Virus record (IMG/VR): IMGVR_UViG_3300047320_000285
Span: 189,741 to 253,740 of that record
Reading direction: 5' to 3' (one strand)
Length of the DNA: 64,000 bases
The notes beneath the pieces are model-generated. The model saw nothing but the letters and a program-made list of their open reading frames with translations, was not told the origin of the DNA and did no database searches. The position numbers and the translations under genes are program-made. Shown in pieces: positions 1 through 64,000 of this stretch; position 1 is the stretch's first letter; each line of letters starts with the position of its first letter.

Positions 1-2
1 AA

Positions 3-569
3 ATCGAAGGCCGCTACATGGGCCTGATCTACAAGGGGCCGGACGGGTCGTTCAAACTCTTGCAGGACATTGGCGAAGTGCCGTTGGAGCGCGATCGCAA
101 GCACGTCTATCCGCTGACGTTCTGCGAGCTGCTCTATATCTCGATCTATCGGCGTATCAATGGCTTGCCGTGCTTTATCACCCGCTACCCGGTGACCGGG
201 GTCGGATCGATCTATCCGAGCAAGACGCTGGTGCAGCCGACTATCAAGGTGGAGATCCGTCACGAGCTGGGCATGAACTGGGAGCAGCAGGATGACTCTT
301 ACGTGGCCTACAAGTTCCCGATCAACGGCTCGGCGTTCGTCAACTCGTTTTCACCGCACTCCTCCAAGCTCGCGGGTCTGGGTGCTGACTTTGACGGCGA
401 TATGGGTTCGCTCAATATTGTCTACTCGGACGAAGCCATCAAGGAGTGTGCAGCCTTCTTTAAAAGCAAGCGCGCCTATGTGGGCACGAACGGGCGGTTT
501 ATTTCCTCGTTTGACACCTCGACGGTGGCGCTGGTGTTTCACAATCTGACCAGTCCGGTCGAGGCCTAA
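3..569 (+). CDS. Virion RNA polymerase beta'-like subunit, N-terminal half gene (phiKZ gp180-like); 5'-truncated by window edge
   Basis: Catalytic motif LGADFDGD, preceded by ITRYPV and FSPH. Frame is open from position 3. Lies directly upstream of the beta-like gene. Confidence 0.9.
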   Translation: MEGRYMGLIYKGPDGSFKLLQDIGEVPLERDRKHVYPLTFCELLYISIYRRINGLPCFITRYPVTGVGSIYPSKTLVQPTIKVEIRHELGMNWEQQDDSYVAYKFPINGSAFVNSFSPHSSKLAGLGADFDGDMGSLNIVYSDEAIKECAAFFKSKRAYVGTNGRFISSFDTSTVALVFHNLTSPVEA

Positions 570-571
570 CC

Positions 572-3500
572 ATGCTTTTTTACGAACAGTTCTATCAGAA
601 ATTCGGCGTGCGTAGCGCGTCACAGTTGCTGGCGCCCCGGATGCCGGCGCTGAAGAATCTGGAACTGCCCCAACGGAGTATCTTTCACTACGTAGGGCAA
701 GGCCCGCTTGATGCGGGTCCGCCGTCGGACGAGTTCCTGTTTCGTCATGTGACGAAGCCGATTCCGATGCTGCACGTCACCAAGCTGCAGGAATTCAAAG
801 GCGCGCCGCGCTTTATCACCACCACGGTGATTGCGGACATCCGCAAGTATCACAACAAGAACCGCCGTTACCGGCTGAACCGTAACCTGCCGGCGATGGT
901 CCGCGATCCGATGGCGCCGGCGGTGATCAACTACGCGTGGCTGGCCCGGCTGTATCGCTACCAGCGTAATCTGTACGCCGAATACAACCGCTGGTGGAAC
1001 ATCAACGCCACGGTGTGGAAGACGATTGCCACGGTGTCTGCGGAAACCGATCGGCACCAGTTTATCGAAGTCGGCTTGCCCACCCTGTTGCCGGGTCTGA
1101 CGGACCTGCGCATTGCCGCGGAAATGCTGGTGGATGAAGCCGGTCTGCAAGTGGTGACCGAGCAACTGTCGGTGGCCATGGAAGGACTGATCGATAATCC
1201 GGGTTTCTACACCGAGAGTCTGGCCCTCGAAGCGATGAACTCGCGCACGCTGCGCATCTTCCACTCACCAGAGTCGCTGGTGTTGCTGGAGCTGTGGAAG
1301 TGGTGTGGGCCGAACCGAGCCAAGTCGGCGATCTCGGCTGTCCCGACCGATAAGCTCAACAAGGTCAACCTGATCTTTGTCGAGTCGGGTCGCTGGTTTG
1401 TGGTGAATCTCGGTCAGCTCGATAGCTGGCGCAAAGCCACCGAAGAAGAACTGGCCGCCAACGCTGAAGCCAATCAGGACGGCATCGATCCGGTACAGTT
1501 TCAGAAGCGCGTGTTGCGTATGGTGATGGCGCTGTTCCAAGTGCGTACCGATGCCTCTCCGCAAGTGCTGGATGAATCGGGTGAGGGGGAAGAGCAAGAA
1601 GCCCAAGCCGAGACTACCACCGCACAGGCTGCGAACAATGCGGTGCCGGAAGCACCCGCGGCGGCCACAGTTGTCACGGGACAGGTGACCGATCCGGCGA
1701 GTGGTGTGAAGGCGGTGGTGATGCCGGCCAAGCAGCCGGAAGTGGTGCAGCCGGATCTCAGTACCGAGACGCCAGCTGCAGCGATCAAGGAAGATCCACA
1801 TCTGGACGAGCAGATCGAAAAGGATCTGGCGGAACTTGACCGGATCACTCACGCCCAACTGAGCGCCCAAGATGCGGAGCAGGATGCCGCGGTGCTGGCG
1901 CCGGTGGAACGCACGTTGGAAAGTGGCGTGATGGCCGTGGCCAATCGGCTGGCGGATGACGGCATGTTGTCGGCCGCGGAGTATCGTCGCTATGACGACC
2001 TCTCGAAGAAGTTTCACCAGATCGTGGCCCCGGACGGCAAGCGGACGCTCAAGGACTATATCGACGTGCATCACGACGATGTGGCTATTCATGCGTCACC
2101 GGCAATTGCAGACATTCCGACGGTGCTCGACAAGACCATGTTGAAGTCGAGCCTGCATGAGTTCGATAAGCGCTATATCGAAGAGGTGTTGCCACGGCAC
2201 GTCAGCGCGATGGTGATGAACCTGCAGCATGCGGGGATCTGTGTGACTGACTATAAGGTCGAGCGCATGGAGTCGGTACAAGGTGCGTATGATGCGCATA
2301 CCGTCAAGGTCACCCCGGTCGAAGGCGCGGCGTCAACCCTGCGCTTCATGCTGCCAGCAGCTGAAGAAGATGGCTCGTACACCGCCAATGGGGTAAAGTA
2401 CCACTTCCGTAAGCAAAAGGGTGACCTGCCGATTCGCAAGATCAGTCCGAGTGAAGTCGCGCTCACCTCCTACTACGGCAAGCTGTTTGTCCAACGTAGC
2501 GAGAAGAAGGTCAATGACTACGGCACGTGGTTGCGTAACCAAGTCATGGCCAAGGGACTGGACGAAGCCGATCAGACCATCACTGATCTGCACCCGATGA
2601 ACGTGTTCAACCCGGAGTTCAAAGTCCCGCGCCTGTATTCGACGCTGGCGATGGGCTTCAATAGTTTCCAAGCAGCGGGCTTCACGTGGATGTTTGATTA
2701 CACCCTGCGTGAAACCGTGTTCGGCAAGGACGCCATCGAGCAGTACGAACGCGACGGCGGCCGGCTGATCGCCCACAACGACCGGGGTGAGTTTATTCTG
2801 GTCGACCAGCAAGATGCGCTCTACAAAGTCGTCGAGGGCAAGCTCGAGGAAATGCCGGCGTTTGAAGAACTGGTGCAGGTGCCGGTCGAGAAAGCGCCGA
2901 TCGATTTTGTCGAGATCCGGATTCTGGCCCGTTCGATTCCGATTGGCTTTGTGCTGGGTTACGAGATGGGGCTCACGCAGCTGTGCCGCTTCCTGAAAGT
3001 GCAGCCGCGGATTGTGCCTGCCGGCACGCGTCTGGGTCTGCAGCCGCATGAGTATCCGCTGATCTTCGAAGATGAGACGTGGGTGTTCAGCAAGGACAAT
3101 CGTTACGCGACGATGATTCTGGCCGGCTTTAACGAGTACCATCGGGCGCTGCGGGACTACAGCTCTCATGAGTTCGACAAACGCGGCGTGTACCTGAACC
3201 TGCTGGAAGGCGAGGGGTCGTCGGCCCGTTACATTCGGGAAATCGATCACCTGTATCAGTTGTTTATCGATCCGATCACGCTCATGTTGCTGCAACGCTT
3301 TCATGAGCCGGAAGACTTTCGTGGCCTGTTACTTAAAGCCACCAGTCTGTTGATGGACGACATGCACCCGGACGAACTCGATCCGAAGTACATGCGGGTG
3401 AAGGGTTACGAGCGCTGGGCCGGGGCGGTGTATTCCGAGCTGGTCAAGGCAGTGAAGTCGCACAGTGGACGGCCGGGCAAGTCACGCCATCCGATCGAAC

Positions 3501-4984
3501 TGAATCCGTACGCAGTCTGGACGGCGATTCAGACCGATCCCTCCAAGGGGCTGGTGAAGGATATCAATCCGATCCAGAACCTGAAGGAAAAGGAAGCGAT
3601 GACCTTCTCGGGTACCGGGGGACGTTCGAGCCGGTCGATGACCAAGCATACCCGCGCTTACCACCAGAACGACATGGGGGTCACCTCCGAGTCGACAGTG
3701 GACTCGGGCGACGTCGGTATCAACACCTACACGTCAGCGGATCCGCAGTTTGATTCGTTGCTGGGGACGTCCAAGCCGTATGTGATCGGCAAGACGGGCG
3801 CAACCGCGTTGCTGTCCACCTCGGCGCTGATCTCACCGGCCTCCGATCGGGATGATCCGAAGCGGGTGAACTTCGTGGGGATTCAGCATGGTCACGGGAT
3901 CGCCTGCAAGGGCTACCGCACCGCTGCACTGCGGACCGGTTACGAGCAGGTGCTGGCGCACCGTACCAGTGATCTGTACGCCACCACGGCCAAGCAGGAT
4001 GGTCGGGTCGTCTCCCGCAACGACCACGGCATTGTGGTAGAGTTCGCCGATGGCAAGACCAAGGGGATTCAACTGGGTCGACGCTATGGGGCGGCCGAAG
4101 GCCTGACGATTCCGCACGATGTGATCTCGGAGCTGAAGGAAGGCGATGAGTTCAAAGCGGGCGAGGTGATTGCGTACAACCCGGGCTTCTTCAAGCGCGA
4201 TATGCTCAACCCGAAGAATGTGATCTGGAAGGTTGGTCTGTTGGCCCGCACGGTGCTGATGGAATCGACCCAGACGCTGGAAGACTCCAGCTCGATCTCG
4301 CATCGCATCTCTGAACAGTTGACGACCGCGATCACCAAGCAACGCACCATCGTGGTGAACTTCGAGCAATCGATTCACAAGCTGGTCAAAGCCGGCCAAG
4401 CCGTGGGCAGCGAGGATATTCTATGCATTATCGAAGATGCGCTGACGCGGGACAATGCGCTCTTCGATCAGGAATCGCTGGATACCCTGAAGGTGCTCTC
4501 GGCTCACGCTCCGCAGGCGAAGTTTAAAGGCGTGGTCGAACGTATCGAGGTCTACTACCATGGCGACATGGAAGACATGTCACAATCCTTGCAAGCAATT
4601 GTGGAGGCCAGTGACCGGGATCTGGTACGGCGCGCGAAGTCGGCTGGCAAGAAGGCTTTTACGGGTCAGGTTGACGAAGGCTATCGCGTGGAGGGTAATC
4701 CGCTCGCTCTGGATACGGCGGCGATTCAGATCTACCTGACGGCTGAGGTACCGGCCGGTGTGGGTGATAAAGGTGTGTTTGCTAACCAGATGAAGACCGT
4801 GTTCGGCCGTGTGCTGGAGAACGATTGGAAGACGGAAAGCGGACTGGTGATTGATGCGGTGTTCGGTGCGAAGTCCATTGCGGACCGGATCGTCACCTCG
4901 CCTTACGTCATCGGCACCACGACCACCTTGCTGGATGTTATTGGCAAGAAGGCCGTCGCGATCTATCGCGGCAAGAAAGCGTAA
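572..4984 (+). CDS. Virion RNA polymerase beta-like subunit (phiKZ gp178-like), 1470 aa
   Basis: Size and synteny with the GADFDGD gene. Beta-like segments KGDLPIRK, GEVIAYNPGFF, GVGDKGVFANQMKT. Internal acidic Ala-rich spacer. Confidence 0.85.
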   Translation: MLFYEQFYQKFGVRSASQLLAPRMPALKNLELPQRSIFHYVGQGPLDAGPPSDEFLFRHVTKPIPMLHVTKLQEFKGAPRFITTTVIADIRKYHNKNRRYRLNRNLPAMVRDPMAPAVINYAWLARLYRYQRNLYAEYNRWWNINATVWKTIATVSAETDRHQFIEVGLPTLLPGLTDLRIAAEMLVDEAGLQVVTEQLSVAMEGLIDNPGFYTESLALEAMNSRTLRIFHSPESLVLLELWKWCGPNRAKSAISAVPTDKLNKVNLIFVESGRWFVVNLGQLDSWRKATEEELAANAEANQDGIDPVQFQKRVLRMVMALFQVRTDASPQVLDESGEGEEQEAQAETTTAQAANNAVPEAPAAATVVTGQVTDPASGVKAVVMPAKQPEVVQPDLSTETPAAAIKEDPHLDEQIEKDLAELDRITHAQLSAQDAEQDAAVLAPVERTLESGVMAVANRLADDGMLSAAEYRRYDDLSKKFHQIVAPDGKRTLKDYIDVHHDDVAIHASPAIADIPTVLDKTMLKSSLHEFDKRYIEEVLPRHVSAMVMNLQHAGICVTDYKVERMESVQGAYDAHTVKVTPVEGAASTLRFMLPAAEEDGSYTANGVKYHFRKQKGDLPIRKISPSEVALTSYYGKLFVQRSEKKVNDYGTWLRNQVMAKGLDEADQTITDLHPMNVFNPEFKVPRLYSTLAMGFNSFQAAGFTWMFDYTLRETVFGKDAIEQYERDGGRLIAHNDRGEFILVDQQDALYKVVEGKLEEMPAFEELVQVPVEKAPIDFVEIRILARSIPIGFVLGYEMGLTQLCRFLKVQPRIVPAGTRLGLQPHEYPLIFEDETWVFSKDNRYATMILAGFNEYHRALRDYSSHEFDKRGVYLNLLEGEGSSARYIREIDHLYQLFIDPITLMLLQRFHEPEDFRGLLLKATSLLMDDMHPDELDPKYMRVKGYERWAGAVYSELVKAVKSHSGRPGKSRHPIELNPYAVWTAIQTDPSKGLVKDINPIQNLKEKEAMTFSGTGGRSSRSMTKHTRAYHQNDMGVTSESTVDSGDVGINTYTSADPQFDSLLGTSKPYVIGKTGATALLSTSALISPASDRDDPKRVNFVGIQHGHGIACKGYRTAALRTGYEQVLAHRTSDLYATTAKQDGRVVSRNDHGIVVEFADGKTKGIQLGRRYGAAEGLTIPHDVISELKEGDEFKAGEVIAYNPGFFKRDMLNPKNVIWKVGLLARTVLMESTQTLEDSSSISHRISEQLTTAITKQRTIVVNFEQSIHKLVKAGQAVGSEDILCIIEDALTRDNALFDQESLDTLKVLSAHAPQAKFKGVVERIEVYYHGDMEDMSQSLQAIVEASDRDLVRRAKSAGKKAFTGQVDEGYRVEGNPLALDTAAIQIYLTAEVPAGVGDKGVFANQMKTVFGRVLENDWKTESGLVIDAVFGAKSIADRIVTSPYVIGTTTTLLDVIGKKAVAIYRGKKA

Positions 4985-4993
4985 GCGCTCTTT

Positions 4994-5025
4994 GCTGGAG
5001 GCCTTCGGGTCTCCAGCCCTTATTT
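4994..5025 (+). terminator. Intrinsic terminator after vRNAP beta
   Basis: gctggaggcc-ttcg-ggtctccagc followed by a T-rich run. Confidence 0.7.
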
Positions 5026-5050
5026 CTATTCTGTTTGAGGAACGACCACC

Positions 5051-5248
5051 ATGCAAATGGCTCAATCGCAAGAGACCGTGGTGACGTTGGCCAATGCAGC
5101 GGAACTGGCAGCGACCGTCGTGTGCGGCGTTGTGGGTAACGAACTGGCCGACACCATCGCGGGCTCGCCCGTTACCCGCCAGACCATCTACGATCTGGCT
5201 CTGGCCAAGTTCCAGAACCGGCTGAACCCCATCATCGGAGCCAAGTAA
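5051..5248 (+). CDS. Small hypothetical protein, 65 aa
   Basis: SD gagga upstream; fills the gap; next ORF starts 1 nt after its stop. Confidence 0.65.
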   Translation: MQMAQSQETVVTLANAAELAATVVCGVVGNELADTIAGSPVTRQTIYDLALAKFQNRLNPIIGAK

Positions 5249-5249
5249 C

Positions 5250-6692
5250 ATGCTGACTCTCGAAGCAATTCAAAGCGCCCAAGCGCTGGCCGATCGACTG
5301 GACGCGGCACGCGTGGTTGTGTTGGCAGCCCCGGGTACCCCGCTCGAAGCGCTGACCTCGGGCACGCGCGTTGACGATCATACGGGCGTGGTGCAAGCGG
5401 ATGACGGTGGCTACTCGGCCAACGTGCAGTTTATCCACGCGATGGCCAACGTGCAAAACGACAAGCTGGGTGCCAACCCGCATGACGTGGCCCTGAACGA
5501 AATCGCCGAAGTCGCGATTCCCGCTGTGACGGGTCACATCCAGTTCGCCCGCTCGACGGTGCGGCCGGTGATTGAAGATCTGGTCGAACGGGTGATGAAG
5601 TCGCTCGGTGAAGACAAGATCGAATTGGCGCTTGGCGCCGAAGTGATCGTGCAGGAATCGCCGGCACCGCTGACCAACGGCGCGTTCGACACGATGGTGC
5701 GCAAGTTTGAAGGTGTGCCGTACGCCCCGCCGGTGCTCGGGATGCGCTGCCCGGACCAGACCATCGATGAAATCAAGGAACTGATGAAGACCGGTTCCGG
5801 TTCGGTGGACAAGGACATCGAAGCTTGGCTGGCAGCCGAAGGCGGCTCGTGGCTGATGGAGCTGTGGGAAAACGTCTTCCAGATCAAGCCGCGCGAAGCC
5901 GGTTACAGCGGCCGTCGCACGTTCGACGAATGGACCGCGGACAAGGCATGTGGCGTGGACTTCTCGCTGGCGATTTTCCTGCTGGCGCGCAAGCTCTTCG
6001 ACAGTCCGCTCGAAGGCACGGTGATGAATCTCAACGAGCACGAGCGGCTCGTGGCGGATTACCGGGATCAGTCCGCGGCAGCGCTGTGTCGGTTTGTCGA
6101 CCAGCTCGATCGCAATCGCAAGAACGGCATTCTGGTGGTGGGGCTGTCGCGCCTGAAGACCACGGTCGATGCCGAAGTGTATCGCGAGTGGATCGAAAAG
6201 GGCGGCGAGAACGAAGTGCTGTTTGGCAATAGCCTGCGCACGATGCCGTTCACGTCGGTCACCGACATCGAAGCAGCGGCAGCAGCCCTCAAGGGGGCAT
6301 GGGATCAACACGCGGCGCTGGAAGACACGGTGCGCCGTAACCGTCAGTTCGATCGCACCCGGGAACTGTTCTTCCATCACTTCCGGGCGCAACTGGCGGA
6401 AGCCACCGAAGACGGCCAAGCGGATCTGGGCAATAGCGAGCAAGTGCTCGAGCGTTTCCGTCAGGGCTTGACCGCCGTGCGGGAAGACGACCTCGACTGC
6501 CTGTACACGCTGGCGACCAAGCTGGTCTGCGATGCACGTTTCCCCGACAAGGCGGCGTACACTATCCTGATGGGCATCGATCGCAACGTCAAGCAGAACC
6601 CGCATCTCGAACTGCGCGAAGCCGCCACGCTCGCGATCGTCGAGTATGTGTGCGACTGGCTCTCGGAGCAGTTCAAGCCGGTGCGCTACTAA
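5250..6692 (+). CDS. Conserved phiKZ-like virion/head-associated protein, 480 aa
   Basis: Long ORF with phage-typical codon bias, located between vRNAP and the protease. Confidence 0.65.
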   Translation: MLTLEAIQSAQALADRLDAARVVVLAAPGTPLEALTSGTRVDDHTGVVQADDGGYSANVQFIHAMANVQNDKLGANPHDVALNEIAEVAIPAVTGHIQFARSTVRPVIEDLVERVMKSLGEDKIELALGAEVIVQESPAPLTNGAFDTMVRKFEGVPYAPPVLGMRCPDQTIDEIKELMKTGSGSVDKDIEAWLAAEGGSWLMELWENVFQIKPREAGYSGRRTFDEWTADKACGVDFSLAIFLLARKLFDSPLEGTVMNLNEHERLVADYRDQSAAALCRFVDQLDRNRKNGILVVGLSRLKTTVDAEVYREWIEKGGENEVLFGNSLRTMPFTSVTDIEAAAAALKGAWDQHAALEDTVRRNRQFDRTRELFFHHFRAQLAEATEDGQADLGNSEQVLERFRQGLTAVREDDLDCLYTLATKLVCDARFPDKAAYTILMGIDRNVKQNPHLELREAATLAIVEYVCDWLSEQFKPVRY

Positions 6693-6708
6693 CTCTTAAG
6701 GACACGTC

Positions 6709-7434
6709 ATGAACCCGAAGAAGTTGATTCGCGACCCCAAGCGGGTGCAGGCGTGTCTCAAGGAGTTGCCGGACCACCGGCTCGTGGCTCTGAAGCCTGT
6801 GAAGATTTACGTTCCTGCCCGCTTCAATGAGCGCAACCTCGCGACCATTGGCACCGAAGTCTACATTGTCGGCATCTACGGCATTGTGGTAGAAGACCAG
6901 TACTACGGGTCCTCGACGGTGAACGCCATGATGCGTATCGAGCCATCCTCGATTATGCGCATTCAGGTGGACGGGGAGGAATACTTCGAATTCAGTTTCG
7001 ACGCAGGCGCGACGGTGATCAGCTCCACCCTGCTGGTCAAGCAGGATACGCTGGTCTATCGGATCTACGACGAGATCTTCGCCAAAGGTCGGGTGCCGTG
7101 GTACATGAGTTTGCTGCAGTTGGGCCGGCTGTTCGAGACCGCCAAGAAGCACGCTGGGGCGAACTTGGGCCAGAACCAAGAAGTGACCGAGCTGATCGCC
7201 TCGATCATTGCCCGTGACGAGAGTGATCGTCACTTGCAGTACCGCTCTACGATCAAGAGCATGGATGACCTGCAAAGGCGTCCACCCGTGTACATTCCGA
7301 TGCGTTCCGTTCAGTACGCGGCAAACAACACGCTTAACAAGTTGGCGGGGTCCTACTTCGGTGAAGCCGTGGTGTCAGCACTGGTGACCCCGAGTGACCG
7401 GACGGAACGCATTGAGTCTCTGCTGAGAAAGTGA
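6709..7434 (+). CDS. Conserved phiKZ-like virion protein, 241 aa
   Basis: SD aagga; operon position directly upstream of the prohead protease. Confidence 0.65.
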   Translation: MNPKKLIRDPKRVQACLKELPDHRLVALKPVKIYVPARFNERNLATIGTEVYIVGIYGIVVEDQYYGSSTVNAMMRIEPSSIMRIQVDGEEYFEFSFDAGATVISSTLLVKQDTLVYRIYDEIFAKGRVPWYMSLLQLGRLFETAKKHAGANLGQNQEVTELIASIIARDESDRHLQYRSTIKSMDDLQRRPPVYIPMRSVQYAANNTLNKLAGSYFGEAVVSALVTPSDRTERIESLLRK

Positions 7435-7441
7435 GAAAGAA

Positions 7442-8206
7442 ATGAGCAATCAGGTACGTTTTGCCTGCACGGCCTTGGCAGGCACCAACCGGGCTGGCAA
7501 GCTGGTCGCAGACGCAAATGGCTACTACGACATGGTCGTGGGTGGCTTGAACGTCTTCAACTCAGTGGGCCAGTACTACACCTACGAAGGGGCGAAAGAA
7601 CTCTTCGAGGAGTCCAGTCAGTTCATGCGGCGTGTCAAGCGCGGCGTGCTGGCCGGGGAACAAGGCCATCCGAAGTGGCAACCCGGCATGAGCGAGTCGG
7701 CCTACGCCCAACGCATCATGTCGATCTACGAAGAGAACGTGTGCTGCCATCACAAGGAAGTCTATCTCGACTTTGACAATGTCAAGGATGAGGCGGGCCG
7801 CCCGGTGATTGCGATCCGCTCCAAGTTGAAGCCGGCCGGTCCGCATGGCGAGGCCTTGCGCCAGTCGCTGGAGAATCCGGATGAGAACGTCTGCTTCTCG
7901 ATTCGGGCCTTCACCGATGACTTCCAAGACCGCGGTCGTGGCTTGACCAAACGGATCTTGCGCACCATCGTGACGTGGGACCGGGTGACCGAACCGGGTC
8001 TGTCGGTGGCGGAGAAATACAAGAGCCCCGCGCTCGAATCGCTGGAAGATCGTTACTTCTCGCGCGGGGTGCTCGAGCGCGGCATGGCTGATGCCCAAGT
8101 CAAGGGCATCGCAACAGAATCCTCGCTCATGACCGGACACGAACTGTTCAAGGCCATGGGTTGGATCATGCCCAAGGGCGATCGCCCGTCGTTCCTCAAG
8201 TGGTAA
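7442..8206 (+). CDS. Prohead (head maturation) serine protease (phiKZ gp175 / T4 gp21-like)
   Basis: GEQGHP (catalytic His) and CFSIRA (catalytic Ser) motifs; possible C-terminal self-cleavage site PALE. Confidence 0.9.
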   Translation: MSNQVRFACTALAGTNRAGKLVADANGYYDMVVGGLNVFNSVGQYYTYEGAKELFEESSQFMRRVKRGVLAGEQGHPKWQPGMSESAYAQRIMSIYEENVCCHHKEVYLDFDNVKDEAGRPVIAIRSKLKPAGPHGEALRQSLENPDENVCFSIRAFTDDFQDRGRGLTKRILRTIVTWDRVTEPGLSVAEKYKSPALESLEDRYFSRGVLERGMADAQVKGIATESSLMTGHELFKAMGWIMPKGDRPSFLKW

Positions 8207-8214
8207 CACCACCC

Positions 8215-8253
8215 CGTCATAGGCCCCCGCTCACAAGGCGGGGGTTTATGCCG
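8215..8253 (+). terminator. Terminator hairpin with TTTATGCCG foot
   Basis: ccccgc stem / gcgggg followed by tttatgccg. Confidence 0.6.
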
Positions 8254-8274
8254 TGTTGTATTTATTTTTGATCA

Positions 8275-8282
8275 CATATTAC
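8275..8282 (+). promoter_or_regulatory. Putative early (vRNAP) promoter element CATATTAC
   Basis: One mismatch to the phiKZ early consensus TATATTAC; preceded by a T-run; upstream of an accessory ORF. Confidence 0.5.
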
Positions 8283-8337
8283 CAACATGTACAAGCAGCA
8301 CGAATGATCTTACACTTCCTCACACTGGAGTCAAGCC

Positions 8338-8823
8338 ATGGGCGTCAAGATTGAGTTCATCGTCAACAAACAACTCGGACTCGGACCGGTACAAACAAAG
8401 AAAGTCCAAGCCGATACCAAGCAGCTGGCGATCCTGCTGGGCAAGATCAATACCGACCCCAAGTGGGACAAGCTGCTGACCACAGGTAGCGGGATGTTGG
8501 CGGGCAAGGGTGACTTCCTGTTGCTGGAAGATCTAGACCTGAACACCAAGGCCAACAAAGAATACCTGCAAGATGCGGGTGAGCTGAAAGTGATCTGTCA
8601 GGCGCTGCTCGACGCCAAAGACACCGCGCTGCGCATGCGCCTGACGAAAGCGCAGAAACAGATGCTGCGCGAACAGACCGAAGGTCACTTGATGCTCTGT
8701 GGTGTAGAGATGGGTCGTCGGCCGGTTGCACCGAAAGGCCAGCCGTCGCGTTTTGTCGACTGCCTGATGTTTCAACCCGAATATCGGACCAGCCGGATAT
8801 TCGTTGTCTACAGCGATCTGTGA
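8338..8823 (+). CDS. Hypothetical protein, 161 aa
   Basis: SD ggag; follows the early-promoter-like motif. Confidence 0.7.
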   Translation: MGVKIEFIVNKQLGLGPVQTKKVQADTKQLAILLGKINTDPKWDKLLTTGSGMLAGKGDFLLLEDLDLNTKANKEYLQDAGELKVICQALLDAKDTALRMRLTKAQKQMLREQTEGHLMLCGVEMGRRPVAPKGQPSRFVDCLMFQPEYRTSRIFVVYSDL

Positions 8824-8851
8824 CTGTACGAGACCGTACAAAGGTAGATTT

Positions 8852-8869
8852 TTACCACGCTCCACCATG
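8852..8869 (+). promoter_or_regulatory. Putative nvRNAP promoter TTAC-N10-CATG
   Basis: Same spacing seen at 25989, 37062 and 42333. Confidence 0.4.
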
Positions 8870-8919
8870 CCATGCCACACGGCAAACCTTACACTTTTCC
8901 AAACGAGACGAGACGATCT

Positions 8920-9498
8920 ATGAGCGATGTTCTCCTGAAGTTTAATGGCCACACGCATGACGCCAGCAAAGTGCTCGGCAAAGCCAGTCGGCCGGTGGAG
9001 GTCACCTACAAGGACATCAACACCGACATGAGCCTAGTGGAGTATCAGTGCGTGCCGCCGGGTTCGGATCCGCTCTACGGCGGCGCCACGGTGTTCATTC
9101 ACTTTAACGGCAAGTACGTGCCGTTGATGGGTCGTGCGAAAGTCTTGACCGATAACTCGAACCCCGAGCGTATCATCAAGGGCATGCTGATTACCAGCGT
9201 GGCACTGAAAGCAGCCCGGCTCGAAACCAGCTACGTCAGGCCGTCGGGTCCGACGACACTGCCGACCCCGAGCGAAGGCATCCGTGTCAGTCAACCCGAA
9301 CATGCCCCGCTGAAGAATATCGATGCGCTGCGCGATCGTTTCAGCAGTCCTGCATCCAAGCCGAGCCCGCGTCATCACGACACGGAGCGTCGGCCGTCTC
9401 AGAATTACGGCGGCACTAGCCGTCCGGAATCGGCCACCGGGAGTTCGCTGCGTTCCCGTAGTCCGTATCGTGGCACCACCAAACGCAGCGGAGTCTAG
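8920..9498 (+). CDS. Hypothetical protein with Ser/Arg/Pro-rich disordered C-tail (start 8920 preferred over 8872)
   Basis: Open frame with a globular N-part (MSDVLLKFNGH...) and low-complexity tail. Confidence 0.6.
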   Translation: MSDVLLKFNGHTHDASKVLGKASRPVEVTYKDINTDMSLVEYQCVPPGSDPLYGGATVFIHFNGKYVPLMGRAKVLTDNSNPERIIKGMLITSVALKAARLETSYVRPSGPTTLPTPSEGIRVSQPEHAPLKNIDALRDRFSSPASKPSPRHHDTERRPSQNYGGTSRPESATGSSLRSRSPYRGTTKRSGV

Positions 9499-9563
9499 CG
9501 CTAGACTTCTTTAGACGCAGTAACATTCTTCAATCACAAAACCGAAACAAGGAAGGTATTATC

Positions 9564-10031
9564 ATGGCAAAGGAAATCAGCCAAAAGAGCCACGACGACG
9601 CAAAGGCACTGCGCAAGCTCCTCGACATCGATCCGAAGACGGGCGTGACCAAGGACGTGCCGAAGGACTGGTACGACGGTCAGCGCGAAGCATTCGGCGT
9701 CGATCCCGAGCAGCTCAAGCTGGTGCGTGAACTCGACACCCACGTCGCGCAAGTCGCCACCCTCGCCGTCGGCGAAGAAGCGAACCACCTCGGCAAGAAG
9801 AGCAAGGATCTGGACCGCGTGCAGGTCAAGATCCACGCCGACGGTCGCAACGGTTTCAACGTCGACTGGAAGCGCCGCATCGAAACGATGAACCCGACCA
9901 CCAAGGAAAAGGGCGAAAAGTTCGGCGTGGTCAACGTCAAGTTCGACTTCTACGGCACGGGCACGCACGGCGAGATGAAGCTGATCCGCGAACACATCGC
10001 CACGCAAGGCGCTGCCTCGCTGGCAGACTGA
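9564..10031 (+). CDS. Hypothetical protein, 155 aa, probably highly expressed
   Basis: Strong SD aaggaagg, very biased C/G-ending codons, own terminator. Confidence 0.75.
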   Translation: MAKEISQKSHDDAKALRKLLDIDPKTGVTKDVPKDWYDGQREAFGVDPEQLKLVRELDTHVAQVATLAVGEEANHLGKKSKDLDRVQVKIHADGRNGFNVDWKRRIETMNPTTKEKGEKFGVVNVKFDFYGTGTHGEMKLIREHIATQGAASLAD

Positions 10032-10107
10032 ACGTCGCGCGGCCGACGCGCTGGTGCTTCTGAGACCGTTGTGATGGGCGACTCGGAGCACCAGCACTGA
10101 GCAAGAC

Positions 10108-10150
10108 CCCGCCCCTTCGGGGGCGGGCATTTCCTCGCTTCTTTTTTTTT
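10108..10150 (+). terminator. Intrinsic terminator
   Basis: cccgcccc-ttcg-ggggcggg, with a T9 run downstream. Confidence 0.65.
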
Positions 10151-10157
10151 GGCTCAA

Positions 10158-10607
10158 ATGAACAGAATCGATTTCGATCTCATCGTTAATGAGTTGCGTA
10201 AGGGCTTGCGCCCCCACACCGATCCGATCGCTCAGGCAATCTTGGCGCGCACTCAGTTCTTCCACGAATTCCGCACTATCGGCCTCACAGCGGCTCGGCA
10301 GACGGGTAAGTCCCGTTGGGCCTTCGAGCAGCTGGCGAAGGATCGTAGCGCCTGTATGATCGTCCCCAAGGGCTTAACGCGCGATGAGATCTTTCAGTAC
10401 GAGGATCGCATGGGGGTGGTGAATGTGGATGAACGCACCTTTACGATCCGGGAAGTACAACACCTGATTTGCCGGGACAAGTTTGAAGCGTGGTCAACGA
10501 TTTACTTCGATGATGCCACGCACAAGTACCACTTTCTGAAAAAGCAATTGCTGGAGTATCTGCACAAACACCAGCGTTTTGAGACGACGATTATCCTCGT
10601 CGGTTAA
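10158..10607 (+). CDS. Small stand-alone P-loop NTPase-like protein
   Basis: Walker A-like AARQTGKS and Walker B-like IYFDDA in only 149 aa. Confidence 0.6.
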   Translation: MNRIDFDLIVNELRKGLRPHTDPIAQAILARTQFFHEFRTIGLTAARQTGKSRWAFEQLAKDRSACMIVPKGLTRDEIFQYEDRMGVVNVDERTFTIREVQHLICRDKFEAWSTIYFDDATHKYHFLKKQLLEYLHKHQRFETTIILVG

Positions 10608-10631
10608 ACCTCTTACTGATTACCTACTACA

Positions 10632-10874
10632 ATGAACAACATTGAAAGCCGTGTAAAGCAAATCGTCGCCCATCAGACCGGTGTCTCGGAGACGGCCATC
10701 AGTGGCGAGCAAAACCTCGTCAAGGATCTGGGCATGGACAGTCTCGATGAAGTGGAATGCCTGATGGCGATCGAAGACACCTTCGACCTGCGCATCGAGG
10801 ACGAAGACGCCCGTGAAATGAAGACCGTGCAGCAACTGGTCGATTACGTCACCAAAGCCAAGCAACCGGCGTAA
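10632..10874 (+). CDS. acpP: Acyl carrier protein (AcpP-like), 80 aa
   Basis: IESRVKQIV...DLGMDSLDEVECLMAIEDTF...TVQQLVDYV aligns end to end with bacterial AcpP; phosphopantetheine Ser in DSL is intact. Confidence 0.93.
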   Translation: MNNIESRVKQIVAHQTGVSETAISGEQNLVKDLGMDSLDEVECLMAIEDTFDLRIEDEDAREMKTVQQLVDYVTKAKQPA

Positions 10875-10990
10875 GGGACGGATGATGACTGATGATTACC
10901 GCAGTTGGCTTTCGAGCCGTCTGATGGGCGAAGCCGGATTGGTTGATGATCCGAGCTTCGTATTACCTTCCACGCCACGCACACCGAATA

Positions 10991-11452
10991 ATGACAACCG
11001 ACTCAAGTGTGGTCGAGAAGGAAAAGGCACCCAACTTTTTCTTGTGGACCATTCAAATCCCCCAATGGCGCCGTCACCGAACGGCCGGTCTCAAACTCAT
11101 TGACATCACCGTCAAGAGTGGCGACCACGCGTTTGCCCCGCATGGTTTTGATTTAAAGCAGTACAAGGCCGGAGCGATGTCGGAAGATGAATACACCGAA
11201 CGCTATATGGACAAGATGCTCGAGTCCATGCAGGAGCATAAAAGCCACTGGGACCATCTGTCAGCGTATAAATACGCGGTCTACGGCTGCTACTGTCCGG
11301 AAGGGGCCTACTGCCATCGGCATCTGTTTAAGAACTTGGCCAAAGCCCATCTGGAAGGGATGGGTTGGACGCCTAAGTTGATGGGGGAGTTTCACGGGGA
11401 TCTGGAAGGGTTGGTGATTTCTGATGCGTTCCAACATGCCTGTCCGGCATAA
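10991..11452 (+). CDS. DUF488/YeaO-like protein
   Basis: ITVKSG..AFAP, Y..RY...M and CYC...YCHRH pattern typical of DUF488-like proteins. Confidence 0.55.
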   Translation: MTTDSSVVEKEKAPNFFLWTIQIPQWRRHRTAGLKLIDITVKSGDHAFAPHGFDLKQYKAGAMSEDEYTERYMDKMLESMQEHKSHWDHLSAYKYAVYGCYCPEGAYCHRHLFKNLAKAHLEGMGWTPKLMGEFHGDLEGLVISDAFQHACPA

Positions 11453-11489
11453 AGGCCCAGCCCCCGCAAGGGAGCTGGGCTTTATGCCG
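11445..11489. terminator. Bidirectional terminator, exemplar of the CGGCATAAA...TTTATGCCG element
   Basis: cggcataaag-gcccagc-loop-gctgggc-tttatgccg between convergent genes. Confidence 0.75.
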
Positions 11490-11496
11490 CCGTGGC

Positions 11497-12372
11497 TTAA
11501 ACCACAGCTGCCGTCGCAGCGAGATTGGTGATACCGTTCGAATAGCCTTGGGCTTGCGCCGTGACTTCCGCACTGATCTGCTGTACGAACGCTTGCCGGT
11601 TGTACGGGTTCGCGTTGGTGATGTTGATCGAGTTCAGCAATTGCTGGCAGAACGCGATCACGCCGCTGCCTTGCTGGGCCAAGCAGGAGAACTCGACGTC
11701 CAGCGTGCCGATTTCACCGCCTTGCGTAAGTTCACGCTGGCCACCCAACGAACCGCCGATGCCGTTCTTCGGGTACATGTTCGTGCACAGCCAAGCCTTG
11801 TTGACCTTGGTGTGCGTCGGATCCGGCTCGATAAACGCCATGGTGGCCGAGTAACGATCCGCGAGCATGTCGGGTACAGCGTTGCCGGGGATGGTGTTCA
11901 CGGAAGCGACCTTGCTTTCCGGATCCATCATGCAGTAACGTACCCAGCCGGTGAGGAAGTTGTAGATCGCCAGACCGTAGCGCTCGTTCCAACGGAACGT
12001 CGGGTTGGAGCGCTGCATCGTGACGTTGGTGAACTCTTCCTGAACCTGACCGCCGCCGCCCACCGGATTGGCATCCGAGGTTTCGATGGTCATTTCCATG
12101 TTCAGACCCGTGATCGACAGGGCTTGCAACTCGACGAGCGAGCGCAGGGTGCCGACCCAGAAGTCCGGTTGGTCGAGATTCTGGAACGCCGTGGGCGCCT
12201 CGATCAGCAAACAGATGAGGTTCCGGCGCACGTACGCCTGATTGCTCACCCAGCTGGTCAAGTCCGGCGTGTAGCCGTTTTGGCCACCGTTGCGCAGGTC
12301 GACCATGCTGTTGGTCGTGCCTTTCGCGTAGGCTACGCCTTGCGGCAGAAACACGTTGTTAATTCGACTCAT
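11497..12372 (-). CDS. Tail tube protein (phiKZ gp30-like), 291 aa
   Basis: Size and position immediately downstream of the sheath in the same orientation. Confidence 0.75.
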   Translation of the reverse strand: MSRINNVFLPQGVAYAKGTTNSMVDLRNGGQNGYTPDLTSWVSNQAYVRRNLICLLIEAPTAFQNLDQPDFWVGTLRSLVELQALSITGLNMEMTIETSDANPVGGGGQVQEEFTNVTMQRSNPTFRWNERYGLAIYNFLTGWVRYCMMDPESKVASVNTIPGNAVPDMLADRYSATMAFIEPDPTHTKVNKAWLCTNMYPKNGIGGSLGGQRELTQGGEIGTLDVEFSCLAQQGSGVIAFCQQLLNSINITNANPYNRQAFVQQISAEVTAQAQGYSNGITNLAATAAVV

Positions 12373-12446
12373 TTAGTCTGTCCTCAGTACGAGATCGATA
12401 GAAACCGTTGTCGAGGACCCCGTAAGGGGCCCCCAGCCTTCGGACG

Positions 12447-14579
12447 TTAGCCGGTGGTCGTGGTCGTGCCAGCCGGCAGATCTTCCATGCGGTACGCGCT
12501 GATCTGAAGCGTTTGCACGGTCTTCATGTTGTTCGCGAACAGCTTGATGTTCAGCGACCAGCTGAAACCACGCGCCAAGTCGGCGGCGCTGAAGTACGTG
12601 TCCGGCTGAATCACGAACCGGCCGTCGAAACGTTGGTTCGTGTTGTCGATCACGTACTGGTTGACGCGCGACACCAGCTGGGCGTTGGTGAGCTGCGTGT
12701 TGCCCGAGAAAGCCCGACGCGCACGCTGACCGACCTTTTCCAGTTCCACACAGCCGAGCATCGTGATGATCGACGTGAGCACCGAGGTGTCGTTGTCGTA
12801 CACCGTCTTGAACGCCGGGAAGTACAGCGCCCGACGGCTGAACGATTCGACCCACACCAGCCCGTTGGCCCAGTCCTTGTTGCGCACCGTGCTCGGCGTG
12901 AACGTGACATTCACATTCGAGAACAGGTTCACTTGGTTCTGCGGCCAAATGTCGAAACCACCACCCGGCTTCCAGACGCCGTTGCCGGCACCCATGTAGT
13001 CGGCCAGCTTGTCAGCCAGCTCGATGGTGAGCGGCAGCGGGTTGTCGTACAGCGCGCCCGTGAGCGTGCCCGAACGGCCGATAATCGCACCGCGCATCGT
13101 CGACGTACCGAAGTAGTCCGATTCCGGGAACTGCTGCAACCGCGTCTTCAGTGCCACCGCCAGCGACGATTCTTCGTCAGCCGTGAGCACCGCGCCCGAG
13201 GCGTCGTACGGCGTGAGGAACACCGCCATGTCCTTACGGATAGCGATGACGCTGATCAGGTCGTACTTCGTCTGCAACGGGAAGCCCGTGTCGTACACCA
13301 CCGATTCCGGATAACGGGCGTCGTCCAGATACGGTGAGAGCGGATCCGCGTAGCTCACCACGTCAGCCGACACCAGCCCCGCGAACAGTGCGTTGCTCAT
13401 CGTGCCGTCGCCACCACCCGTGAGGTAGAACGACGAGGCTTCCGACAGGCGCTGCGCGTTGGTGTCTTCCGTGTCCAGTACGATGGCCGTGTAGGGCACG
13501 TTCTGGCTCGACACGCAGCTGAATGGGTTCAGCCGGTACTGGTTGACAGCATCCGTGTCGGTGGTCACGAAGTCCGAGAAGCTGTCCGCGAACGGCTTTT
13601 CAGCGACGAAGAACTCAGCGAGCAGCGTGTCGACGAGCGACTGATACACCGCGAACTTACCGATCGGGCCATACTGGTTCGGCAGACCCGACGGGTCATT
13701 GAGCAGCTGGTAGCTCTTCGGGAACTTCTTGGTGATGTAGAACTCGCTCTCATCGATCGAGCTGATCACCCCGGTTTTCAGACAGAAGTCGATCGACTGC
13801 GACGCGGACTGCGTCGGTACGATCTGCGCCGTGGCGTTGGCGCTGGACTTCTGCAGCATCTGCAGACGAAACGGATACACCCCGTCGGTCGTCAGGCTGG
13901 TGCTGTTGATCGGCGTCGAGGATTGCTCCGTCGGCGCGAACACACGCACACCGATCAAGTCGCCGATGGCGGCTTGGAACGGGTACTCGAAGTCCATGAA
14001 CGGGTAGCGTTGCGACTGCGACGTCGATGCGCTGTCGGTCTGGTCGCCCGGCATGATGGTGCCCTTGCCGAAGCCGGTCGAACCGTCTGTTGCCAGGGCG
14101 ATCGGCGTGACCACCCACTTGATCTTGTAGCCCGTGACGGTCGCCCCTTCGCCCACCACTTGCAACGGATCCCCGTTGGTATCGGTCTTGATGCTGCCAT
14201 CGATATTGCGCTGCCAGTTCGGGACCTGAATCGGACCCAGCACATCCAGCCACAAACGGCCGTTCGAGGGCGGCGGCGCATCGGCCGGCACCACTCGCTG
14301 CATCATCATGCTGTTGCCTTTCGCGTTGACCGTATTGATCAGCGCGGTCGCGTGCGTCGCCCACGGCTTGCGATAGTCGAACGAATCCACGCCATACATC
14401 TGCGTCATCGCATCGCCTACCACCAGCTGCGGGTCGGACGGCCCAGTTTGCGCGTAGGTGTAGACCTTCGGAAGGTGGGTGGGCAGCACTTCCGGCACCG
14501 GTGCCAATGGCCTGGTGCTGTCGTCTTGCACACCCAGCATAACGGTCATCGGCGCGGCGTTCACAATTTGTTGCACCAT
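12447..14579 (-). CDS. Tail sheath protein (phiKZ gp29-like), 710 aa
   Basis: LTGGGDG, VYDTGFPLQTK and C-terminal sheath-like region; divergent from the gp28-27-26-terminase block as in phiKZ. Confidence 0.85.
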   Translation of the reverse strand: MVQQIVNAAPMTVMLGVQDDSTRPLAPVPEVLPTHLPKVYTYAQTGPSDPQLVVGDAMTQMYGVDSFDYRKPWATHATALINTVNAKGNSMMMQRVVPADAPPPSNGRLWLDVLGPIQVPNWQRNIDGSIKTDTNGDPLQVVGEGATVTGYKIKWVVTPIALATDGSTGFGKGTIMPGDQTDSASTSQSQRYPFMDFEYPFQAAIGDLIGVRVFAPTEQSSTPINSTSLTTDGVYPFRLQMLQKSSANATAQIVPTQSASQSIDFCLKTGVISSIDESEFYITKKFPKSYQLLNDPSGLPNQYGPIGKFAVYQSLVDTLLAEFFVAEKPFADSFSDFVTTDTDAVNQYRLNPFSCVSSQNVPYTAIVLDTEDTNAQRLSEASSFYLTGGGDGTMSNALFAGLVSADVVSYADPLSPYLDDARYPESVVYDTGFPLQTKYDLISVIAIRKDMAVFLTPYDASGAVLTADEESSLAVALKTRLQQFPESDYFGTSTMRGAIIGRSGTLTGALYDNPLPLTIELADKLADYMGAGNGVWKPGGGFDIWPQNQVNLFSNVNVTFTPSTVRNKDWANGLVWVESFSRRALYFPAFKTVYDNDTSVLTSIITMLGCVELEKVGQRARRAFSGNTQLTNAQLVSRVNQYVIDNTNQRFDGRFVIQPDTYFSAADLARGFSWSLNIKLFANNMKTVQTLQISAYRMEDLPAGTTTTTG

Positions 14580-14828
14580 TGCGATTCCTTTATTGAATGG
14601 TATGGTTTTCGAAGACGATGCTGCGACGCATCCTGTGTCCTCTCAAGAGGCTGACCATATCAGGGGGAAGCCGTGAGGCCAAGCCTGATGAGAGTGTCAG
14701 TCATAACTATTGGGACTTTTTTCTGCGGCAAACACCATAGTGCTTTCCTATAAGAAAAAATTGCATAGGATGGACGCGTCGTTTTCCTCCCCGTCTCTCT
14801 ATTGACCCTCCCTTTCACGGTGTAGAAC

Positions 14829-15797
14829 ATGACCATTTTCCGTACTGCCTACGACACTCAGGCCTGCCAAGGTTTCGTGTTGCGCCACGTCGAAGACGGC
14901 CTGAAGAAGGCTGACGCGATGGGCTATCTGCGACCGGCTCGTCAGGGCCAGTATTACGAAGTCACCGGCGCCTCCGCCATCGAGCTGGCGATTCCCGGCT
15001 TTGCTCACCCTTACGAAATCAAGCGCGACGGGCTGGATCGGCTCGTCGTCGATATGCGCCCCTATGGTCGCTACGACAATGCGCAAGATACCTTCCAAGT
15101 GCGTAACGCCAGCGGCGCCAAGCTGGCGGTGAGCCGCACCGAGCTGAATCATTTCTGGCTCAACAACAATCCTGAGCTGCTGCGCGACCTGTCACCGCTG
15201 CCGCTCGCGCTGTATTGCGACTTCGTCTCGAAGAATATCGCCAAGCGCTTCGCGCTCGATGCCCGAGAAGAACAGCATCTGCAAGTGTTGGCTGCGTGGT
15301 TCTACGTGTCGTGCTTTACCAACGAAGGCGAACTGACCGAACGTGATCGTGCGCGTTTCGTGCAGACCATCTCGCGGGCGACGTACGTGCCGGCTGAACA
15401 GGTCTTCTCGATTACCGACAAAATCCCGGGTGCCCTACCCCACGTGGCGGCCATGTGCCAGATCGCCTCCGAAGTGGTGGACACCGTGCGCTTGGCCGAT
15501 ATGAACATCGGCGTGTATTTCCAAGTGCTCGCCAGTGCATGGTACGGTGACTCCAGCTCGCGCGAAACCCTGCTGGCCGGGCTCGAGCATCCGCCCACGT
15601 GGCTGGCGATTTTGCTGGCGGCGGCCACCGACCGGTCGTTCAAGAAGACCGGCATCGGCATGCTCTACGAGCGTGAGAAGCCCGCTGACCAGAAACAGTT
15701 CCTGCATTCGGTCCTGAGCCTGCTGAGCAATGAAGACATGAAGCGCATCCGTGACGAGCAGGGCTTCGGCGCTGCTGTAACGAGTGCTGGCCTGTAA
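14829..15797 (+). CDS. Virion structural protein (phiKZ gp28-like), 322 aa
   Basis: Synteny; start MTIFRTAYDT. Confidence 0.7.
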   Translation: MTIFRTAYDTQACQGFVLRHVEDGLKKADAMGYLRPARQGQYYEVTGASAIELAIPGFAHPYEIKRDGLDRLVVDMRPYGRYDNAQDTFQVRNASGAKLAVSRTELNHFWLNNNPELLRDLSPLPLALYCDFVSKNIAKRFALDAREEQHLQVLAAWFYVSCFTNEGELTERDRARFVQTISRATYVPAEQVFSITDKIPGALPHVAAMCQIASEVVDTVRLADMNIGVYFQVLASAWYGDSSSRETLLAGLEHPPTWLAILLAAATDRSFKKTGIGMLYEREKPADQKQFLHSVLSLLSNEDMKRIRDEQGFGAAVTSAGL

Positions 15798-15838
15798 CAG
15801 CGCTCTTCGGATAGGAGAGCGTGCCCTGAGACGACACT

Positions 15839-18436
15839 ATGGCATACAACTATCTTGAAGATCACGCGCTGAAAAATGTCTGGTGTGCTCCCGGCCAAGA
15901 CAAGCAGTCGATCACACAACCAGCGCGTGTGACTCCGTTTGGCGGAGCGTGGAACTACGTGAAGGTCGGCTGGCGGACGCATACCTTGCCGCTGCAGGGC
16001 ATTCGCATGCACGTCTACATGGTCGGTCAGTTGCACCCGACCTTCATGGGTCTGTTCCCGCAGCAGTACCAATGGGTCAACCTCTCGGATGCGATGAACG
16101 CCATGCATCTGATTGCCGACCTCTACACCGACCAAGGCGAGTGCCTGCCGCGGTTTGAAATGTGGTACATGGTCGATGCGGATCGTAACCTGATTCTGGC
16201 GGTACGTGATCCGAAGCCGAACCTGAACCTCGACCTGAATACGCAGGCGTTGTACTTCCGGGTCTACACCAATGCATTCTATCAGTCGCTGCGCGGAATG
16301 AACAATCCCAACGGCATGCAAACCGCTGGGCAGCGCATTGGCACGACCGCGCAGATCCTCACGTTGCAGGCCAAGTTCCAGCAGTTGCAGGGAATTGGCT
16401 CGGGACTGGTGTACGCGTTTGTGAACGGCTACAAGGTCGAGACCATCGATCTGTTCACCTGCAAGGTGGGCGACGTGGTGGAGTATATCTACGACCCGTC
16501 GATCTACAAAGTGGTCACGTGGTCGGTGGCCGACCTGAAGACGTTTGACTCGTTGCTCGATCTGAAGACCAAGTACCTGTTGCATTACGCCGGGGCGATG
16601 GATAACCAGATTGATTACCACGACGACATCGATTTCTTTCTGGTCAATCCGAGCGGGGTGACGACCAACCGTTACAAGGGCATTTACATGCACCGCAATG
16701 GTGGCGACACCATTCGCATGGTCACGCATCGCGATTATTCGGTGGTGGTGCCGTATCTGGTTACATGGGCCGGTTACCAGAACTGGGCCGACCTCAACGG
16801 GTTGCACATTCGCATGCATGTGCGCTACGGCGGGCTGAACCGAGGACTGGTGTTTGAAGACAGCCGCATCCAAGAGTTGTACAAGATGCAGGATGCTGAC
16901 ATCCTCAACGCCATGCTGGGCACCCAGTCGACCGTGTCCGTCTGGCGAGCCGACTATCTGGAGAACTCTGCCTACACCGCGCTGATGCGTAATCCGGTAG
17001 CGTGTCTGCCGCAAGAGCAGGTGGAAGCGGCCTACGGCTACAACGCGATCAGCAAGCTGGTCGGTAACACTCCGGCGTTCACGCGGGACGAAAGCCAGCA
17101 GACCGTGGTGGATGTGCCGTATCTGTTGCAACAAAACGCGGTGGCGTACGAGTACGATGCGCAAGGGCACCTGATGGGTTTCTATCAGACCCCGGGTGGG
17201 TCGATCTACGCGTGTGCCAATACCAATGCGGCGTTGGTGGAAATGATTGCCGGGGTGGGCGACACGCAGCTTGATGAGTTGTATGGGACGAACAACATCA
17301 CGTTGGCCGCGGGGGTCGACTACCGGATGTACACCTGCCCGATCACCAATGGCGTCCCCTCGAATATCTGGACCGATGTGACGGGGAGTGCCAACTATGT
17401 GATTATCAACGGCGTGTTGCAGTGGACCATCGACCAGACCAAGTTCTATACCCTGCTGCGCGGTAACCGCAATGTGCTGGCCTATACGCTGCAGCTCACG
17501 CCTAGCGAAGGGGTGCTGGAATTCTCGCTCACCCAGCGCATGCGTCGACAAGGTACGATCTCGACCTTCGTGATGCAGATCCCGATGGGTGAGCTGGTGT
17601 TGCATCTGAACGGCCATCCGTTGATTGAGAACATCGACTACTTTGTGGTGTTCCCGAAGATCGTGATCGTCAACAAGGCGTATCTGAGCGCTAACCCGGT
17701 GAGTACGCCCCAGCAGATCGACATCCGTTTCTCGGGTCATTGCAAGAGCGACCAGACGCGCGAGAACACCGAAGACGATAGGGGCTTTGTGGTGGACGGC
17801 TTGCTCTCAGCCAACAACCGCTTTGACCTGCGCGACGACAAGGTGTTGCGTATTGTGGTGGGTGGCGCACTGAAAGATCGGTCGCAGCTCGAGTTCGCTG
17901 AAACCGATACAGGGGTGGGGGGTCTGAGTGCGTCGAATGGCTTGCCGTATCTAATCCGCGACATCGTGGTGCCGATGCGGACCTTGACGCAAAGCGACAC
18001 GTACACGATGCGAGCGCACTCGCTCGCGATCGATCAGATGGTCGGCGACTACCTGAGCAGCAAGATTCCGGAACCGGCGCTGCCGCAACCGATCGTGATC
18101 CCGGCGCTGTACCGCTTGTATTCACCGTTCCTGTCGAAGATCATCTACGATCTAAAAGCAGGGATTCTGAATGACGAACGGTTGTACGGCCCGATGTCGA
18201 CTGCGCTGGCCATGCAGATCGTGCAGCCTTACGAGTACTTGCTCGCGTTTGACCCGTCCCAGCAAAACACGCTGACCGATCCGAACTTCACCGCCGTCGA
18301 TCCGACCAACGTGATGACGGTGATCCAGTTGGACGCGTATCAGTATCGGTTGGCGATGATGGTGGCCAAGCAATACTGTCCGACGGTCTCGCTCAGTCAG
18401 TTCGTTTCGATTACGCCTGTTGCGCAGGCAAGCTGA
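15839..18436 (+). CDS. Virion/baseplate structural protein (phiKZ gp27-like), 865 aa
   Basis: Synteny and size; start MAYNYLEDHALKNVWCAP. Confidence 0.7.
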   Translation: MAYNYLEDHALKNVWCAPGQDKQSITQPARVTPFGGAWNYVKVGWRTHTLPLQGIRMHVYMVGQLHPTFMGLFPQQYQWVNLSDAMNAMHLIADLYTDQGECLPRFEMWYMVDADRNLILAVRDPKPNLNLDLNTQALYFRVYTNAFYQSLRGMNNPNGMQTAGQRIGTTAQILTLQAKFQQLQGIGSGLVYAFVNGYKVETIDLFTCKVGDVVEYIYDPSIYKVVTWSVADLKTFDSLLDLKTKYLLHYAGAMDNQIDYHDDIDFFLVNPSGVTTNRYKGIYMHRNGGDTIRMVTHRDYSVVVPYLVTWAGYQNWADLNGLHIRMHVRYGGLNRGLVFEDSRIQELYKMQDADILNAMLGTQSTVSVWRADYLENSAYTALMRNPVACLPQEQVEAAYGYNAISKLVGNTPAFTRDESQQTVVDVPYLLQQNAVAYEYDAQGHLMGFYQTPGGSIYACANTNAALVEMIAGVGDTQLDELYGTNNITLAAGVDYRMYTCPITNGVPSNIWTDVTGSANYVIINGVLQWTIDQTKFYTLLRGNRNVLAYTLQLTPSEGVLEFSLTQRMRRQGTISTFVMQIPMGELVLHLNGHPLIENIDYFVVFPKIVIVNKAYLSANPVSTPQQIDIRFSGHCKSDQTRENTEDDRGFVVDGLLSANNRFDLRDDKVLRIVVGGALKDRSQLEFAETDTGVGGLSASNGLPYLIRDIVVPMRTLTQSDTYTMRAHSLAIDQMVGDYLSSKIPEPALPQPIVIPALYRLYSPFLSKIIYDLKAGILNDERLYGPMSTALAMQIVQPYEYLLAFDPSQQNTLTDPNFTAVDPTNVMTVIQLDAYQYRLAMMVAKQYCPTVSLSQFVSITPVAQAS

Positions 18437-18455
18437 TTTTTAAAGGAAACAACGC

Positions 18456-20186
18456 ATGTCAACTGGAACTCCTGCCAATATCACCGGCAGCGACGGCGTC
18501 GTACCGGTGGAGAACCCGGATGGTCTGTGGGCCCATTGGGCGTTGCAGCAGCTATTCATGGGAGCGGATACCCCGGGTGCCACGGTGCCCGGTGGTGCAG
18601 TGCCTCGTTGGGTCGGCAAGGTCAACGATTACGTGACCAACTACGACACCGACGAGCGCTGGAAGATCACCGCACTCGACGTCACCACGCTCAAGCCGAC
18701 GCTGACCTCGATCACACCCGTGATTACCCCGGGCGACTTGGATACCACCGATCTGCTGTTCGGGGTGGGTCCGGGTACCGATGCCGACACGTATCGCTGC
18801 TATATCGACCAGTCGGTGATTCCGTACAAGCTGGTGGTCGACCAGCGCCTGTCGGTCAATAGCGTGCTCACCAAGTACGCGAAGATCTTTCAGGGCAGTC
18901 AGCTCGATGGCACCGCCCAAGTCATCAGCGCGTTCTACGATACCTCGGGGAACTTCTTGGGGGATTCGGTCCCACTGGAACTGGTGTCGCAGCCCAACGC
19001 CCAGAACTACGCGGTCAAGACCGTGCAGCCCTGTTACACCAAGGTGCCGCTGGCCAACAACGACAAAGTCACCGTGGTGTTCTACGGCGATGATGGCGGG
19101 GTGGTGTCGACCCGGCAGTTGCTGGTGATGAATACCGCCTTCATTCGCTCCTCGGATGCGAGCCTGAAGTATGTGGTGGGCATCACACTGGATTCGCCGT
19201 TCCTCTCGAGCGCGGATGCCAACACCATCCAGTTCCCGATCAATGTGCCGATCGTGGGCTGGAATCTGTTTGGCGTGGTGCACTACTCGGATGGCTCGAA
19301 GCTGCGCATGCCGGTGGATGGTACCAAGTTCAAGGTGATGGGCTTGCGCGACTTTGTGGCAACCATCGTGGGTCAGGAGATCGACTTCACGCTGCAGTAC
19401 ACATTCAGCCCGGATGAGGTGTTCTACGACGCGCAAACCGGTTCGCCCACGGGGGACAAGTTCAAGAACGAGCCCTACAAGGCGATCGTGCAGAACTCGG
19501 ATGGCTCGTACACGGTCAAGCTGTTCTGTGTGCCGCATTGGGACACCGCGACCAGCCAGTATTTCCTCGACTGGTATCTGTACGATCTGGATCGCGCCCT
19601 GTCGGTGCTGGTCACGCCGTACGTCACCTACCAGAGCGCGCGGGGTTTCGATGGTACCCAGACCGGTTTTGGTCTGAACCAATCGGTGCAAGTGGCGATC
19701 GATCTGTCGAATGTCAACGGTCAGTACAAGAAGTACATCTTCACGCAGACGCTGCAAATCGTGCTGATGCGTGCGGCAACCGACCATTCGGGCGATCCGT
19801 GGGTGATCTACTACAGCCCGTCGCAAGCCGTGCCGTATGGTACGGGTCTGAAGGCGAAGGTCAACTTCATCAACCAGAACCTGAAGTACGTCGACGTGAG
19901 CCAAGGGGCGACCGATCAGGCCTCGTGGCTTAATGCTATCCTGCCGGCCGCCTTGCCGCTGTTCGATCCGCAGGCTGAGCCGACCTACCCGACGCCGAAC
20001 ATGTTCTCGTTTATCCAGAGCGATGGAACCGAAGCTGCGTTCCCGATCTCGCAATGGAATGCGCAGAATGCGATCTCGACGTCCCTGCCGGATGGCGCAA
20101 CGCTCTACTTGAAGTTCTTCGAACGCACGCCGGAGAACGACTTACAGATTGCGATGTGCCCGATGGTGATTCAACAAACCGACTAA
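18456..20186 (+). CDS. Virion/baseplate structural protein (phiKZ gp26-like), 576 aa
   Basis: SD aagga; beta-rich composition; directly upstream of terminase. Confidence 0.7.
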   Translation: MSTGTPANITGSDGVVPVENPDGLWAHWALQQLFMGADTPGATVPGGAVPRWVGKVNDYVTNYDTDERWKITALDVTTLKPTLTSITPVITPGDLDTTDLLFGVGPGTDADTYRCYIDQSVIPYKLVVDQRLSVNSVLTKYAKIFQGSQLDGTAQVISAFYDTSGNFLGDSVPLELVSQPNAQNYAVKTVQPCYTKVPLANNDKVTVVFYGDDGGVVSTRQLLVMNTAFIRSSDASLKYVVGITLDSPFLSSADANTIQFPINVPIVGWNLFGVVHYSDGSKLRMPVDGTKFKVMGLRDFVATIVGQEIDFTLQYTFSPDEVFYDAQTGSPTGDKFKNEPYKAIVQNSDGSYTVKLFCVPHWDTATSQYFLDWYLYDLDRALSVLVTPYVTYQSARGFDGTQTGFGLNQSVQVAIDLSNVNGQYKKYIFTQTLQIVLMRAATDHSGDPWVIYYSPSQAVPYGTGLKAKVNFINQNLKYVDVSQGATDQASWLNAILPAALPLFDPQAEPTYPTPNMFSFIQSDGTEAAFPISQWNAQNAISTSLPDGATLYLKFFERTPENDLQIAMCPMVIQQTD

Positions 20187-20191
20187 GTCGG

Positions 20192-20254
20192 CCCGTTGCT
20201 ACCCACTCTGCCTTTACGGGTGGAGTGGGTAGTTGCGGGACCGATTTCTTTTTG
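20192..20254 (+). terminator. Long hairpin terminator before terminase
   Basis: cccgttgctacccactct / ggagtgggtagttgcggg followed by a T-run. Confidence 0.65.
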
Positions 20255-20264
20255 AGATAGAACC

Positions 20265-22517
20265 ATGATTCTCTTTGCTAACGATTGGGACAAATACCCG
20301 ACCGCGGACGTCGATATGACGACCAAGAACGAGTCGTTTATTCGACTCGCGGCAGTGTACAAAAAGATGGGGATCAAGAACCACGCGTTTCCGCTGGCCT
20401 TGATTAACCAGAACCTCAAGGGGATTGATCCGTTTGCCCCGGACTTGTCGCAACAAGAAATCCTGATGATCACGATGGAGTGTTTCCATAATCCGTGGTA
20501 CTACTTCCGTGAGATTGCCCGCGCACCGGCGGGGTCTGGTCAGGAGGCGGTTCGGGTGGAAGGCAACCGAGCGAATTTGGCCTTGTGGTGGAGTTTCTTT
20601 AACCACGTGATGTTCATGCTAATCCAGCCGCGTCAGACCGGTAAGTCGTTCTCGACCGATACGCTGATGGTGTACCTGATGGTGATCAAGTGCATGAACA
20701 CCGGGATTAACCTGCTCACGAAGGATGACAAACTGCGCCGGGAAAATATCGACCGCATCAAGAACATCATGACTGAGCTGCCCGACTACATGCAGCTCAG
20801 GACGAGCGACGACGTCAACAACGGCGAAGAGATTACCATCAAGGCGTTGGGTAATAAGTACAACACCCACGTGCCGCAAGCGTCGGAAAAGCTCGCCCAC
20901 AACAAGGGGCGTGGTATTACCACGCCGGTTGTCCATATCGACGAGCCGCCGTTCCAGCGCCACATTGCCGTCGCCGTGAAAGCGATGTTGGCGGCCATGG
21001 GTGCCGCCACAGAACGCGCGGCCGAAGCCGGGGCACCGTATGGGGTGATCATGACCACCACCGCCGGGATGAAGGACGATGTGGATGGTAAGTGGGTGTA
21101 CGAAACGCTGGTGCAGGATTCGGCACCGTGGAACGAACGTTTCTTCGACTGCAAGGATGCGGAAGAACTCGAATGGCTGGTGCGTAAGACCAGTCCGGGC
21201 AAGAAGTTCCAGATCAACGGGACCTTCGATCACCGCCAGTTGGGCAAGTCCGACGAATGGCTGCGCAAGAAGATTGAAGCGGCGCTGCAGGACGGGCTGA
21301 CGGCAGAGCGCGATTACCTGAATATCTGGACCTCAGGTACGGAACGTTCACCGTTTGATCCCCATACCACCGAACGCATTGCGAACGCCAAGTGTGAACC
21401 GTTGCACCACCAGATCTTCCCCGAAGGCTATATCTTCCGCTGGCATCTGCCGGAGGAGCAAGTCGTCAACTACATGAAGTTCAACAAGACGGTGCTCGGG
21501 GTGGACTCCTCGGATGCGATGGGTCGAGACGAAATCTGTCTGGTGTTGACGGATGTGGTTACCGGTGAGGTAATCGGGACCGGGGCGTTTAACGAAACCA
21601 ACCTGTTTACGTTCTCGACGTGGCTCGCCCACTTCCTGATTGAGTTCAAGAACGTGACGATGATTCCGGAGCGTCACTCGTCGATGGTGATGATTTTGGA
21701 TCACCTGTGTATCATGTTGCCGCAACATGGTGAAGACCCGTTCAAGCGGATCTTTAACTGGGTGGTGCAGGATCAGAACGACAGTGTCTCGAATACCGAG
21801 AAGTATCGGGAGATCAAGCAACCGCTGTCACGGCGCGATGCACAGTTCCATGCCGAGCGTAAGGGGGCGTTGGGCTGGCGGACCAGCGGCACAGGACGCA
21901 CCGCCCGGAGCAACCTGTATTCGGTGGTCCTGATGATGGCGGCGAAGCGGGCTGGCCACAAAATCAAGGACCCCCAACTCGTGGGGCAGTTGCTCGGGCT
22001 GGTCAACAAGAATGGCCGGATCGACCACGAGGAGGGCAGTCACGATGACATGGTGATCGCATGGCTCCTGACGCACTGGTTCCTGATGCAGGGTAAGTAT
22101 CTGACTCACTACGGTATCGAAGCCGGCACTGCGCTGGCCGGTTTGAACGTGAAGAAGGAGGAGAGTCCGCAGGAAATGCGTATGCGCTTCGAGCAGCAGG
22201 AGATCCGCGATCAGATCACGGAACTCTACGAGAAGCTCATGAACGAGGAAGATGAAAATGTGGCGGAGCGCATTGAAGCGAAGCTGCGTTCCTTGGATCG
22301 ACGCATTGTCGTGGAAGAAGGCGAGCTGTATGCGTTTGATGACCTGATTCGGGAAGCCAAGAACGCTCGACGCACGCGGGCGAGAAATAGCGACTTCCGG
22401 GGCGGTGGGCAGTATCAGCCGCATTACCGGGAGGAGCAATGGCAGCGCGCAGGCAGCTACGCGATGGCGCCGCCTAACCACGGCGGCTATGGCGGGTTTC
22501 AGACCCACTACGGCTAG
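20265..22517 (+). CDS. terL: Terminase large subunit (phiKZ gp25-like), 750 aa
   Basis: QPRQTGKS Walker A, VHIDEPPF Walker B, MTTTAG motif III, LGVDSS and HDDMVIAW RNase H-type nuclease acids. Confidence 0.93.
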   Translation: MILFANDWDKYPTADVDMTTKNESFIRLAAVYKKMGIKNHAFPLALINQNLKGIDPFAPDLSQQEILMITMECFHNPWYYFREIARAPAGSGQEAVRVEGNRANLALWWSFFNHVMFMLIQPRQTGKSFSTDTLMVYLMVIKCMNTGINLLTKDDKLRRENIDRIKNIMTELPDYMQLRTSDDVNNGEEITIKALGNKYNTHVPQASEKLAHNKGRGITTPVVHIDEPPFQRHIAVAVKAMLAAMGAATERAAEAGAPYGVIMTTTAGMKDDVDGKWVYETLVQDSAPWNERFFDCKDAEELEWLVRKTSPGKKFQINGTFDHRQLGKSDEWLRKKIEAALQDGLTAERDYLNIWTSGTERSPFDPHTTERIANAKCEPLHHQIFPEGYIFRWHLPEEQVVNYMKFNKTVLGVDSSDAMGRDEICLVLTDVVTGEVIGTGAFNETNLFTFSTWLAHFLIEFKNVTMIPERHSSMVMILDHLCIMLPQHGEDPFKRIFNWVVQDQNDSVSNTEKYREIKQPLSRRDAQFHAERKGALGWRTSGTGRTARSNLYSVVLMMAAKRAGHKIKDPQLVGQLLGLVNKNGRIDHEEGSHDDMVIAWLLTHWFLMQGKYLTHYGIEAGTALAGLNVKKEESPQEMRMRFEQQEIRDQITELYEKLMNEEDENVAERIEAKLRSLDRRIVVEEGELYAFDDLIREAKNARRTRARNSDFRGGGQYQPHYREEQWQRAGSYAMAPPNHGGYGGFQTHYG

Positions 22518-22542
22518 TCAGGTATCACCCGAGTAGTAGCAA

Positions 22543-22585
22543 CGGCATAGCGGCCTCCTAGGAGCTTCCTAGGAGGCCTTATGCT
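22543..22585. terminator. Bidirectional terminator with GCATA/TATGC foot
   Basis: cggcatagc-ggcctcctagga-gct-tcctaggaggcc-ttatgc. Confidence 0.7.
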
Positions 22586-22999
22586 CTAGGCGTGGCGGTT
22601 CATCCGCAACAGTTCCTCGCTCAGCAGGTCCAGATACGCATTGATCGCCAGCTTGCGCTGGGTTTGATCATCGACGAGATTGGAGAAGAATGCTGGAAAG
22701 GTTACCTCTAGCTCGACTGCTTTTTTCAACTTCGGGGGCGCATCGTGCGATACCTCGGCAAAGATTGCGTAGCTCGCATGGTCCCTCCCCGGTACAAACC
22801 AACGAGCATACTCTTGCCGATACACACGCTTGTGACAGTGGATTGAAATCTCATACCCACCCACATGGTGACTGGTAAGAGAGAAGCTGTTCGTGGCAGG
22901 CGCGGTCACCTCAACCACCCGGTGCCTGCCTTTGAGTCGCTCCATCCACATCCAGATCCCCGTGATTAGCGCTTTAAAGATCGCCATGTTAGGGTACAC
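22586..22999 (-). CDS. Hypothetical protein, 137 aa
   Basis: Fills the gap downstream of the 23047 ORF and ends at the terminator. Confidence 0.55.
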   Translation of the reverse strand: MYPNMAIFKALITGIWMWMERLKGRHRVVEVTAPATNSFSLTSHHVGGYEISIHCHKRVYRQEYARWFVPGRDHASYAIFAEVSHDAPPKLKKAVELEVTFPAFFSNLVDDQTQRKLAINAYLDLLSEELLRMNRHA

Positions 23000-23046
23000 C
23001 TCATGCGAGACGACTGCCAGAGGGAAATCCGGGGCGCTTGAGCACT

Positions 23047-24288
23047 TTAAGCCGCCAGCAAGCTGGCTTGGGAGTAGTAGTGCATGGTGTACGTGCGCAG
23101 GCAGATGTACAATAGCAACCCGGTACGAAGTGCGGCCAGCGTATTGGAGTTCTTGTTACTGGTGGCCAGCTTAGCAACCTTCTCTGCTTTTTCCCGCAAG
23201 GCCAACAGGGTCGGGTCGGTACTCCGACTGCTGGTGTAGGTCCCGCGCAGCTTGGATAAAATCCCCGGCAAGTCATGCGTGGAACGCACCAGTGTGGTGT
23301 TGGCCTGCAAATACGTGAAGCTGTGGATGAGGGTGTCGTCCAGTAGCTCCTCGATAATGCCCACACCCTGACGCTGATAGTTGGCACTCATCCACTCGAG
23401 GCACTCGGTAAAGAGGCGCGGGTTCATGCTGCCCATCAGTTTCTCGATGATCGCCACCAGCTCTTGGCGGATAAACGATCCTTTGTCAGGGACCACCGAC
23501 TGGATATAACGCGTGTAGTTCTGCAGCCCGTGCACCCGATCGCGCAGCACTTCCTCGCCATCGAACTCGACCACCGCCGAGGATGAATGGATCTTGATGC
23601 CTTGCTTGTGCACGTTCATGAACTCTTTGTAGATGTTCTTGACCATGTCCCGAATGCGCGACTGCACGTCATTGACCATACGCACCACGTCGTCATCATG
23701 GTCCATCTGCTGGATGGCTTTCCGATGCAAGCCATCCTTGGCCACCAGTCGTTCGGAAAAGAAGCGCAGCAGCGAATACCAGCTGTCAAAGTTCTTGATC
23801 AGGAACTTGTACGACAGTCGGGCATAGGTGGCTTCCGCAACGGCCTTGTCGGCGGGGTACTTGAAATAGTGGTACAGCAACGAGGTGATGAATTTGTACT
23901 GCAGGATCAGCGCGACGTTAATCATCGCCTCCGACTTCGTCTCCTCATCCAGATGCGACGACCACAGCGCGTGCAGCAGCCAGCAGCACGACAGGTTAAA
24001 TGTATCCGAGGAGACGTGGAACTTGTCATTCACCGCCGGCAACGCAATCAGACGTTCGCGCACCAGCTGATCGTCCACGCCACCCAGCACGTCCTGAAAC
24101 CACTCATCACTATCCGAATCCATAAAGCGCACCACATGCACGCCAATCAGCTTGCCGCCAAAGAAGGCGATGTGGTCTTCATTTTTGGTGCGAAAGTTTG
24201 CCTGAAACTGGGCAATCCGTTTGGCCAGTTTGGTGTCGATGACCAAGCCGTGGCATTCTTCTTCAAAAGTCGTCTTGATCGACTCCAT
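23047..24288 (-). CDS. Conserved phiKZ-like virion-associated protein, 413 aa
   Basis: SD ggag before MESIKTTFEEEC; helical ORF in the conserved terminase-PhuZ interval. Confidence 0.65.
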   Translation of the reverse strand: MESIKTTFEEECHGLVIDTKLAKRIAQFQANFRTKNEDHIAFFGGKLIGVHVVRFMDSDSDEWFQDVLGGVDDQLVRERLIALPAVNDKFHVSSDTFNLSCCWLLHALWSSHLDEETKSEAMINVALILQYKFITSLLYHYFKYPADKAVAEATYARLSYKFLIKNFDSWYSLLRFFSERLVAKDGLHRKAIQQMDHDDDVVRMVNDVQSRIRDMVKNIYKEFMNVHKQGIKIHSSSAVVEFDGEEVLRDRVHGLQNYTRYIQSVVPDKGSFIRQELVAIIEKLMGSMNPRLFTECLEWMSANYQRQGVGIIEELLDDTLIHSFTYLQANTTLVRSTHDLPGILSKLRGTYTSSRSTDPTLLALREKAEKVAKLATSNKNSNTLAALRTGLLLYICLRTYTMHYYSQASLLAA

Positions 24289-24401
24289 ACGAGGGCTCCC
24301 CTTGCGTTCGATGTACACACCATGAACCAAACGCGCGCGCGTACAGACGGCATAAAAGGCGGGACCGAAGTCCCGCCCCGATGCGTGACCGAAGGAGTGG
24401 C

Positions 24402-25334
24402 TTATTCGGTTTGACCGACACCCGGTTGGGCGCCGCCTTCTTGGCCGCTCACGTGATCCGTGTTGCCGGCTTCACCCGTACCGTCCGCGCCTTCGTTCTG
24501 CGGCTGGCAGATACCCGGCATCGACGGATCGATCGGTTCACCGGACGCGTTTTCCGGATTGAGCGGGGTCTCCAGCGACGACACGTATTCCTCGAGCGAG
24601 CCGAAGTACTTGCCGCCCATGGCCGCCACTGCCAAACGCAGCGCTTCCTTGGCGACCTTCTTCTTCTTGCCCTTGGCTTTCTTCTTGCCCGCACCGAATT
24701 GCTTGGCGAACATCGCCATCTTCTTCACATGGGGGTCGTCAGACGCGAGGCCCTTGGCAATGTCAGCCGGCGTGATCTTCTCGCCTTCCTTCTTACCGAG
24801 CCACTTGTGAAAGCCGCCCTTCTTGACCTTGATGTCCTTCTTGTCCTTGCCAGCCGCTTCGAGCGCGAGCGACTCTTCGGACTCGAGCATCGACTCGATG
24901 GCCACCACTTCTTCGGCGTCCAGATCGACAATGTCGTCCTGCACTTCACCGGTGCCGTCTTCGTTCTGGGGCGCAGACGCATCGGCAATCACCACAAACT
25001 CGCCCGCCTTGGAGTCTTCCATGTCGTTGACGACGTCAACCACCGTGTCCGGCTCGATATCGGTTTCGCTCACGGCGTAGATCTCGACGCCGTTCTTGAC
25101 GTCCGGATCATCCGAGTTGTTGACGGCATTGATGAGTTTGCTCATCACCGTGACGTCCTGAGCCTGCGATTCGAGCGCAGCCCCATCCGTCGTCGCTTCA
25201 CCCGTGACGGGATCGGTCTTGGCGTAGGCTACGTTCAACGCGTTCGTCATCGCTTGGCCGAGCGGCCCCTTCATCACGATGGCTTCAGGTTCGCGCTCCA
25301 TGCCCTCGAGGGCGATTCGCATTACGTTGCGCAT
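24402..25334 (-). CDS. Probable internal head protein with ALE processing sites and an inserted Lys-rich basic module, 310 aa
   Basis: SD gaggaagga; IALE, AALE and SLALE motifs; acidic body with a KKGGFHKWLG...KKKAKGKKKK insert. Confidence 0.6.
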   Translation of the reverse strand: MRNVMRIALEGMEREPEAIVMKGPLGQAMTNALNVAYAKTDPVTGEATTDGAALESQAQDVTVMSKLINAVNNSDDPDVKNGVEIYAVSETDIEPDTVVDVVNDMEDSKAGEFVVIADASAPQNEDGTGEVQDDIVDLDAEEVVAIESMLESEESLALEAAGKDKKDIKVKKGGFHKWLGKKEGEKITPADIAKGLASDDPHVKKMAMFAKQFGAGKKKAKGKKKKVAKEALRLAVAAMGGKYFGSLEEYVSSLETPLNPENASGEPIDPSMPGICQPQNEGADGTGEAGNTDHVSGQEGGAQPGVGQTE

Positions 25335-26028
25335 TGTTCCTTCCTCACTGTTTGTTGGGTCTTCGGCTTATCCGCATCGGTAGACCAGCTGACCACCTAA
25401 AGGTGTCACACTATAGCGGTCATATAGAAAAGTTACACAGTCTCTGCTCGGGCCGCTGTTGCCCCCTTCCCCTCGCCGCCCTCCCGGCCGCAAACCTTAA
25501 TACGTCCGCTCGCCGCGCGGCTGTAAGTCGCGAAGTTCAATGTAGCAGAAGGCTTCCAAGACTTCTGCGATAGATTGATACAAAACCGGTTTGTGTGTTG
25601 TAGGTTTTTCCCTTTACCTACCGGTAGGTCTCGATTTTACCGTAGGTACCTGCTCGATAGGGAGAGTTCCCCCAGAACTCTCCCGGCTATCCTAGCTAAG
25701 CTGGTTTGTTACAATTTGTTACCAAATTGCAGTTTTTGGGTTTTTAGAGTAAGATAATCTTTACCTCAGTATTACGGAGTAATACTGAGGATAGATGAAA
25801 TATTTAACTTCATTCATACCTGATGTAGAAATAATAAAAAAATAATCTTAGAGAAAAACGCGTGCCGCAGGCAGTTTTTTGAGAATTTCGGGAAAAAGTC
25901 TGTTACATCTTGTTACAATTGTAAGGAATGAGGGCAGAGGTCTGCCTATTTATTAGGCAACTGAGACGATACAGGGTCCTATCAGTTTTTACACCAAGCG
26001 ATCATGCTCTGAGTCACGCATGATGTGA
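25335..26028. other. Palindrome- and AT-rich divergent intergenic region (promoters; origin or pac candidate)
   Basis: 14-bp palindrome at 25616-25629, 12-bp inverted repeat at 25763-25789, four TGTTAC copies, AT-rich tract at about 25790-25860. Confidence 0.5.
25989..26006 (+). promoter_or_regulatory. Putative nvRNAP promoter TTAC-N10-CATG
   Basis: tttttac-accaagcgat-catg; resembles 42331-42351. Confidence 0.45.
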
Positions 26029-26316
26029 ATGAACAATGAGGAAGCGAACGTGATGTTGATGAACTTACTGGGTCGGCTCTGCGGTCGTCCCTTAACTAAA
26101 CAAGAACGACTCGAGCGTTTGCAGCAGAGTCTGATTACGACCATCCGTCAGGGTCGCGATGAGGACGATGCCACCGCAGTAGCACTGGCGATTCGGGCGG
26201 ATGCGATTCTGAAACAGGATCTACCGTTCGATCTGCGCTGTCAGCAGCTGCATGACGTGGTGGTTACGCATGCAGCCCAAAAGCTCCTCACGCGCCTCGA
26301 GTCTTATCACCACTAA
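26029..26316 (+). CDS. Hypothetical protein, 95 aa
   Basis: First ORF of a tightly packed operon. Confidence 0.55.
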   Translation: MNNEEANVMLMNLLGRLCGRPLTKQERLERLQQSLITTIRQGRDEDDATAVALAIRADAILKQDLPFDLRCQQLHDVVVTHAAQKLLTRLESYHH

Positions 26317-26323
26317 GAACAAC

Positions 26324-26635
26324 ATGACACAACAAGAACCATCATCGGCGGGGTTAGGCTTTGAAGGTCACTTGCAACGCATGGCGAAGCTGAAAGCCGA
26401 ACGTGAAAGTTTACAGCGTCAGCTCATGCTTCTGAACGTGACCATTGCCATTGTCAGGGCCAAAGGTAGTGAGCGAGACTGGCCGGAGGACTTTCCACAT
26501 GAGAACGGTGTGTACAACAACTGGTGCTGCTCATGCAAGAAGAACTTCCTCGGCTACAAACGTCGCGTCATCTGCAAGCTTTGTTCAGGGGATCCACAGA
26601 CTGGCTCCGTCGTAACGGAATCGGTCTCACTTTAA
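26324..26635 (+). CDS. Hypothetical protein with coiled coil and C4 Zn-binding module
   Basis: RDWPEDFPHENGVY..WCCSC...KRRVICKLC. Confidence 0.65.
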   Translation: MTQQEPSSAGLGFEGHLQRMAKLKAERESLQRQLMLLNVTIAIVRAKGSERDWPEDFPHENGVYNNWCCSCKKNFLGYKRRVICKLCSGDPQTGSVVTESVSL

Positions 26636-26681
26636 GCGCACTGGTCGTCTTGGCGGGTGCGCTCTGGTCGAAATTAGGGAA

Positions 26682-26864
26682 ATGAATATGTTGCACATCT
26701 ACCAAGGCGGCTCGGCCGCACACTCGTCGGTGGTGTTATCACCGGCAGATTTTCAAATGCGCGAACGTCCTGAAACCAAGTGGTTCCCGGAGTTGACGGT
26801 GAAGATTACCGTAGCGGGTCGTCAGTTCACCATTCTGGAACGTGGGGAGCGGCGCCGACAATGA
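26682..26864 (+). CDS. Small hypothetical protein, 60 aa
   Basis: SD agggaa; ATGA overlap with the next gene. Confidence 0.5.
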   Translation: MNMLHIYQGGSAAHSSVVLSPADFQMRERPETKWFPELTVKITVAGRQFTILERGERRRQ

Positions 26865-27160
26865 GTGAGGAACCGCGCAAGATTCTGATCGTCGGGGCAG
26901 GGGCAGGCTTGGGTCGAGAACTGGCTAAACTGATCATGCGTGACGAACGCTTGCGCGGTCAGGTGGTCTTAGTGGATAAGCTCCCCGAGGACCACCACTC
27001 AGCTCATGAACCCGTGGATCTGGACCAACTCATGGATCGCTTACGGGGTGAGCTGCCAGAGTTGCGTGCTCCCGTGGTTCAGCGTCGCGAACACAACGCG
27101 TTACTGCCGTACCATGGCAAGTCCAAGCATGACCGGCAAAGGAAATGGTGGAACCGATGA
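26861..27160 (+). CDS. Hypothetical protein with isolated Rossmann beta-alpha-beta fingerprint and KWWNR C-terminus, 99 aa
   Basis: KILIVGAGAGLGRELAKLI...VVLVD; ATGA coupling on both sides. Confidence 0.65.
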   Translation: MSEEPRKILIVGAGAGLGRELAKLIMRDERLRGQVVLVDKLPEDHHSAHEPVDLDQLMDRLRGELPELRAPVVQRREHNALLPYHGKSKHDRQRKWWNR

Positions 27161-27447
27161 CACCTGATGCTCGTGAGTATCATTTCATGGTACCTGATGA
27201 ACTTCCGGAGTTTGCCAAGACGGATCTGCTCATCAACGGGTGCCGTCTAGGAAAGGACTACTATCATGACCCCTCTGTCATGGGGGACCGTCCTAGTTTC
27301 TCTGAGCTTGCTGCTCAGCTACGCGCTGCTAATGAGGAGCCACAGCAAGCGGAGAGTGGTAACGAAGCAGGACCAGATCGAAACGGCAAGAAGCCCCGCA
27401 CCCCCAAGCTACCTAACATCGCCCGCCAAAAATGGTGGAACCGTTAA
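27157..27447 (+). CDS. Hypothetical protein with KWWNR C-terminus, 96 aa
   Basis: ATGA overlap with the previous gene; same terminal motif. Confidence 0.6.
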   Translation: MTPDAREYHFMVPDELPEFAKTDLLINGCRLGKDYYHDPSVMGDRPSFSELAAQLRAANEEPQQAESGNEAGPDRNGKKPRTPKLPNIARQKWWNR

Positions 27448-27460
27448 GGAGATTCCAGAC

Positions 27461-27823
27461 GTGCCTCAACAACAAGACCCCGCCGCTGTAGCCCGGAATA
27501 ATTATACCGCCATCGAGATGATTGAGACCAAGGCGTATCTCGATTCCAATGAGAACCTGACCTTTCGAATAGCGGTGACTCAGAAGGACACCGAGATCAT
27601 GCTCTGGAGCGAGCGGATCAAGATGTTGATGATGGCGTACCCGCCGGAAGCGACGTTTATGAAAGCGTCGGAGACGACGGACTTGCTGGACTGTAGTCGC
27701 AAGGTGGCGCAGATGAAAGAGCTGCGCATGTGGGATTTTGTCCTGTCCTACCAAACGGAATTGGTTCTGAAATTGATGGCTGCGGCCCGTAACATCGAAG
27801 CACGCGCCCGAAAAGATTCATAG
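27461..27823 (+). CDS. Hypothetical protein, 120 aa (GTG start; possible N-extended form from 27266)
   Basis: SD aaggag upstream of the GTG. Confidence 0.6.
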   Translation: MPQQQDPAAVARNNYTAIEMIETKAYLDSNENLTFRIAVTQKDTEIMLWSERIKMLMMAYPPEATFMKASETTDLLDCSRKVAQMKELRMWDFVLSYQTELVLKLMAAARNIEARARKDS

Positions 27824-27831
27824 CCTGAGAG

Positions 27832-27869
27832 GGCATAAGCGGCTGGGTGCTACCCCAGCCTTTATGCCG
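27832..27869. terminator. Bidirectional terminator with GGCATAA/TTTATGCC foot
   Basis: ggcataagc-ggctggg-tgctac-cccagcc-tttatgccg. Confidence 0.7.
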
Positions 27870-27885
27870 CTTGTGGAAGCAAGCC

Positions 27886-28689
27886 TTAGCGGTAACCCCC
27901 CACCTGCATCTTGAGGTAACGCGTGTGGCTTTCGTTGTCGTTCTGGAACAGGACTTTCTGGAAGGTGGTTTCCATATACTCCTGATACAGTTGCTCAGAG
28001 TCCGCGTAGCTGTCGAGCACTTCCTTGATCTTGCCGATCACCTGACCGCCTTGGATTTCGCCGACGTCGACTTCAATCACCAGTTGGTTGTAAATAAACG
28101 ACTTGATCGCTAACTCACACAGCTTGACGAAGTACGGATAGCTGCGCAGCTGCAGATGGTTGAGGTTCTCATCGTTAGCGACGATACAGCGCACGTAGAT
28201 ATTGGGCGGCAGCACCATCGAGTCGCGCACCATGATGGTATTCTCGCCAATCAACTGGACCTTGTGGGTCGAGGTGATCGGAATCATCCCGTAGGCATCC
28301 ATCACCGCCTGACCGGCTTGCATCATGGTGCTGTTATCTGAGCCCGCCGCAATCCCAAACGAGGACGCCCGCAAGGGGTCGGTGAAGGTCACGTTCAGGA
28401 CCGCGATGATCGAGCGACCATTGGACTTCTCTTTGGGCACCCGATAGATCGAGGTATAATCATCAGTACGCTGGTAAGGGACGTCTTCCAGTCCGATCCA
28501 GACTTCTGTGCCGCCATGCAGATTACAGTCGATCAGGACCCGCGAGCGCAGGACCATATTGCGGATGGCCTCATCCACGTTCTGCGGTGCTGCGCGCCAC
28601 GTCTTCCCCCGATAGACGAACGCCAGCTCCAGCAGACGCTTAGGGATCCGAAACTTAACTTGGTCAATTGCATAATTGATGGGGTTGAT
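27886..28689 (-). CDS. Conserved phiKZ-like virion protein, about 267 aa, apparently initiated at ATC
   Basis: Frame is open 37 codons upstream of the annotated GTG, up to AGGAGG-ctatc-ATC-AAC-CCC (xNPINYAIDQVKFRIP); in-frame TAG immediately upstream. Confidence 0.65.
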   Translation of the reverse strand: MNPINYAIDQVKFRIPKRLLELAFVYRGKTWRAAPQNVDEAIRNMVLRSRVLIDCNLHGGTEVWIGLEDVPYQRTDDYTSIYRVPKEKSNGRSIIAVLNVTFTDPLRASSFGIAAGSDNSTMMQAGQAVMDAYGMIPITSTHKVQLIGENTIMVRDSMVLPPNIYVRCIVANDENLNHLQLRSYPYFVKLCELAIKSFIYNQLVIEVDVGEIQGGQVIGKIKEVLDSYADSEQLYQEYMETTFQKVLFQNDNESHTRYLKMQVGGYR

Positions 28690-28750
28690 GATAGCCTCCT
28701 AGAAAGAAACAAACCTATATCATTCTCATGAGAAAACTACAGGAGTAGCC

Positions 28751-29380
28751 ATGGCGACGAAGCATTATTTCCTCTCGTTCGAAGAACGGGTGGACGAAGT
28801 AACGAAGCGAGGATGGCCAGAGGAGTACGCGCAGCTCTGGTGGAAGAAATACTACGGACATCTAACAAGCGCGGTCTATCGCGGTACCAGCTCTGAGCTA
28901 ACGTTTGGAGACTATCTGGATAAGATCCTTGAGGCAGGGATTAAGATCCCAGAGCAAGTCTCAAAATACGCAGCTGGGTATGTGCTTGGTCGCTACACTG
29001 ACGAGGGTTCTTATACGGTCGATAGCTGTCGGTTCATTACGCAGCTGGAGAATACTCACGAGGCAATCAAGAATGGTCGTTGGGAGAATGTCTGGAAGAT
29101 CGTAGGCGATGTTCGTCGCGGTCAGACTAAAGAGACGCTTGCTTTTCTCGCGAAGATGGCTGAAACCAAACGAGGCCGAACTGCAGAAACCCATGCAGGC
29201 ATAGCGATTCAGGCTGACAAGATTGCTCGTGACTTTGCTTTCCAAGCACCTGATGGCACAGTCTATCGTGGTCGAAACCTGAAGAAGTTTTGTCGCGAGC
29301 ACAATCTGAATTCCGGTAACATGAACCAATTGTTGCTTGGTAGGAGGGACTCAGTCAAAGGCTGGAAACGTGTGCCGTAG
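28751..29380 (+). mobile_element. Free-standing HNH-like homing endonuclease gene with C-terminal DNA-binding module, 209 aa
   Basis: LTFGDY, LGRYTDEGSY..DSCRFI...EN, G.TKET repeats, APDG...FCREH.L...KGW; more A/T-ending codons than its neighbours. Confidence 0.7.
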
Positions 29381-29393
29381 ATTTTTTCAACCC

Positions 29394-29401
29394 TATATTA
29401 C
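29394..29401 (+). promoter_or_regulatory. Putative early promoter TATATTAC
   Basis: Exact phiKZ early consensus, preceded by a T-run. Confidence 0.6.
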
Positions 29402-29475
29402 CCAACTGTAATAGCACCAGCAATCACGTTGATGCGTTACCATCCCTTACATTTCCTTTATACTGGAGCTTCATC

Positions 29476-30285
29476 ATGACGACCGCCGCTAATGCTCAAG
29501 ACACGAACAATACGAACAATGCCGCTAAGGCGACGATGGCTGACAAGCTCAAAGCCATGGGTGCGATTCCCCCGATCCAACTGGAAGCCAAGCACGGCGA
29601 CCTGTTCGGTCAACTGTTCTTCGGTACCGCCAAGCGCGCCCTCGGTGGCGAATGTGGCGATGTGCTGGCCACCGCATACGCGGAGCGCACCGTGATGGAC
29701 AAGACGATGTACTACGCCGAAGGCACGGTGGATGCTGTGAAAGACGGCGCCGTCTCAGCTTACACGACCGCCAAGGAAATCGTGGTCGACGGCTACGACA
29801 CCGTCAAGGGTTGGGTGTCAGGCTCGGCCAAGGAAGACGCCAAGAAGAAGGTGGCGGACGACGCTGAGGCTGAGAAGAACAACCAAGCGAACGTCAACCG
29901 CGCTCGCTTCGAGAAGCACTTCGACCAGATCGAAAAGACGGTTGAGTACAACGCGAAGTGGGAAAATGGCACCGGTTACTTCAACCATCTGGTGACCAAC
30001 AAGGATCTGCAAACGAGCCTGAACATCGGTGAGATGGCCAAGTGCACGGATCCGCACGGTCGCAAGATGATCATCATGCAAACCTCGCTGGGTCTGCTGG
30101 TGGTGTTCGCTCGCCATGTCGATGAGAAGACTTCGTTCCGCGTGAATGCGGACAAGGACCTTATCAAGGAAATCGAAGGCTTCAAGGAAGAGTGCACCGA
30201 CAGCGTGCTGAGCGCGAAGGGCTTCGACATCATCTTCGGCGAAGCGGATAACTTCACGCTCGCCCAGAAGCTGATGCAGGCATAA
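29476..30285 (+). CDS. Hypothetical protein, probably early, 269 aa
   Basis: SD ggag; strong codon bias; follows TATATTAC. Confidence 0.75.
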   Translation: MTTAANAQDTNNTNNAAKATMADKLKAMGAIPPIQLEAKHGDLFGQLFFGTAKRALGGECGDVLATAYAERTVMDKTMYYAEGTVDAVKDGAVSAYTTAKEIVVDGYDTVKGWVSGSAKEDAKKKVADDAEAEKNNQANVNRARFEKHFDQIEKTVEYNAKWENGTGYFNHLVTNKDLQTSLNIGEMAKCTDPHGRKMIIMQTSLGLLVVFARHVDEKTSFRVNADKDLIKEIEGFKEECTDSVLSAKGFDIIFGEADNFTLAQKLMQA

Positions 30286-30340
30286 ACGCAGGGAGCCCAA
30301 TGGTGGGCTCCTTGTCTCAATCTGATTCAAGGAGCTTATC

Positions 30341-30739
30341 ATGGAAAACTTCACCCTGCTGCAAGCCGCCCTCACGCAACTCAATGCTAAGGACGGTCTG
30401 CCGGTCGACTTCAAAGGCCAGATGGTCCTGTACCGCCTCACAGTGGTCGATGCGGAATTCGTCAAGATCGAAGGCTTTGTGCCCCAATCGGGTACGGGTG
30501 CGTCGGTCAATGTCGCCCAGGACTTCAAGCAAGGCACCCTGTGGATCGCGCCGCAGAACGTGGCCCTTGATGATTATGTCCGTTGCCACGACGGGCTGGC
30601 CAGCAAACTGGTCCGCCTGAACACGCCGTTTCGCGAACACCGCTTTGAGGAGTTTGACATCCTCGAAGACCGCCCGGTGTTCGGCCTGCTGCTCCCGATC
30701 GAGTCCGCTGCCCTCTCCCAAGAGGTGGCGCTCGCTTGA
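30341..30739 (+). CDS. Hypothetical protein, 132 aa
   Basis: SD aaggag. Confidence 0.65.
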   Translation: MENFTLLQAALTQLNAKDGLPVDFKGQMVLYRLTVVDAEFVKIEGFVPQSGTGASVNVAQDFKQGTLWIAPQNVALDDYVRCHDGLASKLVRLNTPFREHRFEEFDILEDRPVFGLLLPIESAALSQEVALA

Positions 30740-30836
30740 CGGAGCAGTGGGCGGGGCTCCCTATGGGGGGCCTTTAATTTTTTCTCTTCATGCACCACAG
30801 TGTGTAAGACAAACACTAACAAGGAGTAATACAGCC

Positions 30837-31841
30837 ATGTCCGACGTTCTCACCCAAGCTAAGCGCAATGTGCTCATCATTGGCTGCGGCGGTGGCGGTA
30901 CCAACATCTCGTATAACCTCGAGAAGCTGCGCAACAGCAACGAACTCGGTTTTGCTACGGCCGAGATCGTCTACGTCGACGCGTCGCGCTCGAACATGCG
31001 TGCTGACATTCCGGCCAAAGCGGTCTACCTGATCGACGGCCTCGACGGCTCCGGCAAGGTGCGCTCGGAGAATCACAGCGAAATCGGTCTGCGGGTGAAA
31101 GACATCCTGCAGCGTTTCCGTCCGGGCGATCTGGTGATCGTGATTTCGACGCTGGCAGGTGGCACCGGTTCGGTGATCAGCCCGTTGCTGGTCAAGGAAC
31201 TGCTGATGCGCGGGATTCCGACTATCGTGATCGGCGTGGGTGACACCACCACCCGGCTCGACACCGAGAACACACTCAAGTCGATCCAGTCGTTCGAGCA
31301 CATCGCGAAGAAGGCCGACGTGCCGGTGGTGATGCAGTATCTGGAAAACAGCGAACGCAACTCGCGCGCGGAAATCGACAAGCAGGTCAAGCAGATGGTC
31401 GGCTCGCTGTGCTCGTTGTTCTCGGGCGAAAACCGCGAACTGGACAGCAAAGACCTGTTCAACTTCCTGAACTTCAGCAACCCGAAGGTCACGACGTATC
31501 AGGCACAACTGGCGACGCTGCATCTGCTGGGTCGCGACGACGATTTCAACGGCTTGGGCAATATCATCTCGGTGGCCTCGCTGCTGTCCGAAGGTGAAGC
31601 GTTCAGCCTGCCGGTGCGTCCGGAATACGCGACCTACGGTTATCAGCCGCGTGGTGTGAACGAAACGGTGGCCAAGGGTGCGCCCTACCACTTCGTGATC
31701 GCCGACGGCGTGGTGCCGGAAGTGGTGAGCGAGCTGGAGAAAATCATCGGCACGCTCAACGAGCAGCAAGAAGCTCGTCTGTCGCGTCGATCCATTCTGG
31801 GTTCGGCCGCTCGTCCTGACGAGTCCGGTCTGATTCTGTAA
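30837..31841 (+). CDS. phuZ: Phage tubulin PhuZ, 334 aa
   Basis: IGCGGGGTNI, DGSGKVRSEN, STLAGGTGS, ELDSKDL and acidic-hydrophobic C-terminal tail; SD aaggag. Confidence 0.95.
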   Translation: MSDVLTQAKRNVLIIGCGGGGTNISYNLEKLRNSNELGFATAEIVYVDASRSNMRADIPAKAVYLIDGLDGSGKVRSENHSEIGLRVKDILQRFRPGDLVIVISTLAGGTGSVISPLLVKELLMRGIPTIVIGVGDTTTRLDTENTLKSIQSFEHIAKKADVPVVMQYLENSERNSRAEIDKQVKQMVGSLCSLFSGENRELDSKDLFNFLNFSNPKVTTYQAQLATLHLLGRDDDFNGLGNIISVASLLSEGEAFSLPVRPEYATYGYQPRGVNETVAKGAPYHFVIADGVVPEVVSELEKIIGTLNEQQEARLSRRSILGSAARPDESGLIL

Positions 31842-31849
31842 AGGAACTG

Positions 31850-32528
31850 CTATGGGGCTGCGCCTTGTGTCGCTCGCCGCCGCGATTTGCACCGGCTTCG
31901 CACACGCGTTTAACGCGAGTTCGTGGAAGGTGGTCGCGGCGTCGACGGCATGGAACAGGGCTCAGCGTGACGAACCCGGACCTGGAATCGCTTCTGGGCA
32001 AACCGGGATCAGCCGGGGTCGCCAGTCAAGTGATGGCTGGCGCTTCGCACAACGCGTCCCGAGGAGGACTGTGGCACGGGTTAAGGGTATCCGTCAGCCG
32101 CAGTTAGCTTGACTCGGCGCGATGGTCTCGCGAAGAACCCAACTACCTCTGGGGCTGCACTGCCGAACCGAGCCGCGTCGGGGGAGCATCAGGTGTGGCG
32201 CCCAGCTGGGCACGTTGAGCTAACTCTCTTTCCACCAGAGAGTGATGAAACATGAAATGGCCTGCCACCGCCGGTGAGCAGACGGACGAAGCACTTCAGG
32301 GTTAGATGGGACCGTAAGCCGCGTGACGTATTAGCCCATGGGACTAGCGTACGGGAGCCGAGAGCCGCCGGAATCGCCTGCAAGGCACGAAGTCCAAGGT
32401 ATCCGCTACTTAGATGAGACCTAGTCCGCCCCCGGTTTCCGGGTCAGCCGCTAGGAGATTCGTAAGGGCGGGCCTTCAAGAACCTCTTGCTTCGGCAGGG
32501 GGTAGTCTTGAAGGCCCGTTTTTCTTTT
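31850..32528 (+). ncRNA. Candidate large structured non-coding RNA 1 (about 0.67 kb)
   Basis: Many nested helices (31857-31966 domain; 32102-32113/32214-32225 12 bp; 32341-32347/32421-32427) ending in a strong terminator; no credible CDS. Confidence 0.6.
32470..32528 (+). terminator. Compound intrinsic terminator closing candidate ncRNA 1
   Basis: gggccttcaaga-acctcttgc-ttcg-gcagggggt-ag-tcttgaaggccc followed by a T-run. Confidence 0.85.
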
Positions 32529-32538
32529 AGGAGTTTTC

Positions 32539-33048
32539 ATGTCACGTCGTTATCACCACCCACCCTTTAGCGAACACCAGCTGAGCAATGCGGTGGGCGC
32601 GTTCAAGACGTGGGATGATCAGATCAAGAACCACGGTCAGATCCTGTCGGTCGAAGATCTGGTCCACCGGATCGCTGAATGTCTGTTTGAGGAAGTCGAT
32701 CTGAACCCCAAACCGGATCGACTGGTGTATCTGTCCTCGCCTTACAATCACCCCGATCCCGAGGTGAAGGAAAAGCGTCGTAAGGCCGCCTGTAGCGCCG
32801 CTGGTTATCTGATCGAGCGCGGTATCCCGGTTCACTCACCGATCGCCCACAACGCCGCGATTCTGGAGCAAACGAGTGGCAAGAGTGGGTGGGAGATCTG
32901 GAAGCCGCAGGATCTGGCGCTGCTTAAGGCCAGCACGGAAATGGTGATTCTGTGTCTGCCGGGTTGGGAAGCCTCTGAAGGGATTCGGGGTGAGTTCCAC
33001 GCCGCCATGGAGATGGGTAAGCCCGTGAGCTATATGCGAGCTGATTAA
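32539..33048 (+). CDS. DUF1937 / nucleoside 2-deoxyribosyltransferase-like protein, 169 aa
   Basis: VYLSSPY, VHSPIAH, W...D..LL, LPGWEASEGIRGEF..A...GKPV pattern. Confidence 0.75.
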   Translation: MSRRYHHPPFSEHQLSNAVGAFKTWDDQIKNHGQILSVEDLVHRIAECLFEEVDLNPKPDRLVYLSSPYNHPDPEVKEKRRKAACSAAGYLIERGIPVHSPIAHNAAILEQTSGKSGWEIWKPQDLALLKASTEMVILCLPGWEASEGIRGEFHAAMEMGKPVSYMRAD

Positions 33049-33135
33049 CTGGGTCCGGCCCGTGTGGCCGGGCTTTATGCCCCTGTGTGTGATTTCTTAC
33101 ATAGGCAACAAATACTGTGTATAGGGGACACCACT

Positions 33136-33495
33136 ATGATCCGATCTTACATAAACGACGCGCCACGAGCGTTGCTGATTCAGGATGTGCACGAGCTACG
33201 CGCCGAGTTCCGGTTGTTGTGGCAGGAGATGGCTGACTACGATATCGACGAACACGAGGTACTGGAGTGGATTATCGCCAACTGGTTGCGTGAGCGTCAT
33301 CATCTGCTTGTCTGGGACCACAACCCGCACAGCCCGACCATGCATGCCATCAAGAACTTCCTGCGTGAATTCACGGCTTTCCCCTTAAACCAGTTGCTTG
33401 AGAAATATATCATCGCACCTGTTCTGTATAAGGGCTGTCGAGACATCACCTTGGATTTGCGTGGCGTCGACCTGTACCTCTGGTACTTCAAATAA
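33136..33495 (+). CDS. Hypothetical protein, paralog array member 1
   Basis: SD gggga; C-terminal RGVDLYL. Confidence 0.7.
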   Translation: MIRSYINDAPRALLIQDVHELRAEFRLLWQEMADYDIDEHEVLEWIIANWLRERHHLLVWDHNPHSPTMHAIKNFLREFTAFPLNQLLEKYIIAPVLYKGCRDITLDLRGVDLYLWYFK

Positions 33496-33523
33496 CACGT
33501 CGCAATTTACGAGAACTAACCAC

Positions 33524-34363
33524 ATGGAAGTGACCAAAACCATGATGATCGACATCGCTGACCTGTCACGGTCACTCGATGCGGGCATCGGCGAATACTT
33601 GAGACCGGAAGAAACAGGCTGGTACCTGCCTTACGATCTCGAACCCACACTGAAGGAAGGTCGGCCCTACTACGTCCATACGGCCAACCGGGGTCTGACC
33701 AAGGTCGAGCTGATTACGGCCCCCAAGGGCGTGGATGTCTACGACCAGCATGCGGACATTATCGTCACTGCGGAACAGACGCGGGCCTTAAAAGAGCGCT
33801 CGTATCCGCATCCGGCGCGGGCTATCAAGCTGCTCAAAGCCTGCGCTAATCATCTGGTCGACATCCACGCGGCATGGGGCGGTATCTACGAAGAGCAGCA
33901 TCGGCGTGAGACGCAAGAGCGTGGCGAGGCCAACGCAGGCTACAGTACCATCCGTAAGCAGGTCGAGGAAGTGCTCGACGAATACGGTTTGCTGGAACTG
34001 GCCAAGATCGATGAGTCACGCATGCACCCCTCTCAGGTGCATTACCTGAAAGAACGTGCCAAGCAGCTGCGTAAGCTGCCGAGCAAGGAAGTGCGCCGGG
34101 ATGAGGCCCGCAATCCAGCCAATCTGAATGCCATCATTGCGGAATTCGTCTATCCGCAGTATGAAGGGCAAGATGATATTTTGACCATGATCGAGGATCA
34201 TCTGCTGGACTTTAAAACAACAATCCTCGATTTCTTGGGTAAAGACAAATGGATCATGCATTTTCTCAAGGTCTCTCGTGGCTCGCTGATCGTCGAGAAG
34301 ACGGTGGACTATCGGATTTATTCGTGGATGGTGGAACACGGGTATTGGGACCGCAGCCACTGA
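33524..34363 (+). CDS. Conserved phiKZ-like hypothetical protein, array member 2 (longer), 279 aa
   Basis: WYLPYD, C-terminal RGSLIVEKTVDYRI. Confidence 0.7.
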   Translation: MEVTKTMMIDIADLSRSLDAGIGEYLRPEETGWYLPYDLEPTLKEGRPYYVHTANRGLTKVELITAPKGVDVYDQHADIIVTAEQTRALKERSYPHPARAIKLLKACANHLVDIHAAWGGIYEEQHRRETQERGEANAGYSTIRKQVEEVLDEYGLLELAKIDESRMHPSQVHYLKERAKQLRKLPSKEVRRDEARNPANLNAIIAEFVYPQYEGQDDILTMIEDHLLDFKTTILDFLGKDKWIMHFLKVSRGSLIVEKTVDYRIYSWMVEHGYWDRSH

Positions 34364-34425
34364 ACGCGTCAGAAGCAGCAGCCCCCAAGAATCTGCGCCC
34401 CGGCTACATTCCGGAGTCAATGGAC

Positions 34426-34833
34426 ATGAAGACATGGTTGGTGAGTTTGCGGGACTGCTACGCGACGCTGCAATACGGCTTGCTGGATTACGTGGTGCAG
34501 CATAAAGCCCGCATGCGGGTGCTCGATCCCAATCAGTGGGTCCGGGAAGTCGATCTGAATCCGATCATGTCCACCATTCTGGACTATGTATTTCTGGAGA
34601 AGATCGGTAAAGAGCCGTTCGACTTCGACGCCCTGATTATCCCGAAGCTGCAGGATCTCAGGGTGCCGATGGATGTCGGTCTGCCGCTGGTCCACGAGGT
34701 GGTCATGTACGTGGTCTCGACCATTGGTAACATCTTCCCAGAGATGTACTTTGGTCCCGACGTACGGATCAGCTACGAGATCGTCAGCGGCAATGACTTG
34801 TGGATCAGCACCACGAAAGACCCAGTGGACTGA
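34426..34833 (+). CDS. Hypothetical protein, array member 3
   Basis: SD ggag; C-terminal SGNDLWI. Confidence 0.65.
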   Translation: MKTWLVSLRDCYATLQYGLLDYVVQHKARMRVLDPNQWVREVDLNPIMSTILDYVFLEKIGKEPFDFDALIIPKLQDLRVPMDVGLPLVHEVVMYVVSTIGNIFPEMYFGPDVRISYEIVSGNDLWISTTKDPVD

Positions 34834-34860
34834 GCCACGATTATACAAGGAAGGATGCAC

Positions 34861-35319
34861 ATGGCCAATGCGCTTATATTGCCGACGTTTGAACTGGTGA
34901 CAGAGTGCTTGCCCTACGACAAAGTCTTCGCCAAGTTTTTACGGGGCGGCGTGAAAGATGTGGTGCGCGAGTCGATTGTCGGGCAAACGTTCTATCGACG
35001 GCACCAACCGCTGATCGACCCGAGTAACAACCGCTCAGGACTGATGGCGTCAATTCTGCACACGTTCGACGAGTATTGCATTCAGGAGTGGGGGGATGCG
35101 CACATGGAGCCGGGTACCAGCTTCATGGACGAGTACCTCGCCCAGTTTGCGATCATCGAGTTCGTGGTGCAGGAAGTCGAAGAGGGGGTGGAAAACATGC
35201 TGTACCACATCCTGCGTGCGCAACACATGCGTACGTTCGACGTCGATGAGTTCGAAACTCAGTGGCGGGGTCGAGACCTGATGGTCTATTTGAAATCGCT
35301 GAACCGGATAAGGAGCTAA
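34861..35319 (+). CDS. Hypothetical protein, array member 4
   Basis: SD aggaagg; C-terminal WRGRDLMV. Confidence 0.7.
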   Translation: MANALILPTFELVTECLPYDKVFAKFLRGGVKDVVRESIVGQTFYRRHQPLIDPSNNRSGLMASILHTFDEYCIQEWGDAHMEPGTSFMDEYLAQFAIIEFVVQEVEEGVENMLYHILRAQHMRTFDVDEFETQWRGRDLMVYLKSLNRIRS

Positions 35320-35321
35320 TG

Positions 35322-35858
35322 ATGCTGCCACGTGTCGTGATTATGGAAGTCGGAGAAGAGGTCAGCGAGTTCTTGGAAGCGATTCAGGCTGAGGATTTGC
35401 CGACCATCGATTTGGCTGCTGTCATGGATCAGGTGGTAGCGTGCGTGAATCATCCGGACGATCCGAAAGACGACCATGAGACCCTGGCACTGGTGGCCGG
35501 GTATATGGCGTATGGGGAAGGCCTACACGAAGGCCCCATTGATTTGACCGATGGTTGGTCCCCGCAACAGAAAAGTGGTGTGTTCGATGCGGTGATGCAG
35601 CTCGGTTGGCGCATGCGCTACCGCATCGCGGACCTCGGACTCGTACAGGAAGATCGGCGTTTCTTTAGCCATCGATTTAAGGAGATAGAGCGTGACCATA
35701 TTCTCAGGCTCGAACAAGACCAAGATACGCCTACCACCGTCACGACAGTCGTTAGTGCCGCTCCGCGTCATTGGCCCCGTGAACCCCGCGCAACCGACTC
35801 GCCTCATTTTGCCGACGTCGGACTTTATCAGCAAGTTTCAACGCGATGGTCTGCGTGA
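35322..35858 (+). CDS. Hypothetical protein, array member 5
   Basis: SD aggag; TAATG overlap with the previous gene. Confidence 0.65.
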   Translation: MLPRVVIMEVGEEVSEFLEAIQAEDLPTIDLAAVMDQVVACVNHPDDPKDDHETLALVAGYMAYGEGLHEGPIDLTDGWSPQQKSGVFDAVMQLGWRMRYRIADLGLVQEDRRFFSHRFKEIERDHILRLEQDQDTPTTVTTVVSAAPRHWPREPRATDSPHFADVGLYQQVSTRWSA

Positions 35859-36165
35859 AGACTTCGATTTTGAACCGGGGGACCGGTTCATCACCGATCT
35901 CTTTGAGCAGCTGACCTACGAACAGGACGCCCTCTTGATGCTCGGTGTGTATGCTGAAGAGATCGCGTACGACGTCACCTGTGGTCTGGAAGCTGAACGC
36001 CTAGTACGCCACATCGTTTATCTGGGCACGCAGATTCATCAGTTGCTTCAGTTACTGAAGGTGTATCAGCGCGGTTATCTGTTTCACCAGTTCGTCCAGT
36101 GGTGGGGTGCCGACATCATGGTGGGGGACTTCCGTTTGCTGGACATGGAACCGGAGGACCACTGA
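35779..36165 (+). CDS. Hypothetical protein, array member 6 (start uncertain; overlaps previous ORF)
   Basis: PTRLILPTSDF N-terminal motif; C-terminal WWGADIMV; TGATG overlap with the next gene. Confidence 0.55.
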   Translation: MNPAQPTRLILPTSDFISKFQRDGLREDFDFEPGDRFITDLFEQLTYEQDALLMLGVYAEEIAYDVTCGLEAERLVRHIVYLGTQIHQLLQLLKVYQRGYLFHQFVQWWGADIMVGDFRLLDMEPEDH

Positions 36166-36569
36166 TGCAAGGCGAGCAGCAGTATCCGAAGAGTATTATC
36201 GTCGGCACCCGTGACATCATGCGGCAGTTCGAGCAGGAGACACGGGGCTTGCCGCTGAAGCCACAGGACTTCACCGAAATCATCACGCAGGTCTTGGATC
36301 TGCTGTTGAACTTCGGCCCGGATGCCTGTGGCAGCTATCAGGCTTTACCCGACGTCAGTCGTCTGGTAAAGAATGAATGGGTGGAAGACGAACAGTTGGT
36401 GCGACTGAAAAACGCCAGCTTTCGCTTAGCGTGGGCCGTCCACAATCAGTGCGAGGCCTTGGGCTTTCGCACTTTCCGTCAGGACGACGGCTCGGTCAAG
36501 CGGGACTTCCCGTATGCGATCAGTGGCTGGCATGGTGGTGACGTGGTGTTGGATCATATGCCCTTCTAA
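36165..36569 (+). CDS. Hypothetical protein, array member 7
   Basis: SD ggagg; C-terminal WHGGDVVL. Confidence 0.7.
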   Translation: MQGEQQYPKSIIVGTRDIMRQFEQETRGLPLKPQDFTEIITQVLDLLLNFGPDACGSYQALPDVSRLVKNEWVEDEQLVRLKNASFRLAWAVHNQCEALGFRTFRQDDGSVKRDFPYAISGWHGGDVVLDHMPF

Positions 36570-36595
36570 ACGCCTCGTCTTCGGGCGGGGCGTTT
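36568..36595 (+). terminator. Hairpin terminator
   Basis: aaacgcctcgtc-ttcg-ggcggggcgttt. Confidence 0.6.
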
Positions 36596-36622
36596 GTCCA
36601 ACACTTCTTTTTTGGTTCCGCC

Positions 36623-37033
36623 ATGACCTACAACTACCAGATTGGGGCGACGTATTCGTTCAATACGTACGCGCCGAGTGTACTCGGCAACGACTACCAG
36701 AATGTCAAGATGCTTGGTGTGCTGTCAGCCGATCTGGCCAGCCGCTTGGGTTGCGATATTCAGTCGCTGCAGCAAAAAGTCTTCCCGCAGGTGCCGCCGC
36801 AGAATCACATGTCGACGGACCCCACGCAGTACAACTACATTCAAGTGCAGCTGCAGAACGGTTCCCGCACCATTCTGGGCATGCCATGGATTGACGAGTC
36901 GTCGATTGTAGCCGTCACCGGTCAAACCATTACGGCGATTATCGGTAACGTCACCGCCGATGATCTGTCGGTGATTCGTGACTCGTTGTCGATGAACGGG
37001 TACACCCAAGTCACGCTGACCATCAGTGATTAA
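36623..37033 (+). CDS. Conserved phiKZ-like protein upstream of DNA polymerase (gp49-like), 136 aa
   Basis: Synteny; start MTYNYQIGATYSF. Confidence 0.65.
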   Translation: MTYNYQIGATYSFNTYAPSVLGNDYQNVKMLGVLSADLASRLGCDIQSLQQKVFPQVPPQNHMSTDPTQYNYIQVQLQNGSRTILGMPWIDESSIVAVTGQTITAIIGNVTADDLSVIRDSLSMNGYTQVTLTISD

Positions 37034-37061
37034 GCGGGCCTAAAGAGGTTACCAGTAAAAA

Positions 37062-37079
37062 TTACAGGCACTCTCCATG
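37062..37079 (+). promoter_or_regulatory. Putative nvRNAP promoter TTAC-N10-CATG driving candidate ncRNA 2
   Basis: aaaaattac-aggcactctc-catg. Confidence 0.45.
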
Positions 37080-37494
37080 AAGTGCACAGGGACCGGCACT
37101 CCCTGACGCGTTACACGAACGATTTCCTCCGCATGTCTCTCGCGTCCCGTTTGTGTAGTGCGATTAAACTTCCCACTGGGATTCTGCAGCTGGCGCGCAT
37201 GCGCCGCACGCGGAAGGGAAGAGTGCTGAGCGGGGGTGGCTTGCTAACGGTACGTTTTGCTCTCCTTGTACGACTCCGTTTCATCCACATGAGTGGCGAG
37301 TGCACGATGCTATTGCGCCAAGGCTGCGCTTAGGTCGTCCCCGGCATTCGGATGACAGGTCACCCCCTGCTCTTTTTTAGCCCAGCCGAGTTCTCGTAGT
37401 CTCCTCGTAGCACCAGTGCAAGGCCAGTAGTCCGTGTTGTATCTTGTCACGCAATCCTGAATTTAAGCGAGGACTTCGGTCCTCGCCTTTTTTT
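37079..37494 (+). ncRNA. Candidate large structured non-coding RNA 2 (about 0.42 kb) with a predicted pseudoknot
   Basis: Interleaved helices 37105-110/37141-146 and 37112-120/37149-157; 13-bp helix 37228-240/37359-372; terminator 37467-37494; no credible CDS. Confidence 0.6.
37467..37494 (+). terminator. Intrinsic terminator
   Basis: gcgaggac-ttcg-gtcctcgc-c-T7. Confidence 0.85.
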
Positions 37495-37547
37495 CCCTTT
37501 ATGCCTTTGCGTCAACGATTTGAGAAAATATTGGAGGTCCCAATTGT

Positions 37548-39755
37548 GTGCCAGCGTACATAGAGACGTCGCCACAGAACCAACAAAACAGGATCATCAG
37601 CGCCATGACACAGAATCCGTTTGTCCTGCCTTGGACCGAATACAAGCGGGATATTAACGTGCTGAGGGATTATATCGACGATCAGGCTCGTTATCTGTCG
37701 ATCGAAACCCAACAGCCCTACGAAGTCTGCGAGGCCTTCGTGAAAGAGCAGCTGCGCCCCGGCGGCCAGTTTGAATTCAAAGATCCGCGCTGCCTGTACA
37801 CGGAGCGTGGCGAGAACGGTGACCGGGAGCTAAAAGAAGGTCGCCTGTCGCAGTACTTGCATGAAGCGGTGCATCACGAACGCATGATTGCTCCGTCGCT
37901 CACCACGTATCTAAACCCCGAGCAAGAGCCAGCGTTGCTGGTTGACTTTATCGACGATAACGTCAAGGGTCGGTCGGTCGCGAAGAAAGCCATGTTCGCC
38001 GCACGCCGCGAAGGCAACAAGGTGATGGACAGTATTTACAACAACGAGCAGAACAACCGCAAGTTGTCAAATAATTCCATCTCAGGCGCGCACTTGTCGG
38101 CGGGTCAACCGCTTTACAACAAGACCGCCCACATTACCCTGACCAGTAACTGCCGCTCGACCTCCGGATTCGGCAATGCGAATAACGAGAAGCTGCTCTC
38201 GGGTAATCGCCACTACTGGTCGGTCCAGATTACGCTGAACAACATTATCTCGATCGTCAACCATACCGACTATGATCAGTTGGGGGCAGCGTGTGCGGAG
38301 TACGGCATTCGCTACCCGAGCTTTGATGAGACGATGGAATGCATCCAGTACTCGACCAACCTCTATTGGGCTGATCGTCGCTCGATGGACAAAGTCCGGT
38401 CGCTAGTGGAAAAGTTGACCCCGATCCAACGTGCTGCATTCGTCTATACCGGTGACCTCTACCACCTGATGCGCTTCAATGAGCAACTGGTGCGTGAATT
38501 TATCACCCGTATGTCGTACAAACCGACCGAACCGCATCCTGATCCGGAGTCCGTGATTAAGGCAGCCCCCGAAGATGTGGTCTTCACCGCCGTGCAAATC
38601 TGCGAAGAGCACTTTCGGGGCGTGGGTCCGGATGGCAAAAACATCGACTGGAAGAAGATGGTCGGGACCCGCGAGTACGGGATCTTGGGCGCTACGGTCG
38701 CTAACATCCAGTCGACCTTGGCGGTGTACTTCAACATGATCCGGGCGCTGTGGGTCACGCCGAATGTCCCGGCTTCGCTCGCATGGTTTCCGGATTCGAT
38801 TCGCCGCGCAGCCCTCACGTCCGACACGGACTCGACCATCTTTACCGTGCAGGACTGGATCGAGTGGTACTTTGGTGAGATCAAGGTGGATGCGGCTTCG
38901 AACGGCGTCGCCGCGGTGTTCATCTATTTCTCGTCTGCGTCTATCGTGCACATCCTCGCCCGGATGTCGGCGAACTTTGGGATTAAGGGTGAAAAGCGCC
39001 TGTTCCAGATTGCGATGAAGAACGAGTACAAGTTTGATGTATTCGTGCCCACGCAGGTGGCCAAGCACTACTTCGCGTTGATTGGCTGTCAGGAAGGCGA
39101 TCTCTACGCCAAGTACAAGAAAGAGATCAAGGGGGTGCATCTGAAGTCCTCCAACGCCCCGATCGAAGTCACCAAGAGCGCGGAAGACCTGATGCTCGAC
39201 ATCATGAACCGGGTCCTGAAAGGCCAGAAAATCAGCCTGACCAAGATCCTGCTCGATCTGGCCAACCGGGAACGACAGGTGATGGAGTCGATCGTCCGTG
39301 GCGACAGTCGCTTCTTCCGCAAGGGGCAGATCAAACCCCCGGAGTCCTACACCAAGGCAGCGGACGAAAGCCCGTATATCCAGTACGAAATGTGGCAAGA
39401 AGTCTTTGCCCCGGATTACGGGGATATTCCGCCGCCGCCGTACGTGTGCGTACGCATTGCCACCAGTGCCGATACCCCGGGCAAGTGCAAGGAGTGGCTG
39501 GATGGCTTGGAGAATCAGGCCTTTGCCAATCGCATGCGCAACTGGATGGTACGCAATAACAAGAAGTACATCGGCTCGATCCAGTTGCCCGAGCAGATGG
39601 TGTCCAGTAAAGGCGTCCCCAAAGAGATCCTGCAGATTGCGGGGGCTCGGCAAATTGTGCGTGATACCACCGGCGTGTTTTATCTGATTCTGGAAGCCTT
39701 GGGGTTCTTCATGCTCGACGACAAGATCTCGCGTCTGGCCATGGATCTCTACTAA
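37548..39755 (+). CDS. Family-B DNA polymerase, polymerase-domain subunit (phiKZ gp50-like), 735 aa; start may be 37605
   Basis: RKLSNNSISG (motif B), AALTSDTDSTIF (motif C), AKHYFA, KGVHLKSS. Confidence 0.9.
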   Translation: MPAYIETSPQNQQNRIISAMTQNPFVLPWTEYKRDINVLRDYIDDQARYLSIETQQPYEVCEAFVKEQLRPGGQFEFKDPRCLYTERGENGDRELKEGRLSQYLHEAVHHERMIAPSLTTYLNPEQEPALLVDFIDDNVKGRSVAKKAMFAARREGNKVMDSIYNNEQNNRKLSNNSISGAHLSAGQPLYNKTAHITLTSNCRSTSGFGNANNEKLLSGNRHYWSVQITLNNIISIVNHTDYDQLGAACAEYGIRYPSFDETMECIQYSTNLYWADRRSMDKVRSLVEKLTPIQRAAFVYTGDLYHLMRFNEQLVREFITRMSYKPTEPHPDPESVIKAAPEDVVFTAVQICEEHFRGVGPDGKNIDWKKMVGTREYGILGATVANIQSTLAVYFNMIRALWVTPNVPASLAWFPDSIRRAALTSDTDSTIFTVQDWIEWYFGEIKVDAASNGVAAVFIYFSSASIVHILARMSANFGIKGEKRLFQIAMKNEYKFDVFVPTQVAKHYFALIGCQEGDLYAKYKKEIKGVHLKSSNAPIEVTKSAEDLMLDIMNRVLKGQKISLTKILLDLANRERQVMESIVRGDSRFFRKGQIKPPESYTKAADESPYIQYEMWQEVFAPDYGDIPPPPYVCVRIATSADTPGKCKEWLDGLENQAFANRMRNWMVRNNKKYIGSIQLPEQMVSSKGVPKEILQIAGARQIVRDTTGVFYLILEALGFFMLDDKISRLAMDLY

Positions 39756-39853
39756 ACGGTTGCAGCGTCTCATCGTTATGAGTGGGGCTTCGGCCCTGCT
39801 CATTAGCACAACACCTACGATTAGACCTTGGAACAACTTGGGGGTAGTACCTT

Positions 39854-40132
39854 ATGGATTTCGAACTGGAGATGCAACATGCGAAAATGCTCGTGGCATT
39901 AGTGGAGACTGGCCCCTTGCATCAGCAGGAACTCGGTGACGCCCTGACCCGGGAAGCACTGATACGGCACGGACTGGCATCGAAGATTGTGTTCGACGGA
40001 GAACAGAACTTTATCGCCGCCACGTATCTGGGCAGTAGTATTTACTGCAAGAAGATTGTCGGGGAAGACATCTTGCAGCATGCGATTCAAAAACGCAAGA
40101 AGCAGGGTGAAGTTGCGAGGCTCGCGAGATAG
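39854..40132 (+). CDS. Small hypothetical protein, 92 aa
   Basis: Fills the gap between polymerase and the convergent terminator. Confidence 0.55.
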   Translation: MDFELEMQHAKMLVALVETGPLHQQELGDALTREALIRHGLASKIVFDGEQNFIAATYLGSSIYCKKIVGEDILQHAIQKRKKQGEVARLAR

Positions 40133-40151
40133 GGACCCAACAATAACTACT

Positions 40152-40203
40152 GGCATAAAAGCCGGGTGAGACGTGCTCACCCGGCCCTTCAGCCTTTATG
40201 CCG
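40152..40203. terminator. Bidirectional terminator with GGCATAAAA/TTTATGCCG foot
   Basis: gccgggtgag-acgtg-ctcacccggc flanked by the motif. Confidence 0.7.
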
Positions 40204-41302
40204 TAATCCGGCTGGCAATCCCATCCAGTTCCAGCTCCACGTCACTGTACAGCTCGGCGGGTAGCAGGTTGCGGAAGAGATTGCTATTCTGGTACATACG
40301 AATCGTTTGCCTGAGTCGGTTGATTTCCTGACCGTTCTTGGCCATCCCGCTATTAATGCCGGTACGGGTCAGAAAGTCAATCGCCGGAAAGCGCGCCAGC
40401 CCCAAGGCCCAGACGACCTGACGGGTCGCAGCCATCTGTGGCACACTCATCACCCCCTGCATATTGGGCTGATCCACGGCCGGGATATTGAACAACGTCT
40501 CCCCAAACGACTTGGTGACCCGATGCAGGTTATTCAATAGCGTGCTCTGGGTCGCATTGAGTTTCTGGCTGAAGTCGGTCACATAGAACGGATGCTTCTT
40601 CAGGGGTCCGCCCATCGGTGCCCCTTTGGCCAGATTGTTAATCCGGTTAAACAGCACGTAATCCAGATGACTGGGCAGCATGTTGGGCAACACGTACATG
40701 TGGACAAACTGATTGATGCTGCGCGGTGACTCATCGTACAGTTGCGACAGATATTGCTCCCGTTGCCAGAAACTGCGATACTGCACCAGCAACATCGGCA
40801 CGTTGATCGCAATCACGGCGACGCCTTCTTCCGCCCCGGTCTTGGTCCCATCGGGTAGCAGTAACTCCAGATCACTGCGAGGATGGCGCAAGACCCGGAC
40901 CGGTCGTAGATGCTCCCAGTGTTTCTCGGCTTCAAACGGATCGAAGTCCGCCGTGTGAGCAATCAGGATCTCGTCACAGCCGGGCCCGTAGAAGGTCCCT
41001 TTAAATGGATGGCCGGAGGATAACGAGGACGTCATCTTCAGCGCCATGCTGAGGTTGAGCGAGAACAGGCCATCGACGTTATCGTAATAGCGCTCGATCG
41101 GCATGCTTTTGCCCACGGTGCTCGATTGCAGCAGGCGGATAATAAAGTGGTCGGACGCCACCGCCATGGGCGCGCGGCGATAATATCGCATCACCTGTTC
41201 CAGATTCTTCTGGAGCCCGGTATGCAGGTAGTTCCAATTCGCGGCATACACTTTACCGGGACTGGCAGTCAGGTCGAAGTCAAAGATCTGGTACATACGC
41301 AC
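40196..41302 (-). CDS. Conserved virion structural protein (phiKZ gp52-like), 368 aa
   Basis: Opposite-strand gene between DNA polymerase and the gp53-chimallin block, as in phiKZ. Confidence 0.65.
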   Translation of the reverse strand: MRMYQIFDFDLTASPGKVYAANWNYLHTGLQKNLEQVMRYYRRAPMAVASDHFIIRLLQSSTVGKSMPIERYYDNVDGLFSLNLSMALKMTSSLSSGHPFKGTFYGPGCDEILIAHTADFDPFEAEKHWEHLRPVRVLRHPRSDLELLLPDGTKTGAEEGVAVIAINVPMLLVQYRSFWQREQYLSQLYDESPRSINQFVHMYVLPNMLPSHLDYVLFNRINNLAKGAPMGGPLKKHPFYVTDFSQKLNATQSTLLNNLHRVTKSFGETLFNIPAVDQPNMQGVMSVPQMAATRQVVWALGLARFPAIDFLTRTGINSGMAKNGQEINRLRQTIRMYQNSNLFRNLLPAELYSDVELELDGIASRITA

Positions 41303-41424
41303 GCATCCGGGTTAGTCGGTTTTAACATACGATGGTCCTTTATCCAGACCGATGGAAATTTACGTGTGCGGTACCACTTATGTGGAGACTACTCCATCTT
41401 AACCAAACAAGGAAGAACGAGATC

Positions 41425-42312
41425 ATGGGAAAACAATCCCGAGCGCTGAATCGCGCCAAGGCAGCCGCACCTGTGTTGCCGCCGTCCCAGACGTTGTCCG
41501 AAGAACAAATGGCGGAACTGCGTGCCAAGCACCAGCGTCAGCAGCGTTTCAACGGCTTCGTGCAGAAACGCCCGACCCCGGTCTACTGGCAGCCGGTGAT
41601 GCAGCATCTGGCCACGCTGGATAAAGTGGCGGACGTGCGTTGGACCGACGACACGCTCAAGACGCTGATCGACGACCAAGTGGTGCACGGTTTGCTGAGC
41701 GGCAATATCACTGTCTACAAGGCACGTGATGTCGCCACCGGCAGTCTGCTCACGCAGTACAGCGTCAAGCAAGCGTACCCGAAGCCGCGTTGGCCGATCT
41801 ATCCGGCCGGTCTGCAATTGCAGATCGAGATGAACAAGCAGCAGCATCTGGAACGCATGCGCCCGCTGTTCAACGGTGAAGTGCTCAAGCATGGCCGTCT
41901 GAATATTCCGGCGTATTTCGCTGCGCTCGAACAGATCCGCATGAACGACGAAGCGAAAGCCAAGGCACTGGAAGAAGCCCGTTCGATCGGCGACGGCGGT
42001 AAGGACATTGCGGCGCGTATCGCGGCCGGTGACGTCGAATTCGCTGAAGCCGAGATCACCACGCAGTACGGTGAAGGGGTGCCGGCGTTCATCGAGCAGG
42101 TCCTGAACGAGACCAAACTTCCGAATGGTCTCGTGCAAGTCGAGACCAAGAAGGTCGAAGAAGTACTGGTCGATCCCCAAGATCCGGTCGCGACCGGTCT
42201 GGCGCTCGAACGGCAAGCCGACGTCGATGCGACGTTTGAAGGCGCGCAACTCGCTGCTGGCGGTATCAAAGACGCCATCGAAGAAGGATTGAAGCTGTCG
42301 TCGGAGCAGTAA
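41425..42312 (+). CDS. Conserved hypothetical protein (phiKZ gp53-like position), 295 aa
   Basis: SD aagga; synteny upstream of chimallin. Confidence 0.65.
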   Translation: MGKQSRALNRAKAAAPVLPPSQTLSEEQMAELRAKHQRQQRFNGFVQKRPTPVYWQPVMQHLATLDKVADVRWTDDTLKTLIDDQVVHGLLSGNITVYKARDVATGSLLTQYSVKQAYPKPRWPIYPAGLQLQIEMNKQQHLERMRPLFNGEVLKHGRLNIPAYFAALEQIRMNDEAKAKALEEARSIGDGGKDIAARIAAGDVEFAEAEITTQYGEGVPAFIEQVLNETKLPNGLVQVETKKVEEVLVDPQDPVATGLALERQADVDATFEGAQLAAGGIKDAIEEGLKLSSEQ

Positions 42313-42332
42313 CGTCGTCGTTCTGTAAATTT

Positions 42333-42351
42333 TTACACAGCGATCCCTATG
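42333..42351 (+). promoter_or_regulatory. Putative nvRNAP promoter TTAC-N11-TATG
   Basis: aaatttttac-acagcgatccc-tatg. Confidence 0.45.
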
Positions 42352-42453
42352 GTATAGGAAGGACTACATCGCCTTCCAAACTCGACCACGTGACAGGCGG
42401 GGTCGGGGTAGGCAGTCATGATGTTGTCCTATTCCGTTGAAGAGATTTGAGGG

Positions 42454-43098
42454 ATGAAAACGAATGAACAGGTTACTGCATGTATCGCTCGTGGCTATCC
42501 TGAGACAGACGCAGAAGCATGGTATCGGAAGTTCGTGGTACAGCGTAGCCATGCTCAGCAACGCGGGATCGGTAGGGATCTGACATTCGAGCAGTATCTT
42601 AGTTTGGCTAAGGAATCCGGTCTGGAGAATCCAGCCATGATCGGCAAAAGCGACGGTTGTTACCATCTTGCACGTATTGAAGATGCGGGTGATTACACGC
42701 TTAGTAATTGTCGTTTCATTCCTGCTGAACATAATCGTCTTGAGGCGGTTGAGAATGGTCGATACGCAGAAGGTCAGCAATGGCGCGTTGGTCAAACAAA
42801 GGAGACGTCTGAAACAATCAGACGAATGGCAGAAACCAAAACTGGGAGAACGAAAGTCTCTCACCAAGGGATCGCCACTCAGGCGGATAAGCTTGCAAAA
42901 GAGTTTGTCCTAAAGGCTCCGGATGGAACTGTTCATCGGGGGAAGAATGTCGTAGAGTTCTGCAGGGAGCATGGTCTCCAACACAGTAATCTTTACGGTG
43001 TCTTCTCCGGAAAAAAGAACCATCATAAAGGCTGGACTGGTCACTACGTGAGTAGCAGCCAAGAAAGCTGTGATCAAGAAAATCTCAATCCCATATAA
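42454..43098 (+). mobile_element. Free-standing HNH-like homing endonuclease gene, paralog of 28751..29380, 214 aa
   Basis: QRGIGRDLTFEQY, HLARIEDAGDY..SNCRFI...HN, GQTKET, APDG..HRG...FCREHGL...KGW; more A/T-ending codons than its neighbours. Confidence 0.75.
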
Positions 43099-43170
43099 TC
43101 TCTTAGTGCGGGACATGGAAATCGCACACTACACGTGTATTGTGAAACTATTTCAGAACAAGGAATGATC

Positions 43171-45111
43171 ATGGCAGTCGAACACGACAACAATGGCGGC
43201 AACGGCAAGCAAGAAACGGCGATTGGCGCCGCTATGAGTGAGTCGATGGCCCGTCAGGAACAACAACGTAATACCAACAGTAATCAAGGAGCCCGCATGA
43301 ACCAGCCCGAATCGAATCGCCAGCGTTTCTCTTTCCGCACGCCTGGCCGTATCCTGAACACCCACATCGCGCGCTCGCCGATGTCGGAAGTGCTCGTCAA
43401 GCTCGAGACCAAGTTCAAGGAATTCTATCAACCGTACCTCGGCGATCTGGCCATCAAGCTGATCTCGCTGGACGTGAACACGGTCACCGAAATCACGCAG
43501 TCGGTGCTGATCGTCGCTGCGCGCCGCAAGGCCGACGAAGGCGATGCCGTCGCGTACCACACGCTGATCCTCGACGGCACGGGCGGCGAGCTGCAGAACC
43601 GTTTCGACAACTGGCAAGGCGTGCAGTACGAAATCAAGCGTCTGCCGTCGGACGTGTGGGATCGCAAGCTGCGCGACTTCGTGCGTCAGGAAGTCGGTCG
43701 TCAAACCGGCAGCGACAACCTGATCGAAATGGATTCGTGCGTGATTCCGCGCGACTTCCCGTTCGACGACGCTGAAGCCAGCAAGGCCCTGCAGCAAATG
43801 GTCGCCGCCAACGCGCTGATCGCGGACAACACGCAGCTCGAAGCCGACGACAAGGACTTCCCGGACCTGAACCTCGCTGACGCGCAGAACGACTCGCTGC
43901 TGTCGACGCGCGTGCTGTTCAACGACGCGCCGACGACCAACATCGTCAACAAGCCGGTGCGGGCGGACATCAACATCCGCATGACGGCCGCCGGCACGCA
44001 GCAATCGCAGAATCCGGACCGTGTCACGGACGTCGCTGGTATCTCGGCGTTCCTCGACGTGATCCTGTTGCGCGATCCGGCTGCAATCTTCAACCCGGGC
44101 TTCGGTCAGCAGTACGCCGCGTTCGGTCAGCAGCAGCAACAACGCCCGCCGCTGTACGGCGCGCACATGGTCATCACGAGCATGGAAACGGCGCAGCTGC
44201 AAACCACGGCCGCGCAGGAACTGGCCCTCGTGCAAGCGATGATGCTGCGTCAGGACAACCTGTGGACGGGTGGCTTCATGCCGCGCCCGTACGACAAGGA
44301 CGTCGATCTGCGTGACATCGGCGCGTTGGGCTACGAAGCCAAGCTCGAAGTCGACGAACAAGGCAACGGCAAGCGCATCGACACCAAGTCGGATCGCTTC
44401 CGTCCGGAACTGTTCGGCGGCCTGATGACGTTGCTGTTCGAACCGGGTCTGGCCGTGTCGCTGGACGTCTCGGATGCAGGTCCCGATACGTGGTACAACG
44501 GCGTGTTTGCCCAAGCCGCATGGGGTAGCCAGAACGCTAACGCGGAAATCATCCGCTCGGCGATGACGCTGTCCAACGGTCTGTTCGCGGACATCTACAA
44601 GCAGATGGGTGGTACGGGCCGCGTGGTCGACGCCAAGGAAAACAAGATCCACCTCGGCACGATGCGCGCACCGGACGGTTCGGTGGTCGACATCCGTTGC
44701 GGCGATTCGTACCTCGCCGTGGCGAACATGATTGGCGACAAGGATCTGTCGGTGCTGCAAACGTACTCGGACACGCACCTCGCGACGAACATCCCGCTGC
44801 CGGTGCGTCTGGCCGAGCGTGCGCGGATCCTGACGAAGCTGTTCAACCCGTCGTTCGAAGGTTACGCGACGCGTTGCACGTTCGAAGCGAAGTTCCTCGA
44901 CGCGCTGGCAGAAGCTTGCCACCAAGCGGGTCTGTCGCTGCGTCCGCAAATGCCGAACACCGGCTACGCGACGCGCGAGCGTGCAACGGCGCAGTTCGCC
45001 GGCGCCATGCTCATGGGCGGCAACAACGCATCGGGCCTCTTCACGAGCGGCTTCGGTCAGCAACAACAGTCGTTCGGCGGCAATCGCTCGTACGGTCGTT
45101 GGGGCGCGTAA
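43171..45111 (+). CDS. chmA: Chimallin, nuclear shell protein (phiKZ gp54-like)
   Basis: About 646 aa, extremely biased codons, own strong terminator, directly upstream of nvRNAP beta'; RDIGALGYE, RCGDSYLAV, G/Q/F-rich C-terminal segments. Confidence 0.85.
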   Translation: MAVEHDNNGGNGKQETAIGAAMSESMARQEQQRNTNSNQGARMNQPESNRQRFSFRTPGRILNTHIARSPMSEVLVKLETKFKEFYQPYLGDLAIKLISLDVNTVTEITQSVLIVAARRKADEGDAVAYHTLILDGTGGELQNRFDNWQGVQYEIKRLPSDVWDRKLRDFVRQEVGRQTGSDNLIEMDSCVIPRDFPFDDAEASKALQQMVAANALIADNTQLEADDKDFPDLNLADAQNDSLLSTRVLFNDAPTTNIVNKPVRADINIRMTAAGTQQSQNPDRVTDVAGISAFLDVILLRDPAAIFNPGFGQQYAAFGQQQQQRPPLYGAHMVITSMETAQLQTTAAQELALVQAMMLRQDNLWTGGFMPRPYDKDVDLRDIGALGYEAKLEVDEQGNGKRIDTKSDRFRPELFGGLMTLLFEPGLAVSLDVSDAGPDTWYNGVFAQAAWGSQNANAEIIRSAMTLSNGLFADIYKQMGGTGRVVDAKENKIHLGTMRAPDGSVVDIRCGDSYLAVANMIGDKDLSVLQTYSDTHLATNIPLPVRLAERARILTKLFNPSFEGYATRCTFEAKFLDALAEACHQAGLSLRPQMPNTGYATRERATAQFAGAMLMGGNNASGLFTSGFGQQQQSFGGNRSYGRWGA

Positions 45112-45153
45112 GTTCCATCGGCAGGGCTAGGGTCACCTAGTCCAAGGACGATG

Positions 45154-45190
45154 GAGGGAGAGACTTCGGTCTCTCCCTCTTTCTTTTTTT
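45154..45190 (+). terminator. Intrinsic terminator after chmA
   Basis: gagggagagac-ttcg-gtctctccctc followed by a T-run. Confidence 0.85.
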
Positions 45191-45214
45191 CCTTTCGCTG
45201 ATGGAGAATCGAAG

Positions 45215-46699
45215 ATGGGGATCCGTCTCGAACCCGAAAACTTCGACCTGATGTATCGCAGTCTGTCGAAGCCACCCAAGATAGTCAACGATATCGTGGA
45301 GGCGTCGGAAAAGGATAAGTCGGCTTTAAACCGGTTGATCTATACCACGTATTCCGGTGACCTGTTGTCGAATCTACCCAGTTGCGAGTGTGGTCATCTC
45401 GTCGGTGGGTACAACACGGGTGTATCCTGTCCGAAGTGCGGCTCGGAAGTTCAGCTGCATGTCGAGCGGGAGATTGAACCGATCGCGTGGATTCGTGCGC
45501 CACATGGCGTGGCCGCATTGATTAACCCGATTATCTGGATGATGCTGCGTAAGCGTTTCACGCGCAGTGGTTTTGAAGTGATTCGCTGGTTGTGTGACAC
45601 GGACTATTCGCCCAAGATCAACATTCCGCCGGCGATGAAGGAAGTGGAAGCACTCGGACTGGAACGCGGCCTGAATAACTTCGTCACGCATTTTGACGAG
45701 TACATCACCAAGCTGATGAGCTTGCGTTCGTTTCGGGTGCGCAGCGCGATTGGCGATCCACTGGAGTTGCTGATCCAGCAGTATCGGGATCGGATCTTCA
45801 GTCAGTGGATTCCAGCGCCGAACCGCACATTGCTGGTGGTGGAAGAATCGAATCTCGGGAAGTTTGTCGACCCGGTAATTCCGATTGCGGTCAACGCGAT
45901 CCGCATCATGGCAGGCATCGACGCAAGTCTGAAGCCGTTGTCCGTGCGGACCAAGGAAAACCGAACCGTCAAAGCGATTGTGTTGCTGGCGGACTTCTAC
46001 GAGAAGTACTACAAGGAGGTGATGGCGAAGAAGGAGGGCGTGTTCCGCAAGCATGCTTTCGGTACGCGTAACCACTGGTCGTTCCGTGCGGTGATCTCGT
46101 CGATTACCCGTGCGCATAGCCCGAAGGAATTGCATATTCCGTGGGGCATTGGTGTCTCGGTGTTCAAGGTGCACCTGACCAGTAAGCTCAAACGTCGTGG
46201 TTATGGTCCGAACGCCGCTGAGGCGCTGCTCGCCACGTACGCTCAGAGCTATTCACCACTGCTCGATGAACTCTTCCAAGAGCTGATCAGCGAGTGTCCG
46301 TACATGGGTATCCCGTGTACCATCGTGCGACATCCGTCACTCGGCCGGGGTTCAATCCAGCAGCTCTTCATCACCCGGGTGAAGGGCATGTTTAACGAGC
46401 CGTGGGAAGTCGAAGTGCCGACCATTGGGCTGCCGATTACCATCGTGCGCTCGATGAATGCCGACTTTGATGGTGATCAGATTTCGGTGATCCTCACGTT
46501 GGACGTCGACACGACGGAAAAGCTGTCCCTGTTGCAACCGCACTACAATACGTACAGCATGGCGGCTCCTCGCAAGATCAGCGGCAATCCGGCGATTCCC
46601 AAACCGGTTGTGGCGACCATTGCGAATGCGCTTCACGCCCACCATCCGGTGGATCCCGAGAAGCTTGCACGTATGAAGGCGGCTTTTAATCTGCAGTAA
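45215..46699 (+). CDS. Non-virion RNA polymerase beta'-like subunit, N-terminal half (phiKZ gp55/56.1-like), 494 aa
   Basis: Zn finger CECG...CPKC, RKHAFGTR, VRHPSL, catalytic NADFDGD. Confidence 0.93.
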   Translation: MGIRLEPENFDLMYRSLSKPPKIVNDIVEASEKDKSALNRLIYTTYSGDLLSNLPSCECGHLVGGYNTGVSCPKCGSEVQLHVEREIEPIAWIRAPHGVAALINPIIWMMLRKRFTRSGFEVIRWLCDTDYSPKINIPPAMKEVEALGLERGLNNFVTHFDEYITKLMSLRSFRVRSAIGDPLELLIQQYRDRIFSQWIPAPNRTLLVVEESNLGKFVDPVIPIAVNAIRIMAGIDASLKPLSVRTKENRTVKAIVLLADFYEKYYKEVMAKKEGVFRKHAFGTRNHWSFRAVISSITRAHSPKELHIPWGIGVSVFKVHLTSKLKRRGYGPNAAEALLATYAQSYSPLLDELFQELISECPYMGIPCTIVRHPSLGRGSIQQLFITRVKGMFNEPWEVEVPTIGLPITIVRSMNADFDGDQISVILTLDVDTTEKLSLLQPHYNTYSMAAPRKISGNPAIPKPVVATIANALHAHHPVDPEKLARMKAAFNLQ

Positions 46700-46717
46700 C
46701 TAAACAAGGAGGGCGAG

Positions 46718-47353
46718 ATGGTCCAAGTGGTAAGTGGTGGCGTTGCGGAGTTCAACGCGCTCGCTTATCAGGAACGTCATCCGACCACCATCAACTTCTT
46801 ACAGTCGCAGTTCGACACCGCACGCACAGCCTTTACCGAGGCTGGGCAGCGTTTCATGTCGGGGGCGAAAGAACTGTTTGAACGTTTCAATGGTGATGAG
46901 GCGTTGCGAAGAGCGCGCGCTTTGGCGCGAACGGTGAAAAATGCGTTCCAGCGCAATGAGATACGAAGTATCTTCGACTTGGCAGGGGTGCAAGCCGCTA
47001 ATCAAGTCATGCAGCGCTGGATCATGGCGAATCCCAATATTCGTCAACCGTACTTCGATCAACGCGTGGACGGCTATTCTGATACGTATGTTGACATGCG
47101 TCCCGGCTGTATCGGTGACGATCATTACGATTACCAGCTCGTGATGAACGGCATGGTGCAGGAAGTTCCGGCGACGGAGGACGACGACGAAGATGGCTGG
47201 AAGGCCTCGTTCTATTTCACGGACATCGAAGAGGGTGATCGTGAGCTGGATGTGAGCGAGCAAGTCGATATTATCTCGACATGGCAGTATGTCGACGCGA
47301 TCATGAAGATCGGCGAAGACGATCCGACCAATCAACGGGGCGGTAAGTTGTAA
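46718..47353 (+). CDS. Conserved nucleus-block hypothetical protein (about phiKZ gp59 position), 211 aa
   Basis: SD aaggagg; synteny; acidic C-terminus DPT..RGGKL. Confidence 0.65.
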   Translation: MVQVVSGGVAEFNALAYQERHPTTINFLQSQFDTARTAFTEAGQRFMSGAKELFERFNGDEALRRARALARTVKNAFQRNEIRSIFDLAGVQAANQVMQRWIMANPNIRQPYFDQRVDGYSDTYVDMRPGCIGDDHYDYQLVMNGMVQEVPATEDDDEDGWKASFYFTDIEEGDRELDVSEQVDIISTWQYVDAIMKIGEDDPTNQRGGKL

Positions 47354-47459
47354 CAAGGAGAGGCGCTGATCGGGTCCTTCGGGGCTCGGTCAGGTCTTTA
47401 TGCTCTTTTTTCTTTGTTGCCGGATCATATGTCCAGTCCGCTAACCGAGGAATCCTATC

Positions 47460-47882
47460 ATGGCTAATGCCCCTGCGCCCACCATGAGTGACCGGGGTTG
47501 GGTTACCAATCCGGGCGAGAAAGCCGACTTTTTGCTGTCATGGTTCTATGAATCTGACGCCGCCCAGACTTACATCTACAAGGGCAAGGTGCTGAACATC
47601 CAGAACCTGCTCGAACGTTACGGCAGCGACATCAGTGCGATTGTCACCGAAATGCAACAAGGCTTGGAAGCCTACTTCCAGTCCTATTACGATGCCGCGA
47701 TCGTGCAGGTTACCGCCAACGATGATCCGAGTATCAATCCGTCCAATGCGATTACCTTGACGGTGGCCGCGCAGGTCAAACAAAACGGCGAGACCTATTC
47801 CGTGTCGGGTTTGGTCCAGCAGGTGAATTCACGCTTTGTGCGGGTGACCAATTACGTGAATACGGGTGTGCTCGCTAATTAA
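47460..47882 (+). CDS. Conserved hypothetical protein, 140 aa
   Basis: SD gagga; synteny. Confidence 0.65.
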   Translation: MANAPAPTMSDRGWVTNPGEKADFLLSWFYESDAAQTYIYKGKVLNIQNLLERYGSDISAIVTEMQQGLEAYFQSYYDAAIVQVTANDDPSINPSNAITLTVAAQVKQNGETYSVSGLVQQVNSRFVRVTNYVNTGVLAN

Positions 47883-47893
47883 GGAACTGATCA

Positions 47894-48562
47894 ATGTCTA
47901 ATACTCCGGTACCCAACTTTGCCCGCCAATGGCTTTCGCAAGGGGTGGAATTCGATGAAAACAAGAAGTCGGGGGACTTTATCCGGGAGATTGCCGATCA
48001 GCTGCAGCCGGCGCTCGACGATCTCACGGCCCGACTGGAAGAAGTCAAGTTCCAGTACGTGTTCCTGCCGTGGTTCGCAGGCGACGAGGACTTGCGCTAT
48101 TTCAAGACCGATCGCCAAGGCAAGGCTCACGACAAAGCGGTCGCCATGTGGATCGGCATTGCGGGCTCGGCGTTTAATTCGGTGGAGATTACCGATAACA
48201 AAACCGGTGAAATTTTGTTCATCGTGCCCCCATTGTGTGACCGAGAGGCGGTGATTCCGGCCGCCAAGGACGCCAAGACCGGGTCGATTTACAACATGGT
48301 CCTGACCATGCAGCAACTGCGCAACGTCAGTTCGGTGCATGCCCGGCATTTCTTCGAACACGAAGTCAGCAAGCGAGCGATGGGCATGTTCAAACCCGAC
48401 CATCTGCTGAAGTTTGTGCGCACTTGGAACGACATCTTTGCACGTTATGGGCGCCCTCCTCTGCTGGAGTTGCCCGGCGATACGACGGCTCACACTGCGG
48501 AAGGAATGAATAATGGAGCAAACGCTGTCTCCCAGTCCGACGACGATTGGGAGCTACTCTGA
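47894..48562 (+). CDS. Conserved hypothetical protein, 222 aa
   Basis: SD aagga; synteny. Confidence 0.65.
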   Translation: MSNTPVPNFARQWLSQGVEFDENKKSGDFIREIADQLQPALDDLTARLEEVKFQYVFLPWFAGDEDLRYFKTDRQGKAHDKAVAMWIGIAGSAFNSVEITDNKTGEILFIVPPLCDREAVIPAAKDAKTGSIYNMVLTMQQLRNVSSVHARHFFEHEVSKRAMGMFKPDHLLKFVRTWNDIFARYGRPPLLELPGDTTAHTAEGMNNGANAVSQSDDDWELL

Positions 48563-48575
48563 TGTAGAGGGGGCG

Positions 48576-49718
48576 ATGATCGCAGCAGGGATCATCAAGC
48601 CCCCATTGAAGTTGGCCACCCTCTCCGACATCCACCTCGGACACCGCCGCACTCGCACGCCTGAGATCACCGCGAATCTCAGGCGTGCGGTGCCGCATAG
48701 TCCTGAGACTGAAAAACTCGACATAATCTTCCTGGCCGGTGACGTTTTCGATACTCTGCTGAATTTGCCCCATGAAGACATTATCGAGATTGATCGTTGG
48801 ATTGTGTACCTCCTCAGACTGTGTAAGAAGTACGGCATTAAGCTGCGGGTGCTCGAAGGCACGCCTTCGCATGACTGGGAGCAAAGCCAACGCTTTGTGG
48901 ACCTGAATGAACTGTACGCGATCGACTGTGACCTGAAGTATGTCAAGGGCATGGACATCGAGTACATGCCCGAGTTCGATCGACATATCCTCTACATTCA
49001 GGATCAGTACGCTGCCACGACCGAGAAGACGCTGGCGGATGTGCATGCGCTGATGGCGGCCCGTGGGATTGCCTACGTCGATATTGCCATCATGCACGGG
49101 CAGTTCGATCGTCAAGTCCCGGAGATGGCCACCTGTCCTAAGCACAGCGCCGAGGAGTACCTGAAGATTGTGCGGGAGTTGATCTGTATTGGCCACGACC
49201 ATCACTACTGGAGCTACGACAAGATCGTGGCCCAAGGCTCATTTGACCGGCTCTCGCACAACGAGGAAGAGCCCAAAGGGCATATACGTGCCACCCTACG
49301 CGGGGATGGCACACGTGAAGTGCAGTTTGTGGAAAACAAGGACGCCAAGAAGTTTATCTCGATCGACTGTCAAGGCACCGATACCGATCAGGCGTTGAAC
49401 AAGATCGATCAGGCCGTGATTGGTTTGCCGGATGATTCGTACGTGCGACCGATTCTGTCACAGGGTCATCCGCTGATTACCCAGCACGGTGTGCTGTTGC
49501 GGCGCTGGCCGCAGTTTCAGTGGAGTAAGCCGAAGATCATCTCGACGGATAAGAAGCAGGCAGGCGAAGAAGACGCGAAGCTGGAGGCGCCGGCGTTTCA
49601 GGCGATTACCTTGACCCGGGACAATCTCCCGAAACTGTTGTTGGAACGCATTGGCATGAGTGCTCCTGACGACAGAATCATGGAGCAAGCAGCCTTGATC
49701 TTAGAGGAGCTACTCTGA
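48576..49718 (+). CDS. SbcD/Mre11-like metallophosphoesterase nuclease (phiKZ gp65-like)
   Basis: LSDIHLGH, LAGDVFD, EGTPSHD, IMHGQF, GHDH motifs. Confidence 0.85.
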   Translation: MIAAGIIKPPLKLATLSDIHLGHRRTRTPEITANLRRAVPHSPETEKLDIIFLAGDVFDTLLNLPHEDIIEIDRWIVYLLRLCKKYGIKLRVLEGTPSHDWEQSQRFVDLNELYAIDCDLKYVKGMDIEYMPEFDRHILYIQDQYAATTEKTLADVHALMAARGIAYVDIAIMHGQFDRQVPEMATCPKHSAEEYLKIVRELICIGHDHHYWSYDKIVAQGSFDRLSHNEEEPKGHIRATLRGDGTREVQFVENKDAKKFISIDCQGTDTDQALNKIDQAVIGLPDDSYVRPILSQGHPLITQHGVLLRRWPQFQWSKPKIISTDKKQAGEEDAKLEAPAFQAITLTRDNLPKLLLERIGMSAPDDRIMEQAALILEELL

Positions 49719-50569
49719 TGGAGCATTTAATCTCGGTCCGGGAAATGGGCCAGTTTCCGCTGTCTATTCCCACCAGCCTCGCGCTCGAAGGGGCCATCGG
49801 TATCTATCCGGAAAAGGAAACCCACATCAACGTGCTGCCGGATTACGACGAGATGTGGATTAACCTGCGCACGCTGTTCCGTAACCTGATGGGGTCGATG
49901 AAGTCGGAAGAAGCCGCCGCGGTGACCCCGACGCCGGTGGCGGAAGCCTTGATGAGCGAGATCGAGCATCTGGAATCGATCGTCAAGGAACGCAGTGCCA
50001 ACCGGATTCACCTCGTGTTCTACGTGAGTAATTACAAAGGACTCGAGCAGAAGTACCCCCGTGCGTACATTCGCAAGGACTCTACGCCCAAGCAGTTGAT
50101 CCGCACGGAGATCCAGAAAAAGGCGATTCAGCATCTGCTGGATCTCCTGAAAGAGCAGGGTGGTCACGACGTGCGCGTGTTTGAACAGAAGCTGAAGACG
50201 GCCAAACCGACCAAGGCTTTGATCATCACGCACTACGCGTACGACCTGTTTGTCCATCCGCAGTTCGCGCAGCTCGAACTGCTCGAATCCCACACAGGAG
50301 CTATCAAACCCAAGAGTCAATGGTACACGAAGTTCGTGGACGGCAAGACGCTGCCGATGATTCCGTTTCGCGAGGATCTGATCCAGATCTTCGGCGACGC
50401 GGAGACGTTCTCCCCTTGGCCGATCAAGCATCGTCGTCAGCTGATCGAGTTGGCTGAAAAGCACCACTGGACCCAGCTGACCACGAAGAGCCTCATCGAC
50501 TATAATCTTAGCTTACTGCACAAGACCGATCCGTACCTCGCCGACGTTGTCAAGTCGATGCTGGTGTAA
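49718..50569 (+). CDS. Conserved protein, possibly degenerate 5'-3' exonuclease/RNase H-like fold (phiKZ gp66-like), 283 aa
   Basis: WINLRTLFRN, LIITHYAYDL, LLESHTG; TGATG overlap; synteny. Confidence 0.55.
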   Translation: MEHLISVREMGQFPLSIPTSLALEGAIGIYPEKETHINVLPDYDEMWINLRTLFRNLMGSMKSEEAAAVTPTPVAEALMSEIEHLESIVKERSANRIHLVFYVSNYKGLEQKYPRAYIRKDSTPKQLIRTEIQKKAIQHLLDLLKEQGGHDVRVFEQKLKTAKPTKALIITHYAYDLFVHPQFAQLELLESHTGAIKPKSQWYTKFVDGKTLPMIPFREDLIQIFGDAETFSPWPIKHRRQLIELAEKHHWTQLTTKSLIDYNLSLLHKTDPYLADVVKSMLV

Positions 50570-50632
50570 ATTTACGGGATAGGTCGATAATCTGACCACA
50601 GACACATTTCATTCGAATACAAGGATTTCATC

Positions 50633-51403
50633 ATGTCCGATAACAATTTCCAACGCACCCCCCGGGTGAAAAACGCACTGGACAACCAGAAGCTCAAGTT
50701 GCAGGCGAAGAACGAGCAGGGCAAAAACGCAAATCTGTCGTGGAACCTGTTCTCGAACAACCCGCGTGTGACGGTCTGGACGGGGGTGGACGGGGACAAA
50801 GACAACGGCAAGATCACCGGCGCGTTCGACACGCTGGGTTTCTACCAGTTCCTCGAAGGTCTGCGCATGGCCATCGCGTTCCAGCCCACGGAAGGCGCGA
50901 AAGAGTTCCGCAACAAGGTCGAACTGATGCGCCCGAACTTCAAGCCGGGCGGTGGTCGTCCGGATGGCGTGATCAAGGCGTCGGAAGTGTGGTACGGCAA
51001 GGATGCCGACGGCGTGGTGTGGCTGTCGTTGTGCGCGTATCAGCGCCCGATGATCAAGTTTACGCTGCTGCCCAACGAATACCACGCGTTCCGTCATGCC
51101 ACCGGCGAAGCCTTGTCGTCCGGCGAAGCATCCGTCAAGCTGGCGGCGCCGGCCTACATCCGCGCACTCGAACTGATCATGGCGCAGTTGCAAGTGGTCG
51201 AGTACAAGGAACCGCCCCCGCGTGATCAGCAAGGTGGCAATCGCGGTGGTCAGGGCGGCGGTAGCGGCTACGGCGGTGGTAACCGAGGCGGTGGTCAAGG
51301 TGGTGGCGGTAATTACGATCGCCGTAATGGCGGTGGCAGTGGCGGCGGTGGTGCAGCGCCGGGTGCTGGATTTGACGATCCGGATACCGATCTGCCGTTT
51401 TAA
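50633..51403 (+). CDS. ChmC-like / single-stranded nucleic-acid-binding protein (phiKZ gp67 position) with RGG/Gly-rich tail
   Basis: Beta-rich N-domain, Gly/Arg/Asn-rich linker, SSB-like acidic end DDPDTDLPF; position before gp68. Confidence 0.6.
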   Translation: MSDNNFQRTPRVKNALDNQKLKLQAKNEQGKNANLSWNLFSNNPRVTVWTGVDGDKDNGKITGAFDTLGFYQFLEGLRMAIAFQPTEGAKEFRNKVELMRPNFKPGGGRPDGVIKASEVWYGKDADGVVWLSLCAYQRPMIKFTLLPNEYHAFRHATGEALSSGEASVKLAAPAYIRALELIMAQLQVVEYKEPPPRDQQGGNRGGQGGGSGYGGGNRGGGQGGGGNYDRRNGGGSGGGGAAPGAGFDDPDTDLPF

Positions 51404-51432
51404 ACTCTTGACGGCATAAACGTCAAAGCATA

Positions 51433-51476
51433 GCTCACTCGACAACCTAGGCGAAGAGCCCGGTTGTCGAGTGAGC
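51433..51476 (+). terminator. Long hairpin (terminator or processing site)
   Basis: gctcactcgacaacc / ggttgtcgagtgagc 15-bp stem, preceded by cggcataaa. Confidence 0.55.
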
Positions 51477-51602
51477 CACCACTTCGTAACCAAGATTCGA
51501 AAGAAACTCAGCCACATATTATTTCATTACAATAAAGCGCAGGAGTTTTATACTACCTTAACAATAACGTAATAATCGGATTGCTGATACAAGGAGAAAC
51601 AC

Positions 51603-53138
51603 GTGGAACTTACCACAAAAATCATCCTCGGTAACAAACGTGCTGAGGTTATCTCGCTCACCCATCAGGGTCAGGAGCTTCGCTGGCAGCCCATCGAGCG
51701 AACTTCGATTGAGGAAGGCCTCGATGTGTTCGAGCAGATCAATGGTTTTTGGGCCAGCCAACCGATCGACTGGCAGAATCAGGTGTTTGAAGTCTATAGC
51801 TGGATCCACGAGATCATGAGCTTTGGCGGGGAAGTCGAAGACCTCATGCGCGAGTTGACCAAGCCGATTACGACTTTGCTCGACCTGCATGACCTCGGTC
51901 AGATCCGTCATTGGGTGGACTTCAAGAGCAGCATGGGGATTCCTTCGGGCATTCGCAGCGAGTATCAGGAGGAAGATAGCTCGCGCTGGAGTCGGGAGAA
52001 GACCTATACGCTCGCAGACTATCGCGAGTTCGTGGCGCTCTCGGTCGCACTGCGGCCGATGTTGCCGGTGTGGGGTGAGTTTATCTTCCTCACCAAGCGC
52101 GAATTCAAGACCACGTGGAAGGAGTATTTCGCCTTCCAGTTAATCAGTCAAGCCCAACTCATGGAGTCGCCCGCCATGATCCGGCTGAAGAACTATATCG
52201 GCGCGCAGTTGCCTGAAGATGAGGAACTGAATAACGCGGTGCTCACCGGTATCTCCACGCTGGATTATCCGGAGTGGATCACGGCGATTATCGTGGTGCG
52301 TCGCTTGGCGATTGCCGACATTCGCGGCCTGCCGGATAAGCCCAACGCGATCAGCTTTATCTTCCTGTATCTGAATAGCCGCACCAAGAGCTATAATAAC
52401 ACGCTCATGGGTCAGGTGCAGAAAAAGCGCAATCCGGAGAACTACAGTCCGGACTCGGAGAGCAAGCTGTCCCAGCTCGAAGAGTACAAGATCAAACAGG
52501 AGCTGACGGCCGGTGAGTTGGAATCGATTGAGTTCGAGTTCAATGATCCGATTCGGGTAGCCCAAGCGTGTTGTCCGGATCTGGATCTGGCGTTGCTGAG
52601 TATTGCACAGGACACCGTGCTGCGACTCTCGGGCCAAGCCATCCACAAACCGCAGCTGGTGTTGATCGCGTATGTGCTGTCGCGCCATATCCCGGGCCGG
52701 GCGATCGAATTGCTGCAGAAGCACTCGGTCCTGCAAGCCATGGCGATTGCGCAAGCGATTCTGTGGCATCGGGGCTTTTTCGATCTGGCGGCGCTGGTCT
52801 CGGCCGACGAGCAACACAACCGCCTCGAGTATGCGCCCGGCTTTGCAGGCGCGGTGCCCAAGGTCTCCAAAGACCTGCACGAACAACTCGATCCGCTGTA
52901 TCCGTACGGCCGGCGTCTGTCCAACAAGAACAAGACGCAGAAGGAACGCAACAATGCCATCATCGCACTGGACGCGCTGGTGGAGCAGTTTAAGAAACAT
53001 GACTGGGTCCTGACGCTGCCATCCCAGTGGTTGCCCAAGGTCACCGGCGGGGTCAATGATCGCAAGTACATCATCCCAGTGGACTTGAAGATCACCCTGA
53101 CACAATTGATTTTCCGTATCGCAACAAGGAGCCTGTAA
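51603..53138 (+). CDS. Non-virion RNAP promoter-specificity (sigma-like) subunit (phiKZ gp68-like), 511 aa
   Basis: GTG start with SD aaggag; size and synteny; LRPMLPVWGEF. Confidence 0.7.
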   Translation: MELTTKIILGNKRAEVISLTHQGQELRWQPIERTSIEEGLDVFEQINGFWASQPIDWQNQVFEVYSWIHEIMSFGGEVEDLMRELTKPITTLLDLHDLGQIRHWVDFKSSMGIPSGIRSEYQEEDSSRWSREKTYTLADYREFVALSVALRPMLPVWGEFIFLTKREFKTTWKEYFAFQLISQAQLMESPAMIRLKNYIGAQLPEDEELNNAVLTGISTLDYPEWITAIIVVRRLAIADIRGLPDKPNAISFIFLYLNSRTKSYNNTLMGQVQKKRNPENYSPDSESKLSQLEEYKIKQELTAGELESIEFEFNDPIRVAQACCPDLDLALLSIAQDTVLRLSGQAIHKPQLVLIAYVLSRHIPGRAIELLQKHSVLQAMAIAQAILWHRGFFDLAALVSADEQHNRLEYAPGFAGAVPKVSKDLHEQLDPLYPYGRRLSNKNKTQKERNNAIIALDALVEQFKKHDWVLTLPSQWLPKVTGGVNDRKYIIPVDLKITLTQLIFRIATRSL

Positions 53139-53139
53139 C

Positions 53140-54720
53140 ATGAACCAGTATCTCGCCCCCATTGGCAATCAAGGCCTGCGTATCGTGCTGATGTTTATCG
53201 CCGACACGGGTACGTACGACCAGCAGTTCCAGCGACCGTTTCAGGCGTCGTTCGATCGCGACGCGATCAGTGCGCTGCAAGAACGTGTGGCGACTGGCGC
53301 GCACATCGTGCCGGGCTCGCTGGCCGGTGTCCTCAATGGCCAGCAGGACTATGTGATTGCCCCGCAGGTCCAGCCGGAAAAGCCGATCCAGATCGTCAAT
53401 GGCTGGAATGAGCACAAGTTCCGCTGGCTGGCGATTGCCGAGAACACCGACCGTCTGGGGGTGAAAACCTACGAACTGGTCACCGGCTTCACGGATTACC
53501 GGGGTATCAGTTTCACCGGTGAGCTGGATCCGAACATGGTGTTCTATATCGGCAACATTCTGACGCTGCGCCACACGAACGTGTTGACGCCGGGTGGCAA
53601 TCGCACCTACTTCAACGTGGCGGATGCGTCGCAGTTGCTGGTGGCGGACGAATGGCAAGGGGTGTCGAATGCTGGGTTCCGGTTGCGGCCGACCGACTTG
53701 TTCACGGCGATGGATCGCACCCATCTTGAACAGGACATGCTCGATCAGGGTATCACCGATACGCGCAACATGGTGACCGGTCAGGCGGTGAAGTCACGCC
53801 GTTCCAATGGTGTCGGTACCGCCTACGCGGCCGGTATCATCGAGAACTACAAGAATGCCCGCACGATGGACCAGTATGGTCAGTCCGAGGACATGATTCT
53901 CGACTTCGCCCGCACCAACACGCTCGAAGCCCCGTTGACCAACGACATGTTTATCCGGGCCGTGGCCCGGGAGCGTGGCGTGCCGATCACAGCGTTCTTC
54001 ACGTGGCAGGATCTGTGTCGGGTTGATCCGAATGTCCAGAACGACCAGATCACCAAGGTCGTGCTGATGGGCTCGCCGCGCGAGATCGTCAATACGGACA
54101 TGAACGACGTACGTTCGGGTCGTAACAACGAATGGGGCGTCGCCGACCGGCCGACCCAGCTGGCCACCATCTTGCAGCAAGCCGTGCCGGGGATCATGAT
54201 GGAACTGGCGCTCTCGGGCGTGGTGTTCCGTGCGACCAACCGGACGATTGGTGGCGGGATCCACATCGAGGTGTTGAACTGGCAGGATTTCCCCAGCTTG
54301 ACGGGTGCGCAGATCGACATGTCGGAGTTCATTCAGGCCTTCAAGCATCGGTTGCAAACCGAAGTGCTGATTGATCTGTCGTTTAGCGGGCAGGCCGACT
54401 TTGCAATGCACATGGAAGTCGACTTGCTCGGTGAGACGGTGATCGAGCTGGAATGGAACGGTGGCGAGCTGAAGCGTTGGGTAGTGCCGTCGTTTGCGGA
54501 TGCGTTGTTGACGCCGCTGGTGACGGGTGACATTCGTCGGCCGACGTGGATTGCCAAGAACTTCCAAGGCGTGTTCGATGGCGTGCTGGGGACCAGCCAC
54601 ACCGAAATGCCCGAAGGCAACGACGACATGTTCACGGGCGGCGGTCGTGCGCCGGCCGGGTTCCCAAACAACCCGCGTGGCGGTAACAACAGTGGCCAAG
54701 GCGGCTTCGGTCTGATTTAA
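53140..54720 (+). CDS. picA: Nuclear protein-import factor PicA/Imp1-like (phiKZ gp69-like), 526 aa
   Basis: Position between gp68-like and gp70-like genes; size; TGTYDQQFQRPF. Confidence 0.6.
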   Translation: MNQYLAPIGNQGLRIVLMFIADTGTYDQQFQRPFQASFDRDAISALQERVATGAHIVPGSLAGVLNGQQDYVIAPQVQPEKPIQIVNGWNEHKFRWLAIAENTDRLGVKTYELVTGFTDYRGISFTGELDPNMVFYIGNILTLRHTNVLTPGGNRTYFNVADASQLLVADEWQGVSNAGFRLRPTDLFTAMDRTHLEQDMLDQGITDTRNMVTGQAVKSRRSNGVGTAYAAGIIENYKNARTMDQYGQSEDMILDFARTNTLEAPLTNDMFIRAVARERGVPITAFFTWQDLCRVDPNVQNDQITKVVLMGSPREIVNTDMNDVRSGRNNEWGVADRPTQLATILQQAVPGIMMELALSGVVFRATNRTIGGGIHIEVLNWQDFPSLTGAQIDMSEFIQAFKHRLQTEVLIDLSFSGQADFAMHMEVDLLGETVIELEWNGGELKRWVVPSFADALLTPLVTGDIRRPTWIAKNFQGVFDGVLGTSHTEMPEGNDDMFTGGGRAPAGFPNNPRGGNNSGQGGFGLI

Positions 54721-54757
54721 ACTACAACGCCCGTGTTTTGGCACGGGTAGGAGAAAA

Positions 54758-56056
54758 ATGATGTCTACCAAAAAACTGATTCAAACCTACCGGGAACTGC
54801 TCGCCACGGCTGACCTCGAAGTCACCGAGGACGACTGCGTGAGTCTGCGCGTGCCGAGTAAGGAAAAGATCAAGCTCGTGCCGCTCACGCTCAAGGGCAA
54901 GCGGTTGGTGCTGCCGACCAAGGAGCATCTCGCGCAACACGACTGGGATAGCCGGGTGTGTTTCCATCCACTCTCGGAAAACACCGGTGCCGGTGAATCG
55001 GAAGTGCTCGAGAAGTATCGGGCCTGTCTGAACCATCGTTTCAACACGGTGGTGCCGATCATCATGCTGGCGCTGATGCGCATCGGCGCGTCGCTGGACG
55101 ACCAGAAGAAGCTCGATCCTGAACAGGCCGAGTTCCTGCCCGCCGTCAAGAACGTCGACAAGACGCTGATCGAATCGTTCACCACGATCTTGGGCAAGAT
55201 GCCGGCCAATACGCCGACCAAACAGTTCGTCAACATCTTCCTGCGCCGCAGTGCCAAGCTCGGGGATGTCTCGTACTTCCGTGCGGGCATCGTGCACTTC
55301 CCGTTCTACACCGAACTGCTCAAGCGTGAAGGCACCGTGCATGGCGTGAAACTGCGCAAGAAGGATTTCGACGTGCTGATCAACCTGATGGATTACATTC
55401 TCCCCCATCAGGGTGAAGTGAACTACTACAGCCGGGGTTCGGATTCGCGCACGGCGCCGTCGACCGATGCGATCATGAAGGCGGTGATGGCAGTGGCCGG
55501 ACCGTTGAACGATGTGGTAGAACGCTTCGGCAAACTGCTGCCGGACGATCTGGAAATCCCGTGCGAATGGGCCTCGACGTTCGATAACGTGGGGACGCTG
55601 ATCAACGAGATCCGTGACATTCCGATGCTGCAAGGCAACGAAGGCACGTTCGAAGACGACAAGCCGAGTGCGGTGGCACCTGCAGTGGCGGTTCATCAGG
55701 CGCAATCGCAAGAGCAGCAACGTGCGCCAGTGCCGGGTCGGGCGGGTGCCGCACCGGCTGGCGACTATCGGGCACCCGTGCCCAGTACCGCCGGCCAGCG
55801 TCCGAGCCACGACAGCAAGACTACCGATCTGGAAGCCTTGTTGCGCGGCAATCCGGCTTTGGCTCAGCAGGCAGGGCTCGCCGGCCAGCGTTGGGGTGGT
55901 TATCAGCAACCGCAACAAACCCGCGCGACTGCAGCTAATCCGCAAACGCCGATGGGTGGTGGTTTCCAACGCGGCGCGGGTTGGGGCAATAACAACCAAG
56001 GTGGCGGCAGCAGCTGGGGCGGCCAAGGCGGTGGCGGTTGGCGGCCGTCGATTTAA
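54758..56056 (+). CDS. Conserved nucleus-block protein (phiKZ gp70-like) with WG/Gln-rich tail, 432 aa
   Basis: SD aggag; FHPLSEN..GES; synteny. Confidence 0.65.
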   Translation: MMSTKKLIQTYRELLATADLEVTEDDCVSLRVPSKEKIKLVPLTLKGKRLVLPTKEHLAQHDWDSRVCFHPLSENTGAGESEVLEKYRACLNHRFNTVVPIIMLALMRIGASLDDQKKLDPEQAEFLPAVKNVDKTLIESFTTILGKMPANTPTKQFVNIFLRRSAKLGDVSYFRAGIVHFPFYTELLKREGTVHGVKLRKKDFDVLINLMDYILPHQGEVNYYSRGSDSRTAPSTDAIMKAVMAVAGPLNDVVERFGKLLPDDLEIPCEWASTFDNVGTLINEIRDIPMLQGNEGTFEDDKPSAVAPAVAVHQAQSQEQQRAPVPGRAGAAPAGDYRAPVPSTAGQRPSHDSKTTDLEALLRGNPALAQQAGLAGQRWGGYQQPQQTRATAANPQTPMGGGFQRGAGWGNNNQGGGSSWGGQGGGGWRPSI

Positions 56057-56058
56057 GA

Positions 56059-56113
56059 CGGCATAAAGCCAGCTAAGCGGTACAGAGTTCGCCCTCTGTA
56101 CCGCCTCTTTTTT
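56059..56113. terminator. Bidirectional terminator preceded by CGGCATAAA
   Basis: gcggtacagag-ttcgcc-ctctgtaccgc followed by a T-run. Confidence 0.75.
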
Positions 56114-56116
56114 TGG

Positions 56117-56464
56117 TCAGTTCTGACCGGTGTTATACAGACTGACGATGGTCTGCACTACGCTGAAATCGGGCTTCAGATACTGCAACAGATCTTGCGT
56201 GGCTTCTTCCGGCGCACTCAGACCGGTCATGCGCATGATCAGCCAGTGAAACTCGTACGGCACGTTGTCGTTGTTCAGCAGCCCAAAGAAGTCGGCTTCA
56301 AATCGATAGGCTAGGCCGGGTTCCACCGCGACCGGTACGGTCTTCGGATGGATGATGAGCCATGTCAGTGCGTCTTCCAGCGCATTGCGCAAGCCATCGG
56401 TATAAAAGATCTGTTTGTCCGTGCCCGAGGCTTGAGCATTGATGGACATAGTCGAGAGTGCCAT
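56117..56464 (-). CDS. Small conserved protein, T4 gp53/LysM-like baseplate component (tentative), 115 aa
   Basis: YRFEADFFGLL...HWLIMRMTGL..P pattern; opposite strand within the block. Confidence 0.45.
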   Translation of the reverse strand: MALSTMSINAQASGTDKQIFYTDGLRNALEDALTWLIIHPKTVPVAVEPGLAYRFEADFFGLLNNDNVPYEFHWLIMRMTGLSAPEEATQDLLQYLKPDFSVVQTIVSLYNTGQN

Positions 56465-56587
56465 AGTACGCCCTTATTTGCTTTATTGAAAAACAATCAC
56501 ATATCATCAAAAGGAGCAGGTTGTCGCCCAGATAACTGTGTTCAGGATAGACGAGAATCAATGACACTGTATTACAAGGAGAACTAA

Positions 56588-58741
56588 GTGCGGCCCGAAC
56601 CTAATGAACTTAGGCCCGAGTTGCTGAGTACGCTGGCGATTAATTCGTTTAAGCAGACCAACTCAGCGTCTCGGGACCAGATGCTCTCGAATCACATTGG
56701 CCAGCATCTGACCATTGAGAAAGGCGAAGAGCGGCTGTGCCAGTCCGGCAATGAAGCCAAGTTTGGCATGTACACCTTTGGCGTCAAGATGCCCGCCAAC
56801 GGATATGTGGTCAAACACATCGAGCGCTATGAGCGCACCTACGACGCAGCAATTGCGTTCAGTCCTGAAGCCGTGCTGATTTTCGAGCACGAAGAAGGCC
56901 ATGAGATCGATGTGCTGAAGCTGCCGCGCCACAGTCAACAACACCCGTATTTCGGCTTCGCTTATAAGCCGGGTCCGGCGATGGGGCGGCTCAAGCCCGG
57001 CAATGATATCCCGGAAGGCATGACGTTCTTGGATTCGCCGGCGATTAACGCACACAAGGGCTACGAGATGGCCCTGAATCTGAACGTGGCGTTTATGAGT
57101 GTACCGGGTGTCGCTGAGGACGGCATCGTGATCTCCGAGAGCTGTGCCAAGCGCTTTGCGTTCCGGATTTACGAAACGCGCGTGATCGAGTGCGGTGGCA
57201 AAGCGTTCCCCGTCAACGCCTACGGCTATAAGGACGAAGCCACGGGTAAGGTGATCTATAAGCCCCATCCGGATATTGGTGACGAGATCCGGGCAGATGG
57301 GTTGCTGATGGCGCTGCGCAGCTACGACGAGATGCTGGCGCCGATCGAGCAGAGCGTGGAAGATCTGCTGGAAGTCGACCGCTTCTTTGACCAGTCGACC
57401 TATGTCGGCGCGGGTGGTCGGGTGGTGGATATCAAAGTCCATCATCAGGGCACCAACCCCCAGCCGATGTTGCCCGAAGGCATGGAAGAGCAGATGCTCA
57501 AGTACGACCGGGCCCGGCGGTTGTATTATCAGGCGATTCTCGATGAATGGTTGCGTCTAAAGCGCGAGCGCGGCGGCAAGCTGTTGTTCACGCCGCGTTT
57601 TTCGGCCTTGGTACGGGAAGCCATCTCGGTGGTGGGGAGCAATTCCACCGCACCGAACGAGAACATCAAGATGCTGTATCGCCAGTCCCCACTGGATGAA
57701 TGGCGTCTGGAGTTCACGGTCGAGTATATCGTGATCCCGAAGAAGGGGGCCAAGCTCACCGACTTCCATGGCGGCAAGGGCGTGATCTGTGAAATCCTGC
57801 CGGATGACCAGATGCCGATGGATGCCCATGGCAATCGCGCCGATGCGATTATGGATGGCGGCGCGACCGTCAGCCGGATGAACTACGGCCGTCTGTATGA
57901 GCATTTCTTCAATGCGGCAAGCCGGGATCTGGTGCGCGAGCTGACGATCGGGCTGGGTTTCCAACCGACCTCGAAAGATGTCTACAAGAAACTCACCGCG
58001 CTGGAAGAAGACAACCCGGCCTTGTTCGAGCATGCGTGGAACCGTCTGATGGGGCTGTACGAAATCATCAGTCCGCGCCAGTACGCGATGTTCATCGGGG
58101 GACGTTACGAGAATGGCCGACAAGGCTATCGCTCGCAGCATCTGTCGCGGGTCATCAAGCACTATCTCGACAAAAACCAAGGTGCGCATCTGTTTGTGCC
58201 GACCGACAACGAGCCGGAAGTCACCGACATCGTGCGCAACCTGCAAGCGTTCTGTCCGCCGCTGAACGAACCGGTCACGTATGTGGGTAATTCGGGTCGC
58301 CGGGTCACCACCGTCAATCCGGTACAAATCGCCCCGCTGTACGTGATGTTGCTGGAAAAGATCGCCGACGACTGGTCCGCCTGTCCGTCTGGCAAGCTGC
58401 AACACTTCGGCGTGCTCTCGCAACTGAGCGCGGGAGACAAGTACTCCAAACCCACCCGGACCCAACCGATTCGGGCGATGGGGGAATCCGAAGTCCGGAT
58501 CTACGGCGCGTACTGTGGCACGGAAGTCACCGCTGACATGCTGGACAAGAATAACAATCCGTTCACGCACAAATACATGCTCCAGCAGATCTATAGCGCG
58601 GACAAGCCTACGGCCATCAAGACCATTGTGGACCGGAGCAAAGTACCGATGGGGGGTTCCAAACCATTGCAGTTGATCAAACACATCGCCAGCGCCGGCG
58701 GTTGGAAGTTTGTCTACGAACCGGCCCGAACGACACAGTAA
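56588..58741 (+). CDS. Non-virion RNA polymerase beta-like subunit, C-terminal half (phiKZ gp71/73-like), 717 aa
   Basis: GVAEDGIVIS, GAKLTDFHGGKGVI, SRMNYGRLYE, MGESEVR. Confidence 0.92.
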   Translation: MRPEPNELRPELLSTLAINSFKQTNSASRDQMLSNHIGQHLTIEKGEERLCQSGNEAKFGMYTFGVKMPANGYVVKHIERYERTYDAAIAFSPEAVLIFEHEEGHEIDVLKLPRHSQQHPYFGFAYKPGPAMGRLKPGNDIPEGMTFLDSPAINAHKGYEMALNLNVAFMSVPGVAEDGIVISESCAKRFAFRIYETRVIECGGKAFPVNAYGYKDEATGKVIYKPHPDIGDEIRADGLLMALRSYDEMLAPIEQSVEDLLEVDRFFDQSTYVGAGGRVVDIKVHHQGTNPQPMLPEGMEEQMLKYDRARRLYYQAILDEWLRLKRERGGKLLFTPRFSALVREAISVVGSNSTAPNENIKMLYRQSPLDEWRLEFTVEYIVIPKKGAKLTDFHGGKGVICEILPDDQMPMDAHGNRADAIMDGGATVSRMNYGRLYEHFFNAASRDLVRELTIGLGFQPTSKDVYKKLTALEEDNPALFEHAWNRLMGLYEIISPRQYAMFIGGRYENGRQGYRSQHLSRVIKHYLDKNQGAHLFVPTDNEPEVTDIVRNLQAFCPPLNEPVTYVGNSGRRVTTVNPVQIAPLYVMLLEKIADDWSACPSGKLQHFGVLSQLSAGDKYSKPTRTQPIRAMGESEVRIYGAYCGTEVTADMLDKNNNPFTHKYMLQQIYSADKPTAIKTIVDRSKVPMGGSKPLQLIKHIASAGGWKFVYEPARTTQ

Positions 58742-58753
58742 CAAGGAGGCACG

Positions 58754-60796
58754 ATGTACGAAATCACTGCCCGCGACATGCTCCGCTTCGAACCCAGCGA
58801 ATTGTGGGAGCATCTGACCGGGGACTTTACGTTGGTGTTTGACAACGGGGAGAAGATCGAGACCAATGCGATCATGACCTTCTTCTCGTCGTTTGCGTGG
58901 GTCTACCATCGCAAGTATCCGCTGACCCCGTTGTTGCCCAAGCACCACGTGCAGGTGCTGCTCAACGGTCGGCGTTATTCGGCCAATACCCATCTGGAGA
59001 TCCTCGGGGTGGCGTTGGAATCCACCTACGCCTCGTATCTGGATCTGGGTGAGCAACTTGATCGGGATGTCTTGGCTGAAGTGCTGTTTTACGACGGCAT
59101 GAGTGCGATCTACAACGACTGGTCGTATCGGTTCGAGGAGTATGTGGCCTCGATCAGCATTCTGAACTTCACCGAGATCTTGGATGACCCCGAGATCAAG
59201 GCGAACAAGGAAGCGCAGGTGCCGGAAGCGTGGTCGATTGAGGAAGCCTACAAGGTGATGGATCGGGTGCTCAACGATCCCACCAAGTTCCAGAACAACC
59301 CGGTGGTGCTCGCCTATCGCTCTAAGTTGGTCAACGCCAATCAGTTGCAACAGTCGTTGGGTCCGCGGGGCTATGTGACCGACACGGACTCGCACCAGTT
59401 CCGCTATCCGATCATGCGCGGGTACGTGGAGGGCCTGCGCCGCTTCTACGACTCGCTGATCGAATCGCGCTCGGCCTCGAAAGCGTTGCAGTTCTCCAAG
59501 GCCAACCTGCGGGACGCGGAGTATTTCTCGCGTAAGCTGCAGCTCGCCTGTATGCAGGTCAAGCGCCTGCACAAGGGCGACTGTGGCGCCAAGGAGTATC
59601 TGTTGTGGACAGTCCAAGGCGAGAAATTCGATGACCAAGGCCGGAAGATCAGCAGTGGTGACCTGCCGTTGATTGTGGGCGCGAACTATCTGGATGAGGA
59701 AAGCGGCCGGCTCAAGGCGATCCAAGGCAACGAGAAGCATTTCGTGGGCAAGACGATCAAATTGCGCAATCCGATTTTCTGTAACCATGCGGACGCCGAT
59801 GGGATCTGCGAGACCTGTTTTGGTGAGCTGAGCTTGCAGGTGCCTAAGCTTACCAATATCGGTCACTTGTGCTGTGTGACGATGACGGAGCCATCCACGC
59901 AGTCGGTGCTGTCGGTCAAGCACTTGGACGGCAATGCTACCATCGAGTCGATTGTGCTTGACATGGCGGATGTGATGTTCCTGAAGGCTTCACGAGATCG
60001 ACAGTCGTATCTGTTGCACGATCGCCTCGCGAAGCTGCAGCCCAAACTGATCATCCCAAGTGAAGATGCACAAGCCCTTAACGACGTGATGAGCGTGGAT
60101 GACGTGGAGGACTTTAACATCTCGCGTATCTCCGAGCTGGACATCCTCGGCATTCAGTACACCGAGAAGGGTCAGCGCTTCCTGCACAGTGCGCAAGTCC
60201 ATATGGGCAAGCGTAAATCCTCGATGACGTACGCGTTGCTGAACCATATCCGTCGTCAAGGGCGGTTGGATATCAACAACGAGGGCAACTTCGAAATCGA
60301 TCTGGCGGGCTGGAACTATTCGGAGCCGGTGCTCGCGTTGCCGTTGCGGCACTTCAACATGTCCGATCACTCGAAAGAGATTTCGGCCATGCTGCAAGCG
60401 ACCAAGGACCAGATGCAGCAGCGTGACAAGGACGTGCGACCCAGCGCATTCTTGGCTGAGTTCTTCAAGATGGTGAACAACAAGCTGTCCGTTAATTTGG
60501 CACCGTTGTCCGTCATCCTGTATGCGATCATGATCGTCAGTGCCGAGCAGGAAGATTATCGCCTGCCCAAGCCGTGGACCAAGCGCGGCATCGGTACATA
60601 CGACTTCACCATGTCGCGCCGCTCGCTCTCGGCCACGATGGCGTATCAGGACCATTACGACATCTTTATCTCGCCGGAATCGTTTGTGCTGGGTCATCGC
60701 CCGGACCACATTTTTGATGGCCTGTTGTTGCCTTTCGAGCTGTACGGGGGTCAGCAACCGTGGACGGCGGCGGGAGGTCAGTACGCGCTGCAATAA
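58754..60796 (+). CDS. Non-virion RNA polymerase beta'-like subunit, C-terminal half (phiKZ gp74-like), 680 aa
   Basis: QLQQSLGPRG, bridge-helix-like ESRSASKAL, CETCFG, trigger-loop-like TEPSTQSVLSVKH. Confidence 0.9.
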   Translation: MYEITARDMLRFEPSELWEHLTGDFTLVFDNGEKIETNAIMTFFSSFAWVYHRKYPLTPLLPKHHVQVLLNGRRYSANTHLEILGVALESTYASYLDLGEQLDRDVLAEVLFYDGMSAIYNDWSYRFEEYVASISILNFTEILDDPEIKANKEAQVPEAWSIEEAYKVMDRVLNDPTKFQNNPVVLAYRSKLVNANQLQQSLGPRGYVTDTDSHQFRYPIMRGYVEGLRRFYDSLIESRSASKALQFSKANLRDAEYFSRKLQLACMQVKRLHKGDCGAKEYLLWTVQGEKFDDQGRKISSGDLPLIVGANYLDEESGRLKAIQGNEKHFVGKTIKLRNPIFCNHADADGICETCFGELSLQVPKLTNIGHLCCVTMTEPSTQSVLSVKHLDGNATIESIVLDMADVMFLKASRDRQSYLLHDRLAKLQPKLIIPSEDAQALNDVMSVDDVEDFNISRISELDILGIQYTEKGQRFLHSAQVHMGKRKSSMTYALLNHIRRQGRLDINNEGNFEIDLAGWNYSEPVLALPLRHFNMSDHSKEISAMLQATKDQMQQRDKDVRPSAFLAEFFKMVNNKLSVNLAPLSVILYAIMIVSAEQEDYRLPKPWTKRGIGTYDFTMSRRSLSATMAYQDHYDIFISPESFVLGHRPDHIFDGLLLPFELYGGQQPWTAAGGQYALQ

Positions 60797-60812
60797 CTTC
60801 AAGAGGTAGCCT

Positions 60813-62342
60813 ATGGCGGAACTCACCGTCACTGTCTTTAGCCATCACTTCGCGGTGAGTAAGATCAGCGGGCGATCGCATGCCGCCGTGCAGGAGTTTG
60901 CACGGCGTTACGTGCAGTACGGGGTGATCAAGCAGGGCCGTCAGTGGGTTCGCGTGGCCACCAAGGTCTACGCCGCCGCTTCGCGTGACCGCACCGTGTA
61001 TCGCTTTCACATTAACCAGATGGAGGACTTTGAGCATCACCTGAAGCGGCATTTCCTGAAAGACACCGAGGAACGCGTGATCCAGCCCTACAAGGTGATC
61101 GATCCGGTCACCTTGGAGATCAAGCCGGAGTGGGTGCCTCGGGACGATCAGATGCCGGTGATCGAGTATATCTGCGCGGATAACCCGCACATCTCACGCT
61201 TTGTCGATTTGCAAACGGGTAAGGGCAAGTCCTTTATCACGATGTATTCGGCAGCCAAGCTGCGTGCGCGGGCGATCTACATCTTCCGTCCGATGTATCT
61301 GGACAAATGGGTGATCGATATCCGCAAGACGTACAACATCGCGCACGAGGACCTGATGACGGTCCAAGGCTCGGGTGAGCTGATTGAGTTCTTGGAGCTG
61401 ATGAGAACCGGAGAATGGGCCGGTAAAGTGGTACTCGTCAGTAACAAGACGTTCCAGAATTTCCTCAAGCTGTACGAGGAACATCAGGACGGCATTCTCG
61501 ACATGGGCTACGCGTGCACGCCACCGGAGTTCTTCGAGTTTGTCGGGAGCAGTCTGCGGGTGATTGATGAGGTCCATCAGGACTTCCATCTGAACTTCAA
61601 GATTGACCTGTACAGCCATGTGCAGCGATCGGTCTCGTTGTCGGCGACCATGATTAGCGACGATCCCTTTGTGGAGCGGATGCAAAATCTCGCCTACCCG
61701 TCGGACAAACGCTATCAGGGTGGCGTGTATGACAAGTACATCGCCACCCGGGCCGTGTTCTACCAGCTGGAAAATCCGCAACTGGTGAAATACAAGCAGA
61801 ACAGTAACTACTCGCACAATGTGTACGAGCATTCGATCATGAAAGTGCCGCGAATGCTGAATAACTACATTCGCATCATCGTCCGGTTGCTGGAAACCAC
61901 GTGGCTCCGTGAGGACTACTACAAACCCGGCGATCGCGCGGTGGTGTTCTGTGCGAGTATTGACCTGTGTACGCTACTCACCGATCGCCTGCAACAGCAC
62001 TTCACCAAGTTCACGGTGATGCGCTATGTGGGCTCGCTGAACGATCCGTACGATAACCTGATGAACCCCGATTTGCGGGTGACCACCCACGGCTCAGCCG
62101 GTACCGCGGTGGACATTCCGGAGTTGACGGTGACCATCATGTCGTTGGCCCTGAAGTCCAGCTCAGGCAGCCTGCAGAACCTTGGCCGCTTGCGTAAGCT
62201 GAAAGACGGGCGCGAACCGCTGTATGTGTACATGAACTGCTCGGACATCCCCAAGCATATCGAGTATCACGAACACCGTCAGAAGCTGCTGGATGGCAAG
62301 ACCACCAACTACCGGGTGGATCGTATCGGTATTGTCGTCTGA
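60813..62342 (+). CDS. SF2 helicase, UvsW-like (phiKZ gp75-like), 509 aa
   Basis: LQTGKGKS, VIDEVHQDFH, SLSAT, QNLGRLR. Confidence 0.9.
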   Translation: MAELTVTVFSHHFAVSKISGRSHAAVQEFARRYVQYGVIKQGRQWVRVATKVYAAASRDRTVYRFHINQMEDFEHHLKRHFLKDTEERVIQPYKVIDPVTLEIKPEWVPRDDQMPVIEYICADNPHISRFVDLQTGKGKSFITMYSAAKLRARAIYIFRPMYLDKWVIDIRKTYNIAHEDLMTVQGSGELIEFLELMRTGEWAGKVVLVSNKTFQNFLKLYEEHQDGILDMGYACTPPEFFEFVGSSLRVIDEVHQDFHLNFKIDLYSHVQRSVSLSATMISDDPFVERMQNLAYPSDKRYQGGVYDKYIATRAVFYQLENPQLVKYKQNSNYSHNVYEHSIMKVPRMLNNYIRIIVRLLETTWLREDYYKPGDRAVVFCASIDLCTLLTDRLQQHFTKFTVMRYVGSLNDPYDNLMNPDLRVTTHGSAGTAVDIPELTVTIMSLALKSSSGSLQNLGRLRKLKDGREPLYVYMNCSDIPKHIEYHEHRQKLLDGKTTNYRVDRIGIVV

Positions 62343-62346
62343 TCCG

Positions 62347-62372
62347 GGCGGGGGCTTCGGCCTCCGCCTTTT
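62347..62372 (+). terminator. Intrinsic terminator
   Basis: ggcgggggc-ttcg-gcctccgcc-tttt. Confidence 0.75.
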
Positions 62373-62398
62373 ATATTTCCTAACAATAGTGAGTCGCC

Positions 62399-62869
62399 AT
62401 GAACCATTACCTGAATGCCAAAATCAGCTCTATCTCGGATGCGATCTTGGGCCTCGTGGGTGCCTTGATGCAGGTCAAGCCGCCTACCGAAGGCCAGCGC
62501 GTGCAAATCGTCAAGCATGTGCATGAGGGCCGCCTCCTCGTGGAGTTGCGTGTGGTGCGCGACCATGATAAAGCCACGTCGGATTACGGCGTGCGTCAGG
62601 CGTGGATCTACACCTATCCGGAGGAGGCGCGCTTCGAGTTGCATTACACCACCCGCGACGACATCCTGAAGATCGTCGAGTCGTACCCGCATCTGAAGAC
62701 GAACGCCTCGGTGGTCTTCACCACTCAGCAAAAGGCGGCCTCGACTTTTACCCTCGAGAACATCTATCCGGCGTGCGACATTTTGCATCTGTATCTCACG
62801 GATCCCTCCGACACACTCCCGGGTATCGGTGGTAACGTGGAAACCAACCTTCCTCAACAAGACGCTTAA
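62399..62869 (+). CDS. Hypothetical protein, 156 aa
   Basis: SD gag; phage-typical codon bias. Confidence 0.6.
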   Translation: MNHYLNAKISSISDAILGLVGALMQVKPPTEGQRVQIVKHVHEGRLLVELRVVRDHDKATSDYGVRQAWIYTYPEEARFELHYTTRDDILKIVESYPHLKTNASVVFTTQQKAASTFTLENIYPACDILHLYLTDPSDTLPGIGGNVETNLPQQDA

Positions 62870-62881
62870 TAAGGATTAATA

Positions 62882-63445
62882 ATGTCTCTCACGAACGAAC
62901 CACGCAATGGTCTCGAAGCCTACGAACGGATTGTGCCGTTGGCGTACTTCCATCGCGTGCGTGATGCGCTCGCCGAGTATCTGGACAAGGTCCGCTCAGT
63001 GCATCCGAAAGTCAACCCGGTGATGGTGGCAATGGAGTACATCCTGCAAGCCGAAGCCATTCATAACGGCGGGGTGTATTCAGCGCTCAGCGGCGGTCTG
63101 TATGACGAGGCCATGAAGTATGCTTACAGCTACTTCGATCACATCACGCTAGAACGGCCCGGTCACGATACGGATCGCGCCATGGCGCGGCTGGAGTTCG
63201 ATGCGATGCGACGCTGGGCAGTTCCGGCTGCGCGTGAAGGTGCCGAGATCTTCTGGCTGGCGGAATTCACCGCGCTTTACAGTGCACCGTTCGACCACGA
63301 CTTCCTGAACGCGCTGGAGTCCATTAGCGGGACTCGGCTGGCCCACGGCTACCAGCGCACCTTTGCCCGCGACACCGTGGCGCATGACGCAGTGGCCCGC
63401 CAGTTCAATTCGTTATGCACGCACGTGAAGTTCTTCGCGGCATAA
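62882..63445 (+). CDS. Hypothetical protein, 187 aa
   Basis: SD aagga; ends in the GCA-TAA motif. Confidence 0.65.
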   Translation: MSLTNEPRNGLEAYERIVPLAYFHRVRDALAEYLDKVRSVHPKVNPVMVAMEYILQAEAIHNGGVYSALSGGLYDEAMKYAYSYFDHITLERPGHDTDRAMARLEFDAMRRWAVPAAREGAEIFWLAEFTALYSAPFDHDFLNALESISGTRLAHGYQRTFARDTVAHDAVARQFNSLCTHVKFFAA

Positions 63446-63456
63446 AAGTTGATAAG

Positions 63457-63498
63457 AGCATAAAGCCCTCTCCCATTGGGAGAGGGTCCTATGCCCCA
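63457..63498. terminator. Bidirectional terminator with GCATA/TATGC foot
   Basis: gcataaag-ccctctccc-att-gggagaggg-tcctatgc. Confidence 0.65.
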
Positions 63499-63511
63499 CT
63501 TCTTTTTTTCT

Positions 63512-63730
63512 CTAGCTACTGGTCCGACGGAAGTAATCGTCCGATACAGCTTGGGTGACGCCTTCGCTAGTGAGGACGCGGGTACTGCCGTCCTCGGTCA
63601 AACGAGCCTGTACGTAGTCCAGTTCCCGCTTGATTTGCAACTCATGCTCGACCCGTGCCATTTTCTGGCGTTCTTGGTAAGCCTCCCACCACCCAACCAC
63701 GACTGTAGCGATCGTTTGTATGAGTTTCAT
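63512..63730 (-). CDS. Small hypothetical protein, 72 aa
   Basis: SD ggggag before MKLIQTIA. Confidence 0.55.
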   Translation of the reverse strand: MKLIQTIATVVVGWWEAYQERQKMARVEHELQIKRELDYVQARLTEDGSTRVLTSEGVTQAVSDDYFRRTSS

Positions 63731-63753
63731 GCTGGTCTCCCCAGTAGGGGTTT

Positions 63754-63999
63754 TTAGCGGGGCAAATGCACAGCTACGGGGGTTTCGATGGGTTGCAGAT
63801 ACTGGACGATGATCGGATACACATGCGTCCAAGTCAGCTTGCCTTCGCCACACCCAATCGCCGGCACCGCCAACGATTCAATACCAAACCGCTCCACACC
63901 ACTCGCCAACCGGTACAAGCCTTCTTCGATCCATTCGATCTTGGAGGGCAAGCGCCAGTGACGCTTGGTCGGCAGACAAATGATCTTGCGACCATCCGT
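63754..63999 (-). CDS. Macrodomain (DarG/Poa1p-like ADP-ribosyl hydrolase), C-terminal part; 5'-truncated by window edge
   Basis: KIICLPTKRHWRLPSKIEWIEEGL...IESLAVPAIGCGEGKLTW..V. Confidence 0.85.
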   Translation of the reverse strand, partial: TDGRKIICLPTKRHWRLPSKIEWIEEGLYRLASGVERFGIESLAVPAIGCGEGKLTWTHVYPIIVQYLQPIETPVAVHLPR

Positions 64000-64000
64000 C

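What the first reader, a model, noticed from the sequence alone, without database searches (positions are those of the whole stretch)
31850..37494. Possible module: two large ncRNAs bracketing an NDT-like enzyme and a paralog array, between phuZ and DNA polymerase
The layout is phuZ - ncRNA1 - DUF1937/NDT-like - about 7 diverged paralogs - gp49-like - ncRNA2 - DNA polymerase. Both RNAs carry a short GC stem capped by a self-complementary sequence (gcccagctgggc at 32200-32211; gcgcatgcgc at 37195-37204), suited to kissing-loop dimerisation, and share short words (tgcaaggc, tagtccg). If the small paralogs bind these RNAs, this could be an undescribed ribonucleoprotein system of the phage nucleus or spindle. 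The linkage is inferred from position only.
Basis: inference. Interest (0 to 1): 0.6.

Follow-up and report, generated by a model that had tools for sequence, protein, structure and literature searches.

The report
Two structured RNAs in jumbo phage
Two long gene-free stretches flanking a conserved gene block in a soil jumbo phage are real, conserved, highly folded RNA elements that match no catalogued RNA family, but nothing ties them to the neighbouring genes as one machine.

Summary
The layout is as described: phuZ, a 697-nt spacer, a DUF1937/NDT-like gene, seven small ORFs, an SH3DP (gp49-like) gene, a 571-nt spacer, then DNA polymerase (true start ATG 37605).

Both spacers occur at the same positions and similar lengths in 10-11 related contigs from two clades, including Burkholderia phage FLC9. 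They are as conserved as the flanking genes and show strong conserved folding with many compensatory pairs on the + strand. Each ends in an intrinsic terminator. Neither matches Rfam.

- The first ~45 codons of spacer 1 are a small ORF under purifying selection.
- The palindromic loops and shared words are not conserved.
- The NDT-like gene is a sporadic insert.
- The array-gp49-polymerase block also exists in phiKZ, RP12 and Xanthomonas phages that lack the big RNAs.
- Only three array genes are proven paralogs; a fourth is likely.

So the RNAs are real, and the "module/RNP" link is unsupported.

New lead: RNA2's most conserved feature is a hairpin loop, CUCCUUGU. It is complementary to ACAAGGAG, the commonest extended ribosome-binding site in this phage (phuZ and two RNA polymerase subunits among others). 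There are no expression data.

The parts
30819..30826 (+). phuZ ribosome-binding site ACAAGGAG, perfectly complementary to the RNA2 loop
   Evidence: The same 8-mer precedes phuZ in L003, L004 and L005.
30837..31841 (+). phuZ (phage tubulin)
   Evidence: phrog_4733 E 4e-78. Pfam Tubulin and TubZ_C_2 fall just under their cut-offs. 100% identical to P0001.
31852..32112 (+). Small ORF (86 codons). It has an SD 6-10 nt upstream and an ATG invariant in 10 sequences. The N-terminal ~45 codons are conserved; the Arg-rich tail is unconstrained.
   Evidence: In the FLC9 clade, dN/dS is 0.18-0.43 in this frame only, with third-position excess. No Pfam or PHROG match.
31854..32463 (+). RNA1 structured body. 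Long 5' hairpin 31857-31966 (overlaps the small ORF); hairpins 31981-31998 and 32014-32047; domain 32102-32225; domain 32284-32395; hairpin 32420-32455.
   Evidence: RNAalifold z -17.2 (W clade) and -13.7 (FLC9 clade) against column shuffles. 54 of 186 pairs are compensatory, against 22.8+-3.4 permuted. Helix list.
32073..32099 (+). RNA1 hairpin with near-invariant loop UUAAGGG (32081-32087). The stem covaries across both clades.
   Evidence: ACGGGU/AUCCGU, AUGCGU/GCGCAU, GCCGAU/AUCGGU, GCGAGC/GCUCGU.
32262..32281 (+). RNA1 near-invariant hairpin CUGCCACC-NNN-GGUGAGCAG (bulged A, 3-nt loop). This motif retrieved all homologues.
32200..32211 (+). Not conserved in relatives.
32464..32523 (+). 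RNA1 long terminator hairpin (27 bp, UUCG loop) followed by a U run
32539..33048 (+). DUF1937 / nucleoside 2-deoxyribosyltransferase-like gene. An accessory insert, present only in W, L003 and L005.
   Evidence: PDB 1t1j, E 1.7e-10.
33050..33081 (+). GC hairpin followed directly by TTTATGCC (33074-33081): a terminator plus TATG-type promoter unit that opens the array operon
   Evidence: 30 such units in the genome, ~5 expected. TATG late-promoter motif in PMC4666361.
33136..34833 (+). Three conserved small genes (about 33136-33495, 33524-34363, and ORF 34249-34833 with an uncertain start). Two have orthologues in the FLC9 clade. No detectable paralogy.
34855..35319 (+). Array gene, probably the same fold as the next three
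   Evidence: AF2 pLDDT 62.8, same order of strands and helices. 14 of its top 50 BFVD targets are shared with the 36165 gene's list.
35319..36569 (+). Three consecutive paralogous genes (35319-35858; ORF 35692-36165 with an uncertain start; 36165-36569)
   Evidence: hhalign 94.7%, E 5.8e-8. Iterative HMM links all three. AF2 pLDDT 76.5. The fold is shared with many uncharacterised jumbo-phage proteins and has no PDB match.
36623..37033 (+). SH3DP (phiKZ gp49-like)
   Evidence: PF20287 E 2.7e-34; phrog_3235.
37054..37068 (+). Conserved AT-rich element AGTAAAAATTACAGG at the 5' edge of RNA2. It resembles the phiKZ middle-promoter element AAanTTACc.
   Evidence: PMC4666361. Sequence resemblance only.
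37080..37466 (+). RNA2 structured body. Hairpin with CCGG-containing loop 37088-37105; hairpin 37109-37160; hairpin 37169-37221; long-range domain 37228-37372.
   Evidence: RNAalifold z -10.0 (W clade) and -6.7 (FLC9 clade). 39 of 138 pairs are compensatory, against 17.5+-2.9 permuted. Cross-clade covarying helix UGGCUUG/CAGGUCA. Helix list.
37262..37269 (+). RNA2 apical loop motif CUCCUUGU (anti-Shine-Dalgarno-like). Conserved in three clades inside hairpins whose stems differ.
37195..37204 (+). The hairpin is kept in relatives; the palindromic loop is not.
37467..37497 (+). RNA2 intrinsic terminator (stem covaries, 5 of 9 pairs)
37498..37604 (+). TTTATGCC promoter motif (37498-37505) and the conserved 5' UTR of the DNA polymerase gene
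37605..39755 (+). Divergent family-B DNA polymerase (divDNApol)
   Evidence: (PF20286 on orthologues).

Best explanation
The window holds two separate, non-homologous, large structured RNA elements. They are not one module with the genes between them.

RNA1 (about 31852-32523) is the 3' part of the phuZ transcript. A small ORF starts 10 nt after the phuZ stop codon. About 500 nt of conserved multi-domain RNA follows, closed by a long terminator.

RNA2 (about 37054/37080-37497) follows the gp49-like gene. It begins at an AT-rich element resembling a phiKZ-type middle promoter and ends in a terminator. A TATG-type promoter for the DNA polymerase gene comes straight after.

Shown here: conservation in two clades, conserved folding, compensatory pairs, a + strand preference, and absence from Rfam.

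Inferred: both accumulate as stable RNAs and act at the RNA level. For RNA2 the most likely mechanism is antisense masking of ribosome-binding sites. Its invariant apical loop CUCCUUGU (up to UCUCCUUGUA) can pair with the extended site (U)ACAAGGAG(A). About 16 phage genes use that site, among them phuZ, two RNA polymerase beta-like subunits and, in the FLC9 clade, the DNA polymerase. For RNA1 the likely reading is a dual-function transcript: a small basic peptide plus a protein-binding RNA scaffold built around the invariant bulged hairpin at 32262-32281. Its target is unknown.

The NDT-like gene is an accessory insert. The small-gene array is a pan-family syntenic block that does not depend on the RNAs.
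For: Same-place spacers of 665-776 nt and 540-582 nt occur in 10-11 contigs whose PhuZ is 43-82% identical. Nucleotide identity to the three closest relatives is 64-68% for RNA1 and 70-77% for RNA2, against 64-82% for flanking genes.

Consensus folding energy against re-folded column shuffles:
- RNA1: -196 vs -95+-6 (z -17) in the W clade; z -13.7 in the FLC9 clade.
- RNA2: -131 vs -75+-6 (z -10) in the W clade; z -6.7 in the FLC9 clade.
- The + strand is more stable than the - strand in all four comparisons.

Compensatory pairs: 54 of 186 for RNA1 and 39 of 138 for RNA2. Permuted partners give 23+-3 and 17.5+-3. Slid partners give 5-12. Helices with different sequences in the two clades sit at identical alignment columns.

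No codon periodicity appears beyond the first ~45-60 codons of RNA1.

The CUCCUUGU loop lies in hairpins with unrelated stems in three clades. ACAAGGAG precedes 16 of 61 RBS-like NNAAGGAG sites (binomial P 6e-7 from base composition). 16 of the 19 genomic copies are RBS-like, and several extend to 10 nt of complementarity. Genes carrying it include phuZ and two RNAP beta-like subunits. In all FLC9-clade loci it is the DNA polymerase RBS.

Precedent for UTR-derived phage ncRNAs in phiKZ: PMC8545117. Middle (AAanTTACc) and late (TATG) promoter motifs: PMC4666361.
Against: - There are no expression data. The only run holding this DNA is a rhizosphere metagenome, so the 5' ends, stability and independent transcription of either RNA are unproven.
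- Any pyrimidine loop resembling the 16S 3' end is complementary to Shine-Dalgarno sites. Only the flanking GU/AC (and UA/UA) extension is specific, and the ACAAGGAG bias could have another cause, such as a phage 5' UTR consensus.
- L007 keeps the loop but has no ACAAGGAG on the gene strand in the 21 kb held.
- Structures were predicted from the same alignments used to count covariation. Only 4-5 sequences per clade are available, and alignment between clades is poor outside anchor motifs.
- A covariance model built from the four W-clade sequences did not retrieve the FLC9-clade RNA2 core.
- The small ORF is only 24 codons in L006, and its coding signal is weak in the W clade (dN/dS about 0.7).
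Confidence: 0.6

Rival explanations
1. One reading: the two RNAs, the NDT-like enzyme and the paralog array form one ribonucleoprotein system of the phage nucleus or spindle. The small paralogs would bind the RNAs, and the RNAs would dimerise through palindromic kissing loops.
For: Adjacency is kept in all RNA-bearing relatives. The array proteins share a fold with no solved relative and no assigned function, so RNA binding cannot be excluded. RNA1 has a near-invariant bulged hairpin typical of protein-binding sites.
Against: - The array-gp49-polymerase synteny exists without the large RNAs in phiKZ, RP12, RTH11 and LucasX.
- The NDT-like gene is absent from L004 and the whole FLC9 clade.
- L007 has the RNA2 hairpin without RNA1.
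- The palindromes and shared words are not conserved.
- A terminator and a promoter separate each RNA from the next gene.
Confidence: 0.07
2. The elements are purely cis-acting 3' untranslated regions. They would be elaborate structured ends that protect the phuZ and array mRNAs from 3' exonucleases or tune termination, with no trans function.
For: Both lie directly downstream of coding genes and end in terminators. No terminator separates phuZ from RNA1. 3' UTR-derived species are known in phiKZ (PMC8545117).
Against: - 450-650 nt of multi-domain structure with invariant loops conserved over deep divergence is far more than stabilisation needs.
- Other operons in this genome end in simple 8-12 bp hairpins.
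- RNA2 begins with a conserved promoter-like element.
- Relatives with the same genes manage with 54-343 nt spacers.
Confidence: 0.2
3. The RNAs are self-assembling 'ornate' RNAs like ROOL or GOLLD, which form homo-oligomeric particles through loop-loop contacts.
For: Size, multi-domain architecture and phage origin fit. One RNA2 hairpin loop keeps a self-complementary tetranucleotide: CCGG in most sequences and GGCC in L005.
Against: No Rfam match to ROOL, GOLLD, OLE or raiA. The CCGG/GGCC change is a single event.
Confidence: 0.08
4. The spacers act as DNA, for example as a replication origin or packaging site next to the DNA polymerase gene, rather than as RNA.
For: RNA2 is adjacent to the polymerase gene. 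The - strand alignments also fold better than shuffles.
Against: - The + strand consensus is more stable in all four comparisons.
- G:U cells greatly outnumber A:C cells: 97:13 and 90:8. This is partly circular, because the fold was predicted on the + strand.
- GC is above the genome mean in RNA1 (0.61 vs 0.57) and there are no AT-rich unwinding blocks.
- No iterons or direct repeats were seen when reading the spacers and their alignments; the repeat finder and the tandem-repeat finder were not run.
- Terminators and promoters are oriented with the genes.
Confidence: 0.04
5. The spacers are decayed or unrecognised protein-coding genes.
For: Open frames of 74-119 codons exist at the 5' end of RNA1, with in-frame indels. 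A gene caller called a 118-aa product in L004.
Against: Beyond ~45-60 codons there is no third-position excess and dN/dS is about 1 in every frame. RNA2 has no frame conserved between relatives. Compensatory pair changes are unexplained by coding. No family match.
Confidence: 0.03

Closest known systems
UTR-derived non-coding RNAs of phage phiKZ (about 100-nt 3' UTR fragment of PHIKZ298; 180-nt 5' UTR fragment of p40), Gerovac et al. 2021, PMC8545117
   Same: Same phage lineage. The RNA lies at the end of an operon transcript and includes the intrinsic terminator. No separate gene is annotated.
   Different: The elements here are 4-6 times longer, multi-domain, and conserved with covariation across clades. 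They are at other loci and show no sequence relation. The phiKZ species were shown by Northern blot; these have no expression data.
Large 'ornate' bacterial and phage RNAs (GOLLD, ROOL, OLE, raiA; Rfam families). Named from my own knowledge of that literature.
   Same: Hundreds of nucleotides, many covarying helices, often phage-borne, function unknown or only recently glimpsed.
   Different: No match to any of the 4227 Rfam models, even at E up to 1-5. Not next to tRNAs. Restricted to one jumbo-phage subgroup. RNA1 carries a small ORF.
sRNAs that mask Shine-Dalgarno sites with C/U-rich apical loops (for example Staphylococcus RNAIII and Rsa RNAs), and the T4 RegB/RegA shut-off of early mRNAs at their ribosome-binding sites. 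Named from my own knowledge.
   Same: RNA2 shows a conserved pyrimidine loop complementary to the ribosome-binding sites of a set of genes. The logic would be temporal translational control of phage genes.
   Different: This rests on complementarity and motif enrichment only. RNA2 is much larger than typical sRNAs. No chaperone or nuclease partner is identified. T4 uses proteins, not an RNA.
Dual-function RNAs (RNAIII/hld, SgrS/SgrT) and arginine-rich peptides that bind hairpins (lambda N/boxB). Named from my own knowledge.
   Same: RNA1 combines a translated small ORF with a large structured RNA. The peptide tail is very basic, and the RNA has an invariant bulged hairpin.
   Different: Neither translation of the ORF nor any peptide-RNA contact was tested. 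The basic tail is not under purifying selection.
phi29 pRNA (packaging RNA that multimerises through loop-loop pairing). Named from my own knowledge.
   Different: No homology, different size and a different phage type. The proposed self-complementary loops are not conserved.

Membership tests
Any Rfam 15 family (including group I/II introns, GOLLD, ROOL, tmRNA, RNase P, 6S) | Covariance-model score at or near the family's gathering threshold | tested here: not met
   Window 29000-41000 at E up to 1 gave only a 16.7-bit sX6 fragment inside a gene. Four relatives at E up to 5 gave nothing in the spacers.
Conserved structured RNA (generic) | Consensus fold significantly more stable than shuffled alignments, with compensatory base changes | tested here: met
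   z -17.2 and -13.7 for RNA1, -10.0 and -6.7 for RNA2. 54 and 39 compensatory pairs in the W clade, against 23 and 17.5 in permutations and 5-12 when slid. Cross-clade covarying helices.
Conserved structured RNA (generic) | The transcript exists, with defined ends | not testable with these tools
   No RNA run holds the sequence.
Intrinsic (Rho-independent) terminator | GC-rich hairpin followed by a U run on the gene strand | tested here: met
   37467-37486 plus a T run. 32464-32523 is a long hairpin plus UUUUUCUUUU. Stems covary.
phiKZ-type late promoter | TATG motif with G as +1 (PMC4666361) | tested here: inconclusive
   TTTATGCC occurs 30 times against about 5 expected, nearly always just after a hairpin and upstream of genes. 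It occurs at 33074 and 37498 and is conserved in FLC9, RP12, RTH11 and LucasX. Promoter activity was not tested.
phiKZ-type middle promoter | AAanTTACc element about 24 nt upstream of the start site (PMC4666361) | tested here: inconclusive
   AAAAATTACAGG at 37057-37068 is conserved in the W clade, and AAATTTATCGGG in the FLC9 clade. Only about 4 similar sites exist in the genome, no more than chance. No start-site data.
Protein-coding small ORF | Purifying selection in one frame, start codon with SD | tested here: met
   Met for codons 1-45 in the FLC9 clade (dN/dS 0.18-0.43 against more than 1 in the other frames; third-position excess). Weak in the W clade (about 0.7). Not met beyond codon ~45. 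L006 has only 24 codons.
DUF1937 (PF09152) / nucleoside 2-deoxyribosyltransferase-like | Pfam score above the curated cut-off | tested here: met
   60.8 bits against 23. The Nuc_deoxyrib_tr model itself scores 21.2 against 28.8, which is not met. PDB 1t1j, E 1.7e-10. Catalytic residues not examined.
SH3DP (PF20287), phiKZ gp49-like | Pfam score above the cut-off and position next to the divergent DNA polymerase | tested here: met
   117.8 bits against 25. Matches phiKZ gp49 at 15979-16287 of L074.
PhuZ phage tubulin | Match to phage tubulin profiles | tested here: met
   phrog_4733 E 4.2e-78 over the full length. Pfam Tubulin 29.6/33 and TubZ_C_2 25.7/27 are just under their cut-offs.
Paralog array (one family for all seven small genes) | Detectable homology between the members | tested here: inconclusive
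   - Pairwise blastp finds nothing.
- Profiles link only the last three genes.
- A fourth shares the order of secondary-structure elements and 14 fold-search targets.
- Three remain unlinked, with hhalign probability below 2%.
SD-masking antisense riboregulator | Conserved single-stranded seed complementary to the ribosome-binding sites of target genes | tested here: met
   The loop CUCCUUGU is conserved in three clades. 8-10 nt perfect complements lie at 16 RBS-like sites.
SD-masking antisense riboregulator | Demonstrated pairing and effect on translation | not testable with these tools
   Needs reporter and compensatory-mutation experiments.

The most novel reading that the evidence does not exclude
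RNA2 is a phage-encoded anti-ribosome-binding-site riboregulator. It would be made from a middle-type promoter. Its invariant CUCCUUGU loop would pair with the extended (U)ACAAGGAG(A) sites of a regulon that includes phuZ and RNA polymerase subunits (and DNA polymerase in the FLC9 clade), switching their translation off or retiming it. That would be an RNA counterpart of the T4 RegA/RegB early shut-off. Separately, RNA1 would be a dual-function transcript whose small basic peptide binds its own invariant hairpin.
Probability: 0.2. Interest if true: 0.8.

Novelty: new variant of a known kind. Interest (0 to 1): 0.6.

Why it matters
Very few non-coding RNAs are known in phages; the phiKZ Grad-seq paper counts 21 (PMC8545117). 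A 2026 review of jumbo phages gives non-coding RNAs a single sentence (PMC13282480).

Here are two new families of large structured RNA, about 420-460 nt and 500-670 nt. They sit at fixed positions in the replication/spindle gene block of a nucleus-forming-type phage group that includes a cultured member, Burkholderia phage FLC9. That makes experiments possible.

One carries an embedded small ORF. The other displays an anti-Shine-Dalgarno-like loop matched to an over-represented phage ribosome-binding site. If that loop does control translation, it would be a new layer of temporal gene control in jumbo phages.

The work also shows that gene adjacency in this block is ancestral synteny and is not evidence of a shared machine.

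Tried and rejected
- **The search for related loci** with single PhuZ in IMG/VR found no relative. Relatives came instead from the word search plus contig look-ups and from an RNA1 motif scan.
- **RNA2 motif scan** of IMG/VR (TTGTCACGCAATNCTG) returned 50 loci. None was a true homologue by nhmmer.
- **Metagenome motif scan** added only one RNA1 homologue, L079.
- **Covariance model R1**, built from the four W-clade RNA2 cores, found only its own sequences and terminators. This held even with filters off on the FLC9-clade loci. Cross-clade homology of that domain therefore rests on MAFFT anchors and covarying helices only.
- **Homology between RNA1 and RNA2**: none by blastn or by the RNA1 and RNA2 profile HMMs, whose searches of the loci and whole genome also found no second copy of either RNA.
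- **The sigma-70 promoter scan** is uninformative for this phage type.
- **A recurrent promoter behind the AT-rich RNA2 5' motif**: only about 4 similar sites, no more than chance.
- **Expression**: the one run holding the DNA is a DNA metagenome.
- **Array protein function**: no Pfam or PHROG hit. The ESM Atlas gave nothing above chance. Foldseek against the PDB gave nothing with E <= 0.001.
- **Complex prediction** was not run, because no specific protein pair is claimed to bind.
- **Considered and rejected for the spacers**: intron (no Rfam hit, no split gene, a terminator inside); riboswitch or leader of the downstream gene (a terminator plus a promoter intervene); CsrA-type sponge (by eye and from base composition, GGA count about as expected; no script was run).

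Full report
**Setting.** The window is the last 64 kb of a single 253,740-bp contig with 57% GC. It comes from a rhizosphere metagenome. It is a nucleus-forming-type jumbo phage. Its nearest deposited relative is Burkholderia phage FLC9 (PhuZ 47%, gp49-like 49%, DNA polymerase 59% identity).

**Observation.**
- PhuZ, 30837-31841.
- A 697-nt gene-free stretch.
- A DUF1937/NDT-like gene, 32539-33048.
- Seven small ORFs.
- SH3DP (phiKZ gp49-like), 36623-37033.
- A second gene-free stretch.
- The divergent DNA polymerase.

Alignment with relatives shows that the polymerase starts at ATG 37605. The upstream GTG is out of frame or stopped in L003 and L004, so the second spacer is 571 nt. The quoted palindromes and words are at the stated coordinates. 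Rfam finds nothing in either spacer, here or in four relatives. There are no tRNAs.

**Relatives.** A word search with PhuZ found proteins of 82-34% identity. Contig look-ups gave three long relatives with the same layout: L003 (81%), L004 (70%) and L005 (65%). They also gave a contig end, L006, and a lower-GC relative, L007 (51%).

A near-invariant RNA1 motif retrieved five IMG/VR contigs and one metagenome contig, all of the FLC9 type.

In every contig that covers the positions, both spacers are present with similar lengths: 665-776 nt and 540-582 nt. W-clade identity to the window is 64-68% for spacer 1 and 70-77% for spacer 2. The flanking genes score 64-82%.

**Structure.** Consensus folding was compared with re-folded alignments whose columns were shuffled within conservation and gap classes:
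- RNA1 W clade: -196 vs -95+-6 kcal/mol (z -17.2).
- RNA1 FLC9 clade: z -13.7.
- RNA2 W clade: -131 vs -75+-6 (z -10.0).
- RNA2 FLC9 clade: z -6.7.

The reverse-complement alignments are less stable in all four cases.

Compensatory double changes:
- W clade: 54 of 186 pairs in RNA1 and 39 of 138 in RNA2. Permuted partners give 23+-3 and 17.5+-3.
- FLC9 clade: 47 of 216 and 22 of 124. Permuted partners give 22.5+-3.1 and 12.5+-2.1.
- Partners slid by one or two columns give 2-12 across all four sets.

G:U cells outnumber A:C cells by 97:13 and 90:8.

Two kinds of helix were predicted independently in both clades at identical alignment columns with different sequences. They are the RNA1 hairpin around the UUAAGGG loop and an RNA2 long-range helix, UGGCUUG/CAGGUCA, UGAUUCA/UGGGUCA, UGGCUUA/UAAGCUG.

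Single-sequence MFE z-scores are modest, -2.6 and -1.6. The evidence is comparative. Caveat: there are few sequences, and the folds were derived from the same alignments.

**Small ORF.** The ATG at 31852 is invariant in all ten sequences and has an SD-like purine run upstream. In the FLC9 clade the first ~45 codons show third-position excess (0.38 vs 0.08 and 0.00). They give dN/dS of 0.18-0.43 in this frame only. In the W clade the signal is weak, about 0.7.

The frame stays open for 74-119 codons. Beyond ~45 codons there is no purifying selection, and the same nucleotides form covarying hairpins. L006 has only 24 codons. FLC9's deposited annotation has no gene here. 'ncRNA1' is therefore a small-ORF-plus-RNA element.

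gcccagctgggc reads CATCAGTCGGGC, CAGCAGTCGGGC or otherwise in the closest relatives, and the segment is missing from the FLC9 clade. The hairpin holding gcgcatgcgc is kept through compensatory change, but its palindromic loop is not. tgcaaggc and tagtccg are not conserved in either RNA. The two RNAs are not homologous.

**Transcription units.** TTTATGCC occurs 30 times in the genome against about 5 expected. It almost always sits directly after a GC hairpin and upstream of a gene. The same hairpin-TATGCC unit precedes the polymerase gene in FLC9-type phages, RP12, RTH11 and LucasX. phiKZ late promoters are defined by TATG with G as +1 (PMC4666361).

Such units sit at 33074, after the NDT-like gene and opening the array operon, and at 37498, opening the polymerase gene. 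In relatives without the NDT-like gene, the unit follows the RNA1 terminator directly. The NDT-like gene is therefore an insert between terminator and promoter. It is present in only W, L003 and L005.

RNA1 has no terminator between it and phuZ, so it is most simply the 3' part of the phuZ transcript. RNA2 begins with a conserved AT-rich element (AGTAAAAATTACAGG; AGTTAAATTTATCGGG in the FLC9 clade). This resembles the phiKZ middle-promoter element AAanTTACc, so it may be its own transcript. This is resemblance only.

**Linkage test.** phiKZ has the same order, gp39 PhuZ, gp40-48, gp49, gp50 polymerase, with spacers of 54 and 201 nt.
- RP12: 124 nt after PhuZ, and 437 nt in the stretch before the polymerase gene.
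- RTH11: 186 and 343 nt.
- LucasX: 56 and 270 nt.

None matches the RNA profiles beyond the terminator-promoter unit. L007 has only a long terminator hairpin after phuZ, but it keeps the RNA2 signature hairpin. The array therefore does not need the RNAs, the RNAs do not need the NDT-like gene, and RNA2 can exist without RNA1.

**The array.**
- Orthologues of five of the seven genes lie in the same order in the FLC9 clade.
- blastp finds no paralogy.
- Profile comparison links the sixth and seventh genes: 94.7%, E 5.8e-8 over 127 columns.
- Iterative HMM searches within the held loci join the fifth to them. The rest stay unlinked.
- An AlphaFold model of the seventh gene (pLDDT 76.5) has one strand, four helices and a C-terminal sheet. 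It has no PDB match.
- The same model matches many uncharacterised proteins of jumbo phages, several per genome: four in RP12, three in Eowyn.
- The fourth gene's model is weaker (pLDDT 62.8). It has the same order of elements and shares 14 of its top 50 targets with the seventh gene's list.

This is a fast-evolving multi-copy family common to the whole phage group.

**New lead on RNA2.** Its most conserved feature is a hairpin whose stem differs completely between the W clade, the FLC9 clade and L007. Its loop always contains (C)UCCUUGU, flanked by U. That sequence resembles the anti-Shine-Dalgarno end of 16S rRNA.

Its complement, ACAAGGAG, is the commonest extended form of the ribosome-binding site in this genome. 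It accounts for 16 of 61 RBS-like NNAAGGAG sites (P 6e-7 from base composition). 16 of the 19 copies in the genome are RBS-like, and several match the loop and its flanks over 10 nt.

Genes with this site include phuZ, here and in L003-L005, and two RNA polymerase beta-like subunits. In all FLC9-clade loci it is the polymerase RBS.

The AC extension is not what pairing with a 16S 3' end would select. This step rests on my own knowledge of 16S sequences. I therefore propose that RNA2 masks these sites. This is inference from complementarity and enrichment only.

**Verdict.** The two spacers are real, conserved, structured RNA elements that match no Rfam family. Their functions are unknown but testable. 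The proposed RNP module, the kissing palindromes and the shared words are not supported. The paralog array is only partly supported.

Noticed in passing
Whole genome G000; in the window at e.g. 8245, 11453/11481, 24356, 27861, 30286, 33074, 37498, 40159/40195, 51420, 56067, 63446: GC hairpin followed at once by TTTATGCC: 30 copies against about 5 expected, on both strands. Probably combined terminator and TATG-type promoter units that punctuate the genome.
   Followed up: partly
window 37506-37604: The 5' UTR of the DNA polymerase gene is conserved (GGAGG, then GTGTGCCAGCG). In L003, L004 and L005 a short upstream ORF (MCQR...) ends in a stop overlapping or just past the polymerase ATG, which suggests translational coupling. 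In the window that frame has a TAG at codon 6, and the neighbouring GTG 37548 is instead in frame with the polymerase.
   Followed up: partly
L001 (FLC9, LC667451) locus 9054-9281 and 11870-12400: The deposited FLC9 annotation lacks the conserved small ORF after phuZ. It also places gp6 on the minus strand where a plus-strand orthologue of the window's 35319-35858 gene lies.
   Followed up: partly
window 46704, 51589, 53124, 56574, 58741 and 11 sites elsewhere in G000: A class of genes uses the extended ribosome-binding site (U)ACAAGGAG(A). It includes two RNA polymerase beta-like subunits (56588-58741, 58754-60796) and three conserved jumbo-phage proteins of unknown function.
   Followed up: partly
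window about 8256, 51516 and 56480-56520: AT-rich blocks containing CACATAT(T/C)A lie upstream of some genes, including one RNA polymerase subunit. These are possible early promoters reminiscent of the AT-rich early class described for phiKZ.
   Followed up: no
L007 15333-17981: In this lower-GC relative the stretch between the gp49-like gene and the polymerase is 2.6 kb. It holds the RNA2-like hairpin, a tRNA-Asn (16114-16190), an HNH_3 fragment and several small ORFs.
   Followed up: partly
L075 15451-15793 and L076 15266-15535 (Xanthomonas phages RTH11 and LucasX): Their shorter gp49-polymerase spacers share conserved blocks with each other (e.g. GTAGACGACAC.GGCGG.TG.CGTCTAA, ATGGTTCTCGATT.CCCAG). 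This may be a smaller non-coding element at the same position.
   Followed up: no
L005 11702-12046: The DUF1937 gene of L005 is only 114 codons. It lacks the 55-residue N-terminal extension present in the window and in L003.
   Followed up: no
window 25335-26028, 28579-29475, 42313-43134: Other stretches of 690-900 nt were left uncovered by a crude codon-usage gene finder. Their GC is below the genome mean (0.45-0.49). They were not examined for small genes or RNAs.
   Followed up: no

What the first reader, a model, noticed from the sequence alone, without database searches (positions are those of the whole stretch)
37079..37494. Candidate pseudoknotted ncRNA (about 415 nt) with its own promoter and terminator, upstream of DNA polymerase
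It is bounded by a TTAC-N10-CATG promoter-like motif (37062-37079) and a UUCG terminator (37467-37494), with no SD-supported ORF. Helices gacgcg/cgcgtc (37105-110/37141-146) and tacacgaac/gtttgtgta (37112-120/37149-157) interleave as an H-type pseudoknot. ttcctccgc (37124-132) can pair with gcggaagggaa (37210-220), crossing both. Other elements: caggga/tccctg, ggcgc-gcat-gcgcc, and a 13-bp helix gagcgggggtggc/gtcaccccctgctc (37228-240/37359-372) enclosing aacgg/ccgtt, tcatcc/ggatga and gcgc/gcgc, followed by U6. That U6 gives a possible second, conditional termination point. Options are an independent structural RNA, a ribozyme, or a riboswitch-like attenuator of polymerase expression.
Basis: partly seen in the sequence, partly recalled or inferred. 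Interest (0 to 1): 0.8.

Follow-up and report, generated by a model that had tools for sequence, protein, structure and literature searches.

The report
Conserved structured RNA of jumbo phages
Between a baseplate-protein gene and the DNA polymerase gene of a phiKZ-like jumbo phage lies a non-coding RNA element of about 410 bases; its fold is kept in many related phages, it matches no described RNA family, and its best-conserved loop is the exact complement of the phage's ribosome-binding sites, which hints at a role in translation control.

Summary
The window comes from a chimallivirus (a phiKZ-like jumbo phage). The finding lies in the 571-nt gap between the gene for the SH3DP protein (the phiKZ gp49 homologue) and the divergent family-B DNA polymerase gene.

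**Real:**
- The 83-aa ORF is not conserved.
- The gap is conserved in size and in blocks of sequence.
- In four independent clades it folds into a structure with many compensatory base changes.
- G·U pairs far outnumber A·C, so the plus-strand RNA is the folded molecule.
- A strong intrinsic terminator (37467-37494) closes it.
- A bipartite promoter-like motif (A/T-rich TTAC, then AAGTG) opens it, and the same motif sits upstream of three protein genes in the window.
- The pol gene has its own hairpin–TTTATGCC unit.

**Not supported:** the H-type pseudoknot (stem 1 and the long-range third helix fail covariation) and any ribozyme or riboswitch assignment. Rfam has no match.

**New:**
- The family reaches dozens of metagenomic phages and the cultured Burkholderia phage FLC9.
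- Its invariant hairpin loop (UCCUU, CUCCUUGU here) is the reverse complement of the phage's RBS consensus ACAAGGAG.

My best reading is a separate ncRNA gene of a new family, possibly an anti-RBS riboregulator. No transcript data could be found.

The parts
36623..37033 (+). Upstream gene: SH3DP protein (PF20287), the homologue of phiKZ gp49. Context only, not part of the RNA.
   Evidence: Pfam 2.7e-34. PDB 9xqs chain M, PHIKZ049, E 5.9e-19. gp49 forms a baseplate ring in phiKZ (PMC13250141).
37055..37084 (+). Bipartite promoter-like motif: A-rich/TTAC (37056-37065), an 11-14 nt spacer, then ATG-AAGTG (37077-37084). The predicted 5' end of the RNA is at about 37070-37085.
   Evidence: Nearly invariant in the clade. 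An equivalent motif lies in the first 90 nt of 36 of 54 long gaps, against 6 expected and 3 in an interior control window. Like motifs lie upstream of protein genes at 33504, 41356 and 42329. Function as a promoter is inferred.
37084..37494 (+). Predicted non-coding RNA, about 411 nt. A shorter form of about 295 nt would result if transcription stops at U6 (37378).
   Evidence: No conserved ORF. RNAalifold gives 110 pairs, 29-31 of them compensatory. G·U 81 against A·C 13. No Rfam match.
37087..37105 (+). H1 hairpin CAGGGA/UCCCUG with loop CCGGCAC. The loop core GGC is kept in other clades.
   Evidence: 96% paired, 1 compensatory pair. The FLC9 clade has GGGC-CCGGCAA-GCCC at the same place.
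37107..37162 (+). H2 long hairpin (37107-21/37148-62). Its apical part carries the invariant unpaired GAUUUCC and GCGUCCCG.
   Evidence: MFE fold. Inner 10 bp: 89% paired with 5 compensatory pairs. Outer 5 bp: 86% paired.
37169..37221 (+). H3 arm: CUUCC…/…GGGAAG, a middle helix 37182-86/37211-15, and the tip GGCGC/GCGCC.
   Evidence: 100%, 100% and 93% paired, with 3, 4 and 2 compensatory pairs.
37228..37378 (+). P4 domain. The closing helix is 37232-43/37356-67 with a GAGC/GCUC extension (37228-31/37369-72), followed by U6 (37373-78). Inside it lie the anti-RBS hairpin, UCAUCC/GGAUGA (37281-86/37350-55) and the distal arm (37292-37342).
   Evidence: Covariance model R1 and alignment A10: 93% paired, 15 double-change pairs against 5.3±1.8 in shuffles, 0/500.
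37246..37280 (+). Anti-RBS hairpin. Stems are 37246-50/37276-80, 37254-56/37272-74 and 37258-60/37268-70. The loop is UCUCCUU (37261-67). CUCCUUGU (37262-69) is the complement of the RBS consensus ACAAGGAG.
   Evidence: The loop and inner stem are invariant and the outer stem covaries. UCCUU is invariant in 16 hairpins from several clades with unrelated stems. For the RBS consensus.
37380..37386 (+). Invariant RCCCAGC. It can pair with 37225-31 (GCUGAGC) as an outer helix, which excludes the GAGC/GCUC terminator-like extension.
   Evidence: 89% paired, 1 compensatory pair. The FLC9 clade has an analogous outer helix UAGAC/GUCUA.
37444..37459 (+). Invariant 3' motif UUGUCACGCAAUCCUG. Its partner is unknown.
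   Evidence: Invariant in 6 sequences. The FLC9 clade has UUGUAACGACCUGUAG at the same place.
37467..37494 (+). Intrinsic terminator: 8-bp G+C-rich stem, UUCG loop, U7.
   Evidence: Terminator scan. The stem sequence differs between relatives while pairing and the U run are kept. 39 of 49 representative long gaps have such a hairpin near their 3' end.
37496..37505 (+). CCTTTATGCC: a recurrent terminator/promoter punctuation motif. Its core TATG (37500-03) equals the phiKZ late-promoter core T-3ATG+1. It is the probable start of the pol mRNA.
   Evidence: 14 sites in the window against 4.2 expected, 0/100 shuffles. Most directly follow a G+C-rich hairpin. The phiKZ consensus is from PMC7598289.
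37548..39755 (+). Downstream gene: divergent family-B DNA polymerase (PF20286). Context only. The start is probably GTG 37548, behind the Shine-Dalgarno sequence GGAGG at 37533-37.
   Evidence: Pfam 8e-245. The frame from GTG stays open in L005 and L006 despite indels (read from the alignment).

Best explanation
The interval is a gene for a structured non-coding RNA of about 0.41 kb on the plus strand. It belongs to a previously undescribed RNA family that occupies the gp49(SH3DP)–DNA polymerase gap in a large clade of chimalliviruses.

Shown:
- It is not coding.
- Its helices are maintained by compensatory changes in four separate clades.
- G·U asymmetry fixes the strand.
- It ends at a canonical terminator.
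- Pol has its own hairpin–TTTATGCC unit downstream.
- One stable hairpin presents an invariant pyrimidine loop (UCCUU; CUCCUUGU in this phage). That loop is the perfect complement of ACAAGGAG, the RBS consensus of the phage's own genes.

Inferred:
- It is transcribed from its own phage-type promoter (A/T-rich TTAC … AAGTG), starting at about 37070-37085.
- It ends at 37494, with a shorter form possible at U6 (37378).
- It acts in trans through the exposed anti-RBS loop, together with a second unpaired UUUCC motif. It would pair with Shine-Dalgarno regions of phage mRNAs and so tune their translation, as staphylococcal sRNAs do with C-rich loops.
- The rest of the fold serves as a scaffold.

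My confidence is about 0.9 that it is a conserved structured RNA element, about 0.55 that it is a separate transcript, and about 0.25 for the anti-RBS mechanism.
For: Genome and context:
- The genome is identified by SH3DP, divDNApol and chimallin.
- Every close relative has a gap of 474-574 nt with no consistent gene call.

Structure:
- The ORF is not conserved.
- Clade A: 110 pairs with 29-31 compensatory, 94% paired against 44-46% for slid controls.
- P4 domain: 0/500 shuffles reach the observed covariation.
- Clade B (FLC9): 96 pairs, 28 compensatory. Clade D: 83 pairs, 21 compensatory. Clade E: 117 pairs, 13 compensatory.
- G·U against A·C: 81 vs 13 in clade A and 124 vs 3 in clade B. The alifold energy is lower on the plus strand.
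- 48 of 49 representative gaps fold with z < -2, against 12 of 48 pol-gene control segments (p = 1.5e-14).

Boundaries:
- Terminator.
- TTTATGCC enrichment.
- Promoter-like motif.

Anti-RBS loop:
- YTCCTTGT occurs 17 times against 3.3 expected. Most of the other 16 copies (at least 12) lie 3-10 nt upstream of a long ORF on the opposite strand, i.e. are RBSs; the one at 37262 is this loop.
- 14 of 36 AAGGAR-type RBSs are preceded by AC.
- UCCUU hairpins with unrelated stems occur across clades.
- TCCTT[GA] occurs 39 times against 15 expected in the representative gaps.
- FLC9 shares the ACAAGGA bias (14/39). SURPRISE13, which has the same host species and a 110-nt gap, has 3/19.
Against: - There is no transcript evidence. 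No RNA run was listed for this sequence, and the sources are DNA metagenomes.
- The upstream motif GTAAAAATTACAG is not itself repeated in the window. The promoter regular expression was designed after I had seen the data.
- Any pyrimidine-rich loop complements any Shine-Dalgarno sequence. Complementarity to the pol RBS of this phage is only about 5 bp.
- My test of whether UCCUU lies in hairpin loops more often than other positions did not discriminate (62% vs 52%).
- The RBS comparison between phages rests on small numbers.
- The clade-A covariance model does not reach clades B-E. Homology between clades therefore rests on shared position, shared motif order and a similar architecture.
Confidence: 0.6

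Rival explanations
1. A cis-acting leader of the polymerase gene. Transcription from the upstream promoter meets one or two conditional terminators (U6 at 37378, U7 at 37494). Read-through, controlled by a ligand or a protein that binds the fold, adds to pol expression. The short RNA would then be a by-product, as proposed for phiKZ 5'UTR-derived RNAs.
For: In phiKZ, 34 of 42 terminators inside 5' UTRs give either a short RNA or a read-through mRNA (PMC10914365). The position directly upstream of pol is kept across the family. In clade A two mutually exclusive pairings of 37225-31 exist, a terminator-like extension and an outer helix, and both have some covariation.
Against: Pol has its own TTTATGCC unit after the terminator in every clade. 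The terminal terminator is strong. I found no covarying antiterminator. The U run after P4 is absent from clade B. No known riboswitch matches.
Confidence: 0.2
2. A structured 3' UTR of the SH3DP (baseplate) operon with no promoter of its own. It would stabilise the upstream mRNA against 3' exonucleases, or be processed into a 3'UTR-derived RNA.
For: No terminator lies between the SH3DP stop codon (37033) and the element. 3'UTR-derived phage ncRNAs are known in PAK_P3 (PMC10914365).
Against: A conserved bipartite promoter-like motif sits exactly at the 5' edge in 36 of 54 long gaps, and the same motif precedes protein genes in the window. In phiKZ-type phages a terminator follows gp49 before a like motif and a mini-unit of about 85 nt. 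Sequence-specific invariant loops are more than a stabiliser would need.
Confidence: 0.15
3. A mimic of the 3' end of 16S rRNA (the anti-Shine-Dalgarno sequence). It would act as a decoy for a protein that recognises that sequence, for example a host endoribonuclease toxin specific for UCCUU, rather than pairing with mRNAs.
For: The invariant loop core UCCUU/CCUCCUU equals the anti-SD core. From my own knowledge, not checked here: MazF-mt3 cleaves UCCUU in 16S and 23S rRNA, and phages can escape ToxIN with antitoxin-RNA mimics.
Against: This is inference only. No such toxin is known for the (unknown) host. The extended match to ACAAGGAG, beyond what 16S rRNA would pair with, fits mRNA pairing better.
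Confidence: 0.05
4. A DNA-level element (replication origin) or a decayed or small protein gene.
For: It is a non-coding stretch next to the polymerase gene. An 83-aa ORF (37082-37333) exists on the plus strand.
Against: G·U against A·C asymmetry. No iterons. The ORFs differ in every relative, and the indels are not multiples of three. There are no Pfam or PHROG hits.
Confidence: 0.03

Closest known systems
phiKZ / 201phi2-1 '5'UTR-derived' and intergenic ncRNA candidates found by ONT-cappable-seq (PMC10914365, PMC11512511)
   Same: Same virus family. A phage-type promoter is followed by a terminator just upstream of a protein gene, giving a non-coding transcript conserved among relatives. The phiKZ gp49–gp50 gap itself holds a promoter-like motif and a unit of about 85 nt made of a hairpin and a U run.
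   Different: Those RNAs are under 250 nt and lack a demonstrated conserved multi-helix fold. The one reported as conserved between genera lies upstream of the tail gene gp182, not pol. The element here is about 410 nt with about 110 conserved pairs. I could not check whether the phiKZ gp49–gp50 unit is in their tables, because no supplement is held.
Staphylococcal sRNAs with C-rich loops that pair with Shine-Dalgarno sequences (RNAIII, RsaE/RoxS type; own knowledge, review PMC9266662 listed)
   Same: Unpaired pyrimidine-rich motifs are displayed in hairpin loops and are complementary to ribosome-binding sites.
   Different: The sequences and hosts are unrelated. The motif here is UCCUU(GU) rather than UCCC. 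The RNA is far larger. Target pairing is untested.
Large structured phage-associated RNAs of unknown function (GOLLD, ROOL; in Rfam)
   Same: Several hundred nucleotides, many covarying helices, carried by phages, function unknown.
   Different: No sequence or structure match: Rfam scans of the window and of eight relatives found nothing. The genomic context differs, as those RNAs lie near tRNAs.
T4/RB69 gp43 translational operator (own knowledge)
   Same: An RNA structure next to a phage DNA polymerase gene.
   Different: That operator is a single hairpin overlapping the pol RBS on the pol mRNA. Here a terminator and a promoter-like unit separate the element from the pol leader.

Membership tests
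Any Rfam 15 family (riboswitches, ribozymes, group I/II introns, GOLLD/ROOL, tmRNA, 6S and others) | Covariance-model match at or near the gathering score | tested here: not met
   No hit inside 37034-37604 even at E ≤ 10. The whole window has none at gathering score. Eight related loci have none in the gap at E ≤ 0.1.
Intrinsic (factor-independent) terminator | G+C-rich hairpin directly followed by a U run, kept in relatives | tested here: met
   37467-86 plus U7. Relatives keep the pairing and the U run with different stem sequences.
   Stem 2 is supported (89% paired, 5 compensatory pairs). Stem 1 is 73% paired with 0 compensatory pairs and has uncompensated changes.
Riboswitch / transcription attenuator | Lies in the 5' UTR of the regulated gene on the same transcript | tested here: inconclusive
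   It lies upstream of pol, but a strong terminator and a TTTATGCC promoter-type unit intervene. No transcript data were available.
Riboswitch / transcription attenuator | Mutually exclusive terminator and antiterminator helices, both conserved | tested here: inconclusive
   For the internal P4+U6 stop, two exclusive pairings of 37225-31 each show some covariation, but only in clade A. No antiterminator was found for the terminal terminator.
Protein-coding gene | Open reading frame conserved in relatives, with substitutions and indels that respect the frame | tested here: not met
   The longest ORFs differ in frame, strand and sequence in every relative. No family match.
phiKZ-type late promoter | TATG with G as +1 (PMC7598289) | tested here: met
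   TATG at 37500-03 within CCTTTATGCC, which is enriched 14 vs 4.2. Only the sequence criterion was tested; initiation is not testable here.
Independent ncRNA gene | Own transcription start and defined 3' end observed in RNA | not testable with these tools
   No RNA run was listed. Only promoter-like and terminator motifs are available.
SD-targeting riboregulator | Unpaired motif complementary to ribosome-binding sites | tested here: met
   The loop CUCCUUGU is the complement of ACAAGGAG, and it is unpaired in the predicted folds.
SD-targeting riboregulator | Demonstrated pairing with target mRNAs and an effect on their translation | not testable with these tools
   This needs experiments.

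The most novel reading that the evidence does not exclude
A new class of large riboregulator specific to nucleus-forming jumbo phages. The RNA would display a copy of the anti-Shine-Dalgarno sequence, extended to match the phage's own RBS consensus (ACAAGGAG). With it the RNA would bind many phage mRNAs at their ribosome-binding sites, timing or gating their translation or their handling between the phage nucleus and the cytoplasm.
Probability: 0.2. Interest if true: 0.85.

Novelty: new variant of a known kind. Interest (0 to 1): 0.66.

Why it matters
Chimalliviruses are a main model for phage 'nuclei', for phage-encoded RNA polymerases and for evasion of bacterial defences, yet their RNA biology is almost unexplored. 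A 400-nt RNA whose fold has been kept while the polymerase protein diverged to about 50-60% identity must do something important. It sits in a fixed place, which makes it easy to find and delete. A cultured phage (FLC9) carries it, so it can be tested directly. If the anti-RBS loop is functional, this would be a phage-encoded global regulator of translation, a kind not yet described for jumbo phages. Even without a function it deserves an Rfam family, and it corrects gene calls that place spurious small ORFs in this gap.

Tried and rejected
- DNA search of the phage collection with the region: no match.
- Exact-pattern scan of IMG/VR with the conserved block: only the source contig.
- RNA-seq look-up: none listed.
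- Covariance model R1, built from clade A only: it recovers clade A at E ≤ 1e-37. It gives only marginal hits in L017 and L015 (E about 0.01), and otherwise matches terminators. No formal cross-clade alignment was obtained.
- Test of whether UCCUU lies in hairpin loops more often than other positions: not discriminating (50/80 against 52% background).
- Ideas dropped for lack of covariation or conservation when I read alignments A3/A4 and A7 by eye:
  - pairing of the H1 loop with the pol start region;
  - pairing of the 3' motif UUGUCACG with the 5' domain;
  - an antiterminator formed by UCUCCUCG with the terminator's 5' arm;
  - a specific extended match of the loop to the pol RBS (8 bp in FLC9 but about 5 bp here);
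  - an intramolecular purine partner for the loop.
- Replication origin: no iterons.
- An RNP made with SH3DP: weakened, because gp49 is a baseplate ring protein in phiKZ.

Full report
**What the window is.** The flanking genes are a 136-aa SH3DP protein (PF20287; 36623-37033) and a divergent family-B DNA polymerase (PF20286; 37548/37605-39755). The chimallin gene lies a few kb downstream in syntenic relatives. The window matches IMG/VR contig UViG_3300047320_000285 (253.7 kb) at 100% and comes from a rhizosphere metagenome. It is therefore a chimallivirus, a phiKZ-like nucleus-forming jumbo phage. The closest cultured relative is Burkholderia phage FLC9, with SH3DP 49% and pol 62% identical. 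In phiKZ the two genes are PHIKZ049 and PHIKZ050.

**The observation.**
- The terminator (8-bp stem 37467-74/37479-86, UUCG loop, U7) is the only strong plus-strand terminator in the neighbourhood.
- The single sequence folds only modestly better than shuffles (z = -2.3 on the plus strand, -1.6 on the minus strand). On its own it proves little.
- Rfam gives nothing in the gap even at E ≤ 10. It gives nothing in the whole window at gathering score, and nothing in the gaps of eight relatives.

**Relatives.** Protein searches with pol and SH3DP gave metagenomic relatives, and I fetched their contigs.
- All relatives keep a gap of 474-574 nt between the two genes.
- Gene callers place nothing there, or an inconsistent small ORF.
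- The 83-aa ORF of the window is already gone in L009, whose gap is 87% identical. No ORF on either strand is shared.
- The alignment shows long invariant blocks separated by variable stretches, with indels that are not multiples of three.

The interval is therefore conserved but not coding.

**Structure in the window's clade (five distinct sequences).** RNAalifold predicts 110 pairs, 29 of them with compensatory double changes. My own count per helix gives 94% canonical cells and 31 compensatory pairs. Controls with the 3' partner slid by 1-3 columns give 44-46% canonical cells and 4-10 compensatory pairs. I built a covariance model (R1) for the 170-nt P4 domain. On the model-fitted alignment, 15 pairs change on both sides, against 5.3±1.8 in 500 column shuffles (0/500) and 1-6 in slid controls. 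The caveat is that the structure was derived from these same sequences and there are few of them.

The supported helices are:
- H1, 37088-92/37100-04.
- H2, 37107-21/37148-62.
- A three-part H3 arm, 37169-37221.
- The long P4 helix 37232-43/37356-67 and its interior: the hairpin 37246-80, UCAUCC/GGAUGA, and the distal arm.
- A weaker helix, 37417-27/37443-53.
- The terminator.

- Its stem 2 is simply the inner part of H2 and is well supported.
- Its stem 1, which would make the H-type pseudoknot, is not supported. The 3' strand GCGUCC is invariant, while the 5' strand changes without compensation (73% paired, 0 compensatory pairs). An ordinary coaxial extension of H2 fits better.
- The crossing helix UUCCUCCGC/GCGGAAGGG is no better than slid controls.
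- The 13-bp helix is real. Its outermost four pairs change from GAGC/GCUC to AGGU/AUCU and GGGU/ACUC, and a U5-6 run follows in all five sequences. A second, internal terminator-like stop at about 37378 is therefore plausible in this clade.
- The same 5' nucleotides can instead pair with the invariant RCCCAGC at 37380-86 (89% paired). By analogy with an outer helix in the FLC9 clade, that pairing may be the mature fold.

**Strand.** In the predicted pairs, G·U cells outnumber A·C cells 81 to 13 in clade A and 124 to 3 in clade B. The consensus energy is about 23 kcal/mol better on the plus strand in both clades. The folded molecule is the plus-strand RNA, the same sense as the flanking genes.

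**Breadth.** Using a pol alignment I fetched 160 further loci from IMG/VR and JGI metagenomes and measured the SH3DP–pol gap in each.
- Of 109 distinct gaps, 54 are 380-640 nt long. These are nearly all the phages whose pol N-terminus is at least about 48% identical to this one.
- More distant phages, and most cultured ones, have 100-300 nt: SURPRISE13 110, Ea35-70 125, HPP-Temi about 180, phiKZ type 200, Goslar 298.
- Three further clades, folded independently, each give a multi-helix consensus with compensatory changes:
  - the FLC9 clade, 96 pairs with 28 compensatory;
  - L039/L058/L054/L055, 83 pairs with 21 compensatory;
  - L040/L067/L113, 117 pairs with 13 compensatory.
- 48 of 49 representative long gaps fold with z < -2. 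Only 12 of 48 length-matched segments of the adjacent pol gene do so (p = 1.5e-14).
- 39 of 49 have a terminator-like hairpin near the 3' end.

The clades share an order of features:
1. a promoter-like motif;
2. a first hairpin with a GGC-containing loop;
3. a long G-run/C-run helix enclosing a hairpin with a pyrimidine loop;
4. a conserved UUGUNACG…CCUG motif;
5. a terminator;
6. TTTATGCC.

The clade-A model does not detect the other clades. Cross-clade homology is therefore argued from position, motif order and architecture. It is not shown by a single alignment.

**Boundaries.**

*Downstream.* CCTTTATGCC (37496-505) is a recurrent signal of this phage: 14 copies against 4.2 expected, 0/100 shuffles. 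It nearly always follows a G+C-rich hairpin directly. Its core equals the phiKZ late-promoter core T-3ATG+1 (PMC7598289). Pol therefore has its own punctuation and start unit after the terminator.

*Upstream.* AGTAAAAA(T/A)TACAG…CCAT(N)AAGTGCA is almost invariant in the clade.
- Across the family, 36 of 54 long gaps carry an A/T-run + (T)AC, a 9-17 nt spacer and a (A/T)(A/G/T)TG motif within their first 90 nt. Shuffles give 6, and an interior control window gives 3. The pattern was written after I had seen the data.
- In this window, like motifs precede protein genes at 33504, 41356 and 42329. The last lies in the intergenic gap about 100 nt upstream of the next plus-strand ORF.
- In phiKZ-type phages a terminator follows gp49. 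Then comes TTATTTTTAC-N-AATGTG and a unit of about 85 nt made of a hairpin and a U run. This looks like a miniature of the same transcription unit.

I therefore favour a separate transcript starting at about 37070-37085, but no RNA data could be found. The published phiKZ and 201phi2-1 transcriptome papers, as far as they are held here, do not mention this gap.

**The most conserved feature.** One hairpin carries an invariant loop core UCCUU(G), and its stems are unrelated in sequence between clades. Examples are GGGG/CCCC, AGCGGUG/CGCCGCU, a 15-bp A/U stem, and AUUGGG/CCCAAU.
- TCCTT[GA] is enriched in the representative gaps, 39 against 15 expected and a maximum of 28 in 300 shuffles.
- In this phage the loop reads CUCCUUGU (37262-69).
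- That 8-mer is itself over-represented in the window, 17 against 3.3 expected. Most of the other copies, at least 12 of 16, are the reverse strand of ribosome-binding sites ACAAGGAR placed 3-10 nt before the start codon of a long ORF.
- 14 of 36 AAGGAR-type RBSs are preceded by AC, where about 2 would be expected.
- FLC9, whose loop is UUCCUUGU, shows the same bias (14/39). SURPRISE13, which infects the same host species but lacks the long gap, shows it less (3/19). The numbers are small.
- A second invariant unpaired UUUCC(UCC) motif sits in the apical part of H2. The FLC9 clade has CCUCCUCC at the corresponding place.

The RNA thus displays one or two copies of an anti-Shine-Dalgarno-like sequence, and that sequence matches the phage's own extended RBS consensus.

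**How it most likely works.**
- Shown: it is a conserved, folded, non-coding plus-strand RNA element, closed by a terminator, with an exposed anti-RBS loop.
- Inferred: it has its own promoter, acts in trans, and pairs with the RBS regions of phage mRNAs to modulate translation, with the large fold serving as a scaffold or protein platform.
- Rivals:
  - a conditional-termination leader of pol, as is common in phiKZ;
  - a structured 3' UTR of the baseplate-gene operon;
  - a 16S 3'-end mimic acting as a protein decoy.
- A DNA origin and a coding gene are essentially excluded.

**Comparison and novelty.** The element matches no Rfam family. The nearest things are:
- the short 5'UTR-derived ncRNA candidates of phiKZ and 201phi2-1, which share the virus family and the promoter–terminator layout but are much smaller and lie at other loci;
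- SD-targeting sRNAs with C-rich loops, which share the proposed mechanism but are unrelated;
- the large phage-borne RNAs GOLLD and ROOL, which share size and mystery but are unrelated.

I rate it a new RNA family of a known general kind. Its existence is well supported, its transcript boundaries are moderately supported, and its function is weakly supported.

Noticed in passing
window 36623-37033: The 'DNA-polymerase-associated' SH3DP protein matches PDB chains of PHIKZ049 (9xqs_M, E 6e-19). In the 2026 phiKZ virion atlas, gp49 forms a hexagonal ring of 12 dimers in the baseplate. The Pfam name therefore reflects gene neighbourhood, not a shown polymerase function. An ASO screen also lists PHIKZ049 among its hits.
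   Followed up: partly
window 37533-37607: The polymerase probably starts at GTG 37548, 10 nt after a GGAGG at 37533-37, not at ATG 37605. The 14-19-codon extension stays in frame and open in L005 and L006 despite indels.
   Followed up: partly
window, 14 sites (e.g. 8245, 11481, 27861, 33074, 40195, and on the minus strand 24356, 56067, 63446): A G+C-rich hairpin directly followed by TTTATGCC recurs throughout the phage, sometimes as back-to-back divergent pairs (11446/11479, 40152/40193). It is likely a combined terminator and late-promoter punctuation.
   Followed up: partly
window, e.g. 30819, 46704, 53124, 58741: The phage's ribosome-binding sites have an extended consensus (A)ACAAGGAR. 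The AC is not explained by pairing with a standard 16S 3' end (own knowledge of the 16S sequence).
   Followed up: partly
window 36568-36612: A perfect 12-bp hairpin (weak Rfam sX6 terminator-like hit) and a displaced T6 run lie between the previous gene and SH3DP. SH3DP itself has no recognisable Shine-Dalgarno sequence.
   Followed up: no
window 25401-26251, 32113-32538, 10266-10619, 33049-33397: These are other unusually long stretches (851, 426, 354 and 349 nt) without a long ORF in my crude gene call. There are no tRNAs and no Rfam hits in the window. They may hold small genes or further RNAs.
   Followed up: no
L182 2280-2479 (phiKZ-type KEN51), L180 3888-4064: The phiKZ gp49–gp50 gap (200 nt) holds, in order: a terminator, TTATTTTTAC…AATGTG, a stretch of about 85 nt with a hairpin, and a U-rich tail containing UUCCUU. 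It is a possible miniature relative of the RNA.
   Followed up: partly
L094, L069, L104, L051, L046 (gaps of 1064-1298 nt); L181 and L183 (RP12, FLC4-3B): In some relatives the SH3DP–pol gap is much longer or holds inserted genes (in RP12 a 605-aa protein and a 148-aa protein), so the synteny is occasionally broken.
   Followed up: no
window 37064-37073 and 37092-37101: A 10-nt direct repeat, ACAGGCACTC / ACCGGCACTC, links the promoter-like region and the H1 loop. Its meaning is unknown.
   Followed up: no
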